Positions 1 through 64,000 of a stretch of DNA of 64,000 nucleotides are shown one piece after another. The notes beneath the pieces are model-generated. The model was not told the origin of the DNA. It ran no database searches and was given only the letters and a program-made list of their open reading frames with translations. The position numbers and the translations under genes are program-made. The stretch lies in NCBI GenBank assembly GCA_963722795.1, contig CAVROD010000001.1, positions 642,976 to 706,975 of the forward strand. The letters are read 5' to 3'. Origin of the DNA: an uncultured Actinomycetes bacterium (GTDB taxonomy: Bacteria; Actinomycetota; UBA4738; HRBIN12). The first letter of the stretch is position 1; the number at the start of each line of letters is the position of its first letter.

Positions 1-455
1 TCGGCCGCGGGTGCAGGCGCCGCGGGTGCGGCGGGCGCGGCCGCTGCGGCGGGTGCAGCGGCGCCGGGCGCGGGAGCGGCTGCGGCGGCCAGCGCAGGCG
101 CGGAGCCCGGCACGGCTGGCGGCGCCACCACGACCGGGGCGGCCTGGGACAGGTCGACGTTGCGGCGCGGCAGTTCCTGCCCGATGCGCACGCGGTCGGC
201 CCGCACGACCTTGAGGCCTTCCTCGTCCTTGGCGAAACGCGGCGCGTACCGCATGTACTGCACCGTGAGGAACAGCACCAGCACGAGCCCGAGCACGCCG
301 AGCGCGATGGCGAGCCAGTACACCCAGCCACCGTCGTTGCGCTCCAGCACGTCGACCGGGTTCACGATCGTCTGCGCGCTCGCGGTGCCGGCTCCCACCA
401 TCGAGGCGGCGACGGCGCCGAGGCCCACGAGGGACAGCTTCCGAGGCAGGTTCAT
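1..455 (-). CDS. hypothetical secreted/membrane protein, Ala/Pro-rich (N-terminal part; gene runs off the left edge)
   Basis: Minus-strand ATG at 455 (CAT 453-455). The translation starts MNLPRKLSLVGLGAVAASMVGAGTASAQ (signal-peptide-like). It continues with a hydrophobic helix WVYWLAIALGVLGLVLVLFLTV and an Ala/Pro-rich tail. The frame is open to the window edge, so it is not in the ORF track. Confidence 0.45.
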   Translation of the reverse strand, partial: MNLPRKLSLVGLGAVAASMVGAGTASAQTIVNPVDVLERNDGGWVYWLAIALGVLGLVLVLFLTVQYMRYAPRFAKDEEGLKVVRADRVRIGQELPRRNVDLSQAAPVVVAPPAVPGSAPALAAAAAPAPGAAAPAAAAAPAAPAAPAPAA

Positions 456-478
456 CGCGGCGGATACTAGCACCACGT

Positions 479-1870
479 CTATCCTCGGCCAGCGGCAGCC
501 GCGTCGCTCGCGTCCCCCTGGATCGGCACGACGCCGGTCACCTTCGCGCCGCGCCCGGGAGCCGATTCCACCCGCAAGGTGCCGCCGAGTGCACCGAGCC
601 GATCGAGCATGTTGGTGAACCCGGCCCCGGCGCCACGGCTCCGCACGTCGAACCCGGCACCGTCGTCCGCCACGACGAACACCAGCGTTCCAGCATCGGC
701 GCGGACGTCGACCGTGATCATGGCGTCGTCGCCCGCATACTTCCCGGCGTTCTGCAGCCCCTCGAGCACACAGAAGTACACGGTGGCCTCCACCTCGGCC
801 CCGTATCTGCCGAGACCGTCGGTCTTGACGGTGACCGGGAGCACGGCGCGCCGAGCCGCCGACGTCAACGCATCGGGGAGACCCTTGTCGGCGAGCAGCG
901 GCGGATAGATGCCGTGCGCGAGATCGCGAAGCTCCTGCAACGTGTCGTCGACGGCCACCGACAGCGCCTCGATGCGATCACCCACCTGCGACGGATCTCG
1001 TTCAGCGAGCTGACGAACGAGCTTCAGTTGCACGGCGAGTGCCACCAGATGCTGCTGGGCCCCGTCGTGCAGGTTCCGCTCGATCGTCCGCCGAGCCTGG
1101 TCGCCGGCGGCCACGATGCGCCCACGCGACGCCTGCAGCTCGGCGGCCTGGCGCCGTACCTCGTCGAGCGAGGCCTGGAGCGCTGAATCGAGCTGCGCGT
1201 TGTGCAGCGCGACTCCGAGGTGGCGCGAGATCTCGACGAGCGCCCGCTCCTCGTCGGGGGCGAAGACGGGTGCGTCGACCGGTCGTTCGACCACGACGAC
1301 GCCCTGCAGTTCGCCGGCGCTCGCCATCGGGGCGAGCCGGACCGAGGCGTCCTCACGACCCTCGAGCATCTGCGGCAGCCAGACGCTCAGCCACCCGTGA
1401 CCGGACAGTCCGGCTTGCACGATGGCCGAAGGGGAGACGGAGCCGAGGGCGACCGGAGCCCGGTGGAACCCGGGGTCGCCCAGCCAGGGCTGCAACGCTC
1501 CGTCGGCCAGCCGCCAGACCTCCACGGCGCGCACGCGGAGACCTTCGCGCATCGACTCGGCGGCCTGCAGCACGAGCTCGTCGAGCGGCACCGAGCGCGA
1601 CATGCGCGAGGCGAACCCGCGCGCGAGCGCATCGGGCGATGTTCGTTCCCGGTGCAGGAGCGACAGCAGCCCGTGGGTGATCGCCGGCTGGAGCCAACGG
1701 AGCAGCGCGGCCGCGACGGCGACCCCCACGAGTGCGCCGAACACCACGTTCCACCGGTCGCCCTCGGGGACCTCCCCCGTGACCAGCACGATGGCGACCG
1801 CGGCGGCCACGAGGGCGAGCGAGAACGACAGCATCCATCCCAGCACGAGTGCGAGACGGCGCATCGTCAT
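479..1870 (-). CDS. sensor histidine kinase, HisKA_3/NarL-type
   Basis: ORF 479..1987. The likely start is ATG 1870 (MTMRRLALVLGW), which overlaps the permease stop as TGATG. It has N-terminal TM helices, the H-box ERNLHDGAQQHLVAL, and HATPase_c boxes YFCVLEGLQNAGKYA, DDGAGFD and GFTNMLDRLGALGG. Confidence 0.85.
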   Translation of the reverse strand: MTMRRLALVLGWMLSFSLALVAAAVAIVLVTGEVPEGDRWNVVFGALVGVAVAAALLRWLQPAITHGLLSLLHRERTSPDALARGFASRMSRSVPLDELVLQAAESMREGLRVRAVEVWRLADGALQPWLGDPGFHRAPVALGSVSPSAIVQAGLSGHGWLSVWLPQMLEGREDASVRLAPMASAGELQGVVVVERPVDAPVFAPDEERALVEISRHLGVALHNAQLDSALQASLDEVRRQAAELQASRGRIVAAGDQARRTIERNLHDGAQQHLVALAVQLKLVRQLAERDPSQVGDRIEALSVAVDDTLQELRDLAHGIYPPLLADKGLPDALTSAARRAVLPVTVKTDGLGRYGAEVEATVYFCVLEGLQNAGKYAGDDAMITVDVRADAGTLVFVVADDGAGFDVRSRGAGAGFTNMLDRLGALGGTLRVESAPGRGAKVTGVVPIQGDASDAAAAGRG

Positions 1871-4304
1871 CACTCCGTGCGAAGGACCGTCGCCGGCTTC
1901 GTGCGACGCGCCACCGCCGCCGGGCCGAGCGCGACGAGGATCGCGGCCGCCAGCGTCACCGGCAGCACGAGCGCGGTGGCGCTCCATGCGAGCACCGGCT
2001 CGGACACCACGCCGAGCAAGCGCGTGGCGATCACGTGCCAGAGCAGCCTTCCCAGCAGGAGCCCGATCGGCGCCCCGATGGAGAACGCGAGGAGCACCAG
2101 GGTGGCCGCCTGCCAGACCACCGTGAGGCTCACCTGGCGCCCCCGGAACCCGAGCGTGCGCAGGATCGCGAGATCGACGCGGCGGCGGCGAGCAGACGTC
2201 AACAGCACGTGCACGAGCGACCCGAACGCGGCGATCGCGAAGACGATGGCGAGGTAGAGCGGCAGCCGTTGGTAGCGGCTGGCATCCTGCACCGAGGGAC
2301 TGAGGTCGGTGATGTCGTCGGGGCTCACCTCGGCGCCCATCGTGCGCAGCGTAGGGTTGATCCGCTCGATCACGTTGGGGATCGACGCGCCGGGAGCGTA
2401 GTTTCCGATGGCCAGCTCGATCGGCGCGTCGGTGTGGAACACGTTCAGGGTCTCCATCGTCATGCCGACACCCTGCCCCAGGCCCGGGCCGAATCCGAAG
2501 TCGGGGAACACCGGCACGCCGACCACGGTCATGTCGACGCGCACCCCGCCCGCGCCGACCGACACCCGCTCACCGAGGGAGACGTCGAGCTCGCGGAGCG
2601 TGAGCGAGCCGATCGCGATCTCGTCGGCGGCGGTGGGCCACCTTCCTTCGAGCAGGGTCGGGGTCACGAGCCGACCCTTCGCTCGACTGAGGCCCCAGAC
2701 GTTCACGCCGACCGACGAGCTCGCCGAGCGCACGCTGACCCCGTGCTGGAAGTTGCCGATGGTCAGATCCGACAGACCGCGTTCAGCCTCGAGCATCGGC
2801 ACGGCCTTGCTCTGGAAGACCGGGCGCTCACCGAACGGCGACCCTGTGCCGAACGTGAAATCGACGCCCCACAGACGCGGTGTGTCGACGAAGTGCTGCA
2901 TGCTGGCGGCGAAACCGAAGGCAGCCACCGCGACGGCGATCGCGATCGCGATCCCGGCCACGGCGCTCCGCACGGGCGTCGCGCTGCGTCCGTGCCCAGG
3001 ATCGAGGGCCAGCCGCGTACCGGCGACGGCCGTCGCCGGGAACCCCGCACGAGCCAACAGCCCCGGCAGGGCGGCAGGGCGATCCGAACCCGCGTATTCG
3101 ATCGTGCCGAGCACACCGCCGCGCGCCCGCGCGAGCCGCCATGCCGGCACCGACGCTACGGCGACGGGGAGCGCGAACATCAGCAGCACCCCAGGCACCA
3201 GCACGCCTGCATCGACCACGACCCCGGGGTCCGGCTCGACCAGCTCGGCGAGCCCGGTCGACGGCAGCGGCGAGGCCGCGACGGCGATCAGCGCCGCGAG
3301 CACGGCCCCGACCGCGCCCACGACCGCGGGCACCGCCAGCGACGCCCGGAGCACCTGTGACCTCGTCATGCCGAGCGATCGCAGGATCGGAAGGTCGATC
3401 GAACCGAGGGCGACACGCCGTGCGACCGCCTGGCCGATCATGAGGGCGGCGGTGAGAGCCACAGCGATCGCGAACAACCGAAGCACGAGGGCGGGGAAGC
3501 GTAACGACCTGGCCGCGAAGGCAGCCTCGATCGACGCGTCGAACGAGAACGCACCCGGCGCGATGTCGGTGACTCCCAGCTGGAACTCCTCCATGTCTGC
3601 GAGGCCGCGCTCGAGCTGGAACAGACCGATCGGCACGCCCGCGGCTCGCCCACCCGGCCCTCGGTCGAACGCCGGCGCCGCGACCATGCTCGATGCGTCG
3701 CCCGAGAGCTCGCCGTAGGGCACCACGACCCCCACCACCCGCAGATGCAGATCGTCGAGGTATGCCTTGGACGGGAGCGACCCCTCGAGGGAGAGGCCGT
3801 TGTCCTCGACCCACGCCGAGTCGAGGGCTCTCACCACGATCTCGTCCCCCACCTCCGCACCCGCTCCGTCGCTGGTGCTCCACGAGAGCGCGATCTCGTC
3901 GGCCGTGCGAGGCAGCCGTCCGGTCAGCACCTTCGGCTTCCATCCATCGGGGGGAGCACGACGATGTCGGCTTGGGGGGACTCCCGATAGAACAGCGGGG
4001 ACTCACCGTCGGACGCGTACGCTTCTACGAAGACGTTGCGACCCTTCGTGAACGAGCTCACCTGCGGGAGCCGGCCGACTTCCTCGAGGTCGACGGGGGC
4101 GCCGAAGACTTCTGCATCGAAGACCATCGCCTCGGGAGCTTCGAAGCGATCGCGGTATCGGGCGTAGGACGTCTCGATGCGCTCGGCCCCGGTCAGGGCG
4201 ACCATGACGACGCCGCCCGCGATCGCGGTGAGCACCACCAGCACGACGAGCGACAGCGGACGCGAACGCATGTCCGCCCGAGCCCGCATGCCGACGGCGC
4301 TCAC
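1870..4304 (-). CDS. ABC transporter permease, FtsX/MacB-type (one frameshift in this assembly)
   Basis: ORFs 3924..4304 (N-terminal TM plus start of the periplasmic domain) and 1870..3930 read as one protein if one G is removed from the G6 run at 3949-3954 (..ADIVVLPP|DGWKPKVLTGRLPRTADEIALS..). It contains two FtsX-like 4-TM modules. Confidence 0.8.
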
Positions 4305-5068
4305 GCTTCACCCAGCACGCCGAAGACCCCGCCCGTGTCGGTCGAGGCGCGCACGCCGTCGTCGTCCACCCGCCCGTCGCGCATGCGCACGATGCGGTCG
4401 GCCGCGTCCGCCACGTGATCGTCGTGCGTCACGAGCACGATCGTCTGCCCGCCCGCGTGCAGCCTGCGGAAGAGCTCGAGCACCTCCTCGCCGCCAGCGG
4501 AGTCGAGCGACCCGGTGGGCTCGTCGGCGAGCAGGAGCGTCGGCTCGTTCGCGAGCGCCCGTGCGATCGCGAGCCGCTGCCGCTGACCGCCCGACAACAC
4601 TCCGGGCGCCTTGTCGGCCTTGTCGGCGATGCCCAGCAGGTCGAGCAGATCGCGGGCTCGCGTCTCCGCCGCCTTGCGCGAGCGGCCCGCCACCACCGCG
4701 GGCAGCGTGACGTTCTCGAGTGCGCTCATGCCCTCGAGCAGGTTGAAGAACTGGAAGACGATGCCCACGTGGCGCCGGCGCATCTGGGCGAGATCGTCCT
4801 CGGACGAGCCGGAGATCGACTCACCCCCGATGCGGATCACACCGTCGGTCGGCGTGTCGAGACCCGCGATCAGGTTCAGCACGGTCGACTTGCCGCAGCC
4901 CGAGGGCCCCATGAGTGCGACGAACTCCCCGTCGTCGACGCGCAGGTCGAAGCCGCGCAACGCGCGCACGGGCACCTGGTCCTCATCGGTGGCGGCGAAG
5001 GTCTTGCGCAGGCCGTCGAGCTCGAGGATGGAACCCGGCGTTCGTCTCGTCAGGGGATCATTGGCCAT
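4301..5068 (-). CDS. ABC transporter ATP-binding protein (MacB/LolD-like)
   Basis: Walker A GPSGCGKST, ABC signature LSGGQRQR, Walker B LLLADEPT. The start is placed at MANDPL (ATG 5068); the ORF extends to 5134. The stop overlaps the permease start (ATGA-type, 4301-4304). Confidence 0.9.
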   Translation of the reverse strand: MANDPLTRRTPGSILELDGLRKTFAATDEDQVPVRALRGFDLRVDDGEFVALMGPSGCGKSTVLNLIAGLDTPTDGVIRIGGESISGSSEDDLAQMRRRHVGIVFQFFNLLEGMSALENVTLPAVVAGRSRKAAETRARDLLDLLGIADKADKAPGVLSGGQRQRLAIARALANEPTLLLADEPTGSLDSAGGEEVLELFRRLHAGGQTIVLVTHDDHVADAADRIVRMRDGRVDDDGVRASTDTGGVFGVLGEA

Positions 5069-5186
5069 CCGTCGAAGGTACACAGGCCACGCGGTCAGCA
5101 CAGCGGCGTGGCCACCAGCATCGTCGTGGGTCACGCACCCGGGCCGGTGGTGGGGTCAGCACCCAGCGGTCGCGGAGACGATCCAG

Positions 5187-5260
5187 AGCCGGAGATGGGA
5201 TTCGAACCCATGACCTACCACTTACGAGGCGGTTGCTCTGCCAGGCTGAGCTACTCCGGC
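5187..5260 (-). tRNA. tRNA-Thr (anticodon CGT)
   Basis: 74-nt cloverleaf read by hand on the minus strand. Acceptor GCCGGAG/CTCCGGC, D stem GCTC/GAGC, anticodon stem ACCGC/GTGGT with loop CTCGTAA, and T arm ATGGG-TTCGAAT-CCCAT. No CCA is encoded. Confidence 0.9.
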
Positions 5261-5378
5261 GACGGTCGGGGAGTCTACCAATGGGGTGCTGGCATCCCGG
5301 CCGGCGGACGCCTCCACGAGCGGCACCAACCGGCTCGTCACCCTGGTCGCTCACGCCGTGAACCGGCATGATGCGCGG

Positions 5379-7493
5379 ATGAACGCAGAGGCCCAGCCGC
5401 AGGTATCCGGTCCGATCGAGCGCGTGATGGTCGGCACCGACCGTTCACAGACGGCCGAGCGAGCCGTGCGATGGGCGGCCACCTTCGCCGAGGCCTTCGC
5501 CGCCGAGCTGCACATCGTGCAGGTGATCGTGCCTTCGAGCCCGGCCGACACCGAGCACGGCGCGGCCGAGGCGACCAGGGCACGCTCGGCGGCCGACGAC
5601 CTGCAGACGTACGCGCGCTCGATCGCCGGTGATCGCGCGCGCGGGCATGTCGTGATCCACGAGGATCCGGCGATGGCGATCGTGGAGGCTTCACAGGATC
5701 AAGCCATCGACGTGCTCGTGGTGGGCAACGCCGGCATGGCCGGACGCAAGGAGTTCCTGCTCGGCAACGTGCCGAACCGCATCAGCCACAACGCCAGCTG
5801 CACCGTGATCATCGTGAACACGATGGGCGACGGTCAGGTCGTCGCCGCAGCGCCCCGTCCCACCTCGGCGCGGGTGCGCGCGAGCGCCGCCGAGGACGTG
5901 GAGTTCCAGCCCCGGCTCACGGCGCGCGGCGGCCACATCGCCGCCGTCTTCGCCAAGCACGGCCTGAAAGAGCTCTTCGGCCGGCCCGACGAGGAAGGCG
6001 CGGTCGGCCGGCGCCGGCAGGGCAAGCGGTTGCGGTCCGCACTCGAGGAGCTCGGCCCCACATTCGCGAAGCTCGGCCAGATCCTGTCCACCCGGCCCGA
6101 CCTGCTGCCGCCGGAGTACATCGAGGAGCTCGCGACGCTGCAGGACGACGTGCCGCCGCTCACCGAGGAGCAGGTCGTGCAGGTGATGGAGCAGGAGATG
6201 GGCGTGCCGTGGGAGGACGTGCTCGACCACATCGAGCCCGCGCCGCTCGCCGCCGGCACGATCGCCCAGGTGCATCGCGCGACGCTCGCGACCGGTGACC
6301 CGGTCGTGGTGAAGGTGCAGCGCCCCGACGCGCGCGAGCAGATCGAGCAGGACCTCGCCCTGCTCGAGGTCTTCGCCGAGAAGGTCGGCGAGCGCCCCGG
6401 ACTGCGGCAGGTCATCGACATGGCCGCGGTCTTCGAGCACCTGTCGACCTCCCTGCACCGCGAGCTCGACTTCCGGCAGGAAGCGGGCAACATGGCGCGC
6501 ATGCGCGAGATCGTCGCGCCCTACTCGCGCCTGCGGGTGCCCGAGGTGATCGGCGACCTGTCGACGTCGCGCCTGCTGGTGATGCAGGACGTGCAGGGCG
6601 GGCCGATCTCGCTGGCGCCCGAAGGGGATGCGCGCACGGAGGCCGCGCGCCAGCTGCTCGAGAGCTTCTACAAGCAGATCATGGTCGACGGGTTCTTCCA
6701 CGCCGACCCGCACCCGGGCAACCTGATGTGGCGTCCCGCCGACGACACGCTCTACCTGCTCGACCTCGGCATGGTGGGCGAGGTCGGCCCCGAGATGCGC
6801 GAACAGCTGATGCTGCTGCTCATGGCCTTCTGGCAGGAAGACGTGCCCTTCCTCACCGACGTGTCGCTGATGCTGGCGGGGGCGATGGACCGCACCGACC
6901 TCGACGTCGACGCGTTCGGCGGCGAGATCGGCGAGATGGTGGCGAAGTACCGCACGGCGTCGCTGTCCGACATCCAGCTCGGACCGATCCTGCAGGAGAT
7001 GACCGAGATCTCGTTGCGGCACGAGGTGCCGCTGCCGGCGTCGCTCGCACTCACCGGCAAGGCGCTCGCCCAGATGCAGCTCGCGACGGCCGAGCTCGAC
7101 CCCGACCTCGACCCCTTCGACGTGGCCGGTTCGTTCCTGATGCGGGCCGTGATGCGTGACATGACGACGAAGATCGACCCGAAGGCGCTGTTCTACCAGG
7201 CGCAGCGGTTCAAGGTTCGCTTCCACCGGGTCGTGGAAGCGGTGGAGCGCCTGATCGGCGCCCGGCCGGGCCAGAAGCTCGAGGTGAACTTCCGCGCGGC
7301 CACCCTCGAGACGACGATCAGGCGGGCCGGGCGGCGCCTCGCCCTGGCGCTCACGGCGGGTGCGGCCATCCTCGGCACGGCGCTCACCGCGATCAGCGAG
7401 CGGGTGCCCACCTGGTTGCCGGTGACGTTCGGGGTCGGAGCGCTGTTGCTGACCCTCGGACTCGTCGTGGACCTGATCAGACGCCGGAACTAG
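5379..7493 (+). CDS. universal stress protein domain fused to ABC1/UbiB-family kinase-like protein
   Basis: ORF 5286..7493; the start is likely ATG 5379 (MNAEAQ). The N-terminal USP domain shows VMVGTDRSQTAERAVRWAA and VLVVGNAGMAGRKEFLLGNVPNRISHNASCTVIIVN. The ABC1/UbiB motifs are FAKLGQILSTRPDLLPPEYIEEL, AAGTIAQVHRA, FFHADPHPGNLMW and LLDLGMVG. There are two C-terminal TM helices. Confidence 0.85.
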   Translation: MNAEAQPQVSGPIERVMVGTDRSQTAERAVRWAATFAEAFAAELHIVQVIVPSSPADTEHGAAEATRARSAADDLQTYARSIAGDRARGHVVIHEDPAMAIVEASQDQAIDVLVVGNAGMAGRKEFLLGNVPNRISHNASCTVIIVNTMGDGQVVAAAPRPTSARVRASAAEDVEFQPRLTARGGHIAAVFAKHGLKELFGRPDEEGAVGRRRQGKRLRSALEELGPTFAKLGQILSTRPDLLPPEYIEELATLQDDVPPLTEEQVVQVMEQEMGVPWEDVLDHIEPAPLAAGTIAQVHRATLATGDPVVVKVQRPDAREQIEQDLALLEVFAEKVGERPGLRQVIDMAAVFEHLSTSLHRELDFRQEAGNMARMREIVAPYSRLRVPEVIGDLSTSRLLVMQDVQGGPISLAPEGDARTEAARQLLESFYKQIMVDGFFHADPHPGNLMWRPADDTLYLLDLGMVGEVGPEMREQLMLLLMAFWQEDVPFLTDVSLMLAGAMDRTDLDVDAFGGEIGEMVAKYRTASLSDIQLGPILQEMTEISLRHEVPLPASLALTGKALAQMQLATAELDPDLDPFDVAGSFLMRAVMRDMTTKIDPKALFYQAQRFKVRFHRVVEAVERLIGARPGQKLEVNFRAATLETTIRRAGRRLALALTAGAAILGTALTAISERVPTWLPVTFGVGALLLTLGLVVDLIRRRN

Positions 7494-7504
7494 TCTCGAA
7501 TGGA

Positions 7505-7699
7505 CTAGAGGTCGACGTCGACCTCCCCGCCCTTCGACACGACCGTGGTGAGCTCGTCGGGCTTGGCCTCGCCCTTCTTGCGCACCGAGCGCATCACGAC
7601 CTTCTCGAGCACGAACGCGATGACGGCGAACGCCAGGCCGACGAGCCAGCGTTCGAACCGTCGGAAGCCCTTGGGCTTCGCGGCCTGGCGGGTCGTCAT
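7505..7699 (-). CDS. small single-pass membrane protein (hypothetical), last gene of the kinase operon
   Basis: 64-aa ORF whose ATG overlaps the stop of the upstream kinase (ATGA at 7696-7699). It has one hydrophobic helix, WLVGLAFAVIAFVL, then a basic and an acidic tail. Coding status is inferred mainly from this coupling. Confidence 0.5.
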   Translation of the reverse strand: MTTRQAAKPKGFRRFERWLVGLAFAVIAFVLEKVVMRSVRKKGEAKPDELTTVVSKGGEVDVDL

Positions 7700-9846
7700 G
7701 CGTTCCCCTCTCCGTCGTCACCGGGCGCCGACGCGCCGACCGGCACCCGGCCGGCCACGGTCGTGCCCGACCCCGGCCGGCTCGTGACCTCGAGCTCGCC
7801 GTCGAGCGCGCCGAGTCGGTCGGCCATGCCCTGCAGCCCAGTACCGTAGCCGGTCACGGCCTGATCGAACCCCACGCCGTCGTCGGCGACCGAGAACGAC
7901 AGCGACCCGTTCGCACGACGCAGGGTGACCGTGGCCCGGCTGGCGTCCGCGTACTTGGCCGTGTTCTGCAGAGCCTCGAGCGCCGAGAAGTAGACCGCGG
8001 CCTCGATGTCCTGGGGAAGGCGCTCGATGCCCTCGGCGTGCACCTCGACCGGCACCGGCGACTTGCGAGCCTGCGCGACGAGCGCCGCCTCCAGGCCCTT
8101 GTCGGCGAGCAGCGGTGGATAGATGCCGCGCGCCAGGTCGCGCAGATCATCGAGCGCGGTGGCCGTGTCGGTCTGGAGCTCGACCAGCATCTGCCTGGCC
8201 TTCGCGGGGTCGATGTCGACCAGCTGCTGCGCCAGGCGCTGGCGCACCTGGAGCGCGACGAGCTGCTGCTGGGCACCGTCGTGGATGTTCCGTTCGAGCT
8301 TGCGACGCTCGTGGTCCTGGGCGGAGACGAGGCGGCGCTGCGCGGCTTGCAGCTCGGCCAGACGCGCCCTGAGCGCCGACGTGAGCCGTTGGTTGCGGAG
8401 CACGAGCCCGGCCTGCGCCGCGAGGTCTCGAACGAGCCGTTCCTTCGACGGGTTCATCGGATCGTTCGGCGGCATCGCGACCGAGAGCGCACCGAGCAGC
8501 TCGCCGCGGTGACGCACCTCGACCGTCAGGTCGTCGTCGCGATCGGGGTCGGCAGGGTCCCCGGCCCAGGCGGCGACCTCGTCGAGCCCGTCACCGAGCT
8601 GCATCCACACCCGCGCACGCGCCGCGCCCACACCCTCGCCGAGCACCCGTGCGAGGCGGGCGAGGACATCGTCGGACGCATAGGCGCCTGCGAGGTGGTC
8701 GCCGAACGAGGTCATGACCTCGTAGGGGGTCGCACGGGCACCGTAGACCAGACGATCCGCCACGCGACGCGCTCGGGAGCGGACCGGCTGGAACACGAGC
8801 GCCACCACGGCCGCAGCCACCGCCGAGAGGATCGGATCACCCCGGGAGCCCACCAGCGCCCCCGCGCCGACCACCACGGCCAGGTACACCAGCGCGATCA
8901 GCGAGACCATGATCGCGAGCACGACGGTCTTGCGGATCACGAAATCGATGTCGAAGAGCCGGTAGCGGAGCACGGCGATGCTGATCGTCACCGGGATCAA
9001 CGCGAAGGAACTCGAGGCGATGATGCCTGCCCAGTTCTGCCAGTCCTCCGACGCGCCGATCGGGTTGACGATGATGGCCAGCGTGTAGAGCACCGCGATC
9101 ACGCCGGCTGCCCACGCCAGCCACCGGAGCTGCTCACGCTCCACCGGATCGCCGGCGCGGCGCAGTCGGCGGATCATCGCCACGGCTCCACCGACGATCG
9201 TGGCGGGCGCGATGACGACCAACACCTGGAGGAACGCGAGATCACCACCCTCGCCGAGCGCTGCGGCCGCGAAGGGGCTCTCGACGTCGGGCAGGTCGAA
9301 GTCGGCGCCGACCCCCGGGAGCAGCAGTTCGAGCGCGTACAGCACCACGAGGCCGACCCCGCACGACCACGCGAACCAGCGCCATCGGGGCGTCGGCAGG
9401 TGTCCGTCGGGGAAGAGCATCAGCAGGAAGCCCGACAGGCCGATGAACACGACCCAGCCTGGGTAGTGCAGCGCCAGGGCGAGACCGGCACCGGGGAGTT
9501 CCCCCTCGTGGGTGACCGAGACGTACCGGGCATACGCGGCGCCGGGGCTGAGGAAGAAGGCCCCGATCGCGAGCATCAACCAGCCGAGGGGGTTCCGGGG
9601 CCGCTTGGTCGCCAGCACGAGCCCGGCCACGGGGAACGTGAGGTAGATCAGCCCTTCGAACCCATCCCACTCCAGGTCGGAGTGGACCCCCTCGTTCAGG
9701 ATCTGGAGCCAGAGCGTCGCGACGTAGCCGAGCATCACGAGCGCACCGGCGGCCCAGGCGAGCCCGACGGCCCAGCGCGGCCCCGCCGGATCGACGCTCG
9801 GAGCGTCAGGCCGAGACATGGGACGGGCGCCTTTCACGGTCGACAT
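7696..9846 (-). CDS. multi-TM sensor histidine kinase, HisKA_3 type (paralog A)
   Basis: About 8 N-terminal TM helices with the conserved loop FPDGHLPTPRWRWFAW and the motif LRYRLFDIDFVIRKT. The middle is GAF-like. H-box ERNIHDGAQQQLVAL; HATPase_c boxes YFSALEALQNTAKYA, DDGVGFD and GTGLQGMADRLGALDG. The start is 9846 or ATG 9819; either overlaps the stop of paralog B (9806). Confidence 0.9.
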   Translation of the reverse strand: MSTVKGARPMSRPDAPSVDPAGPRWAVGLAWAAGALVMLGYVATLWLQILNEGVHSDLEWDGFEGLIYLTFPVAGLVLATKRPRNPLGWLMLAIGAFFLSPGAAYARYVSVTHEGELPGAGLALALHYPGWVVFIGLSGFLLMLFPDGHLPTPRWRWFAWSCGVGLVVLYALELLLPGVGADFDLPDVESPFAAAALGEGGDLAFLQVLVVIAPATIVGGAVAMIRRLRRAGDPVEREQLRWLAWAAGVIAVLYTLAIIVNPIGASEDWQNWAGIIASSSFALIPVTISIAVLRYRLFDIDFVIRKTVVLAIMVSLIALVYLAVVVGAGALVGSRGDPILSAVAAAVVALVFQPVRSRARRVADRLVYGARATPYEVMTSFGDHLAGAYASDDVLARLARVLGEGVGAARARVWMQLGDGLDEVAAWAGDPADPDRDDDLTVEVRHRGELLGALSVAMPPNDPMNPSKERLVRDLAAQAGLVLRNQRLTSALRARLAELQAAQRRLVSAQDHERRKLERNIHDGAQQQLVALQVRQRLAQQLVDIDPAKARQMLVELQTDTATALDDLRDLARGIYPPLLADKGLEAALVAQARKSPVPVEVHAEGIERLPQDIEAAVYFSALEALQNTAKYADASRATVTLRRANGSLSFSVADDGVGFDQAVTGYGTGLQGMADRLGALDGELEVTSRPGSGTTVAGRVPVGASAPGDDGEGNA

Positions 9847-11890
9847 CCGGGGCGACGTCCGAGGCGATCGGCACGCGACCGCTCACGGCGGTGCCGCTCC
9901 CGGGAGCGCTGCGGACCTCCAACGCTCCGTCGAGCGCGCCGATCCTGTCGGCGATGCCCTGCAGGCCGGACCCGTGCCCCGTGACGGTCGCGTCGAAGCC
10001 GTCGCCATCATCGGTGACCGTGAACGCCAGCGCATCGTCGTGGCGCTCCAACGTCACCGACGCATGCGAAGCATGCGCGTACTTCGCGGTGTTCTGCAGC
10101 GCCTCGAGCACCGAGAAGTAGACGGCGGCCTCGATCTCCTGCGGGAATCGCTCGACCCCGTTGGCCAGGACCGACACCGGGATCGGGGACTTGCGAGCCT
10201 GCGCTTCGAGCGCGGCGGCGAGACCCTTGTCGGCCAGCAGCGGCGGATAGATGCCTCGCGCCAGGTCGCGCAGGTCGTCCAGGGCGGCGGCCGTGTCGAC
10301 CTGGAGCTCGCCGATCATCGCCCTCGCCTTCGCGGGGTCACGCTCGACGAGCTGCTCGGCCAGACGCTGGCGGACCTGCAGCGCGACCAGCTGCTGCTGA
10401 GCCCCGTCGTGGATGTTGCGCTCGAGCTTGCGGCGCTCGTGGTCCTGGGCGGCGACGAGCCGCTTCTGGGCCGCCTGCAGGTCGGCCAGCCGGGCCCGCA
10501 GGGCGGACGTCAGCCGCTCGTTGCGGAGCACGAGGCCGACCTGTGCCGCGAGGTCGTGCACGAGCCGCTCCTTCGCCGGGTTCATCGGATCGCTCGGCGG
10601 CATCGACACCGACAGCGCACCGAGCAGCTCCCCCTGGTGCCGGACGTCGACGCGGAGGTCGTCGGGACTGCCGGCGTCGTCGTCGGCGGGCCAGGCGGCC
10701 ACCTCACGAAGATCGTCACCGATCACGAGGAGCACCCGGGCTCGGTCCGCACCGACGCCCTCGCCCAGGACCCGCGCGATGCGCGGGAGCACGTCGTCGG
10801 CCGAGTACGTCTCGGAGAGCTGATCACCGAACGTCGCCATCACCTCGTAGGGCGTGGCGCGCGTGCCGTAGACGACGCGGTCGGCGAACCGGCGGGCGCG
10901 AGCGCGCACCGGCTGGAACACGAGGGCCACGACGGCGGCCGCGAAGGCGGACAGGACGGGGCTGCCGCGCGACCCGACCAGGGTGCCGACGCCGACCACG
11001 AGCCCCGCGTAGACCACCGCGATCAGGGTCCCCATGACGGCGAACACGAGCGTCTTGCGGATCACGATGTCGATGTCGTACAGGTGGTACCGAAGGATGG
11101 CGACGCCCGTCGCGAGCGGGATCAGCATGAAGCTGAGCGCGCCGACACTCTGGATCACACCGCCCCACCCGCTGTCGTTCCCCAGGCCCGGGAGGAACGA
11201 GAGCGCGAAGGAGGTGGCCATCAGCGACGCCGCGTACGCGAGCCATCGGATCTGGTGCCGCACGACGTCGTCGTCGGGGCGCCGCATGCGCACGACGAGG
11301 GAGACGAACCCCCCCACGACGAGCAGCGGCGCCGAAAGCAGCAGGACCCCGATGGCATCGTAGAAGGGCCCGAACGCCTCGATGCCGATCGGGTTCTCGA
11401 CCCCTGGATAGCCCGAGTCGGCGAAGTCGCCGGGGTGGGTCCAGATCGCCACGGCGACCATGACCAAGCCGATACCGCAGGTCCACGCGAACCATCGCCA
11501 TCGCCGCGACGGAAGGTGGCCATCGGGGAACAGCAGCAGCAGGAACCCTGACCCCCCGATGAACGGCACCCAGCCCGGGCCTCCGAGCGCGAGCGCCAAC
11601 GGCCCGAACGGGAGATCGCGCTCGAGCGCGAGCGCTCCGTACGCGGCGATCGGGCCCAGCACGGCGAAGGCGAGCCCCATCGAGACCATCACCCACGCCA
11701 GGCGGGCGTCGGGACGTCGCCGAAGCACGAAGAGACCGACGGTCGGGAACGAGAGCACGAGCACGGTGAACGCCGCCTCTTCGGGCCTGCCCGCAGCGAC
11801 CTCGAGAGCGAGCGTCGCCGCCGCCCCCGCGAAGACGACCACACCCGCCGGCACGACGAGCCGCCGGAGCGTCCGTTCGTCCAGGCTCAT
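9806..11890 (-). CDS. multi-TM sensor histidine kinase, HisKA_3 type (paralog B)
   Basis: Same architecture and motifs as paralog A: FPDGHLPSRRWRWFAW, LRYHLYDIDIVIRKT, ERNIHDGAQQQLVAL, YFSVLEALQNTAKYA, DDGDGFD. Its ATG overlaps the stop of paralog C (ATGA at 11887-11890). Confidence 0.9.
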   Translation of the reverse strand: MSLDERTLRRLVVPAGVVVFAGAAATLALEVAAGRPEEAAFTVLVLSFPTVGLFVLRRRPDARLAWVMVSMGLAFAVLGPIAAYGALALERDLPFGPLALALGGPGWVPFIGGSGFLLLLFPDGHLPSRRWRWFAWTCGIGLVMVAVAIWTHPGDFADSGYPGVENPIGIEAFGPFYDAIGVLLLSAPLLVVGGFVSLVVRMRRPDDDVVRHQIRWLAYAASLMATSFALSFLPGLGNDSGWGGVIQSVGALSFMLIPLATGVAILRYHLYDIDIVIRKTLVFAVMGTLIAVVYAGLVVGVGTLVGSRGSPVLSAFAAAVVALVFQPVRARARRFADRVVYGTRATPYEVMATFGDQLSETYSADDVLPRIARVLGEGVGADRARVLLVIGDDLREVAAWPADDDAGSPDDLRVDVRHQGELLGALSVSMPPSDPMNPAKERLVHDLAAQVGLVLRNERLTSALRARLADLQAAQKRLVAAQDHERRKLERNIHDGAQQQLVALQVRQRLAEQLVERDPAKARAMIGELQVDTAAALDDLRDLARGIYPPLLADKGLAAALEAQARKSPIPVSVLANGVERFPQEIEAAVYFSVLEALQNTAKYAHASHASVTLERHDDALAFTVTDDGDGFDATVTGHGSGLQGIADRIGALDGALEVRSAPGSGTAVSGRVPIASDVAPDVDRERRPSHVSA

Positions 11891-14049
11891 GGTCCTGTCT
11901 CCGTCACTGAGACCTCGCCCCGGACCGTGGTGCCGGCACCCGGCGAGCTCACGATCGCGAGCTCGCCGTCGAGCGCCTCCAGCCGGTCTGCGATGCCCTG
12001 GAGCCCGGTCCCGTACCCGCCGGCTGTCGGGTCGAACCCCCGACCGTCGTCGCCCACCTCGAACCGCACGGTGTCGCCGTCGCGCTCGAGCGTGACCCAG
12101 GCGCGGGAGGCCTCGGCGTACTTCGCCGTGTTCTGCAGTGCCTCGAGCGCGGAGAAGTACACCGCCGCCTCGAGCGACCGCGGCAGTCGCTCCACGCCGT
12201 CGGCCGTGACCGTCACAGGGATCGGGGCCCGGCGGGCCTGCGCGTCGAGGGCGGCCGCCAGCCCTTGGTCGGCCAGCAGCGGAGGATAGATGCCGCGCGC
12301 CAGATCGCGAAGGTCGTCGATCGCGGTCGCGGCCTCGGCCTGCAGCTCGGCGAGCATCGTCTTCGCCGTCGCCGGGTCGCGGTCGACGAGCTGCTCCGCC
12401 AGGCGGAGCCGCACCTGCAGGGCCACGAGCTGCTGCTGGGCGCCGTCATGGATGTTCCGCTCCAGCCGTCGCCGCTCCTCGTCTTGCGCGTCGACCAAAC
12501 GCCGCTGCGCCGCGCGGAGGTCGTCGAGCCTGGCCTGCAGATCGGCCGTGAGCCGCACGTTCCGCATGATCAATCCGGCCTGGCCGGCCAGGTCGTGCAC
12601 CAGCGCGTCCCTTGCCGGGTCCATCGGATCGTTGGCAGGCATCGCCACCGCGAGCGCACCGAGCAGCTGGCCACGGTCCCCGATCGGATACACGGCGTCC
12701 ACGCCTGGGAGTGAGATGGGCGCCGGGCCTTCGGGGAGCGACACCCGCCCGTCGTCTCGACGTGATGCGTCCACGGGCCAGGAGGCCGCGATCCGCAGGG
12801 CGCCGCCCGTGCGGACCCAGACCTCCGTCCGGTCCGCGCCGATCCCCTCGCCCACCAACCGCGCCATCCTCGGCACGACGCTCTCGGCGTCGTAGGTCGC
12901 TCCCACCCGATCGGAGAACTCCGACAACAGCTCGTAGGGTGTGGCACGCTCGCCGTAGACCAGGCGATCGGCGAACCGAGTGGCGGCACGTCGAGCGGGC
13001 TGGAATGCGAGGGCCACGATCGCCGCCGCGATCGCGGACAGGAACGAACTCCCCCTCGACCCCACGAGCGCGCCGACGCCGGTCACGATCACCACGTAGA
13101 CCGCCGTCACGAAGAGCGCCAGCATCGCGACCAACAAGGTCTTGCGGATCACGAGCCCCAGGTCGTACAAGCGGTACCGCAGGATCGCGACGGCCATCGC
13201 GAGAGGGATCAACGCGAACGACGCGAGCGACGCGGTCTGCAGGGCCCGGACCCATCCTGGGGTGAGGGAACCGGGTTCCCAGCCGCTCACGGTGGTCCAG
13301 GTTGCGAGGAGCGCGGCCGTGTAGGTCACGGCCATCACCGCCGCGGCGGCTGCGACCCACATGATCTGCTGCCGCTCGTCGGCCCGTGCCCGCCGGAACC
13401 GCACGACCAGACTGGCGACCGCCCCGATCACGCCGATCGGGAGCACGAACAGACCGGCCCCGAGGACCTCGAGGGCCGGCACGGCGATCGGATTCTCGAC
13501 GCCGGGGTAGCCCTCGATCTGTCCGCCCGTGAAGATGATCCCGATCGATGCGGCGACCAAGCCGATCGTCACCATCCAGGCGAACCATCGCCAGCGCGGG
13601 CTGGGCAGATGCCCGTCGGGAAAGAGCAACAACAGGAACGTCGCCGGCAGGGCCACCACCGGGATCCACGTCCACCCGAGCAGCGCCGCGACCACCTCGC
13701 CCCAGGGCGCCTCGGAACCCGAGTAGATCGCCCACTCGGCGTATCCGCCGAACAGGTAGGACAGCCCGCTCGCGACGCCGATGCCGAGCAGCAGCCAGCC
13801 GACCGAGTTCTCGGGTCGTCGCGATGCGATCAGGATGCCTACCACCGAGAACATCACGGAGACCAGCAGGAGAACGAGGTCGCTCAGGCCGGGCGCGAGC
13901 ATGCCCATGTCGGAGGCGCGCCACGCGACCAACGAGAACACCACACCGACGACCGTCGCCCCGATCGATGCCGCGAACAGCTGCCAGGCCAACCGAGCCC
14001 TCGATCGATCGGGTGGCGGTCGGTCGACGTCAGCGCTCGAGGACGACAC
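11887..14049 (-). CDS. multi-TM sensor histidine kinase, HisKA_3 type (paralog C)
   Basis: Motifs FPDGHLPSPRWRWFAW, LRYRLYDLGLVIRKT, ERNIHDGAQQQLVAL, YFSALEALQNTAKYA and DDGRGFD. The GTG start at 14049 lies 20 nt inside the upstream regulator-cyclase gene. Confidence 0.9.
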   Translation of the reverse strand: MSSSSADVDRPPPDRSRARLAWQLFAASIGATVVGVVFSLVAWRASDMGMLAPGLSDLVLLLVSVMFSVVGILIASRRPENSVGWLLLGIGVASGLSYLFGGYAEWAIYSGSEAPWGEVVAALLGWTWIPVVALPATFLLLLFPDGHLPSPRWRWFAWMVTIGLVAASIGIIFTGGQIEGYPGVENPIAVPALEVLGAGLFVLPIGVIGAVASLVVRFRRARADERQQIMWVAAAAAVMAVTYTAALLATWTTVSGWEPGSLTPGWVRALQTASLASFALIPLAMAVAILRYRLYDLGLVIRKTLLVAMLALFVTAVYVVIVTGVGALVGSRGSSFLSAIAAAIVALAFQPARRAATRFADRLVYGERATPYELLSEFSDRVGATYDAESVVPRMARLVGEGIGADRTEVWVRTGGALRIAASWPVDASRRDDGRVSLPEGPAPISLPGVDAVYPIGDRGQLLGALAVAMPANDPMDPARDALVHDLAGQAGLIMRNVRLTADLQARLDDLRAAQRRLVDAQDEERRRLERNIHDGAQQQLVALQVRLRLAEQLVDRDPATAKTMLAELQAEAATAIDDLRDLARGIYPPLLADQGLAAALDAQARRAPIPVTVTADGVERLPRSLEAAVYFSALEALQNTAKYAEASRAWVTLERDGDTVRFEVGDDGRGFDPTAGGYGTGLQGIADRLEALDGELAIVSSPGAGTTVRGEVSVTETGP

Positions 14050-15316
14050 GGAACACCTCCACGGCTTCCTCGCGCCCCTTCACGTGCCGAAGGCCGATCG
14101 GCTCGCACGCGATGCCGTCGGCGGCCGCCACGGTGCTCGCGGTCGCCACGATCTCGCCGCCGGCGGCCTCGTTCTGCAGCCGCGAGGCGATGTTCACGGC
14201 GTCGCCCACCACCGTGTACTCGAGCCGTCCGCCTCCGCCCACCGTGCCCGCGATCACGCGGCCGGTGTTCACCCCGATGCCCACGCCCATCACCGGCAGG
14301 TCGACGACGTCCCATCCCGCCGCGTTCAGCTCGGACTGCCTCGCCTGCATCGCGATCGCGCACCGCAGCGCCCGCTCGGCGTGATCGGACAACGGCTCGG
14401 GAGCACCGAAGACCGCCATCACCGCGTCGCCTTGGAACTTGTCGATCGTGCCGCCGTGGGCGGCCACGACCTCTGCCATCGCCTCGAGGTGCCGGCCGAC
14501 CACCGAGGCCACCTGCCGGGCCTCCAGGCGCTCGGCGATCGTCGAGAAGCCCCGGATGTCGCTGAACAGCACCGTGACCTCGACCTCCTGCGGCTCGATC
14601 GCCGTCTCGGGATGCGAGGCGAGCCGCTCGGCGAGCTGCTGCGGCACGAAGCTCGCGAGGGTGTTGCGGGAAGCGGTCTGCTCCACGACCGCGGCATGCA
14701 ACCGCTTGAACTCGTCGAGCAGCCCCGTCGACCCCTCACCGCCGCCCGCCATGCCGCGGAACAGGTCGGTCACCTGCCGGTCGACCGCTTCCTGCGTCGT
14801 GCCGAGCGCGACCGCGATGTCGGCGTACCCGAGGCCCTTGGCCATCATGTCGAGCAGCTCGCGGTCGCGCTCGGCGGCCTCGCCGCGCCCGGAGAGGCGC
14901 TCCGCGATCGTCGGGTCGACGGTGCTGCCGCCCGCGTGCACCTCGCGGATCGCCCGGGCGAGCTCGTCACCCTGCGCGATGCGGTCCTTCAAGAGGTAGG
15001 CCAGGCCGCTGTGCCCTCGCCCGAGCAACGCGATCGCGTATTCCTCGTCGTCGTGCGCGCTCAGCACCACGACGCCGGTGTCGGGGTGCTGCTCTCGGAT
15101 CGTGTGGGCGCAGTCGATGCCCTCGAGCTGGAACGAGGGCGGCATCTTGATGTCGGTGACGACGACGTCGGGCACGTGGTCGGCGGCGGCGGCGAGCAAC
15201 GACGGCCCGTCTTCGGCGACGCCCACGACCTCGATGTCGTCGTAGGAATCGAGCAGCGCGCGCACGCCCTCGCGCACGAGCACGTTGTCTTCGCCGAGCA
15301 CGACCGTGATGCTCAC
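14030..15316 (-). CDS. response regulator (REC + LuxR-type HTH) fused to class III adenylate/guanylate cyclase domain
   Basis: GTG start with GGAGGA about 8 nt upstream. REC hallmarks: GEDN, phospho-Asp in DVVVTDIKMPP, VVVLSAH, AYLLKD. GerE-like HTH: ERDRELLDMMAKGLGYADIAVALGTTQEAVDRQVTDLF. Cyclase homology domain: VTVLFSDIRGFS, IDKFQGDAVMAVFG, IGVNTGRVIAGTVG, EYTVVGDAVNIASRLQ. Confidence 0.85.
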   Translation of the reverse strand: MSITVVLGEDNVLVREGVRALLDSYDDIEVVGVAEDGPSLLAAAADHVPDVVVTDIKMPPSFQLEGIDCAHTIREQHPDTGVVVLSAHDDEEYAIALLGRGHSGLAYLLKDRIAQGDELARAIREVHAGGSTVDPTIAERLSGRGEAAERDRELLDMMAKGLGYADIAVALGTTQEAVDRQVTDLFRGMAGGGEGSTGLLDEFKRLHAAVVEQTASRNTLASFVPQQLAERLASHPETAIEPQEVEVTVLFSDIRGFSTIAERLEARQVASVVGRHLEAMAEVVAAHGGTIDKFQGDAVMAVFGAPEPLSDHAERALRCAIAMQARQSELNAAGWDVVDLPVMGVGIGVNTGRVIAGTVGGGGRLEYTVVGDAVNIASRLQNEAAGGEIVATASTVAAADGIACEPIGLRHVKGREEAVEVFRVVLER

Positions 15317-15351
15317 GCCGCCCGTCCTCCTGCTCTTCGTCCGGCTGGAAG

Positions 15352-16041
15352 GTGCCCGTGTACCATCCGCGCATGCTGCGGGTCGTGTTCGCAGAGGACA
15401 ACTACCTGGTCCGGGAGGGCACCGTCGCCTTGCTCTCCAGCGTCGACGACGTCGAGGTCGTCGGCACCGCCGCAGCCTACGACGAGCTCATCGCCGCGGT
15501 CGAGACCGGCGCGCCCGACGCGGTCCTGACCGACATCCGCATGCCCCCCACCGGCACCGACGAAGGCATCCGCGCTGCCAAGGCGATCAGGGCGTCGCAT
15601 CCGCGGGTCGGGGTGGTCGTGCTCTCGCAGTTCACCGACGAGGAGTACGCCTACGAGCTGCTGAAGGACGGCGCCGAGGGGCTGGGGTACCTGCTGAAGG
15701 AACGCGTGGCCGACGTCGGCGAGGTCGTTCGGGCGCTGAACGAGGTCGCCAGGGGCGGCAGCGTGCTCGACCCCAAGGTCGTCGAGGCGCTGGTGGCGGC
15801 GAAGGACCGAATGGCCCACTCCCCGCTCGCCTCTCTCACCGACCGCGAGCGCGAGGTGCTGAGTCACATGGCGCAGGGACAGAACAACGCGGCCATCGCC
15901 AAGTCGCTCTTCCTCACCGAGCGGGCGGTCGAGAAGCACATCAACTCGCTCTTCCACAAGCTCGACCTCACCGAGGAACCCGACGTGCACCGGCGGGTGA
16001 TGGCCGTGCTGGCCTTCCTTCGGGAGACCGAACAGGCGTAG
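15352..16041 (+). CDS. NarL/LuxR-family response regulator
   Basis: REC motifs AEDNYLVREG, DAVLTDIRMPP, VVVLSQF and GYLLKE. LuxR HTH: LTDREREVLSHMAQGQNNAAIAKSLFLTERAVEKHINSLFHKL. The start could be GTG 15352/15358 or ATG 15373. It is divergent from the regulator-cyclase gene. Confidence 0.9.
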   Translation: MPVYHPRMLRVVFAEDNYLVREGTVALLSSVDDVEVVGTAAAYDELIAAVETGAPDAVLTDIRMPPTGTDEGIRAAKAIRASHPRVGVVVLSQFTDEEYAYELLKDGAEGLGYLLKERVADVGEVVRALNEVARGGSVLDPKVVEALVAAKDRMAHSPLASLTDREREVLSHMAQGQNNAAIAKSLFLTERAVEKHINSLFHKLDLTEEPDVHRRVMAVLAFLRETEQA

Positions 16042-16116
16042 GCTCCCACCGCCCGCAGCCCTTGCCCGACCGTGATCACACGGCCGAGAGCGACGCCAAG
16101 AGCGTTGGAGGATGCG

Positions 16117-16494
16117 ATGAGTGGACGCGAGACGGTCGAGGCCCTGGTGGCCACCCTGAATGCGCGCAACGTGCCCGGCATGGACGACCTGTTCCACGAG
16201 GACGCCGTCATGGACTGGCCGCAGTCCGGGGAGCGCATCGTCGGCGGGGACAACCGGCGCGGCGTGTACAACGCGTTTCCGGCCTTGCCGACGATCACGC
16301 CGAGGCGCATCGTCGGCGAGGGGGACCTGTGGACACTCGAGGCGACGCTCGACTACGGCGGTGGGGCCGTGTACCGGGCGGTGTTCATCTTCGAGATGCG
16401 CGACGGGAAGATCGCCAAAGAGACCGCGTACTGGGCCGAGTCGTTCCCGGCGCCCGAGTGGCGTGCCGCCTGGGTCGAGCAGATGAACGCCTGA
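16117..16494 (+). CDS. SnoaL-like / NTF2-fold protein
   Basis: ORF 16072..16494. ATG 16117 is preceded by GGAGGA. The roughly 125-aa sequence (LFHEDAVMDWPQSGERIVG ... AVFIFEMRDGKIAKETAYW) is typical of the SnoaL/ketosteroid-isomerase-like fold. The fold call is made by eye. Confidence 0.6.
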   Translation: MSGRETVEALVATLNARNVPGMDDLFHEDAVMDWPQSGERIVGGDNRRGVYNAFPALPTITPRRIVGEGDLWTLEATLDYGGGAVYRAVFIFEMRDGKIAKETAYWAESFPAPEWRAAWVEQMNA

Positions 16495-16496
16495 GC

Positions 16497-16907
16497 TCAC
16501 TGCGCACGCCTCGTATCGACGATGAACACGCTGCAGGGTGAATGCCGCAAGACCAGGTTCGGCACGCTGTCCTTCACGCGCCACCACGACCCGCGGGTGC
16601 CGCGGTTGCCGACCACGATCGTGTCGGCGCCGACCTCGGCGGCCACCTCGCAGATGCGGTCGGCCGGGGCGCCGCGCTCGATGCGGGTCGTCAAGGGCAC
16701 CTCGGGGTAGCGACGCGTGAGCTCCGAGAGGTAGCGGCCCGGGTCCGGGGCTCGGTCGGGGTCGACGGCGGCGCGCACGTCGCCGTCGGGGCGAACGAGC
16801 AGCACCATCAGTTCGGCGCCGCGATCTCGGGCGAGGCGTGCGGCATCCTCGACGGCAAGATCGGCCGCCGAGCTGGAATCGGTTCCCACCAGGATCGTGG
16901 TCATCAT
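16497..16907 (-). CDS. universal stress protein
   Basis: The C-terminal 136 aa of ORF 16497..17300, starting at MMTTILVGTDSS with GGAGGAG upstream. USP motifs: TIVVGNRGTRGSWWRVKDSVPNLVLRHSPCSVFIV. Confidence 0.8.
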   Translation of the reverse strand: MMTTILVGTDSSSAADLAVEDAARLARDRGAELMVLLVRPDGDVRAAVDPDRAPDPGRYLSELTRRYPEVPLTTRIERGAPADRICEVAAEVGADTIVVGNRGTRGSWWRVKDSVPNLVLRHSPCSVFIVDTRRAQ

Positions 16908-17078
16908 GAGGCTCCTCCGTGTGGTCGTGATGCGACCGTACGCCCCGGCGAGCACCAGGTTCGAGCCGGAGGGCATGCGGATCGGCCGGGGGTGCCACCA
17001 CCCTGATCGAGGTGAGGTTCCCGACCCAGTGGCTCGCCTGAGAGCCTCCTTCCCGGGCTCACCGGCGGGGAGGAAGAT

Positions 17079-17348
17079 GTGGCCATGACGCTCGAGTGGA
17101 CGGACGGCCCGGCGACCCCCAAGGGCACAGAGATGGCGTCGGCGCTGCTGGCGCAAGCCACGTCGACCCTCGAGTTCTCCGTGCGCGACGACGGACGCGG
17201 CTTCGACCCAGGCGCGGCCCGCCGAGGGACCGGCCTGCTCGGCATCGAGGACCGGCTCGACGCGATCGGTGGCTCGATGCGCATCGAGACCGCCCCCCAT
17301 GAAGGGGTCACCCTGTCCGGCAGCGTGCCAATGCGGGACCCTTCGTGA
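17079..17348 (+). pseudogene. relic of a sensor kinase (HATPase_c G1-G2 region only)
   Basis: The 89-aa ORF retains LEFSVRDDGRGFDPGAARRGTGLLGIEDRLDAIGGSMRIETAPHEGVTLSGSVP, which aligns with the C-termini of the neighbouring kinases. No H-box or N-box is visible in any frame upstream. Its stop overlaps the GTG of the next kinase (GTGA at 17345-17348), as in the tandem array. Confidence 0.7.
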
Positions 17349-19423
17349 CGCCGCGAGCCGCGCGACGTTCGGTGCGCGTGCTCGGGGCGATCGCCATCGT
17401 CGCGTTCGCCGCTGCGCTCGGATTCACGTTCGGCGATGCGACCGCCTCCGCAGACGACGTGCCGTTCATCGTGATCATGTCGATCGGCCTGACGCTGTTC
17501 ACCGGCATCGGTCTCGCGATCGCCTCGAAGGCTCCGCACAACCCCATCGGCTGGCTATACGCCGCGGTCGGCGTCGGCATGCTCACCACCATCGCCACGA
17601 ACGAATACGCGATCAGGGGCATGACCGACCTCGACCTGCCGTGGGTCGGGTACGTGCAGTTCTTCAGCAGCATCGCCATCGTGATCGCGGCCGGGGCCAT
17701 CATCCTCGCGCTGCTGCTGTTCCCGTCGGGGACGCCGCCCTCGCCCAGGTGGCGGGCGGTCGGCTGGCTCCTCGCGCTCGGCTGCGCGGTCGCCGTGATG
17801 GCGGGATCGCTCCAGCCGATCCTCTTCGAGGTCGGCGAGGCGCTGTTCGTGCCGAACCCCTTCCACGTGAGCGCGATCGAGTCGTTCACGTGGCTCGGCC
17901 TCGCTGCGACGCTGCTCATCCTCAGCGCTGCGCTGGGTGCCGTGGCCTCTCTCACCGTCCGGTACTGGCGCTCACGCGGTGAGGAGCGCCAGCAGGTGCG
18001 GTGGCTGGTGTTCGCGGTCGGCCTGGTCATCGCGACGTTGCTGGTGACGCTCGCGATCAGCGGCACACGCTTCGGCGACATCGCCTTCTTGGTCTTCACG
18101 GCGTCGATCCTCGTCGGCCTGCCGGCCGCGACCGCCGTCGCCGTACTGCGCTACCGCCTCTACGACCTCGATCTCGTGATCAAGAAGACGCTCATCTTCG
18201 CGATCACGGTCGTGCTCGTGATGATCGCGGGGGTCGGCGTCCTGCTCGCGCTCAGCAGCCCGCTCACCGACATCGTGCCCGACGAGACCCAGGCGGTCGG
18301 CCTCACGGGGCTCGCGATCGGCGCCCTGAGCTGGCCACTGTGGCGGCTGGCCCGGCGCATCGGCGACCGGCTCGTCTACGGCGGCCGGGCCACCCCCTAC
18401 GAGGCGCTCACCGAGTTCTCCGACCGGCTCTCGGAGACCTACGCGACCGACGACGTCGTGCCGCGCATGGCCGCGGTGCTCGGGCAGAGCGTCCGGGCGG
18501 CCGAGGCGCGGGTGTGGCTGCGCCTCGGCGGTCGCTTCCAGCCCGCCGCCGTGTGGCCGGCCGACGCGGCGCCGGTTCGAAGCGTGCCGACCCTCGGCGA
18601 CTCGCTGCCCGACCTGCCCGGCGCCGACCGGGCCGTGGAGGTGCGGCATCGCGGCGAGCTGCTCGGGGCGCTGTCGGTGGTCTCGCGAGCGAACGACCCG
18701 ATCGGCTCCGAGCGCACGCGGCTCATGCGCGACCTCGCCGCGCAGGCCGGACTCGTGCTGCGCAACGTGCGTCTCATCGAGGAGCTGCGGGCCTCACGTC
18801 AGCGCCTGGTGGCCGCCCAGGACGAGGAACGTCGCAAGCTCGAACGGAACATCCACGACGGCGCGCAGCAGCAACTCGTCGCGCTCGGCGTGAAGCTGCG
18901 GCTGACCGATTCCTTGATCGACCGCGACCCGGCGAAGGCGCACGAGATGATGGCGCAGCTGCAGACCGAGACGCAGGCGGCGGTCGACGATCTGCGCGAC
19001 CTTGCGCGCGGCATCTATCCCCCGCTGCTCGCCGACCAGGGACTCGAGGCGGCGCTGCAGGCCCAGGCACGCAAGTCGCCCACGCCGGTGCGCGTCGAGG
19101 CCGAGGGCGTCGGACGCTACGACCAGGACCTCGAAGCGGCCGTCTACTTCTCGTGCCTGGAAGCCCTGCAGAACATCGCGAAGTACGCGAACGCGGGAAG
19201 CGCCTCGATCGCGCTCGCGCAGCGGAACGGATCGCTCGAGTTCCGAGTGCGCGACGACGGCGTCGGCTTCGACCCCGCCAGCGTCGCACGCGGCAGCGGT
19301 CTGCAGGGCATGACCGACCGCATCGACGCGATCGGCGGCACCCTCGCGATCGAGAGCGCTCCGGGGTCCGGCACCACCGTGCGCGGAAAGGTGCCGTGTC
19401 GGCAACGCGAGCGGCAGGGTTAG
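17345..19423 (+). CDS. multi-TM sensor histidine kinase, HisKA_3 type (paralog D)
   Basis: Motifs LFPSGTPPSPRWRAVGW, LRYRLYDLDLVIKKT, ERNIHDGAQQQLVAL, YFSCLEALQNIAKYA, DDGVGFD and GSGLQGMTDRIDAIGG. Confidence 0.9.
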   Translation: MTPRAARRSVRVLGAIAIVAFAAALGFTFGDATASADDVPFIVIMSIGLTLFTGIGLAIASKAPHNPIGWLYAAVGVGMLTTIATNEYAIRGMTDLDLPWVGYVQFFSSIAIVIAAGAIILALLLFPSGTPPSPRWRAVGWLLALGCAVAVMAGSLQPILFEVGEALFVPNPFHVSAIESFTWLGLAATLLILSAALGAVASLTVRYWRSRGEERQQVRWLVFAVGLVIATLLVTLAISGTRFGDIAFLVFTASILVGLPAATAVAVLRYRLYDLDLVIKKTLIFAITVVLVMIAGVGVLLALSSPLTDIVPDETQAVGLTGLAIGALSWPLWRLARRIGDRLVYGGRATPYEALTEFSDRLSETYATDDVVPRMAAVLGQSVRAAEARVWLRLGGRFQPAAVWPADAAPVRSVPTLGDSLPDLPGADRAVEVRHRGELLGALSVVSRANDPIGSERTRLMRDLAAQAGLVLRNVRLIEELRASRQRLVAAQDEERRKLERNIHDGAQQQLVALGVKLRLTDSLIDRDPAKAHEMMAQLQTETQAAVDDLRDLARGIYPPLLADQGLEAALQAQARKSPTPVRVEAEGVGRYDQDLEAAVYFSCLEALQNIAKYANAGSASIALAQRNGSLEFRVRDDGVGFDPASVARGSGLQGMTDRIDAIGGTLAIESAPGSGTTVRGKVPCRQRERQG

Positions 19424-19800
19424 CCGGCGTCGGCCGAGGCGGCGGCCCAGGCGTCCTCGAGACGGTCGGGGCCGAACACCGCCTTCGGGATGTACGCGGC
19501 CGCGCCGCACTCGGCCGCCCGCGGCGCGTACTCGTCCTCCTCGTAGGTCGAGAGCAGCAGCACGACGACCGCGCCCGCCCCCTCCGCGAGGATCTGGCGG
19601 GTCGCGTCGAGGCCGTTGATGCCGGGAAGGTTCACGTCCATCAGCACGAGATCGGGCTGCAGCTCGGCGGCCATCGTGACGGAATCCTCGCCGGTCTCGG
19701 CCTCGCCGACCACGTCGAACCCGTCGGTCGCATCGACGACCATGCGCGCCGCCATGCGGAAGGGCGCCTGGTCATCGACGATGAGCACTCGAACGGTCAT
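19420..19800 (-). CDS. stand-alone receiver (REC-only) response regulator
   Basis: ORF 19420..19833. The start is at MTVRVLIVDDQ (ATG 19800) with GGAGGAA upstream. Phospho-Asp is in DLVLMDVNLPG, followed by VVLLLST and AYIPK. There is no output domain. Its stop codon overlaps the stop of kinase D on the opposite strand (TTAG). Confidence 0.8.
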   Translation of the reverse strand: MTVRVLIVDDQAPFRMAARMVVDATDGFDVVGEAETGEDSVTMAAELQPDLVLMDVNLPGINGLDATRQILAEGAGAVVVLLLSTYEEDEYAPRAAECGAAAYIPKAVFGPDRLEDAWAAASADAG

Positions 19801-19956
19801 GGGTGCATGTTCCTCCACATGCAAGCGTCCCACGGGAGGTCCCGTGCGGCAGTGATGCCAGCACCACTTTCGGTGGGACCGGTTTCCCCCGCGACGCGAT
19901 GGGTAGGACGCCCTGAGCCCGTATCCGACCTCGACCTCCCGGGAGGCTGTTCACTC

Positions 19957-20490
19957 ATGCGACTCGCCCGTTCCAGCGCTATCGCCCTCGGCCTCGCCGC
20001 CGCCCTCGCTCTCTCCGCGTGTGGCGACGACGGCACCGACACCGACACCGACCCGGCCGCGGCGGGGTCCACGACGCCGTCGGCGTCTGCGTCGGCCTCC
20101 GACGACGCGATGAGCGGCGACGCGACGTTCACCGCCACGGAGTACGGCTTCGACGGCCCCGACACCCTGCCCGCCGGCAAGGTCACGATCACCCTCGTGA
20201 ACGAGGGCGAGGAGCCGCACGAGATGGCCCTGTTCCCCGTGGAAGAGGGCCGCGGTCCCGAGGACGTGCTCGAGTACATCGAGGAGAACCCGGAGCTCGA
20301 CGGCCCGCCGCCGCCGTGGGTGATCGGCGAGGGCACGGGCACCTTCGCCAAGCCGGGGAAGACGGCCAAGCCCGTGTCGGCGAAGCTCGAGCCTGGCACC
20401 TACCTCGCCGTGTGCTTCGTGAGCACGAAGCAGAGCGACGGCACGCCGCATGCGGCGCTCGGCATGATCAGCGAGATCACGGTCGGCTGA
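19957..20490 (+). CDS. lipoprotein with cupredoxin-like domain
   Basis: ATG 19957 follows GGGAGG. The signal peptide has a lipobox (LALSAC). The mature part is beta-rich and has candidate His/Cys/His/Met ligands (EEPHEMA, LAVCFVS, GTPHAALGM). Confidence 0.65.
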   Translation: MRLARSSAIALGLAAALALSACGDDGTDTDTDPAAAGSTTPSASASASDDAMSGDATFTATEYGFDGPDTLPAGKVTITLVNEGEEPHEMALFPVEEGRGPEDVLEYIEENPELDGPPPPWVIGEGTGTFAKPGKTAKPVSAKLEPGTYLAVCFVSTKQSDGTPHAALGMISEITVG

Positions 20491-20493
20491 CCC

Positions 20494-20568
20494 GGCCGCC
20501 GGTCACGCCGCGATCTCGGCCATAACATCGCGCAGCAGCGCCGAGACCGCGAGCAGCACCCAGTCGAC
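20494..20568 (-). repeat. truncated duplicate of the holB 3' end (copy A)
   Basis: 20494-20522 is identical to 23534-23562 (29/29). 20527-20568 matches 23747-23788 (41/42). Read on the minus strand it gives VDWVLLAVSALLRD-VM-AEIAA-stop, compared with the genuine holB C-terminus ..VDWVLLAVSALLRD(60 codons)..AEIAA-stop. Confidence 0.85.
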
Positions 20569-20703
20569 CTGATCGCCTGGACGGCCTTCACCGGCCCTGA
20601 CTCGGCTCTCCACCAGGCTCTTGCCCGACCAGAAAGGGGTGCCCCGTTCGGGGTTGCCCCCGGGGTGGTACGGTCCGCCGGACCGACCGAGGAGGAGCCA
20701 GGG

Positions 20704-23531
20704 ATGTCGATCCTGCGCGCGTGCCATGACCGCCTTCGCCTGCGTCGCCGTGGTCACCTCCGTCATCTCCACCTCGGCGCGTGCGTGGTTGCCCCCGAGA
20801 AGTTCTCGACCTCGATCGAGGGGGCGTCTTCGGGGCCGACGCAGCGAGCCGTGCACATCGACGTCCGCCGCGCGCCGCGTCACGACCATGCCCGCCCAGG
20901 CCCGGGCGAGACTCGCCGAGCAACTCGGCGCGCAGGGCGTCGTGCAGATCGACCCCCTGCTGGGCACGGTGCGCTCGGTGCTGCGCCTCGACGGCACGCT
21001 GACGCCGCCGAGCGCGGACTCCCCGCGCGCGATCGCGCTCGGCTTCGTGCGCACCCATCGTGATGCGCTGGGGCTCACACGAGCCGACCTCGGCACCCTG
21101 GCGTCGCCAGGACTACGTCGACGTGCTCGGCACCCATCACCTCTCGTGGACGCAGGGGTCGGTGTGGCTCGATGCCTTCCAGGCGGGACTCGAGGCAGCC
21201 GTGACGGCCGATGGCGGCTCGTCGCTGTGCACGGGCCGATGGCGCGTGGGCTCGCCGGCACGTCCACGCGGTTCGTGCTCGATCGCGACCGCGCGTTCGC
21301 GGCGGCCGAGTTGGCCGGCGCCCCCGCCCGTGTGGCGCCCACGGCGATCGACACCGCCGAGCGGATCCTCTTCCCGATGCCCGGGCGCGGGCCCGCATGG
21401 GAAGGTCCGGGCCGCTCACGGGGCCGGCTCGCATCGCACGCCTGACTCGATCGTCGACGGCCGCACGGGTCGCGTGCTCTGGAAGCGCGAACAACGATCG
21501 TGCACGATCGGTATCGCGATCGGGACTGGCATGGCCCGCCTATCCGAGCGACACGATCCCCAACGGAGGCGGCGCCCAATCGCCGGTGACCTTCCCGGTG
21601 CTCGACGCGACGGCCCTGCTCGGGCAACAACGCGCACGTCTTCACCGACGTGCGCGGCGAGTGGGATTGGGACCCGCAACCAGCCGACGAGGTGCCTGCG
21701 GTCGATCCGGCCACCTTGTCGTGGGCCTCAACAGCCGTGCTCGAGAACGACCGGCCACGGCAGAACTGCACGCCCGATTGGAACTGCACCTGGGATTCCA
21801 AGGTGCCGCTCAGCTGGCGCACGAACAGGCTCGAGAGCGCGACCAACAGCTACTGGCTGATGAACCACTTCCACGACCACCTCGAGGCGGCCCCGGTCGG
21901 ATTCACCGAGGACGCGGGGAACTTCCAACTCGTGAACGATGACGGCGCCGGAGGGCTCGACGGCGACCCGATGTTGGTGGCCGGCATCGATCGGGGCCAA
22001 GGGCCGCAACGGTCTCCCCGATTACGTGAACAACGCGTTCATCGGCCCGGAGCCGACGGCCAGTCACCGATCGTTGGGCTGCTGCTCTTCCGAAAGGAGG
22101 ACTACGGTTCGGACTACCCGTTCGGACCCGGCTTCCCCTCAACCGATGCCGGCGTCGACGCGATGATCGTGTACCACGAGTACACGCATGGCCTCTCGCA
22201 CCGACTCGTGACCTTCCCTGACGGGGAACCGGCCCTGAACTCCCTCGAATCCGGGTCGATGGGCGAGGCGTGGAGCGATTGGTACGCGCTGGACTTCCTC
22301 GAGGCCGACGGGTACCTCGTCGACTCCGCCGCGATCGACATGCCCGTCGGCATGCACATCACCGGGGGCGCAGGCATCCGGTTCCAGTTCGCGGACTGCC
22401 GCGTCGACAGCGCGGCCGCGGACTGCCCGGAGCCGAACCCGGCCGACCCCGGCGTCGGCCCCGGTGGGTACACCTACGGCGACATGACGCACATCGCCGG
22501 CTACCCCGAGGTTCACTCGGACGGGGAGATCTGGCTGCAGACACTGTGGGAGCTTCGCGACGAGCTCGGACGGGTTCCCACCGGTGGGCCTGGTGACACG
22601 CGCGATGGAGCTGTCACCGCCCGATCCGTCGTTCCTCGATATGCGCAACGCGATCCTGCTCGCCGAGATCAATCGTCTCCGGGGGCGTCGACCACGACGA
22701 GATCTGGGCAGGTGTTCGCCGGTCGCGGCATGGGCTTCTTCGCGGAGTCGGCGGGCCGGCGGCGCGTCGACGTGCAGGAGGACTTCACGCTGCCTGTCAC
22801 CTGCCCGGGCGTGGGGTGCGGTCGCATCGAAGGTGTGGTCACCGACGCCGACAGCGGCGCCCCGATCGCCGGCGCGACCGTGACGATCGACGGTCCGTCC
22901 AGTGGTGTCCCGGTCCAGCTGAGCGCCGTGACCGCCGCCGACGGTTCGTACACCATCGACGACGTACCCAACCACGAGTATCGGCGCGTGGTCGCAGGCG
23001 CACCGGGCTTCGCGGGCGAGCGCGCCTCCGAGGTGCGCGTAGCGGGCACGGCAACCCTCGGATTCGAGCCTGGCGCGGAACTGGCGCAACTCGACGGCGG
23101 CGCCTCGATCACCGGCCAGGTCGGGCCCGGACTCCCCGGGGAGTCATGCGGGGCCGATCTGGCACTCGACGGCGATCTCGCCACCGGATGGACGACGCGA
23201 CGCATCGACGGGCGGCGACCGTCGCTCACGATCCAGCTTCCTCAACCCGTCGACATCGATCGCATCACGATTGGCCCGGCCCCGTGCGCTCAGCACAGGA
23301 GCGCCGTCGAGAACTTCTCGATGTTCACGCGCAGTGACGGTGAGCCCTGGGTGAAGGTGCTCGTGAACCGAGAGCGGCTTCCGAAGGGAACGCCTGCTGG
23401 CGTCACCTTCCGCTCGACCGAGGGCGCACCGACGTGTCGCAGGTGCGGCTGGTGCTCTCAGGTGCGGGAGTCGGCCCTGGCCCTCACGTCTCGCTCGCCG
23501 AGTTCCGAGCGCGAGGCCTGGCCACGACTGA
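20704..23531 (+). pseudogene. M36 (fungalysin-like) zinc metallopeptidase with FTP propeptide, CarboxypepD_reg-like and F5/8 type C domains; at least 10 frameshifts
   Basis: Fragments lie across three frames. They include the FTP-like LAEQLGAQGVVQIDPLLGTVRSVLRLDG and IALGFVRTHRDALGLTRADL, plus DYVDVLGTHHLSWTQ and NNAHVFTDV. The catalytic core shows WLMNHFHDHLE, the zinc motif MIVYHEYTHGLSHRL (HEYTH at 22175-22189), GEAWSDWYA and EVHSDGEIW. The tail shows GRIEGVVTDADSGAPIAGATVTIDG and a discoidin-like segment (DGDLATGWTT ... VSQVRLVLSG ... HVSLAEFRARG). The start and end are approximate. Confidence 0.75.
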
Positions 23532-23542
23532 CGGGCCGCCGG

Positions 23543-24659
23543 TCACGCCGCGATCTCGGCCAGGCACAGGAAGGCGCGCTCGAGCACGAGCCGCGTGTTG
23601 AGGTTGAGGTCCTCGGCGAGCTCGGCGCGCGCGGCCTCGATGCCCGCGAGGCCGCGCGCCGCCCGAACGACCGTCAGCTCGGCGCCCGGCGCGAGGTCGG
23701 GGTTCAGCAGGTCCTCGCGCCGAGCGCCGACGTTCGCGGCGACGCGATCGCGCAGCAACGCCGAGACCGCGAGCAGCACCCAGTCGACGTAGTCGCGCTC
23801 GGCCCGTCGCTCCCGTCGTTCGAACCGCTTCTCGATGCGCTTGATCGGACCCCGGTAGACGTCCTCGGGGCGCCCCTTGTCGTCGAGGAACGGCGCGAGC
23901 TGCTCGGCGAGCTCGGCCTTCATGCCCTTCTTGTACGCCGGCGCTGCGGCGAGCACAGCGTCGGCGGCCGCGAGGGCGCCCGACCGGTCCGGTCGCGGCC
24001 AGGTCGAGCGCCTCGATCGGCCGCGTCACGGAACGCGAGCCCGTCGTCGGTCGTCGCGAGCCGGCGCGCGCGACCGAGGTTGCCGCCGGTGAGCCGCGCC
24101 GCGAGCCGCGCCCGGGTCTCGTCGACGCCCTCGCCGGTCAGCGCCTCGACCACGAACGACTCCGACAGCGCGGTGAACGTCACCATGTGGCATCGCGACC
24201 GCACCGTGTCGGGCAGCTCGTGCGCCCGCGCCGACATCAACAGGAACACCGCGTCGGCCGGCGGCTCCTCGAGCACCTTGAGCAGCGTGTCGGCCGCGGC
24301 CGGCGAGAGCCGGTCGGCCTCGCGGATCACGAAGATCTTGCGGCCGGGCTCGGGCGCGGTGCGCGACGACGGGCGTCCAGACCTCTTCGCGGACGTGTCA
24401 CGTGGATATCACGGCCCTCGGGCTCGACCAGGAACTCGTTGGGATGCTGGTCCTTCAGCGCCAGGCGGCAGTCACGGCACTCGCCGCAGCCACCGTTCGG
24501 ACACAGCAACGCGGCCGCGAACGCCCGGGCGGCGAGTGACTTGCCGCTTCCCTCGGGCCCGGCGAGCACGTAGGCGTGATGCGGACGTGCGGCGGCGCCC
24601 TCGAGGAACGCCATCGCAGCGTCCTGTCCAGGCACCTGTTGGAGGACCGGGATCACCAT
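23543..24659 (-). CDS. holB: DNA polymerase III subunit delta-prime (at least 4 frameshifts in this assembly)
   Basis: The N-terminus MVIPVLQQVPGQDAAMAFL..HAYVLAGPEGSGKSLAARAFAAALLCP..GCGECRDCR has a P-loop and Zn module. The middle shows KIFVIREADRLSPAAADTLLKVLEEPP and SRCHMVTF. The C-terminal fragment is ORF 23543..23956. The pieces lie in different frames, with shifts near 24410, 24358, 24025 and 23985. Confidence 0.8.
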
Positions 24660-24700
24660 GGCGCTGAGTGTAGCCACGGCTGGCGACGCGAGCCGACCGC

Positions 24701-26739
24701 TCAGGCCGGCTCGTCGCCGTTCGAGCGCTCGTACTCCTCGAGCGCCTTGTCGAGCGCCGCGCGCACGTCGTCGAAGACCTCGGCCGGTTCCTTGTCGGCG
24801 TCGATCACCACGAAGCGCTCCGGGTGCTCCTCGGCGATCTTCAGGTAGGCGTCGGACGACCTTCGCATGGAAGTCCTGCCCCTCCAGCTCCATGCGGTCG
24901 GGGGCCTCGGTCGAGCGAAGCAGGCCGCGCTCGGGCTCGACGTGCAGCAGGATCACGAGGTCGGGGAACAGGCCCTGCGTGGCCCAGACGTTCAGCGTGA
25001 GCACGTCGGTGCTCGCCGAGACCACGGGCCCAGCCCTGGTAGGCGAGCGACGAGTCGACGTAGCGATCGCAGATGACGACCTTGCCCTCGGCGAGCGCCG
25101 GACGGATCACGCTCGTCACCGTCTGGGCGCGGGCCGCCGCGAACAGCAGCGCCTCGCTGCGCGCGTCGAGCTTGCCCGTCTTCGGGTCGAGCAGCACCTC
25201 GCGGATCTTCTCGCCCAGCTCGGTGCCGCCGGGCTCGCGCGTGACGAGCACGTCCTGTGATGCTTGCGCGCGCAAGTATTCCTCGGCCATCGCGATCTGG
25301 GTGCCCTTGCCCGCGCCTTCCACGCCTTCGAAGGCGATGAAGAGCCCGGTGGCCGGCGGCCGCTTCAGCTTCGGCACGAGCGCGAGGGGTTGTGGGCGGG
25401 AGAGGCGATGGCGATGCAGCAGGCGGCGGGTGTTGAGCCCGGCGATCGCGGCGAGCGCGCCGGCGGTCCACAAGCGCCAGGCGCGTGCCCGACAGGTCGA
25501 AGCGCTGGCCGCCGACGTAGAACTCGTAGTCGCCATAGACGCTCGACAGGATAGGGAAGACGGTGAGGCTCAGGAACAGCCCCATGCGCGAGAGCGTCGT
25601 GAGCGAGGCGAACGTGCGCCCGCGGTACTCGTCCTCGACGTTCTCCTGCAGCAGCGTGTAGCCGCTCACCCAGGCGAGCCCGCAGAAGGCGCCGAGCCAG
25701 ACGGTCACGACCGAGGCGAGCGGCAGGTTCGGCATCGTGGCCAGCACGAACAGGGCGCCCGCGGCCGCCACGAGCGCCCACACGAACGTGAACCCGCGGT
25801 CGACGAACTTCGCCACCTGGTTCGTGGCGGCCATGCCGAGGGCCATGCCGACGCCGAACGCGGTGACGATCACGCCCCAGGCCGCGTCGCCCGCGTCGAG
25901 CGAGCGCACGAAGATCGGGCCCGAGCGCGAGCACGGCGCCCACCGCGCCGAACGCCACCACGATGCCGGCGGTCATGGCCGAGGCGATCGAGTCCTCGCG
26001 CAGGAACTTCAGGCCGTCGACGACGTCGCGCCAGATGCGGGTGAGATCGAACCGGCCCCGCAGCCCGCCCGTCTTCGGCGGGAACGTGATGCGGCTCACC
26101 ATGAACGCCGAGAACAGGAACGTGCCGCCGTCGAGCAGCAGCGCGAGCGACTGCGGACGCCCGCCGAGCCAGGGCACGCGCGCCGCGAGTCCGGTCGAGA
26201 ACGCGGCGAGCAGCGCGAAGATGCCGCCCGCGAGCGGGCAACGTGCCGTAGGTGCTCACGAGGCCGATCGCGTTCGCGTTGGCGAGCTGGCGCCGGGGCA
26301 CCATGTTCGGCAGCGACGCGTCGCGCGCCGGCGTCCACAGCAACGACAGACATTCGATCGCGAACGACAGCAGGAAGATCGCCCACAGTTCCCCGAGGAA
26401 CGCCATCGAGGCGTACATCACGGCGCGCCCGACGTCGGCCAGGATCATGATCTGCTTGCGATCGACCCGGTCCACGAGCGCCCCGGCGAACGGGCCGAAC
26501 AGGATGGCGGGCAGCATGCGGGCGGTCATCACCGCACCGACGGCGAGCCCCGCCGCCGCGGTCGTGCCCGACAGCCGGGTCACGAGCGACGTGACCGCGA
26601 TGAACCCGACCCAATCGCCGAGCGACGAGACCGTCATCGCCGCGAGCAGGCGCGAGAAGGCCGGATGGGTGAGCAGGTCCCTCAGGGTCGCCGCACGGGT
26701 TCCGCGAAGCGCGGCGACCTCGTCGGCGACCGAAGCCAC
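24701..26739 (-). CDS. tmk: bifunctional MFS-like membrane domain / dTMP kinase (5 frameshifts in this assembly)
   Basis: MFS-like TM segments are found in ORFs 25870..26739, 25365..26177 and 24992..25909. The Tmk part shows GLFIAFEGVEGAGKGTQI, VLVTREPGGT, DRYVDSSLAYQG, PDLVILLHVEPE and the tail AYLKIAEEHPERFVVIDADKEPAEVFDDV. The frame changes near 26250, 25920, 25475, 25020 and 24862. Confidence 0.75.
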
Positions 26740-26745
26740 GAGCCG

Positions 26746-29298
26746 CTAGGCCTCCGTCGTCGCGGCGGTCGGCGGCGGCGGGGCCGGCTCGCTCACGCTC
26801 GAGGCCGCCTTCTTCGCGGTCACCTTCTTCGCCGTGGTCTTCTTCCGCGTCGTCTTCTTCGCGGCGGTCTTCTTCTTCGCCGTCGCCTTCTTGGCGGTGG
26901 TCTTCTTCTTGGCGGCGCGGGCGGCACGGGCGGCGGCCTTCGCCTCGCGGGCGGCGGTCTCGGCCTCGACGTCGCCGTCCTTCGTCACGTTGAACTCGAG
27001 GTCGAGCTCGGCGCCGCACCCCCAGCACTTCAGCGACTTGGGCCGGCGCAGCAACAGTGAGCCGCACTGCGGGCACGGGCGATCCTTCTCGGGCGGATTG
27101 CCCACGGCGCAGTCGCAGTCGGGGTAACGGCTGCAGCTGTAGAAGATGGAGCCGAACCGACTGCGCTTCTCGATCAGCTCGCCCTCGCCGCACTGGGGGC
27201 AGGTGACGCCGGTCGACACGGGCGGGTCCTTCTTGATGTAGCGGCAGTCGGGATAACCGCTGCAGCCGGTGAACGGACCGTAGCGGCCCACGCGCCGCTG
27301 CAACTGCTTGCCGCACTCGGGACACGTCTCGTCGAGCATCTCGGGCTCGGGCCGCACGCTGCCGTCCATGTTGCGGATGTAGCGGCATTCCGGGTAGTTC
27401 GTGCAGCCCACGAACTTGCCGTAGCGACCGAGCTTCACCTCGAGCGTGCCGGGCTCGCGCCCCTCGGTCGGGCACAGCGGACACGCCTCGTCGAGCTCCT
27501 CGCTGAACCGCTCGAACGAGTGCTCGGCCTTCTCGAGGGCACGCTCGAACGGGCCGTAGAACTCCTCGAGCATCGTGATCTTGCGCAGGTCGCCCTCGGC
27601 GATGTCGTCGAGCGTCTTCTCCATGTACGCGGTGAACGTCACGTCGACCACGTCGGGGAAGTGCTCGATCAGCTTGTCGGTGACGACCTCGCCGGTGTCG
27701 GTCGGGCGGAAGCGCTTGTCCTCGAGTGTCACGTACTCGCGCCGCTGGATCGTGTCGATGATCGAGGCGTAGGTCGAGGGGCGGCCGATGCCGAGCTCCT
27801 CGAGCGTCTTCACGAGCGAGGCCTCGGAGAAACGCGGCGGCGGCTGGGTGAAGTGCTGTTCGGGCAGCACGTCGAGCATGCGAAGGAGCTGCTCGACGGT
27901 GAGCACCGGCAAGGTCGACTCGGCGTCCTCGTCGGGACCCTCGTCGCGGCCTTCCTTGTAGACGCGGATGAACCCGTCGAAGGTCATCGTCTGGCCGGTG
28001 GCACGCAGGCCGTAGGTGACCGGCGCCGCGTCGCCGTTCGACGCTGCGCCGTCGCCTCGACGTCGATGCCGACCTGGTCGAAGCGCGCCTCGGCCATCTG
28101 GGTGGCCATCGTGCGCTGCCAGATCAGGGTGTACAGGCGCAGCTGGTCGCGATCGAGCGTGGCGGCCACCCTTGCCGGCGTGCGCATCACGCTCGTGGGT
28201 CGCACGGCCTCGTGCGCTTCCTGCGCGTTGCGACTGCGCGTCTTGTACCGGCGGGGCTCGGCGAGCGTGTATCGCTCCCCGTACTCGGTCTTCACGAGCT
28301 CGGCCACCTCGCGCAGCGCGGTATCGGCGATGTTCACCGAGTCGGTTCGCATGTAGGTGATGAGCCCGACGGTGCCCTCGCCGGGAAGGTCGACGCCTTC
28401 ATAGAGGCGCTGGGCGAGGGTCATCGTCTTGCGGGCGGTGAACCCGAGCTTGCGCGCGGCTTCCTGCTGCAGGGTCGAGGTCGTGAACGGCGGCGCCGGC
28501 GAGCGCTTGCGCTCCTTCTTCTCGACGTTCGTGACGCGGTACGCCGCGCGGCGCAGGCGCTCGACGTGCTCGGCCGCCTGGGCTTCCTCGGACAGCAGCA
28601 CGCCCTTCTTCTCGGGCGAGGCTGCGAGCCTTGCCCTCGGGCACCTGGGTGAGCCGGGCGGTGAACGGCTGCTCGGGACCGTCGCCGGGCGTGAGGCGGA
28701 CGTCGACGCTCCAGTACTCGACCGGCACGAACGCTCGGATCTCACGCTCCCGCTCGACGATGAGCCGCACGGCGACCGACTGCACGCGGCCCGCCGACAG
28801 ACCGGGGCGCACCCGCTTCCACAGCAGGGGCGAGATGCGGAAGCCCACGAGCCGGTCGAGGATGCGGCGGGCCTCCTGGGCGTCGTAGAGCTGCAGGTCG
28901 ATGGCGCGCGGCTGGCCGAAGGCCTCGAGGATCGCGTCGCGGGTGATCTCGGTGAAGGTGACGCGCTTGGCGGTCGTCGGGTCGACGCCGAGCAGGCTGG
29001 CCACGTGATAGGCGATCGCCTCGCCCTCGCGGTCGTAGTCCGTCGCGAGGATCAGGTCGCCCGAGCCCGCCTTCATCACCTTCTTCAGTTCGCTGAGGTG
29101 CCGCTTGGAATCCTCGGGCACCACGTAGTCGGGGGTGAAGGCGTGCTCGACGTCGACGCCGAGGCCCCCGTACCCCTTGCCCAGGTCACGGATGTGCCCA
29201 TAGGAAGCACGGACGGCGTAGTCGCCGCCCAGGTACTTCTCGATCGTCTTCGCCTTCGCGGGCGATTCGACGACCACGAGCGTCCTTCCGTTGGCCAT
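26746..29298 (-). CDS. topA: DNA topoisomerase I (2 frameshifts in this assembly)
   Basis: The Toprim N-terminus is MANGRTLVVVESPAKAKTIEKYLG..ATDYDREGEAIA. The active-site region is GLITYMRTDS. There are four C-terminal Zn-ribbon-derived repeats and an actinobacterial Lys-rich tail (KKKTTAKKATAKKKTAAKK). The gene is split over ORFs 28399..29298, 27984..28745 and 26746..27987, with shifts near 28630 and 28055. Confidence 0.9.
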
Positions 29299-29484
29299 GG
29301 CGGGGAACCTTTACGGGTCGGTGGGGACGGGTGTCAAGCCCGGTGTCGCACGGGGAACCCAGCGGCGACCGTACCACCGTGTCGCAACTCCACCGTGCAC
29401 GGTCACGTGCCGAGACCTCGTCCGGAGGCTCCGCAACGCGCTGGTACGGTCCACATATTCCCGAGGTCGTGGAGCGGCACACGC

Positions 29485-30159
29485 ATGCTCGACTGGCTGC
29501 ATCAGTTCGTGATCGACGCCGTCGCCGGCTACGGCTACGTCGCCATCTTCGTGCTGATGGCGCTGAGCTCCGCCTGCGTGCCGATCCCCAGCGAGGTCAC
29601 GATGCTGTTCGGCGGCGCCCTCGCCGCGCCGGGGTTCGCGGCCGAAGGGCAGGAACTCTCGCTCGTGGCCGTCGGTGTGGTGGGCTCGATCGGCACCCTG
29701 GTGGGCTCGTGGGCTGCCTACTGGGCGGGAGCGGTCGGCGGCCGTCCGCTGATCGACCGATTCGGTCGCTACCTGCTCATCCGCCCTCGAGAGGTCGATC
29801 AGGCGCACGAGTGGTTCGAGCGACACGGCGACGCGACCGTGGCCTTCGCCCGGGTGCTGCCCGTGTTGAACACCTTCATCTCCCTGCCGGCGGGCGTGGT
29901 ACGCATGCCGTTCTGGCGCTTCACCTGCTACACGTTGATCGGCGCGGTGCCCTGGACGTTCGCGCTCGCCTGGTTCGGCTACGAGTTGGGCGATCGGTGG
30001 CGAACGGTCGAGCGGGTTCTGCAGCCGTTCTCGTGGGCGATCGCCGGCCTGTGTGTCATCGCCGCCGTCTGGTACGTGCGCCGTCGGTGGACCACGGTGC
30101 GTGCCGAGTACGCCGCCCTCGATGCGGCGAAGGCGCACCCAGGCACGCCCGAGGGGTGA
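29485..30159 (+). CDS. DedA-family membrane protein
   Basis: ATG 29485 lies within ORF 28429..30159. The DedA/SNARE-associated signature is seen in YVAIFVLMALSSACVPIPSEVTMLFGG and GRPLIDRFGRYL ... FARVLPVLNTFISLPAG. Confidence 0.8.
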   Translation: MLDWLHQFVIDAVAGYGYVAIFVLMALSSACVPIPSEVTMLFGGALAAPGFAAEGQELSLVAVGVVGSIGTLVGSWAAYWAGAVGGRPLIDRFGRYLLIRPREVDQAHEWFERHGDATVAFARVLPVLNTFISLPAGVVRMPFWRFTCYTLIGAVPWTFALAWFGYELGDRWRTVERVLQPFSWAIAGLCVIAAVWYVRRRWTTVRAEYAALDAAKAHPGTPEG

Positions 30160-30162
30160 CGC

Positions 30163-30642
30163 TCAGAGGTTGACGAGCATCGTCCAGCTGTCGCCCTGCT
30201 CGCCCACCTTCTCGAAGCCGACGCGCTGGTACATCATGCGGGAGCGGTTGTGCACCGCGACCGAGAGCGAGAGCGTCTGGAAGCCGTCCTCGCGAGCCTG
30301 CACCATCGCCGCGCGAAGCAACGTGCCGCCGATGCCCTTGCGCCGGTGGAGCGGCTGCACCGCCACGGACAGCTCCGGGGTCTTCTCGTCGACGAAGCCG
30401 TAGCCGGGCTCGGCCTCGGTGAACTGCCGGTACCAGACCGCGCCCACGGGGTGACCGTCGAGCTCGGCGATCACGCCGCCGTCGCCGTCGCGACCCCACC
30501 CCTCGTGGTAGCGGCGAAGCACGGGGTCGTCGAGCACCTCGGCGATCGGCTCACGGGGCCAGTCGGGGTTCCACCGCGCCGACTCGTAGAGCATCGTCTT
30601 GAGGAATTCCGCGTCGTCCTGGGTCGCCGGACGGATGTTCAC
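30163..30642 (-). CDS. GNAT-family N-acetyltransferase
   Basis: 159 aa with the acetyl-CoA motif VAVQPLHRRKGIGGTLLRAAM. Confidence 0.8.
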   Translation of the reverse strand: MNIRPATQDDAEFLKTMLYESARWNPDWPREPIAEVLDDPVLRRYHEGWGRDGDGGVIAELDGHPVGAVWYRQFTEAEPGYGFVDEKTPELSVAVQPLHRRKGIGGTLLRAAMVQAREDGFQTLSLSVAVHNRSRMMYQRVGFEKVGEQGDSWTMLVNL

Positions 30643-30689
30643 CTGGTTCGCCTCCCGCTGTGCTCACGGCCGTCGCCGGCAACCGTACC

Positions 30690-33056
30690 TCAGCCGGAAG
30701 AGGGCGCGGTGGCATCATCGTGCGCGGCGCGCGACGTCTCGAGCCGGTAGGCGACGCTCGTGAGCAGCACCCGTTCCTCGAACAGGAACAGGCGCTTGAC
30801 GAACAGCGCGGTCTGCCCGTGCAGCGGCAGCTGCCACCACCTCGCGACCACGTACTCCGGCACCACGACGTTCACGACCGTGTCGCCACGATCGGTGTAG
30901 CGGCGCACCTCTTCGAGCATGGGGGTCGACAGGTCGCGGAACGGCGCCTCGACGATGTCGAGCGGCACGCCTTCCACCACGTCGAACCAGTCGTCGCCGA
31001 CCACGAGCGCCGCCTCGGGGTCGAGATCGAAGTACACCGCGCGCGTCACCGTGGCGTCGAGCGTGCGCGCGTAGTTCACCGCGCGCACCGACACGTCGTT
31101 CACCGACGAGAGGAACACGAGCGTCACGGTGCGCTGCGGGATGAGCGGCTTGCCGCCGGCGGCCGACGGCGTGCCTTCCTCGACCACGACCGGCACGTCG
31201 GTGACCACGACGTTGCGGGTGCGAAGCAGGCTCGCCTTGAGCCGCACGAGGTCACGGCTGTGCACCAGGTAGGAGAACAGCCGTCGTGACCGGAGCACCT
31301 CGGGCACGACCACCGTGACGAAGTCGTCGGCGCCACGATCGATGCCCTCGATCAGCGCACGGATGCCGCCCGTGAGGTCCGACGCCGGGATGGCCTCGAG
31401 GTCGGGGATGCCCGGGCCGACGAAGGTGCGCCACCTCGCCTGCACCTTGGCCGCCACGGCGTCGTCGCGGCTCGGGAAGACGGCCCGGATGTCCTCGGGT
31501 CGGAACGAGCGCAGGTAGCCCACCGCTTCGGCCGTGGCCACGTCGAAGTCGCGCACGAGCAGCACGACGTGGTTGCTGCCCGGCGCGCCCGGTCGCACCC
31601 GGCCGGCATCGAGCTGGCGTTTCACGTTCACGTAGTGATGGTGGATCGAGTAGAAGATCGGCACGAGCAGCGCCATGATCAGGATCGAGAGCCACGCCCC
31701 GCTCGACCACTTGGACGCCGCCACGACGATGAGCACGACGAACGTCGTGACCGCGCCGATCGCGTTGATCACGATCGAACGGCGCCACCCCTTCATCGCG
31801 GCGTCGCCCGTGCGGCCCTCGGCGATCCAGTGCTTCACCATGCCGGACTGCGAGAGCGTGAACGACGTGAACACCCCCACCACGTAGAGCCCGATCACGG
31901 CGTTGAGGTTCGCGTCGAAGATGTAGATCATCAGCGCCGACAGCAACCCGAGCACCAGCACTCCGTTGGAGAAGACGAGGCGGTCGCCGCGGTTCACGAA
32001 CTGGTTCGGCAGGTACCGGTCGCGCGCGAGGATCGACGCGAGCCGCGGGAAGTCCTGATAGGCGGTGTTCGCGGCGAGGATCAGGATCGCCGCGGTGAAC
32101 ACCTGCACGACGTAGAAGCCGATCGAGCCCTCGCCGAAGACGGCGATCGCGATCTGGGCGAGCACCGAGCGTTCCTCGCTCGCGATCACACCCTCGACGT
32201 GCGTGGCGAGCCAGGAGATGCCGAGGAACATCGTGATCGCGATCGCGCCCATGATCGCGAGCGTCGACGCCGCGTTGTGCGCCTGCGGCCGCTTGAACGC
32301 CGGCACGCCGTTCGAGATGGCCTCGACGCCGGTGAGGGCCGTCGCCCCCGACGAGAACGCCTTCAGCAACACGAAGAGCCCGACCGCGCCCGCGGTCGAG
32401 GCCGCGTCGTGGATCGGCTCCACGTCGACGTCCACCGCAGGGCATCCCCCGAGGCACTGGCCGAGGCCGAGCACGAGCAATGCACCGATCGACAGCACGA
32501 AGCCGTACGTCGGGATCGCGAACAGCACGCCCGATTCCTTCGAGCCACGCAGGTTCGCGAGGGTGACGAAGGCGACGAAGAAGACGCACAGCACCACGGC
32601 GTGCTCGTTGGCCACGGGCAGCGCCGACCCGATCGCGAACACGCCGGCCACGATCGAGACGACCACGGTCATCATGTAGTCGAACAGCAGCGCCGCGGCG
32701 GCGACGAGACCGGGGAACTGCCCCAGGTTCTCTCGGCTCACGATGTAGGCGCCGCCACCGCCCGGGTAGGCGCGCACCGTCTGGCGGTACGAGGCGATCA
32801 CGAGCGCCATCAACAACGACACGGCGACGGCGATCGGCACCACGTACTGCTGCGGGGCCGCCGTCGCCACCGTGAGCACCAGCAGGATCTCGCCGGTCGC
32901 GTACGCCACCGACGAGAGCGCGTCGGAAGCGAAGACGGGCAGCGCGAGCACCTTCGGCAGCAACGTGTGCTCGAGGCGCGCGCTCGAGAAGGCGCGGCCG
33001 AGCATGACCCGCTTCAGGACGCCGGAGGACGACCCGGGCGATTCGATCTTGGCCAT
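30690..33056 (-). CDS. APC-superfamily permease with duplicated C-terminal cytoplasmic module (paralog a, intact; Rv2690c-like)
   Basis: ATG 33056 (MAKIESPGSS) lies within the artefactually long ORF 30690..34160. The 12-TM core shows LPVFASDALSSVAYATGE, SYRQTVRAYPGGGGAYIV, AFSSGATALTGVEAISNG and ILILAANTAYQDFPRLASILARD. The tail is about 300 aa and carries two related repeats. Confidence 0.8.
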   Translation of the reverse strand: MAKIESPGSSSGVLKRVMLGRAFSSARLEHTLLPKVLALPVFASDALSSVAYATGEILLVLTVATAAPQQYVVPIAVAVSLLMALVIASYRQTVRAYPGGGGAYIVSRENLGQFPGLVAAAALLFDYMMTVVVSIVAGVFAIGSALPVANEHAVVLCVFFVAFVTLANLRGSKESGVLFAIPTYGFVLSIGALLVLGLGQCLGGCPAVDVDVEPIHDAASTAGAVGLFVLLKAFSSGATALTGVEAISNGVPAFKRPQAHNAASTLAIMGAIAITMFLGISWLATHVEGVIASEERSVLAQIAIAVFGEGSIGFYVVQVFTAAILILAANTAYQDFPRLASILARDRYLPNQFVNRGDRLVFSNGVLVLGLLSALMIYIFDANLNAVIGLYVVGVFTSFTLSQSGMVKHWIAEGRTGDAAMKGWRRSIVINAIGAVTTFVVLIVVAASKWSSGAWLSILIMALLVPIFYSIHHHYVNVKRQLDAGRVRPGAPGSNHVVLLVRDFDVATAEAVGYLRSFRPEDIRAVFPSRDDAVAAKVQARWRTFVGPGIPDLEAIPASDLTGGIRALIEGIDRGADDFVTVVVPEVLRSRRLFSYLVHSRDLVRLKASLLRTRNVVVTDVPVVVEEGTPSAAGGKPLIPQRTVTLVFLSSVNDVSVRAVNYARTLDATVTRAVYFDLDPEAALVVGDDWFDVVEGVPLDIVEAPFRDLSTPMLEEVRRYTDRGDTVVNVVVPEYVVARWWQLPLHGQTALFVKRLFLFEERVLLTSVAYRLETSRAAHDDATAPSSG

Positions 33057-33067
33057 AGGCTTGCAGC

Positions 33068-35429
33068 CTACGCCGTGCCGACACCCTCGGGAGCCGGGTC
33101 GGCGTCGTCGCCCACCTCGGGTGCGGCGAGGTGGAACGGCACGCTCGTCACGACCACGCCGGGCTCGAACAGCAGCACCCGCTTGAAGAACAGCGCGGTC
33201 TGGTTGTGCAAGAGGCTCTCCCACCAATGTCGCGGCACGAGCTCGGGCAGCACGACGGTGACCACGGTGTCGCCTCGATCGGTATGCGCGCGGATCTCTG
33301 CCAGCAGCGGCGGACCGTAGTCGCGGAACGGCGCCTCGACCAGCACGAGCGGCACGTCGAGCTGGCGTTCGTGCCACTCGTCGACGACCGCCTCGACCTC
33401 GTCGGGGTCGGTCACCATGTAGATGGCCGCGATCTCGGTCGGGTGCAGCGACTTCCCGTAGATCACCGCGCGCACCGTGGGGTCGTGCACGGCCGAGACG
33501 GGCACGAGCACCACCGAGCGCTCGGGCTCGACGGGACGGTCGCTCGGCCACGCGGAGCGCGATTCCGACGGCACGAGCGGCACGTCGGTCACGACGACCC
33601 GCGGCTCGAACAGCAAGCGCCGTCTTCAGCAGGAACGCCTCCCGGTGACGCAGGAACTGCCAGATCGAGTTGCGCGGCAGCAGCTCGGGGATCACGACGG
33701 TGAGGAAGCGCTCGCGCTCGTGGCGAGGGAGCGCTCGCACGAAGCGCCGCACCGAACGCACGAGATGGCGGTCGGCGCCCTCGAGCGGCTCGAGGTCGCC
33801 CATGCGGGGGGCGACGACCGACCACTCGGCGGCGACCGCCTCGAACGACCCCGGCGCACCGACGTGCAGGGCTCGGAAGGCGACCGGTCGCACCGCGCGC
33901 AGGTAGGCCACGGCGTCGCGCGTCGCGGGCCCGAGGTCGGGCACGAGCAGCAGCATCGTGCCGGACGCGGCGTCGCGGCCCGTGAGGCGCCGAGCCTTCA
34001 GCGCGGCGGCGACGTGCTCGTAGTGGCGGTGCACCGCCCAGAAGAACAGCACGATGAACGGCATCGCGACGATCACGATCCACGCGCCCTTGGCGAACTT
34101 CGTGATCGTGACCACGACGAGCACGATGCCGGTCGTGGCGGCGCCGACGCCGTTGATCACCGCGCTGCGCTGCCACGAGCCCTCGCTTGGTGCGCATCCA
34201 CCGCCGCACCATGCCGGCCTGCGACAGGGTGAACGCGGTGAACACGCCGACCACGTAGAGCTGGATCAGCCGGGTGAGGTTCGCGTCGAACGCCCAGATC
34301 AAGACGGCCGCGAGGCCCGCCAGCACGACGACGCCGTTGGAGAAGACGAGCCGGTCGCCGCGGTTGCGGAACTGCGACGGCATGAACCGGTCGCGAGCCA
34401 GGATCGACGCGAGCCGCGGGAAGTCCTGGAACGCCGTGTTCGCGGCCAGGATCAGGATGCCGGCGGTGAATACCTGCAGCAGCAGGAACATGAAGCCCCC
34501 ACCGAAGACCGTGTCGCCGATCTGCGCCAGCACCGGCAGCTCGTGCGCGATGTCCTCGGTGATGCGCACGTGCAGCAGCTGCGAGAGCGCCGTGATGCCG
34601 AGGAACATCACGATCGACATCGCGCCCATCACGGCGAGCGTGGTCGCCGCGTTCTTGGCCTGCGGACGCCGGAACGCCTGCACCCCGTCGGCGATCGCCT
34701 CGACGCCGGTGAGCGCCGTCGCGCCCGACGAGAACGCCCGCGCGATGAGGAAGAGGGACAAGGTGTGCTCGACGTCAGCGGCAGGTCGGCCGTCTCGGCG
34801 AGCGGGCACCCGCCGAGGCAGCGCACGAAGCCCGTCACGAGCGTGATCGCGATCATCAGCACGAAGCCGTACGTGGGGATCGCGAAGAGCGAACCGGCTT
34901 CCTTCACGCCTCGCAGGTTCGCGAGCGTGACGAACGCGACCAGCACGATCGCGATGGGCACACGCAGCGGCACCAAGGTCTCCGGGGCGACCGAGGCGAT
35001 CGCCGTCGTGCCCGCCGTGATGCTCACCGCCACCGTCAGGACGTAGTCGGTGAGGATCGCGGCGGCCGCCACCAGGCCGGGCAGCGTGCCGAGGTTCTCG
35101 CGGGCCACGATGTAGGAGCCTCCGCCGGTCGGGTAGGCGCGCACCGTCTGGCGATACGACGTCACGACGATCGCGAGCAGGAGCGCGATCGCGATCGCGA
35201 TCGGCAGGCGCAGCGTCAACGCTCCCGCGCCGGCCGCGACCAGCACGAGCATCATCTCCTCGGTCGCGTACGCGTTCGAGGAGAGCGGGTCCGAGGAGAA
35301 GACGGGCAGCGCCAGGAACTTCGGCAGCAGCTGGTGTTCGGCCTTGTCGGAGGCGATCGCCCGCCCCAGGAACAGGCGCTTCAGCGGCCCGCCGCCGACG
35401 CGGCGAGGCAGGTCGAGCTCAGCCGGCAC
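33068..35429 (-). CDS. APC-superfamily permease, paralog b (3 frameshifts in this assembly)
   Basis: The pieces come from ORF 34629..35642 (N-terminal TMs), ORF 33589..34809 (AFSSGATALTGVEAIADG, ILILAANTAFQDFPRLASILARD), the N-terminal part of ORF 30690..34160, and ORF 33068..33616 (C-terminal repeat). The shifts are near 34780, 34178 and 33618. The proposed GTG start at 35429 is 44 nt downstream of the regulator stop. Confidence 0.75.
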
Positions 35430-35473
35430 CGCGGCATGTTCGCACGTCGCGGCCCCGGCGACGAGCCGGAGCG

Positions 35474-36163
35474 CTACCCGGAGGGCTCGGCCACCCAGCG
35501 GTAGCCGACGCCCGGCTCCGTGACGATGAGGGCCGGCGCCTGCGCGTCGTCGCCGAGCTTCTTGCGCAAGGCCCGCACGTACGTGCGCAGGTAGGTCGTC
35601 TCGGTGCCGTAGCCCTGACCCCACACCTTCCGCAGCAGCCACTGGTGGGTGAGCAGCTTGCCCGGGTTCGTGACGAGAGCCTCGAGCAACCCGTACTCGG
35701 TGGGGGTCAGCCGGATCTGCTCGCCTCCGAGCGTCACGAGACGCTTCGGCAGGTCGACCTCGAGCGTGGCGAACCGCAGCACGGGGGAGGCGGGTTCGTC
35801 GGTCTGCTTGCGTCGCATCGCCGCCCGTGCCCGCGCGAGCAGCTCCTCCATGCCGAACGGCTTCGTGACGTAGTCGTCGGCGCCTGCATCGAGCGCCGCG
35901 ACCTTGTCGGACTGCGATTCGCGCACCGACAGCACGATCACCGGCACCTCGCTGAACGCCCGCACGCGCTTGATCACCTCGGTGCCGTCGAGGTCGGGCA
36001 GGCCGAGGTCGAGCAGCACGAGATCGGGCGCCTGCTCGGCGGCACCGACCACGCCTTCTTCACCGGTGCCGACCGTGACGACCTCGTAGCCATGGGCCTC
36101 GAGGCTCGTGCGCAGCGCCCGCCGGATCTGCGGCTCGTCGTCGACCACGAGCACCCGGGTCAT
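35474..36163 (-). CDS. OmpR-family response regulator, KdpE-like
   Basis: REC motifs VLVVDDEPQIRR, DLVLLDLGLPDLDG and DDYVTKPF. Winged helix: LTPTEYGLLEALVTNPGKLLTHQWLLRKVWG. Its start overlaps the kinase stop (ATGA at 36160-36163). Confidence 0.85.
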   Translation of the reverse strand: MTRVLVVDDEPQIRRALRTSLEAHGYEVVTVGTGEEGVVGAAEQAPDLVLLDLGLPDLDGTEVIKRVRAFSEVPVIVLSVRESQSDKVAALDAGADDYVTKPFGMEELLARARAAMRRKQTDEPASPVLRFATLEVDLPKRLVTLGGEQIRLTPTEYGLLEALVTNPGKLLTHQWLLRKVWGQGYGTETTYLRTYVRALRKKLGDDAQAPALIVTEPGVGYRWVAEPSG

Positions 36164-37713
36164 GCGCGCGCCTCGCGATCGGCGGCCGGGACGATCGGCG
36201 GATCGGAGCGCGGCGGCGCTGCATCGAACGCGTCGCGCTCGAGCGAGGCCGGGACGCTCGGACCATCGATCGGGATCTCGAACGCGAACGTGGCGCCGCC
36301 CCCGGGTGTGTCCTCGGTCCAGATGCGTCCGCCGTGCGCGGTCACGATGGCGTTCGCGATCGCGAGCCCGAGGCCCGTGCCCGGGGAATCGGGGATCGAG
36401 GTGCCCCGGTAGAACGCTTCGAAGACCCGCTCGCGGTCATCGGCCGGCACGCCCGGGCCGTGGTCGCGCACCCGCACCGCGACGCGGTCACCGGCCGGCT
36501 CGATCGAGACCCGAACCTCGCCGCCGAGCGGCGAATGACGTGCGGCGTTCTCGAGCAGGTTCGTCATCACCTGGTCGAGCTGCATCTCGTCGACCGCGAC
36601 CGACGGCACGTCGTCGGCGATGTCGAGGGTGACGCGCACGTCGACGAGCCGTGGCGCGAGCCGGGCGACCACCACCTCGGCGATCTCGTCGAGGCCGGCC
36701 TCGTGCCGCGTGGGCGTGAGGGCCCCCGCTCTGATGCGCGCGAGGTCGAGGATGTTGCCGACCAGCCGGTTGAGACGGTCGGTCTCCTCGAGGATCGTCG
36801 TGAGCAGCTCGCGTTCCTGCGCCGGGTCGTGCACCGCGGCTGTGTCGAGCAAGCTCGTCACGCCCGCCTTGATCGAGGCGAGCGGCGTGCGGAAGTCATG
36901 GGTCACCGAACTGAACATCGCCGCGCGCAGCTGGTTCGTCTCGGCGTCGAGCTGGGCGAGCCGCGCGCGGGCGTCGAGCCGCGCGCGGTCGAGCGCGGCG
37001 GCGGCCTGCTTCGACGCCGCCTCGAGCAACAGGTGCTCATGGGGTCCGAGCGGCCGCCGCCCCGACGGCCGCTCGACCCGCAGGGTGCCGAACGACACCG
37101 GCCCCACCACGAGCGGCACGACGGTGTCGGGCCCGCCCGGCGTGAGCCCGGGCTGCACCGCCCGTGCGTGCAGCTGGGTGCCGTCGAGCTCGACGCGCAC
37201 CTCCGCTTCGACGAGGCCGAACGGTTCGAGCAGCACGCGGACGAAGTCGTCGAGCACGCGATCGGGCACCTCACCCGAGACGAACCGCGACGAGAGATGC
37301 CCGAGCAACCTCGCCTCGCGCTCACGCCGCGAGGCGCGCGCCCGTTCCTCCGCGGCGCCCCCGACGAGGATGCCCACCACGAGCGCCACGGCGAGGAAGA
37401 CGAGGGCGGTGAGGACCTCCTCGGTGCCGTCGAATCCGAGCTCGAACCGCGGGGATCCGTAGAGCAGCGGGAGGCCGATCGAGGACAGGGTCGCGGCGAG
37501 CAGGCCCGCCCACAGACCTCCCGCCACCGCGGCGATCACGATCGCGAGCAGGAACAGCGCGATGGCGGCCGCCGGCCCGTTGCGTGCGAGCGGGATCGAC
37601 GCCACGCCGGCGACCGCGGGCGCGACCACGGCGATGACGGCCCCGCGACCACTCAGCCCGCGGACGCGTCGGCGCTCCGGCTCGCCCACTCCCAGTTCCA
37701 TGGCAGGTCCCAT
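36160..37713 (-). CDS. sensor histidine kinase resembling the C-terminal half of KdpD (DUF4118 TM module + GAF-like + HisKA + HATPase_c)
   Basis: DUF4118-like helices IALFLLAIVIAAVAGGLWAGLLAATLSS. H-box FSSVTHDFRTPLASIKAG. ATP-binding boxes NLLENAARHSP, DHGPGVP and GTGLGLAIANAIVTAHGG. No N-terminal KdpD/Usp cytoplasmic half is present. The start is uncertain (37713 or 37701). Confidence 0.8.
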   Translation of the reverse strand: MGPAMELGVGEPERRRVRGLSGRGAVIAVVAPAVAGVASIPLARNGPAAAIALFLLAIVIAAVAGGLWAGLLAATLSSIGLPLLYGSPRFELGFDGTEEVLTALVFLAVALVVGILVGGAAEERARASRREREARLLGHLSSRFVSGEVPDRVLDDFVRVLLEPFGLVEAEVRVELDGTQLHARAVQPGLTPGGPDTVVPLVVGPVSFGTLRVERPSGRRPLGPHEHLLLEAASKQAAAALDRARLDARARLAQLDAETNQLRAAMFSSVTHDFRTPLASIKAGVTSLLDTAAVHDPAQERELLTTILEETDRLNRLVGNILDLARIRAGALTPTRHEAGLDEIAEVVVARLAPRLVDVRVTLDIADDVPSVAVDEMQLDQVMTNLLENAARHSPLGGEVRVSIEPAGDRVAVRVRDHGPGVPADDRERVFEAFYRGTSIPDSPGTGLGLAIANAIVTAHGGRIWTEDTPGGGATFAFEIPIDGPSVPASLERDAFDAAPPRSDPPIVPAADREARA

Positions 37714-37841
37714 CGTGCCATGCGTATCGGCACGGATCGGTCTTCACGTGATCTTCACGCCCCGGGGCGGTTCCTTCACGCAGCGCTCACAGGGCTCCGA
37801 CGACACTCTCATCAGGAGTTGAACCCATCCTCCGAACCAAG

Positions 37842-37902
37842 CCCGGAGGCCGGACGGAGCCCTCCAGCTCGCCCGACCTCCGGGCCCCGTCCTTTTCCGG
37901 GG
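37842..37902 (-). promoter_or_regulatory. two consecutive GC-rich hairpins in the divergent kdpD-like/trkA intergenic region
   Basis: Arm 37842-37853 pairs with arm 37873-37884 (12 bp). The single non-Watson-Crick position is G.U on the minus-strand transcript but C.A on the plus strand. It is immediately followed by CCCCG (37885-89) / CGGGG (37898-902). Confidence 0.35.
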
Positions 37903-37958
37903 TCGTTCCGTCCCCCGACGACTGTCGCGGCGGCGACCGTGGACTAGGATGCCCCGCG

Positions 37959-38621
37959 ATGCGAGTGATCATCATGGGTTGTGGCCGCGTCGGCTCCGAG
38001 CTCTCGCACGAGTTGCTCGACGCCGGACACGAGGTGGTCGTGATCGACAAGAACGCCGAGGCGTTCTTCCGCTACCCCCCGGGCGACGGCGCGCAGACCG
38101 TCGTGGGCCTCGGGTTCGATCGCGACGTGCTCGAGGAAGCCGGCATCGAGCAGGCCGATGCCTTCGTGGCGGTCTCGAGCGGCGACAACTCCAACATCGT
38201 CTCGGCCCGGGTGGCGCTCGAGAACTACCACGTGCCCAAGGTCGTGGCGCGCATCTACGACCCGCGGCGAGCCGACATCTACGAGCGACTCAACATCCCG
38301 ACGGTCGCGACCACGACCTGGGGCGTGAAGCAGATCCAACTGATGCTGCTCCACGACCGTCAGGAGATCCGGGAGGCGCTCGGCGGCGGCGACCTGCTGC
38401 GCATGCGCATCCCGGTCAATGCCCACATGGTGGGCAAGGCCGCGACGTCGTTCAACGTCGATGGCAAGATCCTGGTCGCCGGCGTCTCGCGCGGCGGCGG
38501 CGGGTTCCTCCCGACCGCCGCAAGCACCCTGCAGGAGGGCGACTACCTCGTGGTGATGCTCACGAAGGACGGCATGGACACGCTCGACGAGGTCTTCGAA
38601 CCGGTCACGGAGCACCACTGA
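37959..38621 (+). CDS. trkA: TrkA/RCK K+ transport regulatory protein (CeoB-like)
   Basis: The Rossmann motif is MRVIIMGCGRVGSELSHELLDAGHEVVVID. A TrkA-C domain follows (LLRMRIPVNAHMVGKA ... EGDYLVVML). Confidence 0.85.
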   Translation: MRVIIMGCGRVGSELSHELLDAGHEVVVIDKNAEAFFRYPPGDGAQTVVGLGFDRDVLEEAGIEQADAFVAVSSGDNSNIVSARVALENYHVPKVVARIYDPRRADIYERLNIPTVATTTWGVKQIQLMLLHDRQEIREALGGGDLLRMRIPVNAHMVGKAATSFNVDGKILVAGVSRGGGGFLPTAASTLQEGDYLVVMLTKDGMDTLDEVFEPVTEHH

Positions 38622-39342
38622 TGAGGGTCATCGTGACGGGCGGCGGCGCGGTCGGACGGCATCTCGCCGTCGACCTCTTCGAACGCGGGCACGAGGTCAC
38701 GCTGATCGAGCAGAAGCGCAGCCTCGTCGAGAAGCTGCAGGTCTGGGCCCCCGGCGTGCGGGTGATGCTCGGCGATGCGTGCGAGCCGTGGGTGCTCGAA
38801 GGGGCCGACACCTCGAGCGCCGACGTGCTCGTCGCGGCGACCGGCGACGACGAGGACAACCTCGTCACGTCGCTGCTCGCGAAGCAGGAGTTCGCCGTGC
38901 CCCGTGTGCTTGCTCGCGTGAACCACCCGAAGAACGAATGGCTGTTCACCGATCAGTGGGGCGTCGACGCCGAGGTCTCTCCGCCGCACATCCTGACCGC
39001 CATGGTCGAGGAAGCCGTGACGGTCGGCGACCTCGTCCGGCTGATCCGGCTCGAGCAGCGGCCAGGTCTCGATCGTGGAGATGACGCTTGCCCGACGGGT
39101 CGCCGTCGGTGGGCCGTGCGGTCTACGAGCTGCGCCTGCCCGGCGACGCCGTGATCGTGGCGATCCTGCGCGAGGGACACGTCGTGATCCCCCAGCCCGA
39201 GACCGTGTTCGCCGCCGGCGACGAGGTGCTCGCCCTCGCGAGCGGCGCCGTCGAGCGCGAGCTGCGCGACGCCGTCGTGGGAGCCGACATGCCCGGCGGC
39301 GTGCCGACCGACACCATCGACGGTGCGGGCGGGGTGCGCTGA
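38621..39342 (+). CDS. trkA: second TrkA/RCK protein (CeoC-like; 2 frameshifts in this assembly)
   Basis: The ATG overlaps the upstream stop (TGATG). The TrkA-N domain is MRVIVTGGGAVGRHLAVDLFERGHEVTLIE. The TrkA-C piece (VEMTLA, SVGRAVYELRLPGDAVIVAILREGHVVIPQPETVFAAGDEVLAL) lies in other frames, with shifts near 39058 and 39090. Confidence 0.75.
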
Positions 39343-39343
39343 G

Positions 39344-40187
39344 TCAGACGCCGGTCACCGGCGGCGCCATCGCGGCCCGCAACGCCCGGTCGCGTTCGAG
39401 CAGCAGCGCGAGCTGGTTGCCGAACGACTCGAGGATGCGTCGCTCCGAGGGACTGAGCGGCTCGCGCACCCCCCGCATCACGAGCAATCCCAGGTTGCGC
39501 CGGCCCACGTTGAGCGGCAGCCGCTCGACGCCGTCACCGCCGGTGTGCGGCACGCTGCCCGTGTCGCCGCCCGCGGTCGCCTGCTCGACGAGCCCGCGGT
39601 CCGGGCCTTCCTGCACGTAGAGGGCACCGTCGATGAATCCGAACGTCGCGACGACCACTCGCAGCACGCCTTCGTACGGATGCTCCACCGCCTGCGGCTC
39701 GATCAACAACCGCGTGAGGTCTTGCTGGCGTCGCAGCTCCTCCGCCCGGGCTTCGGCCGCTCGCGCGCGCGCCTCGGCGCGCCCGACCAGCACAGAGATC
39801 AGCACGCTCAACCCGAGGAAGACGAACAGCACGATCACGTCGTGCGCTTTGCCGACCGCGAACGTCTTGTACGGGGGAAGGAAGAAGAAGTTGAACGCGA
39901 CGAACGCGAGCACCGAGGCCGCGATGCCAGGTCCGAGCCCACCGAGCCCCACGCAGGCGAGCACGAGGAGCAGAGAATCCGAACCCCGTGGCGACGGGGT
40001 CGACCCGATCGCGGATCGGCGAGGCCGCGAGCACGATCGTCCCGGTCGCCACGACCGCCAGCGCGTAGGCGGCGGCGAGCCGCGGCGACAGATCGACGGC
40101 GCTGCGAAACGAGCCCGAGGGCGCCGCGTCCGTCCCGTGTCGGTCGGGACGTGCCGGAAGGTGTCTGCGTTCGCCGGCCGTCGTCAT
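39344..40187 (-). CDS. kinase-less DUF4118 + GAF-like membrane sensor (1 frameshift in this assembly)
   Basis: ORF 39344..39964 carries the DUF4118 signature ASVLAFVAFNFFFLPPYKTFAV, a coiled linker and a GAF-like end, and stops with no H-box or ATPase. The N-terminal TM part (MTTAGERRH ... LAAAYALAVVATGTIVLAA) is in ORF 39534..40319, with a shift near 39972. Confidence 0.65.
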
Positions 40188-42559
40188 GGCACCGAGCCTA
40201 CCCCCTAGCCATAAGATGCCCGGGTGGAACGCACGCCGGCCCGCGAGGCGACCCTCGGACGAGATCTGGGCGGCTGGATCGAAGCTCGTCCTGCTCGGGC
40301 GGGCGCTCGCCTCGCACAAGGCGGAGCATCAGCTGCTGCCGAAGCTGCTCGCGTTGCCCGTCTTCGCCTCCGATCAGCTCTCGTCCGTCGCCTACGCCAC
40401 CGAGGAGATGCTGCTCGTCCTCGTCCTGGTGGGCTCCTCGGGCATGCCGCTGCTCACGCCGCTGTCGATCGGCGTCGCCGCGCTCCTCGTGGTGGTGATC
40501 GCCTCGTATCGCCAGACCGTTCGGGAGTATCCGCAGGGAGGCGGCTCCTACATCGTCGCTCGCGAGAACCTCGGGCTGATCCCCGGGCTCACGGCCGCAG
40601 GCGCGATCCAGATCTCCTACGTGCTCACCGTCGCGGTCAGCGTGACGGCGGGGTCGATCGCGGTCACGTCGGCGGCGACGGGCCTCGCGCCGTACAAGCT
40701 GCCGATGGCGATCGCGTTCATCGTGCTGATCACGCTGGCGAACCTGCGGGGCGCGAAGGAGGCGGGCCGGCTCTTCGCGATCCCGACCTACGGCTTCGTC
40801 GTGGTCGTCGGCGTCACCCTCGCCTGGGGCGCGTGGCGATGCGTGAGCGGGGGCTGCCCGCAGGCCGACACCGCCGATCTGCCGCTCGAAGCGGTTTCGG
40901 GGCTCACGGTGCTGTTCGTCCTCCGGGCGTTCTCCTCGGGCGCGACTGCGCTCACCGGCGTCGAGGCGATCGCCGACGGCGTGCAGGCGTTCCGCCGGCC
41001 CCAATCGAAGAACGCCGCATCGACCCTGCTGCTGATGGGCTCGATGAGCATCCCGATGTTCCTCGGGATCTCGGCCATGGCGTCGGCTCTCGGCGTGCGC
41101 ACGAACGAGCACATCGCAGCCTCGAGGTCGGTGCTCTCGCAGATCGGCGAGACCGTCTTCGGCGACGGACCGATGTTCATCGTGCTGCAGGTCTTCACGG
41201 CTCGATCCTGATCCTCGCCGCGAACACCGCCTACCAGGACTTCCCGCGGCTCGCGTCGATCCTCGCGCGCGACGGGTTCATGCCGTCGCAGTTCCGCAAC
41301 CGCGGAGACCGTCTCGTGTTCTCCAACGGCATCGCCGTGCTCTCGGCGCTCGCCGCTGTGCTCGTATGGCTCTTCGATGCCGACCTGTCCCGGCTGATCC
41401 AGCTCTACGTCGTCGGCGTGTTCGTCGCCCTCACCCTGTCGCAGGCCGGCATGGTGCGACGCTGGTGGAGGGTGCGTACCCAGGGCTGGCGGTGGAAGGC
41501 GGCGATCAACGTGGTCGGCGCCACCACCACCGGCTTGGTGTTCGGGATCGTGGTGGCGACGCGGTTCGCCCTCGGCGCCTGGATGGTGATCGCGGCGCTG
41601 CCCATCGTGATCGGACAGTTCCTCCTCGTGGCCCGCCATTACCGGGCGGTCGGCACGTTCGCTCGACATCGCGATGCCCGCCGACGCCGTCGCCGAGAAC
41701 GAGGTGCTGTTCCTCGTGCCCGACCTCAGCCCGGCGACGCGTGACGCCATCGCGTACCTGCGAGCGATCAGGCCCGAACGCGTCACCGCCCTGCACATAG
41801 GGCCGGCGGCATCGTTCGACCTCGCGGCCGCCGAGTGGGCGCTGGCGGCCCCGCGCCTCGGCGAACTCCAACGCCTGGCCGGCGCCGACGAGCACCTCGT
41901 TCGATCGCTGCGATCGCTCCTCCACGGCCGAACACGCGCCGGCGACGGGTTCATCACCGTGATCGTGCCCGAGAACGCCGCCGATCGATCCCTGATGCGG
42001 CAGGTGATCCACAACCGGCGGTCTGTTCCTCCTGAAGACCTCGATGCTGTTCGAGCGCGGCGTCGTCGTGACCGACGTGCCGCTGCTCCCGCAGGAGCCG
42101 GTGAGCACCGGGCGACCGCACGAGCCGGAGCGCAGCTTCGTGATCGTGCCGGTGTCGAACGCGAGCTACGCCACCGCGCGGGCGGTCGCGTACGCTCGAT
42201 CGCTGCACGCCGTGAAGGTCGAGGCGCTGTTCCTCGTGACCGACAATGCCGATATCGAGCCGGTCGCCTCGGCGTGGGTCGAGCGAGGCTTCGAGGTGCC
42301 GCTCGTGATGGTGGAGGCGCCGTTCCGAGAGCTGGGCGTCCCGCTGCTCGAGGAGATCCGCACGCACACCTCGCGCGGCGACACGATCGTGACGGTCGTC
42401 CTGCCTGAGATCGTGCCGCGCCGATGGTGGCAGTCACTGCTCCACGGTCAGACCGCCCTGTACTTCAAACGCCTGCTGCTGTTCGAGCCGCACGTGGTCG
42501 TCACGAGCGTGCCGCTGCATCTGCAGGAGCCTGAAACTCCCGCTCCCGCTACGCGCTGA
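40186..42559 (+). CDS. APC-superfamily permease, paralog c (3 frameshifts in this assembly)
   Basis: Core motifs LPVFASDQLSSVAYATEE, SYRQTVREYPQGGGSYIV, AFSSGATALTGVEAIADG and ILILAANTAYQDFPRLASILARD. The two-repeat tail ends at VVVTSVPLHL. The shifts are near 41205, 41660 and 42020. An alternative start is ATG 40216 (MPGW). Confidence 0.75.
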
Positions 42560-42914
42560 ACTCCAGACGGGGGTTGATCATCTTCGGGGGGCCCCCGCCT
42601 CGCGACTCGCCGAGCACGCCCTCGACGACCACCTTCGTGCCGAGCGAGAAGCCGCCGATGCCGCGGCGGCCCATGAACACCACGACGGCCTCACCGGTGC
42701 CATCGCTCACGAGCGCCTCGAGCGACTCGTGACCGCTCATCGGCAGCACGGTGATGCGCCTGATCACCCCCGCGATCTTGATGGTCGAGCGCAGGGGTGC
42801 ATCGCCGAGGGGCACGGCGTCGGCGATCGAGCGGGCCCAGTCCTGGGTCTCGGCCGCGAGGCGCGTCTCGTCGCTCTCGGTCAGCCGGTCGAGCCAGCGA
42901 CGGAGCCCGCTCAT
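42549..42914 (-). CDS. OB-fold domain protein (Rv2694c-like)
   Basis: 121 aa with the core IKIAGVIRRITVLP ... LEALVSDGTGEAVVVFMGRRGIGGFSLGTKVVVEGV, typical of the small OB-fold proteins found next to actinobacterial trkA genes. This assignment is from memory. Confidence 0.6.
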   Translation of the reverse strand: MSGLRRWLDRLTESDETRLAAETQDWARSIADAVPLGDAPLRSTIKIAGVIRRITVLPMSGHESLEALVSDGTGEAVVVFMGRRGIGGFSLGTKVVVEGVLGESRGGGPPKMINPRLEFSA

Positions 42915-42942
42915 GTCGTCTGCCGCCTCCCGGGGCTCGGCC

Positions 42943-45237
42943 TCAGACGGCCGTGGCGGCCTTGTCGGCGAACTCCGCCTCGGCGTCGAGCTCGGACTTG
43001 CGCGACTTCGACACGTAGATCGAGGAGCCGAGCACCACCGCCGCCACCAAGCCCACCGCGATGCGGATCGCCGTCTCGTCGGCGTACTCGACCACGAGCG
43101 GCGCGATCAGCAGGGCCACGAGGTTCATGACCTTGATGAGCGGGTTCAACGCCGGGCCGGCGGTGTCCTTGAACGGGTCGCCGACGGTGTCGCCGATGAC
43201 CGCCGCCTTGTGCGCGTCGGAGCCCTTGCCGCCGTAGTGGCCCTCCTCGATGAACTTCTTCGCGTTGTCCCACGCGCCGCCCGAGTTCGAGAGCATCACG
43301 GCCATGAGCTGGCCGGTGACGATCGCACCGGCGAGGAAGCCGCCGAGCGCTTCTTCCTTCAACAGGAAGCCCGCGATGACCGGCGAGAGCACCGCCAGCA
43401 AGCCCGGCGTGAGCAGCTCGCGCAGCGACGTCTTCGTGCAGATGTCGACGACGCGCGCGTAGTCGGGCTTCTCGGTGTAGTCCATGATGCCGGGGTGCTC
43501 GCGGAACTGCTTGCGCACCTCCACCACGACCTGCGCGGCCGCGCGGCCGACGGCGCGGATCGCGAGGGAGCTGAACAGGAACGCGATGGTGCCGCCGGCG
43601 AGCAGGCCGACGAGCACGTCTGGCTGGTCGATGCGGATGCCCTCGAAGGTGAAGCCGGCGTCCTTCAGGGCTTCCTCGAAGGAGCCGAACAGCGACGTCG
43701 CGGCGATGACCGCCGTCGCGATCGCGAGGCCCTTGGTGATGGCCTTCGTCGAGTTGCCGACGGCGTCGAGCCCGCCGAGGATCTCGGCCGGGCGGCCCTC
43801 GAACTCACCCGACATCTCCGCGATGCCCTGGGCGTTGTCGCTGATCGGGCCGTAGGTGTCCATCGAGACGACCACGCCCACCGTGGTGAGCATGCCCATG
43901 CCCGACAGGGCGATGAAGTAGAGGCGCTCCGCGAACAGGTTCGAGGAATCGGGGTCGGCGAGCAGGAACGCCGCCATGATCGTGCCGGCCACGACGAGCG
44001 CGGCCCACACGGCTGACTCGAGGCCGACCGAGAAGCCGGAGAGCACCGTCGTGGCGGGGCCGGTGACGGTGGAGTCGGCGACCTCCTTCACCGGCTTGTA
44101 CTTCGTGTCGGTGAAGTACTGCGTGAGGATCTGGATCACCGAGGCGAGCACGAGGCCGATCGCCACGGCGATGCCCGGCCGCCAGCTCTCCATGTAGGTG
44201 ACCGAGATGATCATCACGAGCACGGCGGAGATCACCGCCGACAGGAAGAAGCCGCGGTTGATCGCCTTCATGCCGTGCTCCTCCTCGGAGCGCGGCGTCA
44301 CGGCCATGATGCCGATGATCGACGTGATGACGCCGACCGCGCGCACGAACAGCGGGAACATCACGCCGGCGATCGCGCCGATCTCGCTGTCGGCGAACGC
44401 GGCCGCACCGAGGATCAACGCAGCGACCAGGGTGACCTCGTAGCTCTCGAACAGATCGGCCGCCATGCCGGCGCAGTCGCCCACGTTGTCGCCCACGTTG
44501 TCGGCGATCGTGGCCGCGTTGCGCGGGTCGTCCTCGGGGATGCCCTGCTCGACCTTGCCCACGAGGTCGGCGCCCACGTCGGCCGCCTTCGTGAAGATGC
44601 CGCCGCCGACCCGCATGAACATCGCGAGCAGCGCGCCCCCGAAGCCGAAGCCCACGAGCACGGCCGTGGCATCGCCCTTGAAGATCATCAAGATCAGGGT
44701 CGCGCCGAACAGTCCGAGGCCGACGGTGAACATGCCTGCCACGCCGCCCGCACGGAAGGCGATGGTGAGCGCCTTGCGCAGGCCCGACTCCTTGGCCGCG
44801 TTGGCGGTGCGCACGTTGGCGCGCACGGCGAGCCACATGCCCGCGTACCCGGTGAGCATCGAGGCGCCGGCCCCCAGCAGGAACGCGATCGAGCGCCCGA
44901 CCCTGATGGACAGTTCCGGCGAGAGGCCGAGCAGCGTCGTCGTGACGGCGTCGGAGACCGGCAGCGCGAAGAACAGCACGACGGTCAGGATGCCGAGGAA
45001 GATGCCGAGCGTGCTGAACTGCCGGCTCAGGTAGGCCTTCGCGCCTTCCTGGATGGCCGTCGCGATCTCCTTCATCTTGGGGCTGCCTTCGGGTTCGGCC
45101 AGCACCTGGGCGCGCAGGTACCAGGCGAACGCCAGCGCCACGAGTGAGATCGCCAGCACGATCCACAGCCACGTGTTCTCGAACGACCCGAAGGTGACCT
45201 CGAGCGGGCCGCCTTCCTGGGCAAGGACGCGGAACAT
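42943..45237 (-). CDS. hppA: membrane-bound H+-translocating pyrophosphatase
   Basis: ATG 45237 (MFRVLAQEGG) lies within ORF 42943..45465. Signature motifs are GGIFTKAADVGADLVGKVE, DNVGDNVGDCAGMAADLFESY and GDTVGDPFKDTAGPALNPLIKV. There are about 16 TM helices. Confidence 0.9.
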   Translation of the reverse strand: MFRVLAQEGGPLEVTFGSFENTWLWIVLAISLVALAFAWYLRAQVLAEPEGSPKMKEIATAIQEGAKAYLSRQFSTLGIFLGILTVVLFFALPVSDAVTTTLLGLSPELSIRVGRSIAFLLGAGASMLTGYAGMWLAVRANVRTANAAKESGLRKALTIAFRAGGVAGMFTVGLGLFGATLILMIFKGDATAVLVGFGFGGALLAMFMRVGGGIFTKAADVGADLVGKVEQGIPEDDPRNAATIADNVGDNVGDCAGMAADLFESYEVTLVAALILGAAAFADSEIGAIAGVMFPLFVRAVGVITSIIGIMAVTPRSEEEHGMKAINRGFFLSAVISAVLVMIISVTYMESWRPGIAVAIGLVLASVIQILTQYFTDTKYKPVKEVADSTVTGPATTVLSGFSVGLESAVWAALVVAGTIMAAFLLADPDSSNLFAERLYFIALSGMGMLTTVGVVVSMDTYGPISDNAQGIAEMSGEFEGRPAEILGGLDAVGNSTKAITKGLAIATAVIAATSLFGSFEEALKDAGFTFEGIRIDQPDVLVGLLAGGTIAFLFSSLAIRAVGRAAAQVVVEVRKQFREHPGIMDYTEKPDYARVVDICTKTSLRELLTPGLLAVLSPVIAGFLLKEEALGGFLAGAIVTGQLMAVMLSNSGGAWDNAKKFIEEGHYGGKGSDAHKAAVIGDTVGDPFKDTAGPALNPLIKVMNLVALLIAPLVVEYADETAIRIAVGLVAAVVLGSSIYVSKSRKSELDAEAEFADKAATAV

Positions 45238-45305
45238 GCAACCTCCTGAAGTCGGGTGGAGTCCTCTCAACGTGCCCGAGGGGGCCGGGCGACCGGTGCA
45301 GTATA

Positions 45306-45317
45306 GGGAACGTTCCC
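45306..45317. promoter_or_regulatory. perfect 12-bp palindrome GGGAACGTTCCC between divergent hppA and NUDIX genes
   Basis: Read directly at 45306-45317, preceded by TATA. It is the only such palindrome I saw in this 126-bp gap. Confidence 0.3.
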
Positions 45318-45363
45318 CTCGCTGACCTGCAGCGATGCGGGCCGACGACGGTCGTGTGCGAGC

Positions 45364-45867
45364 ATGCCCCGCATGGGATTCGAAGGCACCACGCTGTGGC
45401 GCGTTCGCCAGAAGGTCGGCACCGACCTCGTGCTGTGGCCGGGCGCCAGCGTGATGGTCGTGCACGACGACGGGCGGGTGCTGCTGGCCCGCCGCCTCGA
45501 CAACGGCATGTGGGCGATCCCGGGCGGTGGCGCGGAGGAAGGGTCGAGCTTCGCCGAGACGGCCGTCACCGAGCTGCGCGAGGAGGTCGGGCTCGAGGCC
45601 GACCCCGCCGACCTCGAGGCTTACGCCTGCATCTCACGGGCCGGCAACCACCTCGAGACCTACCCCAACGGCGACGTGACCCACTACTTCGGGCTGTGGT
45701 TCGTGCTGCGCCGCTGGCGCGGCGAGCCCATCGGCGACGGGGAGGAGATGGGCGAGATCACCTGGGCCGACATCGAGGACCCGCCCCAGCCGCTGCATCG
45801 CTCGACCCGCGTGGGGTTCGACCTCTATCGGGCGTGGCTCGAGACGGGTCGCTTCCAGGCTCACTGA
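45364..45867 (+). CDS. NUDIX hydrolase
   Basis: Nudix box GGGAEEGSSFAETAVTELREEVGL. Confidence 0.85.
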   Translation: MPRMGFEGTTLWRVRQKVGTDLVLWPGASVMVVHDDGRVLLARRLDNGMWAIPGGGAEEGSSFAETAVTELREEVGLEADPADLEAYACISRAGNHLETYPNGDVTHYFGLWFVLRRWRGEPIGDGEEMGEITWADIEDPPQPLHRSTRVGFDLYRAWLETGRFQAH

Positions 45868-47288
45868 TCGTCATTCGGCTGCGGCTCGGTCGGACCCTTG
45901 GCGACCGCCCCCGGCGACGGGGCCACACGCAGGATCACGTAGCCGAGCACGCCCGCCACCAGCGAGGCGGCGAGGATGGCCGTCTTCGCCTGGTCGAGCA
46001 TCGGCCCCGGTGGGAACGCGAGCTCGGCGATGAAGAGCGCCACCGTGAATCCGATGCCCGCGGTCATGCCCATGCCGGTGAGGTCTCCCCACCCCACGTC
46101 GTCGGCGAGGCTGCCGAGGCCCGAGCGCACCGCGAGGAACGACCCGACGAGCACGCCGAGCGGCTTGCCGAGCACGAGCCCGAAGAAGACGCCCAGGGAG
46201 ACCGGCGCCGTGAGCGCGTCGCCGAGACGGGTGAGGGACAGCTCCACGCCGGCGTTGGCGATGGCGAAGATCGGCAGGATCACGAAGCTCGTCCACGGCA
46301 GCAACGCGTGCTCGGTGCGCGCGAGCGGCGAGACGGCCTCGCGCGAGAGCCAGGCGAGCCGCATCCACCATCGAGCGTCGTCGTCGGCATATCTCGGCTC
46401 GTCGCTCGTCTCGTCGGCGGTACGGCGAGCCTCCTCGCTCACCGCCGCCGGACGCTGGAACGGGATCGCCGGTGTCAGCAACCCGAGCACCACCCCCGCG
46501 ATCGTGGGATGGATACCCGCCTCGTACGTCGCGTACCACAGCGCGGCCCCGAGCACCACGTACACGAGGATGAAGCGGATGTGCACGGCGTTGGCGACCG
46601 CGATCGCACCGACGATGGCGAACGCCACCATCAGGGCGGTGGCCTCCACGCCGCCGGTGTAGAAGATCGCGATCACGATGATCGCCCCGATGTCGTCGAC
46701 GATCGCGAGCGTGAGCAGCAGGGGCTTCAGCCTCGGCGACGCGTACGACGCGGCCAGCGCCAGCACCCCCAGCGCGAACGCGATGTCGGTGGCCATCGGG
46801 ATACCCCACCCGCGCCCGGCCTCACCGCCGCCCGCGATCGCCAGATAGATCAGCGCCGGCGCCACCATGCCGCCGACCGCCGCCAGGATCGGAAGGGTCG
46901 CCACCCTGAGCTTCTGCAGTTCCCCCGAGACGACCTCGCGCTTGATCTCGAGGCCCACCACGAGGAAGAAGAGCGCCATGAGTCCGTCGTTCACCCAGAA
47001 GTGCAGGTCCTTCTGCAGGTCGACGAGCGAGCCGAGCCGCACGGTGAACTCGGTCGCGAAGAGGGACTCGTAGCCGGCCTTCCAGGGAGAATTGGCCCAG
47101 ACGAGTGCGAGGACCACCGCCACGAACAACAACGACGCGCTGGCCGTCGAGGTCTGCAAGAACTCCTGCAGGGGCTGTACGACCCGCCGCGGGACCAACC
47201 GCTGCGACCGCGACCAGGGGGGCTTCACCTCGTCGAAGCCGTCGTGACGGGAACCCGGGGGCGGTGTGTGATCGACCGGATCGGACAT
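45861..47288 (-). CDS. nhaA: Na+/H+ antiporter NhaA
   Basis: NhaA signatures are WVNDGLMALFFLVVGLEIKRE and the ATDIAFALGVLA motif. There are about 12 TM helices. Confidence 0.9.
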   Translation of the reverse strand: MSDPVDHTPPPGSRHDGFDEVKPPWSRSQRLVPRRVVQPLQEFLQTSTASASLLFVAVVLALVWANSPWKAGYESLFATEFTVRLGSLVDLQKDLHFWVNDGLMALFFLVVGLEIKREVVSGELQKLRVATLPILAAVGGMVAPALIYLAIAGGGEAGRGWGIPMATDIAFALGVLALAASYASPRLKPLLLTLAIVDDIGAIIVIAIFYTGGVEATALMVAFAIVGAIAVANAVHIRFILVYVVLGAALWYATYEAGIHPTIAGVVLGLLTPAIPFQRPAAVSEEARRTADETSDEPRYADDDARWWMRLAWLSREAVSPLARTEHALLPWTSFVILPIFAIANAGVELSLTRLGDALTAPVSLGVFFGLVLGKPLGVLVGSFLAVRSGLGSLADDVGWGDLTGMGMTAGIGFTVALFIAELAFPPGPMLDQAKTAILAASLVAGVLGYVILRVAPSPGAVAKGPTEPQPNDDQ

Positions 47289-47415
47289 GGCTGGGCCTTC
47301 CTGCCGACCAGTCTTCCCGGCACGCCTGTCGTGTCGTGGCCCATCGTACCCGTCACGGAACCGTCACGCCGATATCGTTGGCGCGGTCCGCACCCGCCGG
47401 TAGGCTCCGCACGAT

Positions 47416-48138
47416 TTGGCAGACGGCAGGCACGCAGCCACCCCTTCCCGGAAGAAGCCACTCCTCATCGTGGGCGCCCTCGTGGTCGTCGCGCTCGTGG
47501 GAGTGGTGATCGCCTCGCTATCCGGCGGCGACGGGCCGCTCGGCGTCATCGTCGGCGACGATGTGCCCGAGACGCCCGAGTTCGCCTTCGAGGTCAGCAA
47601 GCCGAAGGCGGTGGAGACCTCGACCAAGCCCGACCACCAACAGGCCGCGGCGGCCGCCCAAGCCCCGGCCGAGGCCGTGACCCAACGCATCGACGACCTG
47701 TACACCGCGGCGTTCCTCGACCCGGGCAACTGGATGGATGGCAGCTACGACGACGTGCTCGACTTCTTCGCCGATGGGGCGAGCGACGCCGCCGAGGAGC
47801 AGCTCGACGTGCTCACCGCCGGTCCCGATGCGCCCGACTCGTTCGACACGATCAAGCCCATGCCGAGCACGCTCAAGGTGCACGTGCTGCTCGACCCCGA
47901 GGGTGTGCCCCGCGCCGTCGAGGGCAGCGCGCGGTTCGTGGCGCGTGGCACCGGCGCCGCCATCGACGTGATGCTCGTGAGCAAGGGGCAATTCGTCTTC
48001 GAGAAGTCCGACGGCGAGTGGGTGGTGGTGTCGTTCTCGGTGCAGCGCAACGATGAGGAGTCAGAATCGAAGCCCGGGTCCTCGTCGTCGCCCGGCGCGA
48101 GCGGCAGCGCCGAACCCTCGGAGGCCGAGGCCTCGTGA
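47416..48138 (+). CDS. membrane-anchored hypothetical protein
   Basis: TTG start. It has one N-terminal TM helix (LLIVGALVVVALVGVVIASL) and an extracytoplasmic domain without a recognisable motif. Its stop overlaps the GTG of the LCP gene (GTGA). Confidence 0.55.
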   Translation: MADGRHAATPSRKKPLLIVGALVVVALVGVVIASLSGGDGPLGVIVGDDVPETPEFAFEVSKPKAVETSTKPDHQQAAAAAQAPAEAVTQRIDDLYTAAFLDPGNWMDGSYDDVLDFFADGASDAAEEQLDVLTAGPDAPDSFDTIKPMPSTLKVHVLLDPEGVPRAVEGSARFVARGTGAAIDVMLVSKGQFVFEKSDGEWVVVSFSVQRNDEESESKPGSSSSPGASGSAEPSEAEAS

Positions 48139-49082
48139 GGAAGCGCGCGGCGTTCCTGGTGGTGGCCCTGCTGGCCTGGGTGCTCGGCTCGAGCCTCGGC
48201 GCGCTGAGCGGCTCCGAGGGCGTGCGAGCGCAGTCCTCCGGCGTCGTGGTCGGCAAGGCGCACGCCGGGTACACGCCGTCGCTCACGGGCTCGAAGCCGG
48301 TCGTCATCCTCGCGATCGGATCGGGGGCGCGCGAGGGCGAGGACGTGATGCGCTCGCTCGGCGATTCGCTGCACCTGATCTTCCTGAACCCCGCGAAGAA
48401 GCGAGCGGTCCTCGTGGGGGTGCCGCGCGATTCGTACATGCCGATCCCCGGGCGCGGCAGCGGCAAGATCAACTCCTCGATGGTCTACGGTGGCCCCGAC
48501 CTGATGGTGCAGACGATGGAGCAGAACTTCGGCGTCACGATCGACTACTGGGCGCTCACCACGTTCTGGGGCTTCACCGACATGATCAACGACGTGGGTG
48601 GGCTCACCGTCGACGTGCCGTTCCCGATGGTCGACTCGTACTCGCGCAGCGACTTCTCTCCCGGCGTGCAGAAGCTCACCGGCCCCGAGGCGCTCGCGTT
48701 CTCGCGCGACCGCCACAGCCTGGAGCAGGGCGACTTCGGCCGCCAGGAGAACGGCGGCCGGCTGATGCTCGCCGCGCTCACGCAGTTCCAGAAGCAGTTC
48801 CGTGCCGATCAAGCGCGCCTCTTCACGTGGCTCGGGGCCGGCATGCGCAACATCGAGACCGAGATGCCGCTGTCGGAGATCATGGCGCTCGCCTACACCT
48901 CCTCGAAGGTGCCCGCGAAGAAGGTGCAGAACGTCGTGCTGCCCGGCGGCACGGGCATGGTCGGCGGCATGTCGGTCGTCACGCTCGACATGGCGCGGGC
49001 ACGCACGATCGTGGCCGACGCGGAGAAGGACGGCACGCTCGTGAAGCAGAACGTGCCGCCGAGCCCCACCGGCGGCGAGTAG
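48135..49082 (+). CDS. LytR-CpsA-Psr (LCP) family protein
   Basis: It has a signal/anchor sequence. The LCP core shows SLHLIFLNPAKKRAVLVGVPRDSYMPIPG, KINSSMVYGGP and IDYWALTTFWGFTDMINDVGGLTVDVP. Confidence 0.85.
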   Translation: MRKRAAFLVVALLAWVLGSSLGALSGSEGVRAQSSGVVVGKAHAGYTPSLTGSKPVVILAIGSGAREGEDVMRSLGDSLHLIFLNPAKKRAVLVGVPRDSYMPIPGRGSGKINSSMVYGGPDLMVQTMEQNFGVTIDYWALTTFWGFTDMINDVGGLTVDVPFPMVDSYSRSDFSPGVQKLTGPEALAFSRDRHSLEQGDFGRQENGGRLMLAALTQFQKQFRADQARLFTWLGAGMRNIETEMPLSEIMALAYTSSKVPAKKVQNVVLPGGTGMVGGMSVVTLDMARARTIVADAEKDGTLVKQNVPPSPTGGE

Positions 49083-49108
49083 TCCCGCTCCGGTAGGCTG
49101 CGGCTCGC

Positions 49109-50479
49109 ATGAGTACCCCTCACGACGACGCCGGGGTGCACCCCACGCGCGCCAAGATCGAGATGGCCGCTGCGGCGGCCCTCACGGTGCCCGGCTTCGT
49201 GGTGCGGTTCACGCATCCCGACATCTCCCACCCACTGGAGGCGTTCCTCTTCGGCCTCGCCATCGTGGGCGCCGCCTTCATGCTCTCGTGGGCGGCCGAG
49301 GCCGCGCAGCTCGACATCTCGGCGGGCCTCGCGATCGCGATCCTCGCCCTGATCGCCGTGCTGCCGGAGTACGCCGTCGACTTCGTGTTCGCGAAGAAGG
49401 GCGGCGAGTCGTTCGCCCAGACGGGCGCGGCGTGCTTGCCGCTCGACGGCGGCACGGAGTCGCCGTGCCACCTGGCGCTCGCCAACATGACCGGTGCGAA
49501 CCGCCTGCTGATCGGCGTGGGATGGACGATGGTGATCTTCATCGCCTACTTCCGCCTCAAGAAGCGCGACCGCCTCGTGAAGACGCCGAACGGCCGCTGG
49601 GAGGGCGTGCGCCTCGACCGCGAGCACTCCATCGAGATCGGGTACCTCGCCATCGCCACGATCTACTCGCTCACGCTGCCGCTGAAGCACTCCGTGACCT
49701 TGATCGACGCCGCGATCCTGATCGGGATCTTCATCGCCTACTCGATCCGGGTCTCGAGGGCGCCGGCCGAGGAACCGCACCTCGTCGGCCCCGCGAGCTA
49801 CATCGGCACGTTCGGCACCGTGCCCCGCCGCATCACGGTCGGGGCCATCTCGGTCTTCGCCGCTGCGGTGATCCTGCTGTTCGCCGAGCGATTCGCCGAG
49901 GCGCTCGTGCTCTCGGGCGAGACGCTCGGGGTGAGCGAGTTCCTGCTCGTGCAATGGGTGGCGCCACTCGCCTCGGAGGCACCGGAGCTGCTGATCGCGG
50001 GTCTGTACGCCTGGCGATTGAACACGAGCGCGGGGCTCGGCACGCTCGTCTCGTCGAAGGTGAACCAATGGACGCTGCTCGTCGGCACGCTGCCGATCGT
50101 CTTCTCGTTCGCCGCGGGCGGGCTGCACGGGCTGCCGCTCGACACCGTGCAGCGGGAGGAGCTCTTCCTCACGGCCGCGCAGTCCTTCTTCGCCGTCGCG
50201 GTGATCTCGAGCCTCACGATGTCGTTGCGCGAGGCGCTCTTCCTCTTCGCCTTGTTCTGGGGGCAGTTCATCCTCGGCGGCATCGTGCCCGAGCAGTACC
50301 ACGGCATCGAACGGGTCGCCGTGGGCATCGTCTACCTCGTGTTGGGCGTCTGGGTGCTCGCGAGCGACCGGTTCAACTTCCGGCAGCTGGCGCGGGACGC
50401 GTTCCGCGCGCCCTACGACGAGCTGGCGCGCGAGCGCGAGGCCGACGCGGCGGCCGCCGCCGCCCGCCGGCAGGTCTGA
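49109..50479 (+). CDS. CaCA-superfamily cation exchanger (sodium/calcium exchanger membrane region)
   Basis: It is a multi-TM protein with two alpha-repeat-like segments (LAIAILALIAVLPEYAV and VQWVAPLASEAPELLIAGLYA). Confidence 0.7.
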   Translation: MSTPHDDAGVHPTRAKIEMAAAAALTVPGFVVRFTHPDISHPLEAFLFGLAIVGAAFMLSWAAEAAQLDISAGLAIAILALIAVLPEYAVDFVFAKKGGESFAQTGAACLPLDGGTESPCHLALANMTGANRLLIGVGWTMVIFIAYFRLKKRDRLVKTPNGRWEGVRLDREHSIEIGYLAIATIYSLTLPLKHSVTLIDAAILIGIFIAYSIRVSRAPAEEPHLVGPASYIGTFGTVPRRITVGAISVFAAAVILLFAERFAEALVLSGETLGVSEFLLVQWVAPLASEAPELLIAGLYAWRLNTSAGLGTLVSSKVNQWTLLVGTLPIVFSFAAGGLHGLPLDTVQREELFLTAAQSFFAVAVISSLTMSLREALFLFALFWGQFILGGIVPEQYHGIERVAVGIVYLVLGVWVLASDRFNFRQLARDAFRAPYDELAREREADAAAAAARRQV

Positions 50480-50524
50480 CCCACGACCCCGGAGCTCGCC
50501 CCGTCGCCGGGTAGCGTTGCCACC

Positions 50525-52807
50525 GTGGACCCACGAGCGTTCCTCGACCGGCTCGCCGCCGACCCCTCGACGGCCGCATCGCTCGTGCACGTGCGGGAAC
50601 TGCCGGCCCGCGCCCCCGTGGTCGAGCCGTTCCCCGAGGGCCTGCCCGACCTCCTGGTGTCGCGCCTCGGCCTCACGGGCGTGCACGGGCTGTACCCCCA
50701 TCAGTCCGAGGGTCTCGCGGCGCTTCGCGAGGGGCGCGACGTGGTGCTCGCCACCGGCACGGCGAGCGGCAAGACGCTCGTGTACAACGCGGCGTTCGCG
50801 GCGGCGGCGATCGACACGCCGAAGGCCACCGCGCTGTACCTGTTCCCGACGAAGGCGCTCGCCCGCGACCAGCTGCGGTCGGTGCGTGCGCTGAAGCTGC
50901 CCCAGGTGAAGGCGGCGGTCTACGACGGCGACACGCCGAAGGCCGAACGCCCATTGATCCGCACGAACGCGAACCTCGTGATGACGAACCCCGACATGCT
51001 GCACCTGTCGCTGCTCGCCGATCATGCGCGCTGGGCCGACTTCTTCTTCCGGCTATCCCTCGTGGTGGTCGACGAGGCGCACGTGTGCCGCGGGGTCTTC
51101 GGCTCGCACGTCTCGATGGTGCTGCGCCGGCTGCGCCGGCTCGTGGCGCACTACGGCGGGTCGCCGCGGTGGTGCTTGGCCACCGCGACCGTGGGCAACC
51201 CGGGCGAGCTCGCGACCCGGCTCACGGGTCTCGACGACGTGGTGGAAGTCACCGCCGATGCCTCACCCTCGGGCGAGAAGCTCTTCGCGCTGTGGAACCC
51301 GCCCCTCGTCGACGAGGAGGCCGGCGTGCGACGCAGCGCGCTCGCCGAGTCGGCCTGGCTCGTCGGCCGGCTCGCGAGCGAGGGCACGCGCACGATCGGC
51401 TTCACCCGGTCACGGCGAGCCGCCGAGCTGCTCGCGGAGTGGGCCCGGCGCGAGGTGGGCGACGCGCAGCTGCGGGAGCGCATCACGAGCTATCGCGCGG
51501 GCTACCTCGCCGAGGACCGGCGCCGCATCGAGCGTGCGCTCGCCGACGGCGAGCTGCTCGCGGTGGCCTCGACGAGCGCGCTCGAGCTCGGCATCGACAT
51601 CGGCTCACTCGACGCCGCGGTGCTCACCGGGTACCCCGGCACGCGGGCGGCGATGTGGCAGCAGGCCGGTCGTGCGGGCCGTCGCGACACCGACGCGCTC
51701 GCGGTGCTGGTGGCCCAGGACGACCCGCTCGACCAGTACCTCGTGCACCACCCCGAAGACCTGTTCGACAAGCCGCCCGAGGCCGCCGTGATCGACCCCG
51801 AGAACCCGTACGTGCGCGACCCCCATCTGCGATGCGCCGCGCGGGAGGTGCCGCTGCGCGATCACGAGCTGGGGTACTTCGGCAACCCGGCAGCGGTGCA
51901 GGAGGCGCTCGAGACGATGACGGAACGCGGCGACCTGGTGCGACGGCGCGAGGCGTGGCACGACCGTGGCAAGGACGCTCCGCACCGCGCCGTCGACGTG
52001 CGAGCCGGCGGCGGCCACGTGTACTCGATCGTGATCGAGGGCACCGGTGAGCTGCTCGGCACCGCCGACGAGCATCGCGCGTACGCCACCCTGCACCCGG
52101 GCGCGGTGTACCTGCACCTGGGTGAGCAGTTCCTCGTGCAGGAGCTCGACCTCGTCTCGCGCGTGGCGGTGGTGCGTCCCGCCGACCCCGACTTCTACAC
52201 GCAGGCCCGCGACGTGACCGACATCGCCGTCGCCGCGATCCTCGCGCGCTCGAGCATCGGCGACGTGCAGCAGTGCTTCGGGTCGGTGCGGGTCACCAAC
52301 CAGGTCGTGAGCTACGTGCGCCGGTCGGTCTCCACGAACGAGACGCTCGAGGAGTTCCCGCTGCCGCTCCCGCCGGTCGAGCTCGAGACCAGGGCGGTGT
52401 GGTGGACGATCCCCACCGCCGTGCTCGATCGCGCGGGCGTCGGGGCGCGCGACGTGCCGGGCGCGATCCACGCCGCCGAGCACGCTGCGATCGGGCTGCT
52501 GCCGCTCGTGGCGACCTGCGACCGATGGGACATCGGCGGCGTTTCGACGCCGATGCACCCCGACACCGGCCACACGACGATCTTCATCTACGACGCGTAC
52601 CCCGGCGGGGCCGGCATCGCCGAACGGGGCGCCGCGACGAGCGAACGATGGCTGCGCGCCACGCTCGAGGCGATCAGGCAGTGCCCCTGCTCGCACGGAT
52701 GCCCGAGCTGCGTGCACAGCCCGAAGTGCGGCAACGGCAACGAGCCGCTCGACAAGCAGGGCGCCGTGGCCCTGCTCGCTGCCTTCCTCGGGCAGCGCTG
52801 GGGCTAG
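50525..52807 (+). CDS. DEAD/DEAH-box helicase with C-terminal DUF1998 zinc module (MrfA / Rv3649-like)
   Basis: Walker A ATGTASGKT, DEAH box LVVVDEAHVCRG, motif VI-like WQQAGRAGRR. The C-terminus is CPCSHGCPSCVHSPKCGNGNEPLDK. Confidence 0.85.
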   Translation: MDPRAFLDRLAADPSTAASLVHVRELPARAPVVEPFPEGLPDLLVSRLGLTGVHGLYPHQSEGLAALREGRDVVLATGTASGKTLVYNAAFAAAAIDTPKATALYLFPTKALARDQLRSVRALKLPQVKAAVYDGDTPKAERPLIRTNANLVMTNPDMLHLSLLADHARWADFFFRLSLVVVDEAHVCRGVFGSHVSMVLRRLRRLVAHYGGSPRWCLATATVGNPGELATRLTGLDDVVEVTADASPSGEKLFALWNPPLVDEEAGVRRSALAESAWLVGRLASEGTRTIGFTRSRRAAELLAEWARREVGDAQLRERITSYRAGYLAEDRRRIERALADGELLAVASTSALELGIDIGSLDAAVLTGYPGTRAAMWQQAGRAGRRDTDALAVLVAQDDPLDQYLVHHPEDLFDKPPEAAVIDPENPYVRDPHLRCAAREVPLRDHELGYFGNPAAVQEALETMTERGDLVRRREAWHDRGKDAPHRAVDVRAGGGHVYSIVIEGTGELLGTADEHRAYATLHPGAVYLHLGEQFLVQELDLVSRVAVVRPADPDFYTQARDVTDIAVAAILARSSIGDVQQCFGSVRVTNQVVSYVRRSVSTNETLEEFPLPLPPVELETRAVWWTIPTAVLDRAGVGARDVPGAIHAAEHAAIGLLPLVATCDRWDIGGVSTPMHPDTGHTTIFIYDAYPGGAGIAERGAATSERWLRATLEAIRQCPCSHGCPSCVHSPKCGNGNEPLDKQGAVALLAAFLGQRWG

Positions 52808-52931
52808 GCGGCGGCCCTCGTCGCCGACGTGCGCGCTCCACCATCGCCGTGGAACCGCGCGACGCCCACGGGCCAACCCCGGATCCGCGGGTCCTCCGGA
52901 TGCAGCTGGCGCGGTAGCCTCGACGCAGCCC

Positions 52932-54326
52932 GTGTATCCACACAGACTCACCCGCCGTCAGTTCATGAGCCGATCCGCCGCCGCAGCGGCAGGGTTCTTC
53001 GTGACGTCGTGCGTCGGCGAGCGGCTGTCGACGAGCCCGGAGCCCCGACCGACGTTCACGAGCACGCCACCGGAGAAGCTCGCCACGCGCTGGCCGGTCG
53101 ATCGCGTCGTGTACCTGATGCTCGAGAACCGCAGCTTCGACAACATCTTCGGTCGTTACCCCGGGGCCGAAGGCGCGCGCAGCGGCATGCGGTGGGGCGA
53201 GGAGGTCCGGCTGCGACGATGCCCCGAATGGCTCCCCGGCGACCTGCCCCACGACACGGCCTCGTGGCACGCGATGCACAACGGCGGGAAGATGGACGGG
53301 TTCGCGATCGGGGAGTATGGCCCGTACTTCGCGTACTCCCAGTTCGACCGACCCGATGTGCCGACGTACTTCCAGTGGGCCGACGAGTTCGTGCTCTGCG
53401 ACAACTTCTTCGCCTCGGTAGCCGGCCCGTCCTACCCCAACCACCTGTTCATGATCGCCGGACAGGCCGGAGGAGCGGTCAACAACCCCGAGAACATCAA
53501 GGTCAAGCAGCTGAACGACGGCCGCGCCTTCAAGAGCTGGGGATGCGACGCGTACGGCGACGACGTCTTCGTCTACGTCGAGGACGAGCAGGGCAACCTG
53601 GCCCGACACCCCACGTGCTTCGACATGAAGACCGTCGGCCACCAGCTCTCGAAGCGCGACATCGACTGGGCCTACTACTCATCCGACCCCCACCAGGCGG
53701 GCTACATCTGGCAGGCGTACTCGTCGATCGAGGACATCTTCCACGACGACGAGCTGTGGGAGCGACACATCTGGCCGGTCGACGACATCATGCGCGACAT
53801 CGAGGCCGAAGCGTTGCCGCCGGTCACGTGGATCACGCCGAGGTTCCAGCTCTCGGATCACCCCCCGTTCAGCACGCGACATGCGCACAACTGGGTCACC
53901 GACATCGTGAACGGCATCATGCGCTCGTCGATGTGGGAGTCGATCGCGATCTTCATCACCTGGGACGAGTGGGGCGGGTTGTACGACCACGTGGCGCCCC
54001 CGACGATCGACGACGTGGAGCTCGGGTTCCGGGTGCCCATGATGGTGGTCTCGCCGTACGCCAAGCGCGGCTACATCGACGACGCCTTCGCGGAGTTCTC
54101 CTCGCCGCTACGGTTCATCGCCGACAACTGGGACCTGCCCTCGCTGACCCCGCGCATCGCGAACTCGCACAACTACCGGCACGTGTTCGACTTCGATCGC
54201 AAGCCGCGGCCGCCCTCGCTCGGCCGCCACGTGCGAGCCACGCACGACTTCTGGGACTGGCCGCAGACGTTCCCCGGCTGGCCGGAGTCGCTCGACCCGG
54301 AGGATCCGAAGATCCGCTACCCCTGA
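52932..54326 (+). CDS. Tat-secreted phosphoesterase-family protein (phospholipase C / acid phosphatase AcpA family)
   Basis: GTG start. The twin-arginine leader is LTRRQFMSRSAAAAAGFFVTSC. The phosphoesterase signature is VVYLMLENRSFDNIFG, followed by PSYPNHLFMIAG and ITWDEWGGLYDHV. Confidence 0.8.
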   Translation: MYPHRLTRRQFMSRSAAAAAGFFVTSCVGERLSTSPEPRPTFTSTPPEKLATRWPVDRVVYLMLENRSFDNIFGRYPGAEGARSGMRWGEEVRLRRCPEWLPGDLPHDTASWHAMHNGGKMDGFAIGEYGPYFAYSQFDRPDVPTYFQWADEFVLCDNFFASVAGPSYPNHLFMIAGQAGGAVNNPENIKVKQLNDGRAFKSWGCDAYGDDVFVYVEDEQGNLARHPTCFDMKTVGHQLSKRDIDWAYYSSDPHQAGYIWQAYSSIEDIFHDDELWERHIWPVDDIMRDIEAEALPPVTWITPRFQLSDHPPFSTRHAHNWVTDIVNGIMRSSMWESIAIFITWDEWGGLYDHVAPPTIDDVELGFRVPMMVVSPYAKRGYIDDAFAEFSSPLRFIADNWDLPSLTPRIANSHNYRHVFDFDRKPRPPSLGRHVRATHDFWDWPQTFPGWPESLDPEDPKIRYP

Positions 54327-56029
54327 TCGGCAGCCAGGTCCTTGCTGCCGTGGTCGGGCAGCTTGCCCTGCAGGCACGGCAGGTCCTCGACCATCTCCGA
54401 GGGGAACGCCGCGATGAACGCGCGTTCCGCAGCGACGCCGGGCTGCGCGGGGTACTGGTTGCCCTGCAGCTCGCCCTTCGTCACGGTCAGCAGGTACGAA
54501 GAGATCTCCTCGAGCGTCGTGCCGTTCTGCTGCATCTCGTCGTGGTCGATGAAGATGTGCGTGGGCTGCGTGAACTCGACGATGCGCACGTCGTCGCCGT
54601 CGGTGTCGAACCGCTCCTGGATGACGCCTGCGACCTTCGTCGGCTCGAGCGCCTGCGCGCCGCTCACCGCCGGGTCGGGGGTGTGGCCGTGGTCGGCGGT
54701 GAGCATCATCACCCATTCCCCCTCGCCGACGCGCTCGTTCAACAGGTCGATCAGGCGCAGCAGATCGGCGTCCTGCGCCTGCACCGCGTCGCGCATCTCG
54801 ACGGCGTTCATGGAATAGAGGTGCCCGATCTCGTCGACCAGCTTGTAGTTGATGGAGAGCAGGTCGGGCACGTCGTCGGCGCCGAAGCCCTCGCGCCGGA
54901 CGACCTCGTCGATCAGGCGCGTCTGCCATGGGATGCGGGCCGGGGTCTTCAGCGCCTCCTCGGCGCGGGCACCGTCGAGCGCCAGCTCGTGCCACTGCCC
55001 GTCGTCGCGACCGTCCTGCAGGTCGATCTCGTCGAAGTAGTCGGTGATCGGGGGCAGGTCGTTCACGTAGGGCAACATGCGGTAGTAGGGCGCGACGTTG
55101 CTGGTGAGGTTCCACGAGAGGCCTTCGGCGCCGAGCGTCGCGGCGCCCTCACGTTCGCGCAGCACGGCGATGTCCTGGTCGCCGCCACCCCAGAGCGAGC
55201 CGTGGCTCATCATGCCGAGGTGGATCGCCACGGTCGCGAGGGTGCCGACGAGCGGGCGGTTGCCCATGGCGCGGTCGTACAGATCGGCGAAGGTGGGCGC
55301 GACGAGGTAGCGCGGGCCGGCTTCCCATGGGTCGGTGAGGCGGTCGCCGATGTGCAGCTGGTGGGCCACGAGGCCGTGGGTGCGCGAGAACGCCCCCGTG
55401 CCGATCGTGGCGTGGATCTGCGCCGTGCTCGGCGGGGAGGACCCCACCTCGGCTTCCTCGTACCACGTGCCCTCGTCGATCAGGCCTTGCAGGTTCGGCC
55501 AGGCCTTCGGCCACGCGTCGAGCACGAACCGGCCGGCGCCGTCCCACACGACCACGACCACCAGCTTCGGCGGGTCGGCGCCGGGCACGAGCGACTCCGT
55601 GAGCGGTGCCCCGTCGGGTGCGTCGAAGGGGAAGCCGACGAGCGCGCCCTGGGTGGGCGCGATGTCGGCGAGGGTCACGACCCGATCGACCTCACCGCGG
55701 GCCTGGATGTGACCGGGCCCGTAGAGCCACAAGGGCACCTGGGCCACGTAGTCCCACGGTCCCGAGTGCGGCAGTCCACCGGTGCCCACGAAGTCGGGCT
55801 CCTGCGGGATGATGTCGATGTCGCCGCCGCGATCGACGCGATGACCGCGCCATCCGCGCACGAGCAGCTTCGTGGGCACGTCGCACGCCGCCGCCTCGAG
55901 CTCGGCGCGCAGCGCCTGTGTCTGCGCGAGGCCCGCCGCGACCGGCGCACCCGTGACCGTGCCCGCCCCGAGCGCCATGACCGCCGTCAGCACGACGACC
56001 GCCGCGACGAGGGCACGACGGTGCCTCAC
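54317..56029 (-). CDS. alkaline-phosphatase-superfamily enzyme (type I phosphodiesterase/nucleotide pyrophosphatase-like)
   Basis: GTG 56029 overlaps the upstream stop (GTGA). There is a signal/TM segment VAAVVVLTAVMALGA. Core motifs are VVVVVWDGAGRF, PPSTAQIHATIGTGAFSRTHG and MMLTADHGH. Confidence 0.75.
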   Translation of the reverse strand: MRHRRALVAAVVVLTAVMALGAGTVTGAPVAAGLAQTQALRAELEAAACDVPTKLLVRGWRGHRVDRGGDIDIIPQEPDFVGTGGLPHSGPWDYVAQVPLWLYGPGHIQARGEVDRVVTLADIAPTQGALVGFPFDAPDGAPLTESLVPGADPPKLVVVVVWDGAGRFVLDAWPKAWPNLQGLIDEGTWYEEAEVGSSPPSTAQIHATIGTGAFSRTHGLVAHQLHIGDRLTDPWEAGPRYLVAPTFADLYDRAMGNRPLVGTLATVAIHLGMMSHGSLWGGGDQDIAVLREREGAATLGAEGLSWNLTSNVAPYYRMLPYVNDLPPITDYFDEIDLQDGRDDGQWHELALDGARAEEALKTPARIPWQTRLIDEVVRREGFGADDVPDLLSINYKLVDEIGHLYSMNAVEMRDAVQAQDADLLRLIDLLNERVGEGEWVMMLTADHGHTPDPAVSGAQALEPTKVAGVIQERFDTDGDDVRIVEFTQPTHIFIDHDEMQQNGTTLEEISSYLLTVTKGELQGNQYPAQPGVAAERAFIAAFPSEMVEDLPCLQGKLPDHGSKDLAADQG

Positions 56030-56493
56030 GACGCGCCCCCCGGCTGCGGGGGCACGAACGCCCCGTAGTCCTCGCCGCCGAACAGCATCACGACGAGGCC
56101 GATGTGCTTGGCCTCGGGCACGGGCGGGCGCTCGACCTGCCACTCGCTCTCGCCCTCGGGCACCTCGGCGGCGTCGAGCACGGGCCAGTCGACGCGCGAG
56201 CCGTCGCGCGCGTCGAGCACGTAGACACCCGCGCGCGGCAGCGCCGCCCCGGTGTCGTTGGTGACCGTGAGCACCGCCCCCTCGCCCTCGATCGCGATGC
56301 GAGCCTCGATGCCGGCCGCGTCGGTGAAGACATAGGAGTCGGCGCTCGTCACCGGCGGCGGCGAGGTCGTCGGGGACTCCTCGGGCGCGGGCTCCTCCTC
56401 ACCGGTGCACGCGGCGAGCGCGACCATCAGGAGCCCGGCGACGAACAAGGCGTAGACGAGCGTGTGGGAACGGGAGCGGGAGCGCAGACCCAT
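56026..56493 (-). CDS. lipoprotein, hypothetical
   Basis: ATG 56493 lies within ORF 56026..57204. The lipobox is LMVALAAC, followed by a Pro/Glu-rich linker and a roughly 100-aa beta-rich domain. It is coupled to the downstream phosphatase-family gene. Confidence 0.6.
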   Translation of the reverse strand: MGLRSRSRSHTLVYALFVAGLLMVALAACTGEEEPAPEESPTTSPPPVTSADSYVFTDAAGIEARIAIEGEGAVLTVTNDTGAALPRAGVYVLDARDGSRVDWPVLDAAEVPEGESEWQVERPPVPEAKHIGLVVMLFGGEDYGAFVPPQPGGAS

Positions 56494-56568
56494 CGAGCGC
56501 CGGAGTCTAGCAGTGGGCCTTCCGCGGCCATGGCTCGGGCATGTGACGGTCCTGCGATACTCCGGGAC

Positions 56569-57045
56569 ATGGCCCCGCACGACGCCACCTACGTCGCCGT
56601 GATCGGCGCGAGCGACGCCACCGAGTGGGAGCTCGCGATGGCCGAGGACGTCGGCCGGCGCCTCGCTCGCGCGGGCGCCGTGCTCGTGTGCGGCGGCCTG
56701 GGGGGCGTGATGAACGCGGCGGCGGCCGGGGCCGCGTCCGAGGGCGGCACCTCGGTGGGCATCCTGCCGGGCGAGGACCGAACCGGCGCGAGCCACCATC
56801 TGACGGTCGCGGTCACCACCGGCTTCGGTGAGGGGCGCAACGTGCTCGTCGCGCGCAGCGCCGACGCCGTGATCGCCGTGGGCGGCGAGTTCGGCACCCT
56901 GAGCGAGGTCGCGCTCGCCCTGAAGATGGGCAAGCGCGTCATCGGTCTCGGCACATGGGACCTGCGCCGCGACGACATGGACGCCGACCCGCTCGTGCGC
57001 GCCGACTCCGCCGAAGAAGCCGTGCGGTCGGCCCTCGGTCGCTGA
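56569..57045 (+). CDS. LOG/TIGR00725-like Rossmann protein
   Basis: ATG 56569 lies within ORF 56104..57045. Motifs: YVAVIGASD, VLVCGGLGGVMNAAAAGA and VIAVGGEFGTLSEVALAL. Confidence 0.7.
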   Translation: MAPHDATYVAVIGASDATEWELAMAEDVGRRLARAGAVLVCGGLGGVMNAAAAGAASEGGTSVGILPGEDRTGASHHLTVAVTTGFGEGRNVLVARSADAVIAVGGEFGTLSEVALALKMGKRVIGLGTWDLRRDDMDADPLVRADSAEEAVRSALGR

Positions 57046-57308
57046 TGGCGCGCCGGGGCATCGCCATTGCGTCCTAGCCGTTCTGCGGTATCGCCCTTCC
57101 AGGCCGGGGCGGGTAGCGTGCGCGTCCGTACCTGCAGTGGTCAACCGGAGCGCTCGTCCACCCTGTCGCGGCCGCCTACACGCGCTTCGTGGGCTCGAGA
57201 GCACGGATGACCGCGGGGCTCGACGGCGGCGGATCTACCCCCCGCCTGGTGTCGAACCGAGGAGGGCTCACGCTCATCGCGGTCGGCACGTCGTCGAGCT
57301 CCAACCGT

Positions 57309-57347
57309 CCCGGTCGTGGGTCGTCGGGGGGACCACCCACGACCGGG
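57309..57347 (-). terminator. 13-bp perfect hairpin about 30 nt after the flippase stop (candidate intrinsic terminator without U-tract)
   Basis: CCCGGTCGTGGGT (57309-57321) pairs perfectly with ACCCACGACCGGG (57335-57347). The 13-nt loop reads GGUCCCCCCGACG on the minus strand. Confidence 0.45.
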
Positions 57348-57376
57348 AACCCACTTCCGCGCCCGCATCGTCGTGG

Positions 57377-59028
57377 TCAGGTGCGCGCGCGACCCCGTGA
57401 GACCACCGTGCCGGCCATCCGCAGCGCCGTCGCACGTTCGTTCGGCTTCAGACCGATCGCGAGCAGCGCGATCACGTAGGCACCCGTGCCCGCCGCGGCC
57501 GACACAAGCAGGTTCACGAGCCACTTCGTCTCGGGCAACACCACATGCGCGGCCGCCATCGCGAGGCCACCCACGACGGTGGGCACGACGAGGCGCAGGT
57601 ACGCCCCGTCGAACGGCCAGATGCCCAGGAAGCGCCGAACCAGGAACAGCCGTGCGAGCGCACTGAAGGTGAGCGTGACGGCCTGGGCGATCGCCGCCCC
57701 GCGGATGCCGAGCACGTCGGGCCGCGCCAGCGCGAGGGCGAGCCCCACGTCGATCGTGAACCCGGCGACGTAGACGAGCAGGTCCCACCCGGTGCGTCCG
57801 GCCATGATGAGGATGAACCCGACCGTGCCGACCATGACCGGCACGATCATGCCGATGATGAGGATGCGCAGGGCCGCCTCGCCCTCGACGAACTCGGCGC
57901 CGAAGACGCGCAGCACGAGCCCGGGCATGATCGCGAGCACGAGCAGCACCGGGATCGTGGCGGCGAGCGTCCACCTGGTCACCTGCTTGTAGAGCTCGTC
58001 GAGCTTCGTGGTCTCGCCCCGGTGATGCAAGTCGGCCACGAACGGACTGAACGTGAGCGAGACACTCGTGAGGAACAGGAACAGCGCCTGCCCGGCGCGC
58101 AGCACCGCGCTGTACACGCCGACCTGGCCCTCGGCCGCGGCGCCCTCGCCGCTCGAGAGCAGTGACAGCACGAACAGGTCGGTCCAGAAGATGAGCTGGG
58201 AGAAGAGGGTGCCGGGCGCGCGCAAGGCGCCGAAGCGCAGCAGCGCCCCGGTGTGCTCCTCGGGGATGCCCGTCGCCGGTGAGCTCGTGCGGGAAGCGCC
58301 GCTGCTCCTTCTGCCACCCGTAGACCGCGATCGCGAGGGCCAGGGCCCACGAGGCGCCGAACGCCCAGCCGGCCGCACCCGCGGTGGCGGCCCAGACCGC
58401 CCAGAACCCGAGCGTGAAGACGATCCAGCCGATCGGTTGCGCGGTCCACTGCGAGTACAGCGTGTAGCGCATGATCTTCAGCCCGCGCGTCGCGCCCATG
58501 TACGTGAAGGCCAGCGCCGCGAACGGCACGGTCACGGCCGCTGCGTGGAATGCGGGCACCGCGGCGTCGTTGCCGCTGAAGAACGTGTCGGCGAGCCACG
58601 GGGCGAGGAAGTAGGCGAGCACGGCGAACGGCACCGACACCGCCGCGGCGATCGCGCCGGCGCGCCGCACCAGGGCGCGACTGCGGGCGGCTTCCCCACG
58701 GCCGACCAGGATGGCCACAAGGCGCACGTTCGCGACGTCCATGCCGAAGCGGGTGGCCGCCGCCGCGATGAATGCGAACTGGGTCGTGAGCGTGACGACG
58801 CCGTAGGCGCGGTCGCCGAGGCGCTGGGTCATGATCACCTGCGCGGCGAAGGTGGCGACGCGCGCCGATCGCGAGCCCGAGCACGTTCTGGCCGGTGTTG
58901 CCGAGGATCACCCGTTGGTCGGACCCGCCCGGGCCGACGCCGCCGGGACCCGTGCCGCCCGGCCCCGTGCCGTCGGGTTCGGCCGCTTCCGTGACCTCGA
59001 CGGCTTCCTCGACGACCTCGGGATCCAT
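57377..59028 (-). CDS. polysaccharide/oligosaccharide flippase (Wzx/MurJ-like MOP family; 2 frameshifts in this assembly)
   Basis: About 14 TM helices are spread over ORFs 57979..59133 (start MDPEVVEE at 59028), 57141..58838 and 57377..58378. The shifts are near 58855 and 58265. The family call rests on overall TM pattern and segments such as RLGDRAYGVVTLTTQF and AVLRAGQALFLFLTSVSLTFSP. Confidence 0.65.
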
Positions 59029-59092
59029 GACCGGCCAAGTATCGCGGACCCCGGGTCCACTGACCGTCAGGAACCTGTGACGACCTCGTTCC

Positions 59093-59147
59093 TTGACATG
59101 CGATCTTCTGGTTGCGTAGCGTGTGACGCGCAACCAGATGGTTGCGT
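59093..59147 (+). promoter_or_regulatory. candidate sigma-A-type promoter with overlapping operator repeats upstream of the SRPBCC-ArsR operon
   Basis: TTGACA (59093-98), an 18-nt spacer, then TAGCGT (59117-22). The inverted repeat GGTTGCG (59110-16) / CGCAACC (59129-35) is accompanied by a third direct copy, GGTTGCGT (59140-47). Confidence 0.45.
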
Positions 59148-59180
59148 TACTACTCGGTCGACCGAAGGAAGGAGCGCGGC

Positions 59181-59606
59181 GTGGCGGTGCCCGATCGGAT
59201 CCGCAGGGAGCTCACCCTGCAGGCCCCTCGCGACCGGGTCTGGCGTGCGCTGACCGACCCGGCCGAGCTGGTGCGCTGGTTCCCCACCCAGAGCGCCGAG
59301 CTGGACCTGCGCCCGGGCGGCGCGTTGCGCCTGTCGTGGGAGCACGACGGTGACGAGGGTTTCGTGGACGAGGTCGAGCCGGGCACGCGGCTGGTGTTCC
59401 GATGGCGTCCGCGGGGCTCGCGGCGACCGCACACGCGGGTCACCGTCACGCTCGACGATGCGCCGGGCGGCGCCACCACGCTCGTGCTGGTCGAGGACGG
59501 CTTCGCCGCGCTCGCGGCCGACGTGCGAGAGCAGGCCATCGCCGGCAACACGCAGGGCTGGAGCGAGGAGCTCGAAGAGCTCAGGGCGATGGTGGAAGCC
59601 GCATGA
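59181..59606 (+). CDS. SRPBCC / AHSA1-domain protein
   Basis: GTG 59181 follows GGAAGGAG; the ORF track starts at TTG 59142. Motifs: ELTLQAPRDRVWRALTDPAELVRWFP and VFRWRP ... TLVLVEDGF. Confidence 0.75.
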   Translation: MAVPDRIRRELTLQAPRDRVWRALTDPAELVRWFPTQSAELDLRPGGALRLSWEHDGDEGFVDEVEPGTRLVFRWRPRGSRRPHTRVTVTLDDAPGGATTLVLVEDGFAALAADVREQAIAGNTQGWSEELEELRAMVEAA

Positions 59607-59622
59607 CGCGAGCGACCGGCTG

Positions 59623-59973
59623 ATGGCCTCGGGCATCGACCCCACGACCGACGCAGGCCTCGATCGGGCGGGGCGCGTCTTCGCGGCGCTCGCCGACCCC
59701 ACCCGGCGCGACATCGTGCGCGAGCTCTCGATCGACGGACCGCTCACGGCGACCGACCTCGCCACCCGGGTGGGCATCTCCCGCCAGGCCGCTGCCAAGC
59801 ACTTGGCCGGGCTCGCCCTCACCGGGCTCGCCGTGGGCGAGCGGTCGGGCCGCGAGCATCGGTTCTCGCTGCGCACCGCGCCGTTCGCCGAGGCGGAAGC
59901 CTGGATGCGCGCGATCGGCGCCACGTGGGATCAGCGGTTGCAGGCGTTCCGCGAGCTCGTCGAGGGAGTCTGA
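59623..59973 (+). CDS. ArsR/SmtB-family transcriptional regulator
   Basis: ATG 59623 lies within ORF 59350..59973. The HTH region is FAALADPTRRDIVRELSIDGPLTATDLATRVGISRQAAAKHLAGL. Confidence 0.8.
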   Translation: MASGIDPTTDAGLDRAGRVFAALADPTRRDIVRELSIDGPLTATDLATRVGISRQAAAKHLAGLALTGLAVGERSGREHRFSLRTAPFAEAEAWMRAIGATWDQRLQAFRELVEGV

Positions 59974-60136
59974 GGCCGAGGTTTCGACTGCGAAGGCCCA
60001 TGCCGCCATGCGAGGGGCCCGGACGCGGACATGAGCCCATGGTGCGGTCGCGGGACCCGTCTCGCGTTCGGTCGCGCAGCGCGACCGCTCCTCATGCGAC
60101 GATGCTACGCTGCGCCGTCGTGGCTCCCGACGAGGG

Positions 60137-61027
60137 TCATCGCACGCGCTCGAGGTGCCACAGGTGCATGGCGGCGTAGGCACGCCATGGCCGCCACCGC
60201 TCGGCGTAGGCGCGGATCGCGCCCGGGTCGTGCGCGAGGCCGAGCGACTCGAATCCGTGCCGCACGCCGAGGTCACCGGCCGGGAAGGCGTCGGGGTCGC
60301 GCAGTGCCCGCATCGCGACGTAGGCGGCCGTCCACTCGCCGATACCGGCGATCGCCCGCAGCCGCTCGATCGTCGGCTCGCGATCGGCGGTGCCCGACAG
60401 GTCGAGCTCGCCGTCGGCGACGGCTCGGGCGAGCGCCACGATCGCGGCGGCGCGCGCCCCGGGCATGCCGAAGACCTCGCGCGGCGCCTCCGCCAGCCGC
60501 TCGGCCGTCGGGAAGAGCCGCACGATCGGTCCCTCGGGCGTCCACAGCGGCTGGCCGGCACGCTCGGCGATGCGTCCGAGCGTCGTGCGCGCGCCCGCCA
60601 CCGACACCTGCTGGCCCACGATCGCCCGCACGGCCAGCTCGAACCCGTCGGTCGTGCCGGGCAGCCGCGTGCCGGGGGCTGAACGCACGGCCGAGCAGAG
60701 CACCGGGTCCTCGGCGAGGGCATCGTCGATCGCCTCGGGGTCGGCGTCGAGGTCGAACAGACGCCGCGAGGCCTGCACGACGCTCTCGAGCAGCGGCACG
60801 TCATCGCCCCCACCGCTCACACGCAGCGAGACCACGGGCTCCGTCGGGTCGGGCTCGAGCTCGATCACCATCGGAGATCCGACGGGCGTGCGCATCGCGC
60901 GGGCGTAGCGGCCTTCCCCGACGTGCTCCACGCCGGGGATGGCGCGCGCCGCGAGGAACGACAGCAGCCTGCCCGCGGCGAGCGGGGAACGGAACGGCAG
61001 ACGCAGCTCGAACGCGTGCATGGTCAT
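60137..61027 (-). CDS. alkA: DNA-3-methyladenine glycosylase II (HhH-GPD, AlkA-like)
   Basis: ATG 61027 (MTMHAFEL) lies within ORF 60137..61108. It has an AlkA N-terminal-like domain. The HhH-GPD region is LRAIAGIGEWTAAYVAMRAL with the catalytic Asp in FPAGDLGVR. Confidence 0.8.
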   Translation of the reverse strand: MTMHAFELRLPFRSPLAAGRLLSFLAARAIPGVEHVGEGRYARAMRTPVGSPMVIELEPDPTEPVVSLRVSGGGDDVPLLESVVQASRRLFDLDADPEAIDDALAEDPVLCSAVRSAPGTRLPGTTDGFELAVRAIVGQQVSVAGARTTLGRIAERAGQPLWTPEGPIVRLFPTAERLAEAPREVFGMPGARAAAIVALARAVADGELDLSGTADREPTIERLRAIAGIGEWTAAYVAMRALRDPDAFPAGDLGVRHGFESLGLAHDPGAIRAYAERWRPWRAYAAMHLWHLERVR

Positions 61028-61150
61028 GGGTATAGCGCGTGCGGTCGTCCGTCCGCTGGCAGGTTCCGGACTTCCTGACGCCGAGACGCGCACACCGCAG
61101 AGGTTCACTCCCGGACGTTCACTACCACGATGCGTTACCGTCGAAGGCGA

Positions 61151-61254
61151 ACCGAGGGGGAGTATCCCCAGACGTCGCCGTCAGCTCGGCCTCACGGCCC
61201 GGTGACGTCGGCCGCCGGAGTCCACGCGAACCGGTGGCCGGAGAGACCTTCGGT
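61151..61254 (+). promoter_or_regulatory. candidate yybP-ykoY (Mn2+) riboswitch upstream of TerC
   Basis: The closing helix ACCGAGGG (61151-58) / CCTTCGGT (61247-54) is flanked by the conserved-looking strands GGAGUA (61159-64) and GGAGAGA (61240-46). Two internal hairpins are present (61171-80/61200-09 and 61210-18/61231-39). All three helices contain a G.U pair only in the plus orientation. The downstream gene is TerC-family. Confidence 0.5.
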
Positions 61255-61303
61255 CCCATATGCCCGCGCGCTCGCCGCGCGGCCGGACCAAGGAGTCGCA
61301 CGC

Positions 61304-62347
61304 GTGGAAGTCGGTATCTGGGCCTGGATCGGGTTCGTCGCCCTGATCATGCTCCTGCTCGCGCTGGACCTGTTCGTCTTCCATCGGGAAGCCCACGAGG
61401 TCTCGTTCCGGGAAGCCACGAAGTTCAGCATCTTCTGGATCTCGCTCGGGCTCGCCTTCGGGGTGGTCGTGTACTTCTGGCTCGGCGCGCAGGCCGGCGG
61501 CGAGTACCTCGCGGGCTACCTGATCGAGAAGAGCCTGTCGGTCGACAACATCTTCGTCTTCGCCCTCATCTTCACGTATTTCGGCGTGCCCGCGAAGTAC
61601 CAGCACCGCGTGCTGTTCTGGGGCATCCTCGGGGCGCTCGTGTTCCGGGCGCTCTTCATCGCGGGCGGAGCGGCGCTGCTCGAGCGCTTCCACTTCACGA
61701 TCTATATCTTCGGGGCGTTCCTCGTGCTGACCGGCATCCGCATGGCGATGCACCGCGACGAGGAGATGCACCCCGAGAAGAACCCGGTGCTCGGGCTGTT
61801 CCGCCGGGTGGTGCCGATGACCTCCCAGTACCACGGCCAGAAGTTCACGGTGCTCGAGGCAGGCAAGCGGGTCGCGACGCCGCTCATGGCGGTGCTGGTG
61901 CTGATCGAGACGAGCGACATCCTGTTCGCGGTCGACTCGATCCCTGCGATCTTCGCCATCACCGACGACCCGTTCATCGTGTTCACGTCGAACGCGTTCG
62001 CGATCCTCGGGCTGCGGGCGCTCTACTTCATGCTCGCCGGCATGATCAACCGCTTCATCTACCTGAAGATCGGCCTCGCGGTCGTGCTCGTGTACGTCGG
62101 CGTCAAGATGCTCGTCAGCAGCTGGATCCACATCCCGATCTGGGCGTCGCTCGGGTTCATCGCGCTGGCGATCACGGTGTCGATCGTGGCGTCGCTACGC
62201 TCGACGAAAGATGCGCCGGCTGACGGCGCGCTCCCGGCGTCGCATCCCGACGCCCTGGGCGGGTCCGAGGCGGCCCCCGGCGGGGAGCCTGCCGCCGAGC
62301 CCGTCGAGGTGCCGCGCGCCGGTGACGACGAAGGGACCGACCGATGA
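61304..62347 (+). CDS. TerC-family integral membrane protein
   Basis: GTG 61304 follows AAGGAG; the ORF track starts at 61130. TerC signatures are YLAGYLIEKSLSVDNIFVFALIF and TSDILFAVDSIPAIFAIT. Confidence 0.85.
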   Translation: MEVGIWAWIGFVALIMLLLALDLFVFHREAHEVSFREATKFSIFWISLGLAFGVVVYFWLGAQAGGEYLAGYLIEKSLSVDNIFVFALIFTYFGVPAKYQHRVLFWGILGALVFRALFIAGGAALLERFHFTIYIFGAFLVLTGIRMAMHRDEEMHPEKNPVLGLFRRVVPMTSQYHGQKFTVLEAGKRVATPLMAVLVLIETSDILFAVDSIPAIFAITDDPFIVFTSNAFAILGLRALYFMLAGMINRFIYLKIGLAVVLVYVGVKMLVSSWIHIPIWASLGFIALAITVSIVASLRSTKDAPADGALPASHPDALGGSEAAPGGEPAAEPVEVPRAGDDEGTDR

Positions 62348-63144
62348 AGGTGCTGTTCGCCACCGACGGCGCCGAGCCGTCGGCACGGGCCGGCACGCTG
62401 CTGACGCGCCTCGCCCACCCCGCGAAGACCGACATCGTCGTGCTGTCGGTGAGCGACTTCGACGTCGCCATGCGCGAGGCCGGCAAGCACCACCACTACT
62501 CCGCCGACGACGCCCACGCCGCGGCGCAGCGAGCAGCCGACGAGGCGGCGGAGACCCTCCGCGGCGCCGGGTTCGAGCAGGTCGCTTCCCGGGTGGAGAA
62601 CGGCGACGAGGCGATCGAGATCGTGCACATCGCCGAGACCGAAGGGTTCGGCGTCGTCGTCGTGGGCAGCGGGAAGGAGACGTGGCGCGACACGGTCGTG
62701 CTCGGCAGCGTGAGCGGCTCGATCGTGCACGCCGCCCCGTGCCCGGTGCTCGTCGTGCACCGCCCCCCGTCGGGCGACGGGCCGATCCGGGTGGTCGTGG
62801 GCACCGACGGATCGGACGGCGCGACCCGCTCGATCGAGGCGTTCGCGGGGTTCGCCGACCCCGCCCGGTGCGAGGTCACGGTCGTGGCGGCAACCGACGA
62901 CGGCGAGCAAGCGCAGAGCCATCTCGAGGCGGCCGGCGGCGTGCTGACCGCCGCCGGCTTCCGCGTCGAGACCGCCGTCGTACCGGGCAAGGCGGCCCCC
63001 GTGCTGCTCGAGCAGGTGGAGCAGCGCACGGCGGACCTCGTCGTGATCGGCGCCCGTGGTCTCGGTCGCTTCCGCGCGAAGGTGCTCGGCTCGGTGAGCG
63101 ACCGCGTCGTGCGTCACGCCCCCGCCACGTTCGTCGGTCGCTGA
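62344..63144 (+). CDS. tandem universal stress protein
   Basis: There are two USP repeats (MKVLFATDGAEPS ... VVVVGSGKETWRDTVVLGSVSGSIVHAAPCPVLVV and VVVGTDGSDGA ... LVVIGARGLGRFRAKVLGSVSDRVVRHAPATFVG). The ATG overlaps the TerC stop (ATGA). Confidence 0.85.
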   Translation: MKVLFATDGAEPSARAGTLLTRLAHPAKTDIVVLSVSDFDVAMREAGKHHHYSADDAHAAAQRAADEAAETLRGAGFEQVASRVENGDEAIEIVHIAETEGFGVVVVGSGKETWRDTVVLGSVSGSIVHAAPCPVLVVHRPPSGDGPIRVVVGTDGSDGATRSIEAFAGFADPARCEVTVVAATDDGEQAQSHLEAAGGVLTAAGFRVETAVVPGKAAPVLLEQVEQRTADLVVIGARGLGRFRAKVLGSVSDRVVRHAPATFVGR

Positions 63145-63174
63145 GAGCGCAGATCGCCCGAGGGTTGCCGGCGC

Positions 63175-63200
63175 TATCGGTAAGTAGTAGCTTACCGATA
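63175..63200. promoter_or_regulatory. perfect 10-6-10 inverted repeat, candidate ArsR operator
   Basis: TATCGGTAAG-TAGTAG-CTTACCGATA forms an AT-rich island in GC-rich DNA. It ends on the first ATG of the ArsR gene (63200); an alternative in-frame ATG is at 63215. Confidence 0.55.
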
Positions 63201-63559
63201 TGCCGGTGACCGACATGCCACGATCCGCAGCGACGGCCGATCTCGCGTTCGACGCCCTCGGCGACCCCACACGCCGACGGGTGTTCCGGCTGCTGCAGGG
63301 CGGCGAGCGCTCGGTGGGCGACATCGCGGCCGAGCTGCCCGTGAGCCGCCCGGCCGTCTCCCAACACCTGCGGGTCCTGAAGGAGGCGGCACTCGTGACC
63401 GACCGACCCGACGGCGTGCGCCGCCTCTACTCCGTGCAGCGCACGGGGCTCGAGGCCCTGCGCGCCGAGCTGGAGACCATGTGGGACGACGCGCTGTCCG
63501 CGTTCGCGGCCGCCGCCGACGAGGGGCCCGAGCGCCCCGGCGAAGGGAGCCATCGATGA
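63200..63559 (+). CDS. ArsR/SmtB-family transcriptional regulator
   Basis: FDALGDPTRRRVFRLLQGGERSVGDIAAELPVSRPAVSQHLRVLKEAAL. Confidence 0.85.
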   Translation: MPVTDMPRSAATADLAFDALGDPTRRRVFRLLQGGERSVGDIAAELPVSRPAVSQHLRVLKEAALVTDRPDGVRRLYSVQRTGLEALRAELETMWDDALSAFAAAADEGPERPGEGSHR

Positions 63560-64000
63560 TCGAGCCCATCCACCGCAGCATCACCGTGCGCCGTGCGCCC
63601 GCCGACGCGTTCCGCCTGTTCACGGCCGAGATGGGGTCGTGGTGGCCCCTCGACACCCACGGACGCGCCGACGAGCACGAGGGCGTGAAGACCGAACGCC
63701 TCGTCGTGGAAGAGCGCGAGGGCGGACGCGTCTACGAGGTGCTGTCGAACGGCCTCGAAGCCGACTGGGGCGTCGTGACCGCCTGGGAGCCGCCCACGCG
63801 GGTGGTGTTCGACTGGAACCCGAGCCCCGAGGACCGCCCCTACACCGAGGTCGAGGTCACCTTCGCGGACGCCGGCGACGGTGGCACCCGGGTCGACCTG
63901 TTCCATCGGCATTGGGAACGCCTCGGCGAGGACGCCGGCGCCGCCTACCGCGCGAACTACGGCCCCGGCTGGGCCTACGTGTTCGACGAGCGGTTCGGCG
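63556..64000 (+). CDS. SRPBCC / AHSA1-domain protein (3' end beyond window)
   Basis: ATG 63556 overlaps the ArsR stop (ATGA). The translation MIEPIHRSITVRRAPADAFRLFTAEMGSWWPL ... VVFDWNP ... VEVTFADAGDGGTRVDLFH continues to the window edge, so it is absent from the ORF track. Confidence 0.7.
   Translation, partial: MIEPIHRSITVRRAPADAFRLFTAEMGSWWPLDTHGRADEHEGVKTERLVVEEREGGRVYEVLSNGLEADWGVVTAWEPPTRVVFDWNPSPEDRPYTEVEVTFADAGDGGTRVDLFHRHWERLGEDAGAAYRANYGPGWAYVFDERFG

Follow-up and report, generated by a model that had tools for sequence, protein, structure and literature searches.

A NarL-type response regulator fused to a class III cyclase, encoded with paralogous sensor kinases and a divergent sibling regulator in uncultured Actinomycetota

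The locus described here raises the question of what a response regulator of NarL descent does when its polypeptide continues into a class III nucleotide cyclase, and of how the sensor kinases encoded with it might feed such a protein. The locus lies in the genome of an uncultured soil actinobacterium (assembly GCA_963722795.1, contig CAVROD010000001.1), in a 64,000-nt stretch at positions 642,976 to 706,975 that is referred to below as the window. All six reported ORFs, five on the minus strand and one encoding a divergent NarL-type regulator, are present (Table 1), and their third-position GC of 0.89-0.97 matches the expectation for real genes in a genome of 70% GC. From the fusion gene to the 64-aa ORF, successive genes overlap by 20, 4, 41 (or 14) and 4 nt, as a first-pass annotation of this DNA had reported. 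The fusion gene stands first in this tightly packed operon; behind it come the genes of the three paralogous kinases, all of HisKA_3 type, and that of the small membrane protein.

Table 1. Features of the fusion-regulator locus, in window coordinates.
Feature	Position	Strand	Basis
Fusion protein of 428 aa (REC, vestigial HTH, helical linker with CTE-like segment, class III cyclase domain)	14030..15316	-	ORF, Pfam, orthologues, AF2
Receiver domain, residues 1-127	14936..15316	-	PF00072, invariant residues, alignment to NarL 1A04, VraR, DosR
Vestigial LuxR/GerE-type HTH, residues 146-190	14747..14881	-	hhalign, AF2 helices, orthologue conservation
Gly-rich loop, long helix (194-217) and CTE-like segment (about 216-237)	14597..14737	-	AF2, alignment to 6FHT
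Class III (IIIb-like) cyclase catalytic domain, residues 241-428	14033..14596	-	PF00211, 3R5G/6FHT alignment, Foldseek
Sensor histidine kinase C, 720 aa	11887..14049	-	HisKA_3 and HATPase_c; 20-nt overlap with fusion gene
Sensor histidine kinase B, 694 aa	9806..11890	-	HisKA_3 and HATPase_c; overlaps the kinase C gene at ATGA
Sensor histidine kinase A, 716 aa	7696..9846	-	HisKA_3 and HATPase_c; AF2 model
64-aa single-pass membrane protein, last gene of operon	7505..7699	-	GC3 0.97, hydrophobic segment, 60/60 loci
Sibling NarL-type response regulator (REC and GerE)	15352..16041	+	Pfam; probable true start ATG 15373
Conserved TACCAT (-10-like hexamer)	15361..15366	+	Recurrence across loci
Small universal stress protein (USP), convergent with NarL gene	16497..16907	-	PF00582
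Kinase remnant (C-terminal ATPase part), directly upstream of kinase D	17079..17348	+	tblastn
Sensor kinase D, fourth paralogue, 692 aa, NarL side	17345..19423	+	HisKA_3 and HATPase_c
Lone receiver protein of 137 aa, gene convergent with that of kinase D	19420..19833	-	PF00072 1.4e-22
USP-domain/UbiB-family kinase-like protein, 735 aa, convergent with end of operon	5286..7493	+	TIGR01982

An assembly or frameshift error could in principle have merged two neighbouring genes, one for a NarL-type regulator and one for a cyclase. Fragmented genes at 23.5-28.7 kb show that the window is not free of indel errors: DNA polymerase III delta' in three pieces, and an MFS transporter and topoisomerase I in two each. 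However, an uninterrupted fusion protein of 422-432 aa was found in 76 of 80 related loci, and these 76 independent orthologues, all from MAGs of uncultured Actinomycetota, stem from many studies. The family comprises more than 120 clusters at 90% identity, with the same length and domains, and about 75 species-level genomes, and the junction region is conserved. Because of these orthologues, the fusion is judged to be real, and an artefact is effectively refuted, its probability being negligible.

The databases name such proteins automatically ('class 3 adenylate cyclase/DNA-binding NarL/FixJ family response regulator'). In agreement with the first-pass annotation, no characterised example came to light in searches of the literature. 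Within its own lineage the architecture is common. Its parts are of known kinds; the combination is new and uncharacterised.

The receiver domain matches REC over residues 6-104 (Pfam E 7.5e-17; 61.9 bits vs a cutoff of 30.2) and aligns with those of NarL (1A04), VraR and DosR. The receiver hallmarks that had been read from the sequence are in place: D10, D55, S86 and K110 are invariant across 46 members of the fusion family and E9 is at least 90% conserved. The receiver is intact in sequence, with the phospho-acceptor Asp55 encoded at 15152..15154 on the minus strand. Over residues 3-189 the fusion protein is 47% identical to its neighbour (BLASTP, E 1e-49), which carries both REC and GerE by Pfam and is the paralogous, divergently transcribed sibling that had been proposed. 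The two genes are divergently adjacent in 80 of 80 loci, and the recognition helix of the sibling is invariant among its orthologues. The intergenic gap is 35 bp if the sibling starts at GTG 15352 and 56 bp if, as is more probable, it starts at ATG 15373.

The C-terminal domain matches Guanylate_cyc (PF00211; Pfam E 1e-24, 87.6 bits vs a cutoff of 21.9), and its predicted fold resembles those of 2W01, 3R5G and 1WC0, with target-normalised TM values of 0.82-0.86 by Foldseek. Alignment with Pseudomonas aeruginosa CyaB (3R5G) and with Cya2 (6FHT) places D253, K293, D297, T368, N375 and R379 at the catalytic positions, so that all six residues picked out in the first reading are canonical. The metal-binding D253 and D297 and the transition-state N375 and R379 are invariant in the family, while K293 (at least 90% conserved) and T368 (invariant) align with the Lys and Thr of CyaB. 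A Lys and a Thr (replacing Asp) as the substrate-specifying pair define subclass IIIb. By this alignment, the active site of the fusion protein is intact and class IIIb-like.

The domain need not be a regulated adenylyl cyclase: it might use another nucleotide and make cGMP or a similar product, or its activity might be constitutive or absent, with the receiver acting chiefly as a phosphate sink for the kinases. Among solved structures, its nearest relative is Cya2 (2W01), a guanylyl cyclase. However, Thr368 is shared with the ATP-specific CyaB, the position of Cya2's Glu is occupied by Lys, as in the E488K variant, an adenylyl cyclase (6FHT; PMC5995499), and the retention of the catalytic residues throughout the family argues against a dead domain. 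Such a departure from a regulated adenylyl cyclase seems very improbable.

Ahead of the catalytic core, residues 216-237 are conserved and align to the cyclase-transducer element (CTE) of 6FHT, an element of class III cyclases set out for Cya2 (PMC5995499). S216-P225 is at least 90% conserved in the 46 family members, although the motif reads LASF rather than FGRY, with Ser replacing the conserved Arg. In an AF2 monomer model of the fusion protein (pLDDT 75.9), a Gly-rich loop and a long helix of low pLDDT (194-217) follow the HTH segment, and residues 192-240 as a whole are of low confidence.

The HTH segment lies between the receiver and this helix. The first-pass annotation held that a LuxR-type HTH is kept, which is true of its ancestry, but not of the complete domain. 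HMM searches of 14030..15316 returned REC and Guanylate_cyc, but no Pfam match to GerE (PF00196) at E <= 0.01; among relatives, P0121 scores 14.6 bits against the GerE cutoff of 23.5, and P0125 and P0129 have no match. Nevertheless, residues of the segment align with the sibling's GerE domain over 43 columns covering helices 7-9 (hhalign probability 96.4%, E 1e-9), and AF2 predicts three helices, at 149-159, 164-171 and 175-190. Helix 10, which mediates dimerisation on DNA in the LuxR/NarL-type family, is missing, the sibling's last 25 residues having no counterpart in the fusion. Conservation among the 76 orthologues is 0.92 in REC, 0.84 in the cyclase domain and 0.81 in the remnant. The HTH is vestigial, though conserved.

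A regulator with two outputs, in which the remnant still binds DNA and cAMP is made at a promoter, for example, or the divergent promoter region is autoregulated, would draw on the clear homology of the remnant to a functional GerE HTH and on a NarL 1A04 alignment that reaches residue 187. The exposed residues of its recognition helix (TTQEAVD.QVT) are strongly conserved, which fits an intramolecular latch and equally fits a retained specific binding function. The sub-threshold GerE score and the loss of helix 10 speak against DNA binding. So does a change in the recognition helix, where the Lys-His that is invariant in the sibling has become Arg-Gln, flanked by invariant Glu176 and Asp179 in a segment with a net charge of about -4, without proving that binding is lost. 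Moreover, relative P0133 (48% identity) has REC joined straight to the cyclase domain and lacks the HTH segment altogether. A bifunctional protein is accordingly rated unlikely; most likely, the remnant no longer binds DNA and acts as an intramolecular latch or linker.

The kinases of the operon, A to C, and a fourth paralogue on the far side of the sibling, kinase D, each match HisKA_3 and HATPase_c above threshold. Kinase C is 51-54% identical to kinases A and B, and kinase D is 44-47% identical to A-C. Kinase A begins with about 10 TM helices, followed by a GAF-like domain and a signalling helix, and ends in the dimerisation/phosphotransfer (DHp) and catalytic ATPase (CA) domains (AF2 model of residues 1-500, pLDDT 82). 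The N-terminal half (residues 1-380) matches no named sensor family in Pfam or NCBIfam, and its membrane part found no fold match in the PDB by Foldseek (E >= 2.6e-3, TM < 0.3); the GAF-like part alone matches the DosT GAF domain (2VZW, target-normalised TM 0.52). The phospho-His motif HDGAQQQ is invariant. Across 230 kinases, almost no variation is seen in DHp helix 1 (HDGAQQQLVAL) or helix 2 (DDLRDLARGIYPPL).

The same sensor is also found joined directly to a cyclase. In P0137 and at least 120 related clusters, the kinases' sensor, 36% identical to kinase A residues 24-495 (E 1e-72), is fused to a cyclase domain, and the cyclase domains of these sensor-fused proteins are the closest relatives of that of the fusion regulator (57-60% identical). 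The pairing of the 10-helix membrane and GAF-like sensor with these cyclases is a Rosetta-stone link that connects sensor and cyclase in function.

The three-kinase operon that had been described is present here, but it is the exception: of 60 related loci, 40 have one kinase downstream of the fusion gene, 12 have two, five have three and three have none, giving at least one in 57 of 60 by summed match coverage. One kinase is the norm. The 64-aa gene follows the kinases in all 60 loci with enough flank; its product has one hydrophobic segment (residues 18-36) and no family match in Pfam or NCBIfam. Nor does the system end at 16041, where the first reading had bounded it. Beyond lie the USP gene and a second array, consisting here of the kinase remnant, kinase D and the lone receiver, and containing 0-4 kinases in related loci. 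The remnant matches only kinase residues about 594-713 by tblastn, and close relatives have two further full kinases in its place, which points to the leftover of a deleted kinase. About 75 of 80 loci have the USP gene next to that of the NarL-type regulator, and the lone receiver ends the array in many.

Do the two arrays serve separate regulators? Kinases A-C might signal to the cyclase regulator only, and kinase D and its array to the sibling only, the lone receiver perhaps being a phosphate sink for the NarL side. In 205 of 210 cases, the best-matching kinase from a different genome sits on the same side of the two regulators as the kinase compared, the two arrays evolving as separate orthologous sets. 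The sides also show modest differences at H+13/14 and H+40/41 of the DHp domain. Kinases A-C are also co-oriented and overlapping with the fusion gene, while the opposed USP gene parts kinase D from the NarL gene. On the other hand, the two sides hardly differ at DHp H+0 to H+10 and H+12 or in helix 2, mean transmitter identity is 0.59 between sides vs 0.60 within the NarL side, and the fusion and its sibling share four of the five receiver helix 1 positions that we take to govern partner choice. The three loci without any fusion-side kinase nevertheless keep the fusion. Two insulated pathways are a possible arrangement, to be entertained tentatively; the nearly invariant docking helices make it plausible that all kinases converge on both regulators.

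The reading that we regard as probable, with moderate confidence, is that of a kinase-fed adenylyl cyclase response regulator, activated by phosphorylation, branched with a transcriptional sibling and using its HTH remnant as a latch or linker. Such a protein would have originated as a duplicate of the neighbouring NarL-type regulator in which a cassette took the place of the fourth HTH helix. This cassette, made up of a helix, the CTE and the class IIIb-like cyclase domain, is related to that of the membrane cyclases that bear the local kinases' sensor module. The membrane kinases encoded downstream, each with about 10 TM helices, a GAF-like domain and DHp and ATPase domains of the HisKA_3 type, would sense a membrane or small-molecule cue and phosphorylate Asp55; operon linkage and the near-invariance of their docking helices support such a transfer indirectly. 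This might free the three-helix remnant from the receiver, cause the receivers to dimerise, or both. The 194-217 helices could then pair and the CTE bring two cyclase domains into a head-to-tail dimer with two active sites that would convert ATP to cAMP, while the sibling would turn the same kind of input into transcription.

Several known systems share parts of this design. A receiver and a class III cyclase occur in one polypeptide in generic REC-CHD proteins (e.g. P0227, where REC is joined directly to CHD), Spirulina/Anabaena CyaC and Dictyostelium ACR. CyaC is a multi-domain hybrid whose catalytic domain (1WC0) is among the best structural matches of the fusion's cyclase domain. ACR combines histidine-kinase, receiver and cyclase domains (PMC3009899). 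Unlike theirs, the receiver of the fusion derives from the NarL type. Between it and the cyclase stand the conserved HTH remnant of three helices and a long helix, and beside the gene lie a sibling transcription factor gene and variable kinase arrays. The class IIIb enzymes CyaB (3R5G) and Cya2 (2W01/6FHT) are about 35% identical to the fusion's cyclase domain, before whose core lies a CTE-like segment; its residues for metal, substrate (Lys/Thr) and transition state are those of CyaB. However, both are regulated by membrane or extracellular sensors on the same chain, CHASE2 in the case of Cya2 (PMC5995499), and neither by a phospho-receiver.

NarL/VraR/DosR-type (LuxR/FixJ) regulators have a homologous receiver, helix 6 and HTH helices 7-9 as well as HisKA_3 partner kinases, whereas the fusion fails the GerE threshold, lacks helix 10 and ends in an enzyme. 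The mycobacterial cyclase-ATPase-LuxR proteins Rv0386, Rv1358 and Rv2488c (PMC3466318; bioRxiv 10.1101/2024.03.06.583649) likewise unite a LuxR-type HTH with a class III cyclase within a single actinobacterial polypeptide, but in reversed order, with the cyclase first and a bona fide HTH last, an ATPase/TPR region and no receiver; the fusion runs from REC through HTH remnant to cyclase and has no ATPase. In REC-GGDEF enzymes (PleD, WspR and small Rec-GGDEF proteins), receiver phosphorylation controls a nucleotide cyclase that works only as a dimer (compare PMC8041772 and PMC2270323). This is a functional analogy, as the output domains are not homologous and both catalytic fold family and product differ. 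The Pak kinases of Sphingomonas, several paralogues with divergent inputs and similar transmitters, feed the shared regulator PhyR (compare PMC5898713). Here, too, there are several paralogous sensor kinases with similar transmitters, which may likewise feed a shared regulator, although these stand in tandem arrays whose copy number varies between species, and there are two sibling outputs.

The window ORFs that were scanned include no cNMP-binding effector. The best PDB match of the USP is 5AHW, the cAMP-bound MSMEG_3811. At the other end of the locus, a USP-domain/UbiB-like gene lies beyond the 64-aa gene in most loci; the 735-aa protein matches the UbiB model TIGR01982 with 5.3e-97, below the model's cutoff. 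Between the two regulators, the TACCAT hexamer stands 6 nt upstream of ATG 15373, and GTGTACCATCCGCGCATG or a close variant was found in nearly all loci; the sibling gene may have a leaderless transcript.

The fusion of a receiver (REC) with a class III cyclase domain is the first of five minus-strand ORFs arranged head to tail, which overlap by 20, 4, 41 (14 counted from an internal Met) and 4 nt. Third-position GC is 0.89-0.97 in all five, the signature of real genes in a window with about 70% GC throughout, and the GTG start of the fusion ORF is preceded, 9 nt upstream, by an AGGAGG. The ORFs, their overlaps and the divergent NarL-type sibling regulator are located where the first-pass annotation had placed them. 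Pfam searches found REC (residues 6-104) and Guanylate_cyc (245-419) in the fusion, HisKA_3 and HATPase_c in each of kinases A-C, and REC and GerE in the sibling. The 64-aa protein at the end of the operon had no Pfam match, and in NCBIfam neither it nor the fusion nor the kinases reached the cutoff of any family.

Table. Features of the fusion locus and its surroundings (window coordinates)
Feature	Coordinates	Strand	Length	Remarks
Distant HisKA_3 kinase	479..1987	-		tblastn; 36-49% identical to cytoplasmic part of kinases A-D
MacB/FtsX-type permease	1870..3930	-		
ABC ATPase	4301..5134	-		
USP-UbiB-like protein	5286..7493	+		second USP-domain gene flanking the system in most related loci
Small ORF ending operon	7505..7699	-	64 aa	
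Kinase A	7696..9846	-	716 aa	
Kinase B	9806..11890	-	694 aa	
Kinase C	11887..14049	-	720 aa	
Fusion	14030..15316	-	428 aa	
Sibling (NarL-type)	15352..16041	+	229 aa	length from 15352
SnoaL-like gene	16072..16494	+		between sibling and USP
Small USP	16497..16907	-		best PDB match 5AHW (cAMP-bound MSMEG_3811), E 1.7e-8
Kinase ATPase-end remnant	17079..17348	+	89 aa	tblastn; overlaps kinase D start by 4 nt
Kinase D, fourth paralogue	17345..19423	+		tblastn
Lone receiver	19420..19833	-		tblastn
DNA polymerase III delta', three pieces	23543..23956, 23920..24330, 24327..25025			
MFS transporter, two pieces	24992..25909, 25870..26739			
Topoisomerase I, two pieces	26746..27987, 27984..28745			
OmpR-type regulator	35474..36163			
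DUF4118/HisKA kinase	36160..37713			
TrkA-like gene	37959..38621			

Since fragmented genes are present in the window at 23.5-28.7 kb, it was important to exclude an assembly artefact that had joined two genes. When one genome per GTDB species was scanned, 212 stretches were found to encode relatives of the fusion, and the best 80 of these loci, all from soil or sediment MAGs, match it over essentially its full length at 73-94% identity. Seventy-six of the 80 encode an uninterrupted fusion of 422-432 aa. The artefact was rejected on these grounds, and the regulator and cyclase form a single gene, as first proposed. The fragmented genes themselves are housekeeping genes that reflect either assembly indel errors or pseudogenes; the ORFs of the fusion locus are intact.

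The receiver is intact, in agreement with the first-pass annotation: D10, D55 (in DVVVTDIKMPP), S86 and K110 are invariant in an alignment of 46 sequences. The cyclase domain aligned best with Cya2 (2W01, and 6FHT, its E488K adenylyl-cyclase variant), Pseudomonas aeruginosa CyaB (3R5G), the light-activated cyclase bPAC and CyaC (1WC0). By alignment, the metal-binding positions are D253 (in FSDIRGF, the same in CyaB) and D297; N375 and R379 form the transition-state pair, and T368 corresponds to the CyaB Thr. K293 is aligned with the Lys to which 6FHT owes its adenylyl cyclase activity (PMC5995499). All of these are invariant in the family except K293, which is conserved in at least 90%, so the catalytic residues read from the sequence alone do occupy canonical positions. 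An AlphaFold model of the fusion (pLDDT 75.9) superimposes on 2W01, 3R5G and 1WC0 with target-normalised TM scores of 0.82-0.86. Together, the residue alignments, their conservation and the model superposition support a class IIIb-like adenylyl cyclase as the probable output. A conserved stretch, residues 216-237, can be aligned with the cyclase-transducer element (CTE) of 6FHT, but has LASF in place of the FGRY motif.

Between receiver and cyclase lies what is left of a DNA-binding domain. A LuxR-type helix-turn-helix (HTH) had been described as retained, which holds only for part of it. GerE was not detected in the fusion at E ≤ 0.01, the sole Pfam trace over the segment being Sigma70_r4_2 (0.0076, under its cutoff). 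Among full-length relatives, GerE reaches 14.6 bits against a cutoff of 23.5 in cluster P0121 and is absent in P0125 and P0129. The BLASTP alignment of fusion and sibling nevertheless extends through residue 189, and profile-profile comparison matched the remnant to helices 7-9 of the sibling HTH with 96.4% probability over 43 columns, while the last 25 residues of the sibling (helix 10) have no counterpart. The model has helices at 149-159, 164-171 and 175-190, with a Gly-rich loop linking the last of these to a long helix (194-217). The recognition helix of the sibling, LTERAVEKHINSLFHKL, is invariant among its orthologues; the fusion has TTQEAVDRQVT.LF at this position, with Glu176 and Asp179 invariant.

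The mean major-residue frequency is 0.81 in the remnant, 0.92 in REC and 0.84 in the cyclase domain. The remnant is therefore under constraint, which rules out a decaying linker. That it still binds DNA, as its homology to helices 7-9 might allow, is a minority possibility given the sub-threshold GerE scores and the missing helix 10. In their inactive state, NarL-type receivers are packed against the recognition helix, as in the NarL structure. We read the remnant as a retained element, presumably structural or regulatory. In P0133, a relative of 359 aa (48% identical) found in an Acidimicrobiales MAG, REC leads directly into the cyclase domain.

Many genomes are predicted to encode receiver-controlled adenylyl cyclases, of which few have been studied; we know of none that derives from a NarL-type transcription factor. 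CyaC has the receiver-cyclase combination. Generic REC-CHD proteins (REC plus a cyclase homology domain, e.g., cluster P0227) share it with the fusion, and it is also found in Dictyostelium ACR (PMC3009899). Mycobacterial LuxR-cyclase proteins differ from the fusion in having the opposite order and no receiver (PMC3466318; bioRxiv 10.1101/2024.03.06.583649), and among the 991 actinobacterial LuxR proteins of one census, CHD+LuxR is listed and REC+LuxR+CHD is not (PMC3466318). A full-text literature search found no description of a REC-HTH-cyclase protein, in line with the first-pass annotation, which knew of no characterised example in a multi-kinase operon.

The architecture is narrow at the 50% identity level, where only four clusters among the best 150 matches from 1.84 billion representatives have it in full length (P0121, P0125, P0129 and P0126, all uncultured, the last with an additional C-terminal receiver). 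It is common within its own lineage, however: among 5.8 billion proteins searched, more than 120 clusters from uncultured Actinomycetota have REC and cyclase domains at 82-96% identity to the fusion. All are 404-433 aa long, nearly all 425-433, and they carry the automatic JGI name [quoted passage not shown]. Judged by its sequence features, the family is best described as putative class IIIb-like adenylyl cyclases of NarL descent that are controlled by a receiver and keep a conserved HTH stub.

Its setting is a conserved locus with variable kinase arrays. Across the best 80 of the 212 loci, the gene order is conserved: a lone receiver, 0-4 kinases and the small USP come first, then the NarL sibling next to the fusion, and beyond the fusion 0-3 kinases, the gene for the 64-aa membrane protein and that for the USP-UbiB-like protein. 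The sibling is divergently adjacent to the fusion in 80/80 loci, the small USP is present in about 75, and the 64-aa gene occurs in all 60 loci with enough flank. Downstream of the fusion there is one kinase in 40 loci, two in 12, three in five and none in three, as estimated from summed match coverage. The three-kinase operon that caught attention at first is real and, by these counts, represents the upper extreme. On the NarL side, where paralogues were located by tblastn of the local proteins, the window's array has shrunk to kinase D and a remnant that matches the paralogous kinases in their C-terminal ATPase part alone. Close relatives such as locus L001 have two further complete kinases at this position, which identifies it as a deletion remnant. 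The SnoaL-like gene is a lineage-specific insertion, which the window shares with its nearest relatives alone (L001-L003, L011, L014, L026, L037 and L050).

Two variations were seen among the relatives. One MAG (L030) has the sibling/fusion pair twice, at 4678..6615 and 9300..11272, about 4.6 kb apart; both copies have a USP of their own nearby. In L060 (about 13360..14160), a gene for an extra multi-pass membrane protein separates the 64-aa gene from the last kinase; this extra gene is also found in about 15 other loci (e.g., L051-L053 and L066-L070) and is absent from the window.

The sequence GTGTACCATCCGCGCATG (15361..15375), or a close variant, is present in nearly all related loci and includes a -10-like TACCAT that ends 6 nt ahead of the ATG at 15373. 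This suggests that the sibling mRNA is leaderless, with its true start at 15373 rather than at the GTG at 15352, and that its promoter overlaps the ribosome-binding region of the fusion gene. No conserved palindrome that might serve as an operator was seen in the 56-bp intergenic region, where TACCAT alone stood out.

Each kinase begins with about ten predicted membrane helices and a GAF-like domain; a long signalling helix then leads to the dimerisation/phosphotransfer (DHp) and catalytic ATPase (CA) domains. Identity between paralogues is 14-60% in the membrane half versus 54-86% in DHp and CA. The membrane domain matches no Pfam or NCBIfam family, and an AF2 model of the sensor (pLDDT 82) gave no significant match in the PDB for the membrane part, only generic helical bundles (GPCRs and rhodopsins; E ≥ 2.6e-3, TM < 0.3); the GAF-like part alone resembles solved GAF domains.

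The closest relatives of the fusion's cyclase domain among the matches listed are 57-60% identical and include proteins of about 715-720 aa. In these, as exemplified by P0137 (36% identity to kinase A residues 24-495, E 1e-72), the membrane and GAF-like sensor of the kinases is followed by a CTE and cyclase domain in place of DHp-CA. The one-component sensor-cyclase family comprises at least 120 clusters at ≥60% identity, of about 707-745 aa (P0137, P0142 and P0271-P0389; loci L081 and L082), with variable, uninformative gene neighbourhoods. One sensor module is thus predicted to drive either a kinase or, directly, this cyclase subfamily. The sharing of this sensor provides independent evidence for placing kinases A-C and the cyclase regulator in one pathway, and the family suggests a possible source of the fusion's cyclase cassette.

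Whether the two sides of the locus share their kinases is a matter on which the analyses point in opposite ways. Among 230 kinases from 81 loci, DHp residues H+0 to H+10 (HDGAQQQLVAL) and DHp helix 2, DDLRDLARGIYPPL, show almost no variation, whichever side of the regulator pair the kinase lies on. The two siblings also have in common four of the five receiver helix 1 positions that we take to govern partner choice. These near-identical docking surfaces fit a system in which many kinases feed both siblings and speak against insulated pathways. Conversely, in a nearest-neighbour analysis of 211 transmitters, the nearest relative in another genome was on the same side in 205/210 cases, and small side-specific differences occur at H+13/14 and H+40/41. 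This counts against sharing and fits insulation of the fusion side from the NarL side, or simply orthology.

The small USP retains the equivalents of the ligand-contact residues Gly10 and Gly114 of 5AHW and may possibly be a cAMP or ATP binder beside the cyclase. The cAMP lead is weak, since the third Gly of the G-x2-G-x9-G-S motif is an Asp (the motif reads ...D-S) and the conserved glycines are equally typical of ATP-binding USPs. No cNMP-binding domain was found among 20 further window ORFs scanned. A more comprehensive reading, which we regard as rather unlikely, would make the locus an evolvable hub for signal integration that is peculiar to a single lineage of uncultured soil actinobacteria. 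Tandem kinase arrays that expand and contract fast between species would all write onto the sibling regulator pair, so that the same inputs would set transcription and cAMP together; the conserved HTH remnant would be repurposed as a phosphorylation-released latch on the cyclase, and both conserved flanking USP-domain proteins would bind cAMP locally.

The family probably represents an output-domain swap with the intermediate still visible: the old DNA-binding domain persists as a conserved three-helix stub, with an unmodified sibling next door and donor-like membrane cyclases that share the sensor module of the local kinases. It would make testable how an HTH-releasing receiver can be converted to activate a dimeric enzyme, how a single input set is split between gene expression and a second messenger, and at what rate the kinase arrays turn over. 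It would further give an abundant group of uncultured soil Actinomycetota a cAMP pathway, although the practical impact is modest for now.

Other signalling genes are found in the window. The distant HisKA_3 kinase adjoins the permease and ABC ATPase genes; the longest ORFs of kinase and permease overlap by about 118 nt, and one start is probably later. An unrelated two-component pair, the OmpR-type regulator and DUF4118/HisKA kinase, adjoins the TrkA-like gene, and together these look like a potassium-related module.

Follow-up and report, generated by a model that had tools for sequence, protein, structure and literature searches.

A predicted K+-acquisition island in an uncultured actinobacterium: KimA-like transporter genes in an operon with a KdpDE-like pair, beside a CeoB/CeoC-type TrkA pair

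The K+ importer KimA of Bacillus subtilis was labelled YdaO, an amino acid permease, until its import of K+ was shown. Its status as a K+/H+ symporter has been established since 2017-2020, and experiments have shown the roles of its K+ residues (D36, Y43, T121, T230, and Y377) and of the proton-coupling E233 (PMC6994465). Its c-di-AMP pocket comprises R337, P479, H579, N580, Q581, and S582 (PMC10284832), and KimA-like proteins have already been listed in Streptomyces (PMC10117811). In the KdpDE system, the N-terminal half of KdpD is a serine kinase acting on KdpB (PMC11018627). The actinobacterial CeoB/CeoC system matters for host colonization by Mycobacterium tuberculosis, in which ceoB is Rv2691 and ceoC is Rv2692. 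We take the gene order in this species to be Rv2690c - ceoB - ceoC - Rv2693c - Rv2694c.

The window, the whole 64-kb stretch of DNA that was analyzed, comes from an uncultured actinobacterium of high GC content (70% GC); the close relatives compared with it are uncultured MAGs. The locus is probably a K+-acquisition island that combines KimA-type K+/H+ symporters, an operon of histidine kinase, response regulator, kimA2, and kimA1 genes, and a CeoB/CeoC pair in its usual block, with gene breaks that are sequencing errors. The K+ pathway itself is ordinary; less ordinary is the KdpDE-like pair in an operon with two KimA genes, beside two orphan TrkA genes. Such wiring, in which a KdpD-like kinase without the KdpB-directed serine-kinase half, a KdpE-like regulator, and KimA-type transporters share one operon, is undescribed in the literature searched.

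Three paralogous genes of ~790 codons lie where a sequence-only reading of this DNA had placed them. Permease 1 (kimA-like gene 1; 30690..33056, minus strand; 788 aa) is encoded by the last gene of the operon and was characterized with phmmer, AlphaFold, and Foldseek. Permease 2 (kimA-like gene 2; 33068..35429, minus strand) is 786 aa once repaired, based on tblastn frame changes and alignment to a related contig, L001. Permease 3 (kimA-like gene 3; 40186..42559, plus strand) is ~790 aa once repaired, based on tblastn frames and an orthologue in a second related contig, L023. A phmmer search against the PDB aligns residues 14-483 of permease 1 with residues 5-462 of KimA (6s3k) at E = 3e-117. 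For the AlphaFold model of permease 1 (pLDDT 80.1, pTM 0.75), the top three Foldseek matches are the KimA structures 8b70, 8b71, and 6s3k (E = 9e-35 to 5e-32; target TM-score 0.72-0.82; 31-39% identity). The runners-up are NKCC/KCC (4e-15) and amino-acid transporters (~1e-9), leaving KimA ahead by ~20 orders of magnitude.

The LeuT-fold K+/H+ symporter domain of permease 1 spans residues ~30-483. In a residue comparison that leaves aside the L030 and Streptomyces permeases, KimA residues D36, Y43, T121, S125, T230, E233, and Y377 are kept in permeases 1, 2, and 3, with D45, Y52, T130, T242, E245, and Y391 as the permease 1 equivalents of the K+ and H+ residues. The K+ and H+ site residues are also kept in Nonomuraea and in a class of trkA-operonic permeases (~39% identical to permease 1) that is absent from the window. 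KimA D117, which is dispensable for transport, is replaced by Ser in permease 3. Homology and modelling support the assignment of permeases 1-3 to the KimA branch of the KUP family, from which we infer that they transport K+. The membrane domain of each predicted symporter would bind K+ at the conserved Asp/Tyr/Thr/Tyr site, and the conserved Glu would couple K+ transport to a proton. The sequence-only reading had proposed these APC-fold proteins as the ion translocators, which sequence homology, fold, and the retained K+/H+ sites support for K+, in a family that is already known. Its description of the locus as lacking any canonical K+ pore fails because the permeases themselves are KimA homologues.

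Beyond the membrane domain, permease 1 contains two tandem C-terminal alpha/beta domains at residues ~490-625 and ~640-771. The duplication appears as an internal repeat in tblastn and as a beta-alpha pattern that occurs twice in the AlphaFold model, and residues 641-771 align by phmmer with KimA 472-604, the cytosolic (PPAT-like) domain. Among the c-di-AMP contacts, the H, Q, and T/S are kept in the window permeases. In place of R337, permease 1 has N and permeases 2 and 3 have S; P479 is lost from permease 1 but present in the other two, and only permease 2 retains N580. No c-di-AMP (ydaO/kimA) riboswitch was detected with Rfam, either in the whole window at gathering thresholds or in 35300-40400 at E <= 1.

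Upstream of the two minus-strand permease genes lie those of an OmpR/KdpE-like response regulator (35474..36163, minus strand; 229 aa) and a histidine kinase (36160..37713, minus strand; 517 aa). The kinase consists of a DUF4118 transmembrane domain, a GAF-like region (GAF_3 below Pfam's cut-off), HisKA, and HATPase, and it lacks both the KdpD N-terminal domain (PF02702) and the Usp domain in Pfam. Its best NCBIfam stretch corresponds to KdpD residues 593-884 of 895 (218.8 bits against a cut-off of 1123). The regulator harbors the Pfam domains Response_reg and Trans_reg_C and scores highest in NCBIfam against KdpE, with 244.7 bits where the equivalog cut-off is 325. Since both proteins fall below the KdpD/KdpE equivalog cut-offs, the signal sensed is only putative. 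The absence of the KdpB-directed half of KdpD fits a non-Kdp target; no Kdp subunit is present among the window ORFs scanned, and KimA-like genes lie downstream instead. A separate full-length KdpD/KdpE pair is encoded nearby in L001.

The kinase and regulator genes overlap by 4 nt, and gaps of 44 nt and 11 nt separate the regulator gene from permease 2 and permease 2 from permease 1, respectively. In related loci, a response regulator gene is followed by a co-directional KimA-like gene at a gap of <200 nt 41 times, and the order of kinase, regulator, and one or two kimA genes recurs in relatives. Permease 3 is located outside this operon. The earlier descriptions of a kinase equivalent to the C-terminal half of KdpD, a KdpE-like regulator, and short gaps before two permeases are all upheld. 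Control of the kimA2-kimA1 operon by the truncated pair, which the same reading had suggested, is supported by inference from the 41 pairings and a conserved repeat, short of proof. The kinase would keep the K+-sensing membrane and histidine-kinase half of KdpD without its N-terminal serine-kinase half. At low K+, the phosphorylated regulator most likely binds phased CGTGAAGA repeats before the operon and would switch on its own genes together with those for the two importers, as KdpDE does kdpFABC.

The repeats form a candidate regulator-binding box (37741..37791, minus strand), delineated from sequence and its conservation in relatives. In the direction of the kinase gene, a distal pair, TGTGAGCG-N3-CGTGAAGG, comes first, and the proximal pair at 37741-37759, CGTGAAGA-TCA-CGTGAAGA, is perfect. 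Phasing between successive half-sites is 11, 21, and 11 bp, with the proximal direct repeat taking the form CGTGAAGA-N3-CGTGAAGA at an 11-bp phase. The box is present on the same strand upstream of kinase-regulator-kimA operons in 28 of 38 relatives. Related loci totalling 1.28 Mb contain 27 matches with <=2 mismatches, 21 of them no more than 260 nt upstream of such a kinase gene. Coding sequence often contains the single 8-mer, which is uninformative by itself. The window contains no further copies of the double repeat at up to 3 mismatches, and hence none near permease 3. The repeats are most likely an operator for the KdpE-like regulator and thereby provide a clear candidate upstream of the kinase-regulator-KimA operon. 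The box lies inside the 245-nt region common with the divergent trkA1 and ends only 27 nt before the annotated kinase ATG, which leaves doubt about either the start codon or the promoter layout. A sigma-70 promoter scan, which is uninformative at 70% GC, detected no promoter and a terminator count not above chance.

On the other side of this region are the two TrkA/RCK genes that had been noticed beside the permeases. The first, trkA1 (37959..38621, plus strand), encodes a 220-aa RCK protein of CeoB type with TrkA_N and TrkA_C domains in Pfam, matches to NCBIfam TrkA models, and a match to Vibrio TrkA in the PDB (4g65/4j9u; E = 1e-21), as expected of an RCK subunit of Trk/Ktr. The start of the second, trkA2 (38621..39342, plus strand), overlaps the trkA1 stop by 1 nt; its product, an RCK protein of CeoC type that is 239 aa once repaired by reference to the L001 orthologue, matches NCBIfam TrkA models over residues 1-213. 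Next to trkA2 is the gene for a stand-alone DUF4118 membrane protein (39344..40166, minus strand; Pfam DUF4118 and sub-cut-off GAF_3), which corresponds to the transmembrane/sensor part of KdpD without the kinase, has a GAF-like C-terminus, and matches KdpD residues 447-527 in NCBIfam. Beyond permease 3 lies the gene for a 121-aa OB-fold protein (42549..42914, minus strand), identified by a weak match to the Pfam tRNA_anti-codon OB model. Many relatives, and Streptomyces as well, have an OB-fold gene flanked by hppA and trkA2; it is a conserved companion of the trkA pair. The conserved trkA block consists of genes for an RNA methyltransferase, trkA1, trkA2, DUF3159/OB, DUF3710, and dut, with or without kimA, and the window pair is the actinobacterial CeoB/CeoC pair in this usual syntenic block.

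The association of trkA1 with kimA varies with the way in which loci are selected. Among permease-selected loci, a KimA-like gene is the 5' neighbor of trkA1 in 35 of 51; ~20 of these pairs are co-directional (gaps of -3 to 90 nt in 18) and the other 15 are divergent with gaps of <=153 nt. The trkA1 neighbor in a further 14 permease-selected loci is the kinase gene of a kinase-regulator-kimA operon. Among the 43 informative TrkA1-selected loci, a KimA-like neighbor is found in 15 and an RNA methyltransferase in the other 28, which indicates that the trkA pair is part of a conserved block into which kimA is inserted only sometimes.

This pattern bears on the membrane partner of the TrkA pair. 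A credible explanation, though one that falls somewhat short of being probable, is that the pair serves a membrane protein encoded elsewhere, either TrkH/KtrB or a K+ channel resembling Rv3200c, and that its adjacency to KimA reflects shared K+-related regulation or inherited synteny. The occurrence of the block with or without kimA is consistent with this explanation, as is the M. tuberculosis co-essential module of ceoB, ceoC, Rv3200c, and Rv2694c, a module whose description does not name Rv2690c. A 681-aa protein with two TrkA_N domains, encoded between trkA1 and the KimA-like gene in Streptomyces, points the same way. In contrast, a non-exhaustive scan of ten other, mainly membrane-protein ORFs in the 64-kb window revealed no TrkH, KtrB, Kdp, K_trans, or channel domain, and S. 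venezuelae is reported to have KimA-like proteins and to lack TrkH and KtrB (PMC10117811). The sequence-only reading had seen no TrkH/KtrB, Kup, or KdpFABC partner in the locus. This holds for TrkH/KtrB and Kdp among the ORFs scanned; for Kup it is substantively wrong, as the permeases are themselves members of the KUP family (KimA branch).

That reading's own proposal, in which the CeoB/CeoC-type pair forms a gating ring for the KimA-type transporters as an RCK-KUP system replacing TrkH/KtrB, is rather unlikely. The permease-selected neighborhoods argue for it, together with the divergent pairing of permease and trkA1 in Nonomuraea, the proximity of both genes in Streptomyces, and the S. venezuelae report; moreover, the M. 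tuberculosis CeoBC literature searched names no membrane partner. Neighborhood is the sole basis for the gating itself, and it is strong in one selection but extends to only 15 of the 43 TrkA1-selected loci. The trkA-operonic permease class is missing from the window, and the swapped cytosolic regulatory domains of KimA itself, doubled here, lie on the side to which an RCK ring would bind (PMC10284832). Co-essentiality ties ceoB and ceoC to Rv3200c and Rv2694c instead, and Streptomyces and Rhodococcus plasmids (large records read by tblastn) carry KimA-like genes with neither trkA nor two-component genes nearby. The likeness to the arrangement of Rv2690c, ceoB, and ceoC is partial: the divergent layout in Nonomuraea and the neighborhood in Streptomyces bear it out, but the window has the kinase-regulator-kimA-kimA operon in place of a single permease. 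A Rv2690c-like KimA homologue is thus a partly supported candidate for the membrane side of actinobacterial CeoB/CeoC, with other evidence pointing elsewhere. Slightly less likely again is the broader proposition that the orphan CeoB/CeoC pair in many Actinobacteria uses a KimA-type KUP transporter rather than TrkH/KtrB, with additional control of extra KimA paralogues by a KdpD half and KdpE here. If true, it would constitute the first RCK-regulated KUP system, and Rv2690c would be the membrane component so far missing from the mycobacterial "Trk" system.

Several genes of the island are interrupted. Three single-base frameshifts interrupt permease 2: a base is missing near 34776, and the other two shifts lie near 34185 and 33615 (base extra). 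Permease 3 also has three, with a base missing near 41200 and the others at 41650-41690 and near 42024 (base extra). Two single-base insertions are present in trkA2 near 39054 and 39088, and the DUF4118 gene, whose start is uncertain, has one frameshift near 39974. Once single bases are repaired, permeases 2 and 3 read as ORFs of 786 and 790 aa. Assembly or sequencing errors most likely account for the breaks in these two genes and in trkA2, because similar single-base indels break topA (three pieces), the MFS-tmk gene, and holB. Approximately 25 single-base indels separate the window from the L001 contig (91% identical), which contains intact orthologues of permease 2 (786 aa) and trkA2 (239 aa) and a DUF4118 orthologue of 273 aa; permease 3 has an intact orthologue in L023 (81% identical). 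A decaying island in which permease 1 alone is functional, with permeases 2 and 3 and trkA2 as true pseudogenes, is improbable. In its favor, these three genes together contain eight frameshifts, whereas no break is seen in permease 1, the kinase, the regulator, trkA1, or hppA. However, all the changes are single-base indels, the orthologues are unbroken, and GC3 stays at 0.93-0.98 in the broken segments, each of which remains highly similar to intact orthologues; long-read projects are the source of many related MAGs. The sequence-only reading had singled out permease 1 as intact; the gene is indeed unbroken, but its contrast with the others is most likely an assembly artefact. The count of zero indels in permease 1 and three in each neighbor is somewhat unexpected at a uniform error rate.

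The profile search that the same reading had called for returned AA_permease_2 as the sole Pfam match of the three permeases, and no NCBIfam model matches them. That the permeases carry amino acids, polyamines, or osmolytes and not K+ is most improbable: this Pfam match (E = 9e-28) and source names such as "amino acid transporter" and "APC family permease" (Pfam/RefSeq naming) speak for it, but the same label was once attached to KimA, the KimA match is ~90 orders of magnitude better than that to the Pfam model, amino-acid transporters are far poorer structural matches, and the K+ site is conserved in full. An annotation trap is thereby corrected, as such labels hide KUP/KimA-type K+ importers that are widespread in Actinobacteria.

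Each of the closest described systems shares some parts of this locus. The window permeases resemble B. subtilis KimA in the LeuT-fold membrane domain, the K+ site, the equivalent of E233, and a cytosolic alpha/beta domain after TM12 with its H-x-Q-T/S motif. In contrast with KimA, the cytosolic domain is doubled in tandem (~790 aa compared with 607), three paralogues share one locus, and a two-component system is in the operon with kimA-like genes, with no ydaO/kimA riboswitch found upstream. What the locus shares with KdpDE-kdpFABC of Escherichia coli and M. tuberculosis is the transmembrane/GAF-like/HisKA/HATPase half of KdpD and an OmpR-family regulator resembling KdpE, both encoded alongside a K+ importer; the upstream direct repeats, with their phasing, are a further shared trait that fits this regulator family. 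The window kinase differs in lacking the N-terminal serine-kinase and Usp domains, and the predicted target is a KUP/KimA secondary transporter instead of a P-type ATPase. As in TrkAH/KtrAB, the RCK proteins have TrkA_N and TrkA_C domains and GxGxxG motifs, but they are two half-size chains rather than one double-length TrkA. The M. tuberculosis "Trk system" likewise has two tandem RCK genes of ~220 aa, beyond which lie genes for a DUF4118 membrane protein, in convergent orientation, and for an OB-fold protein, with a KimA-like permease in the neighborhood. In the window, the divergent neighbor of trkA1 is a kinase-regulator-kimA-kimA operon instead of a single permease, and a third KimA paralogue is located beyond the DUF4118 gene.

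On sequence comparison and a structural model, the best description of the locus is a K+-uptake island based on KimA-type transporters. Pfam assigns AA_permease_2 alone to the permease (E = 9e-28), and a search against solved structures gave a single match, Bacillus subtilis KimA (E = 3e-117), which aligns with the entire membrane domain and, as a separate segment, with the C-terminal domain. The AlphaFold model of permease 1 (pLDDT 80, pTM 0.75) retrieved three KimA entries first in Foldseek (E = 9e-35 to 5e-32), followed by cation-chloride cotransporters (4e-15) and amino-acid transporters (~1e-9). The K+ site and gates of KimA comprise D36, Y43, T121, T230, and Y377, with S125 supporting the K+ site and E233 acting as the proton-coupling residue (Tascon et al., PMC6994465). 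Each of these residues is kept in all three paralogues. A system without any canonical K+ pore, as proposed in the sequence-only reading, is rejected on the KimA homology, the fold, and the conserved K+ site, which place a recognized K+ pathway in the locus. The same evidence favors its further idea that the permeases are K+ movers; K+ movement by such proteins is already known and is not new. No TrkH, KtrB, Kdp, or channel domains were detected among the other window ORFs scanned. KimA-like proteins are on record in Streptomyces venezuelae, from which TrkH and KtrB are reported absent (PMC10117811). The best structural matches behind KimA for residues 490-771 of the permease 1 model are the eukaryotic cation-chloride cotransporters NKCC, KCC, and NCC (Foldseek ranks 4-39).

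The permeases, TrkA/RCK proteins, kinase, and regulator called by eye were all recovered in place, and the intergenic gaps were confirmed at 44 and 11 nt. On the minus strand lie permease 1 (30690-33056), the only continuous ORF among the three permeases, the frame-broken permease 2 (33068-35429), the response regulator (35474-36163), and the histidine kinase (36160-37713), the last two genes overlapping by 4 nt. The tandem RCK genes trkA1 (37959-38621) and the frame-broken trkA2 (38621-39342) are on the plus strand, as is the frame-broken permease 3 (40186-42559). Convergent with trkA2 is a frame-broken gene for a DUF4118 and GAF-like membrane protein (39344 to about 40166, minus strand), equivalent to the transmembrane/sensor part of KdpD without the kinase domain and kept in many relatives. 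A 121-aa OB-fold protein (42549-42914, minus strand), presumed in the sequence-only reading to correspond to Mycobacterium tuberculosis Rv2694c, is encoded between hppA and trkA2 in many relatives, as well as in Streptomyces and metagenome loci selected through TrkA. An H+-pyrophosphatase (hppA, about 42943-45213, minus strand), an NhaA Na+/H+ antiporter (45876-47246, minus strand), and a Na_Ca_ex-type exchanger (49121-50476, plus strand) beside the K+ genes form a wider ion-homeostasis neighborhood. The pyrophosphatase contains the GNSTKA motif, a mark of the K+-independent type.

The relation of the RCK pair to the KimA-like genes depends on how the loci are selected. Among permease-selected loci, a KimA-like gene is the 5' neighbor of trkA1 in 35 of 51; about 20 of these are co-directional, 18 of them separated by -3 to 90 nt, and the 15 divergent ones are no more than 153 nt apart. 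The divergent layout is found in the Nonomuraea gerenzanensis chromosome and, in a looser form, in a Streptomyces replicon. In a further 14 permease-selected loci the neighbor is the kinase of an operon ordered kinase, regulator, KimA-like permease, as in the window. The co-directional cases are nearly all of a fourth paralogue class, ~39% identical to permease 1, that lies directly 5' of trkA1-trkA2 on the same strand (L020, 4235-6526; L036, 3713-6025; L053, 4913-7231). Since this class and the Nonomuraea homologue retain R337 and N237, they look like the ancestral KimA orthologue. Among TrkA1-selected loci, only 15 of 43 informative neighbors are KimA-like. The other 28 have a TRAM/U5 RNA methyltransferase as neighbor with DUF3710 and dut downstream; the trkA pair is therefore part of a block conserved in Actinobacteria that contains an inserted kimA in only some loci. 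Between trkA1 and the KimA-like gene, Streptomyces sp. BHT-5-2 encodes a protein of 681 aa that has two TrkA_N domains (L088, 5690-7735, plus strand); its N-terminal 400 residues gave no Pfam match.

Direct gating of the window permeases by the RCK proteins is unlikely: regulatory cytosolic domains are already part of KimA itself, and the trkA-operonic class is wholly missing from the window. A co-essentiality study in M. tuberculosis linked ceoB and ceoC with Rv2694c and the channel-like Rv3200c, and Rv2690c was not named in the module. The CeoBC papers checked do not name a membrane partner, and no link between Rv2690c and KimA was found in the literature. The tie between KimA homologues and an orphan RCK pair of the CeoB/CeoC type, testable and only partly supported, is the most valuable lead from the locus.

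DUF4118, HisKA, and HATPase are present in the kinase together with a GAF-like region. The kinase matches the C-terminal part of KdpD best (top stretch, residues 593-884) and the regulator matches KdpE best, both scoring under the KdpD/KdpE equivalog cut-offs. KdpB is inhibited by a serine kinase that makes up the N-terminal half of KdpD (PMC11018627); the lack of this half in the window kinase fits a target other than KdpFABC. Across 80 related genomic loci, a regulator is followed by a co-directional KimA-like gene with a gap of <200 nt 41 times. A perfect direct repeat, CGTGAAGA-TCA-CGTGAAGA (37741-37759), unique within the window, is found just 5' of the kinase start, within the 245-nt region common to the kinase gene and the divergent trkA1. 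A weaker repeat pair lies 21 and 32 bp farther upstream, a spacing that places all half-sites in helical phase. The same-strand double repeat precedes 28 of 38 kinase-regulator-kimA operons, some with kinases only ~45-60% identical. Related loci totaling 1.28 Mb contain 27 repeat matches (at most 2 mismatches); 21 lie no more than 260 nt 5' of a kinase of this type, and two further matches were placed there by inspection. This is the signature expected of an autoregulated OmpR-family operator, for which the repeats are candidates. From the recurrent order and the conserved repeat we infer, with good support, that permeases 1 and 2 are controlled by this KdpD-half/KdpE-like system, in agreement with the sequence-only reading; K+ would be its signal by resemblance to KdpD/KdpE.

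The frame changes (three each in permeases 2 and 3, two in trkA2, one in the DUF4118 gene) are most likely assembly errors. The broken segments all have a GC3 of 0.93-0.98, in a window of ~70% GC, and align well to permease 1. The closest relative, the metagenomic contig L001, is 91% identical across ~13 kb and has intact counterparts of 786 aa and 239 aa; the permease 3 orthologue in L023 is intact and 81% identical. Base-by-base comparison with L001 revealed ~25 single-base indels in the window, several of which break holB (23546-24375) and split the MFS-thymidylate-kinase gene (25027-26694) into four pieces and topA (26749-29310) into three. After single-base correction, the permease ORFs read through for 786 and 790 aa and trkA2 for 239 aa. 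Gene decay is rejected because the segments keep their GC3, the orthologues are intact, and housekeeping genes are hit too; the assembly is probably error-prone overall, from long reads.

The closest relatives of the window are all uncultured soil Actinomycetota, and the island is undergoing rearrangement among close relatives. At the position of permease 3, L001 encodes a full-length KdpD (848 aa) and KdpE instead (1-1598), and between trkA1 and the kinase it carries genes for a Crp-like regulator and a 128-aa protein (3919-5070), both missing at the corresponding position 37895-37938 of the window. Also missing from L001 is the ~3-kb stretch 20500-23500, where the coding signal is fragmented and Pfam gave nothing except a weak M36 peptidase match. 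Elsewhere in the window, four paralogous sensor kinases of ~690 aa (7723-9789, 9848-11899, 11911-13995 (-), and 17369-19384 (+)), with LuxR-type regulators nearby, have similar, seemingly multi-transmembrane N-terminal regions and HisKA_3-type C-terminal regions, a judgment from visual inspection and from how the L001 orthologue is annotated.

The window permeases differ from B. subtilis KimA in several respects. The C-terminal alpha/beta domain is duplicated, with a second copy at residues ~490-625, whereas KimA and the Streptomyces, Rhodococcus, and Nonomuraea homologues have a single copy. R337, a c-di-AMP contact in KimA (PMC10284832), is replaced by N, S, and S in the three paralogues, and the H-x-Q-T motif of the c-di-AMP pocket is retained; no c-di-AMP riboswitch is present at the locus. 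Permease 3 has Ser at the position of KimA D117, a residue that is dispensable for transport and a proposed sensor of internal K+. Compared with KimA, the regulatory domain has thus been duplicated, the c-di-AMP arginine and riboswitch lost, and, as the operon suggests, two-component control gained.
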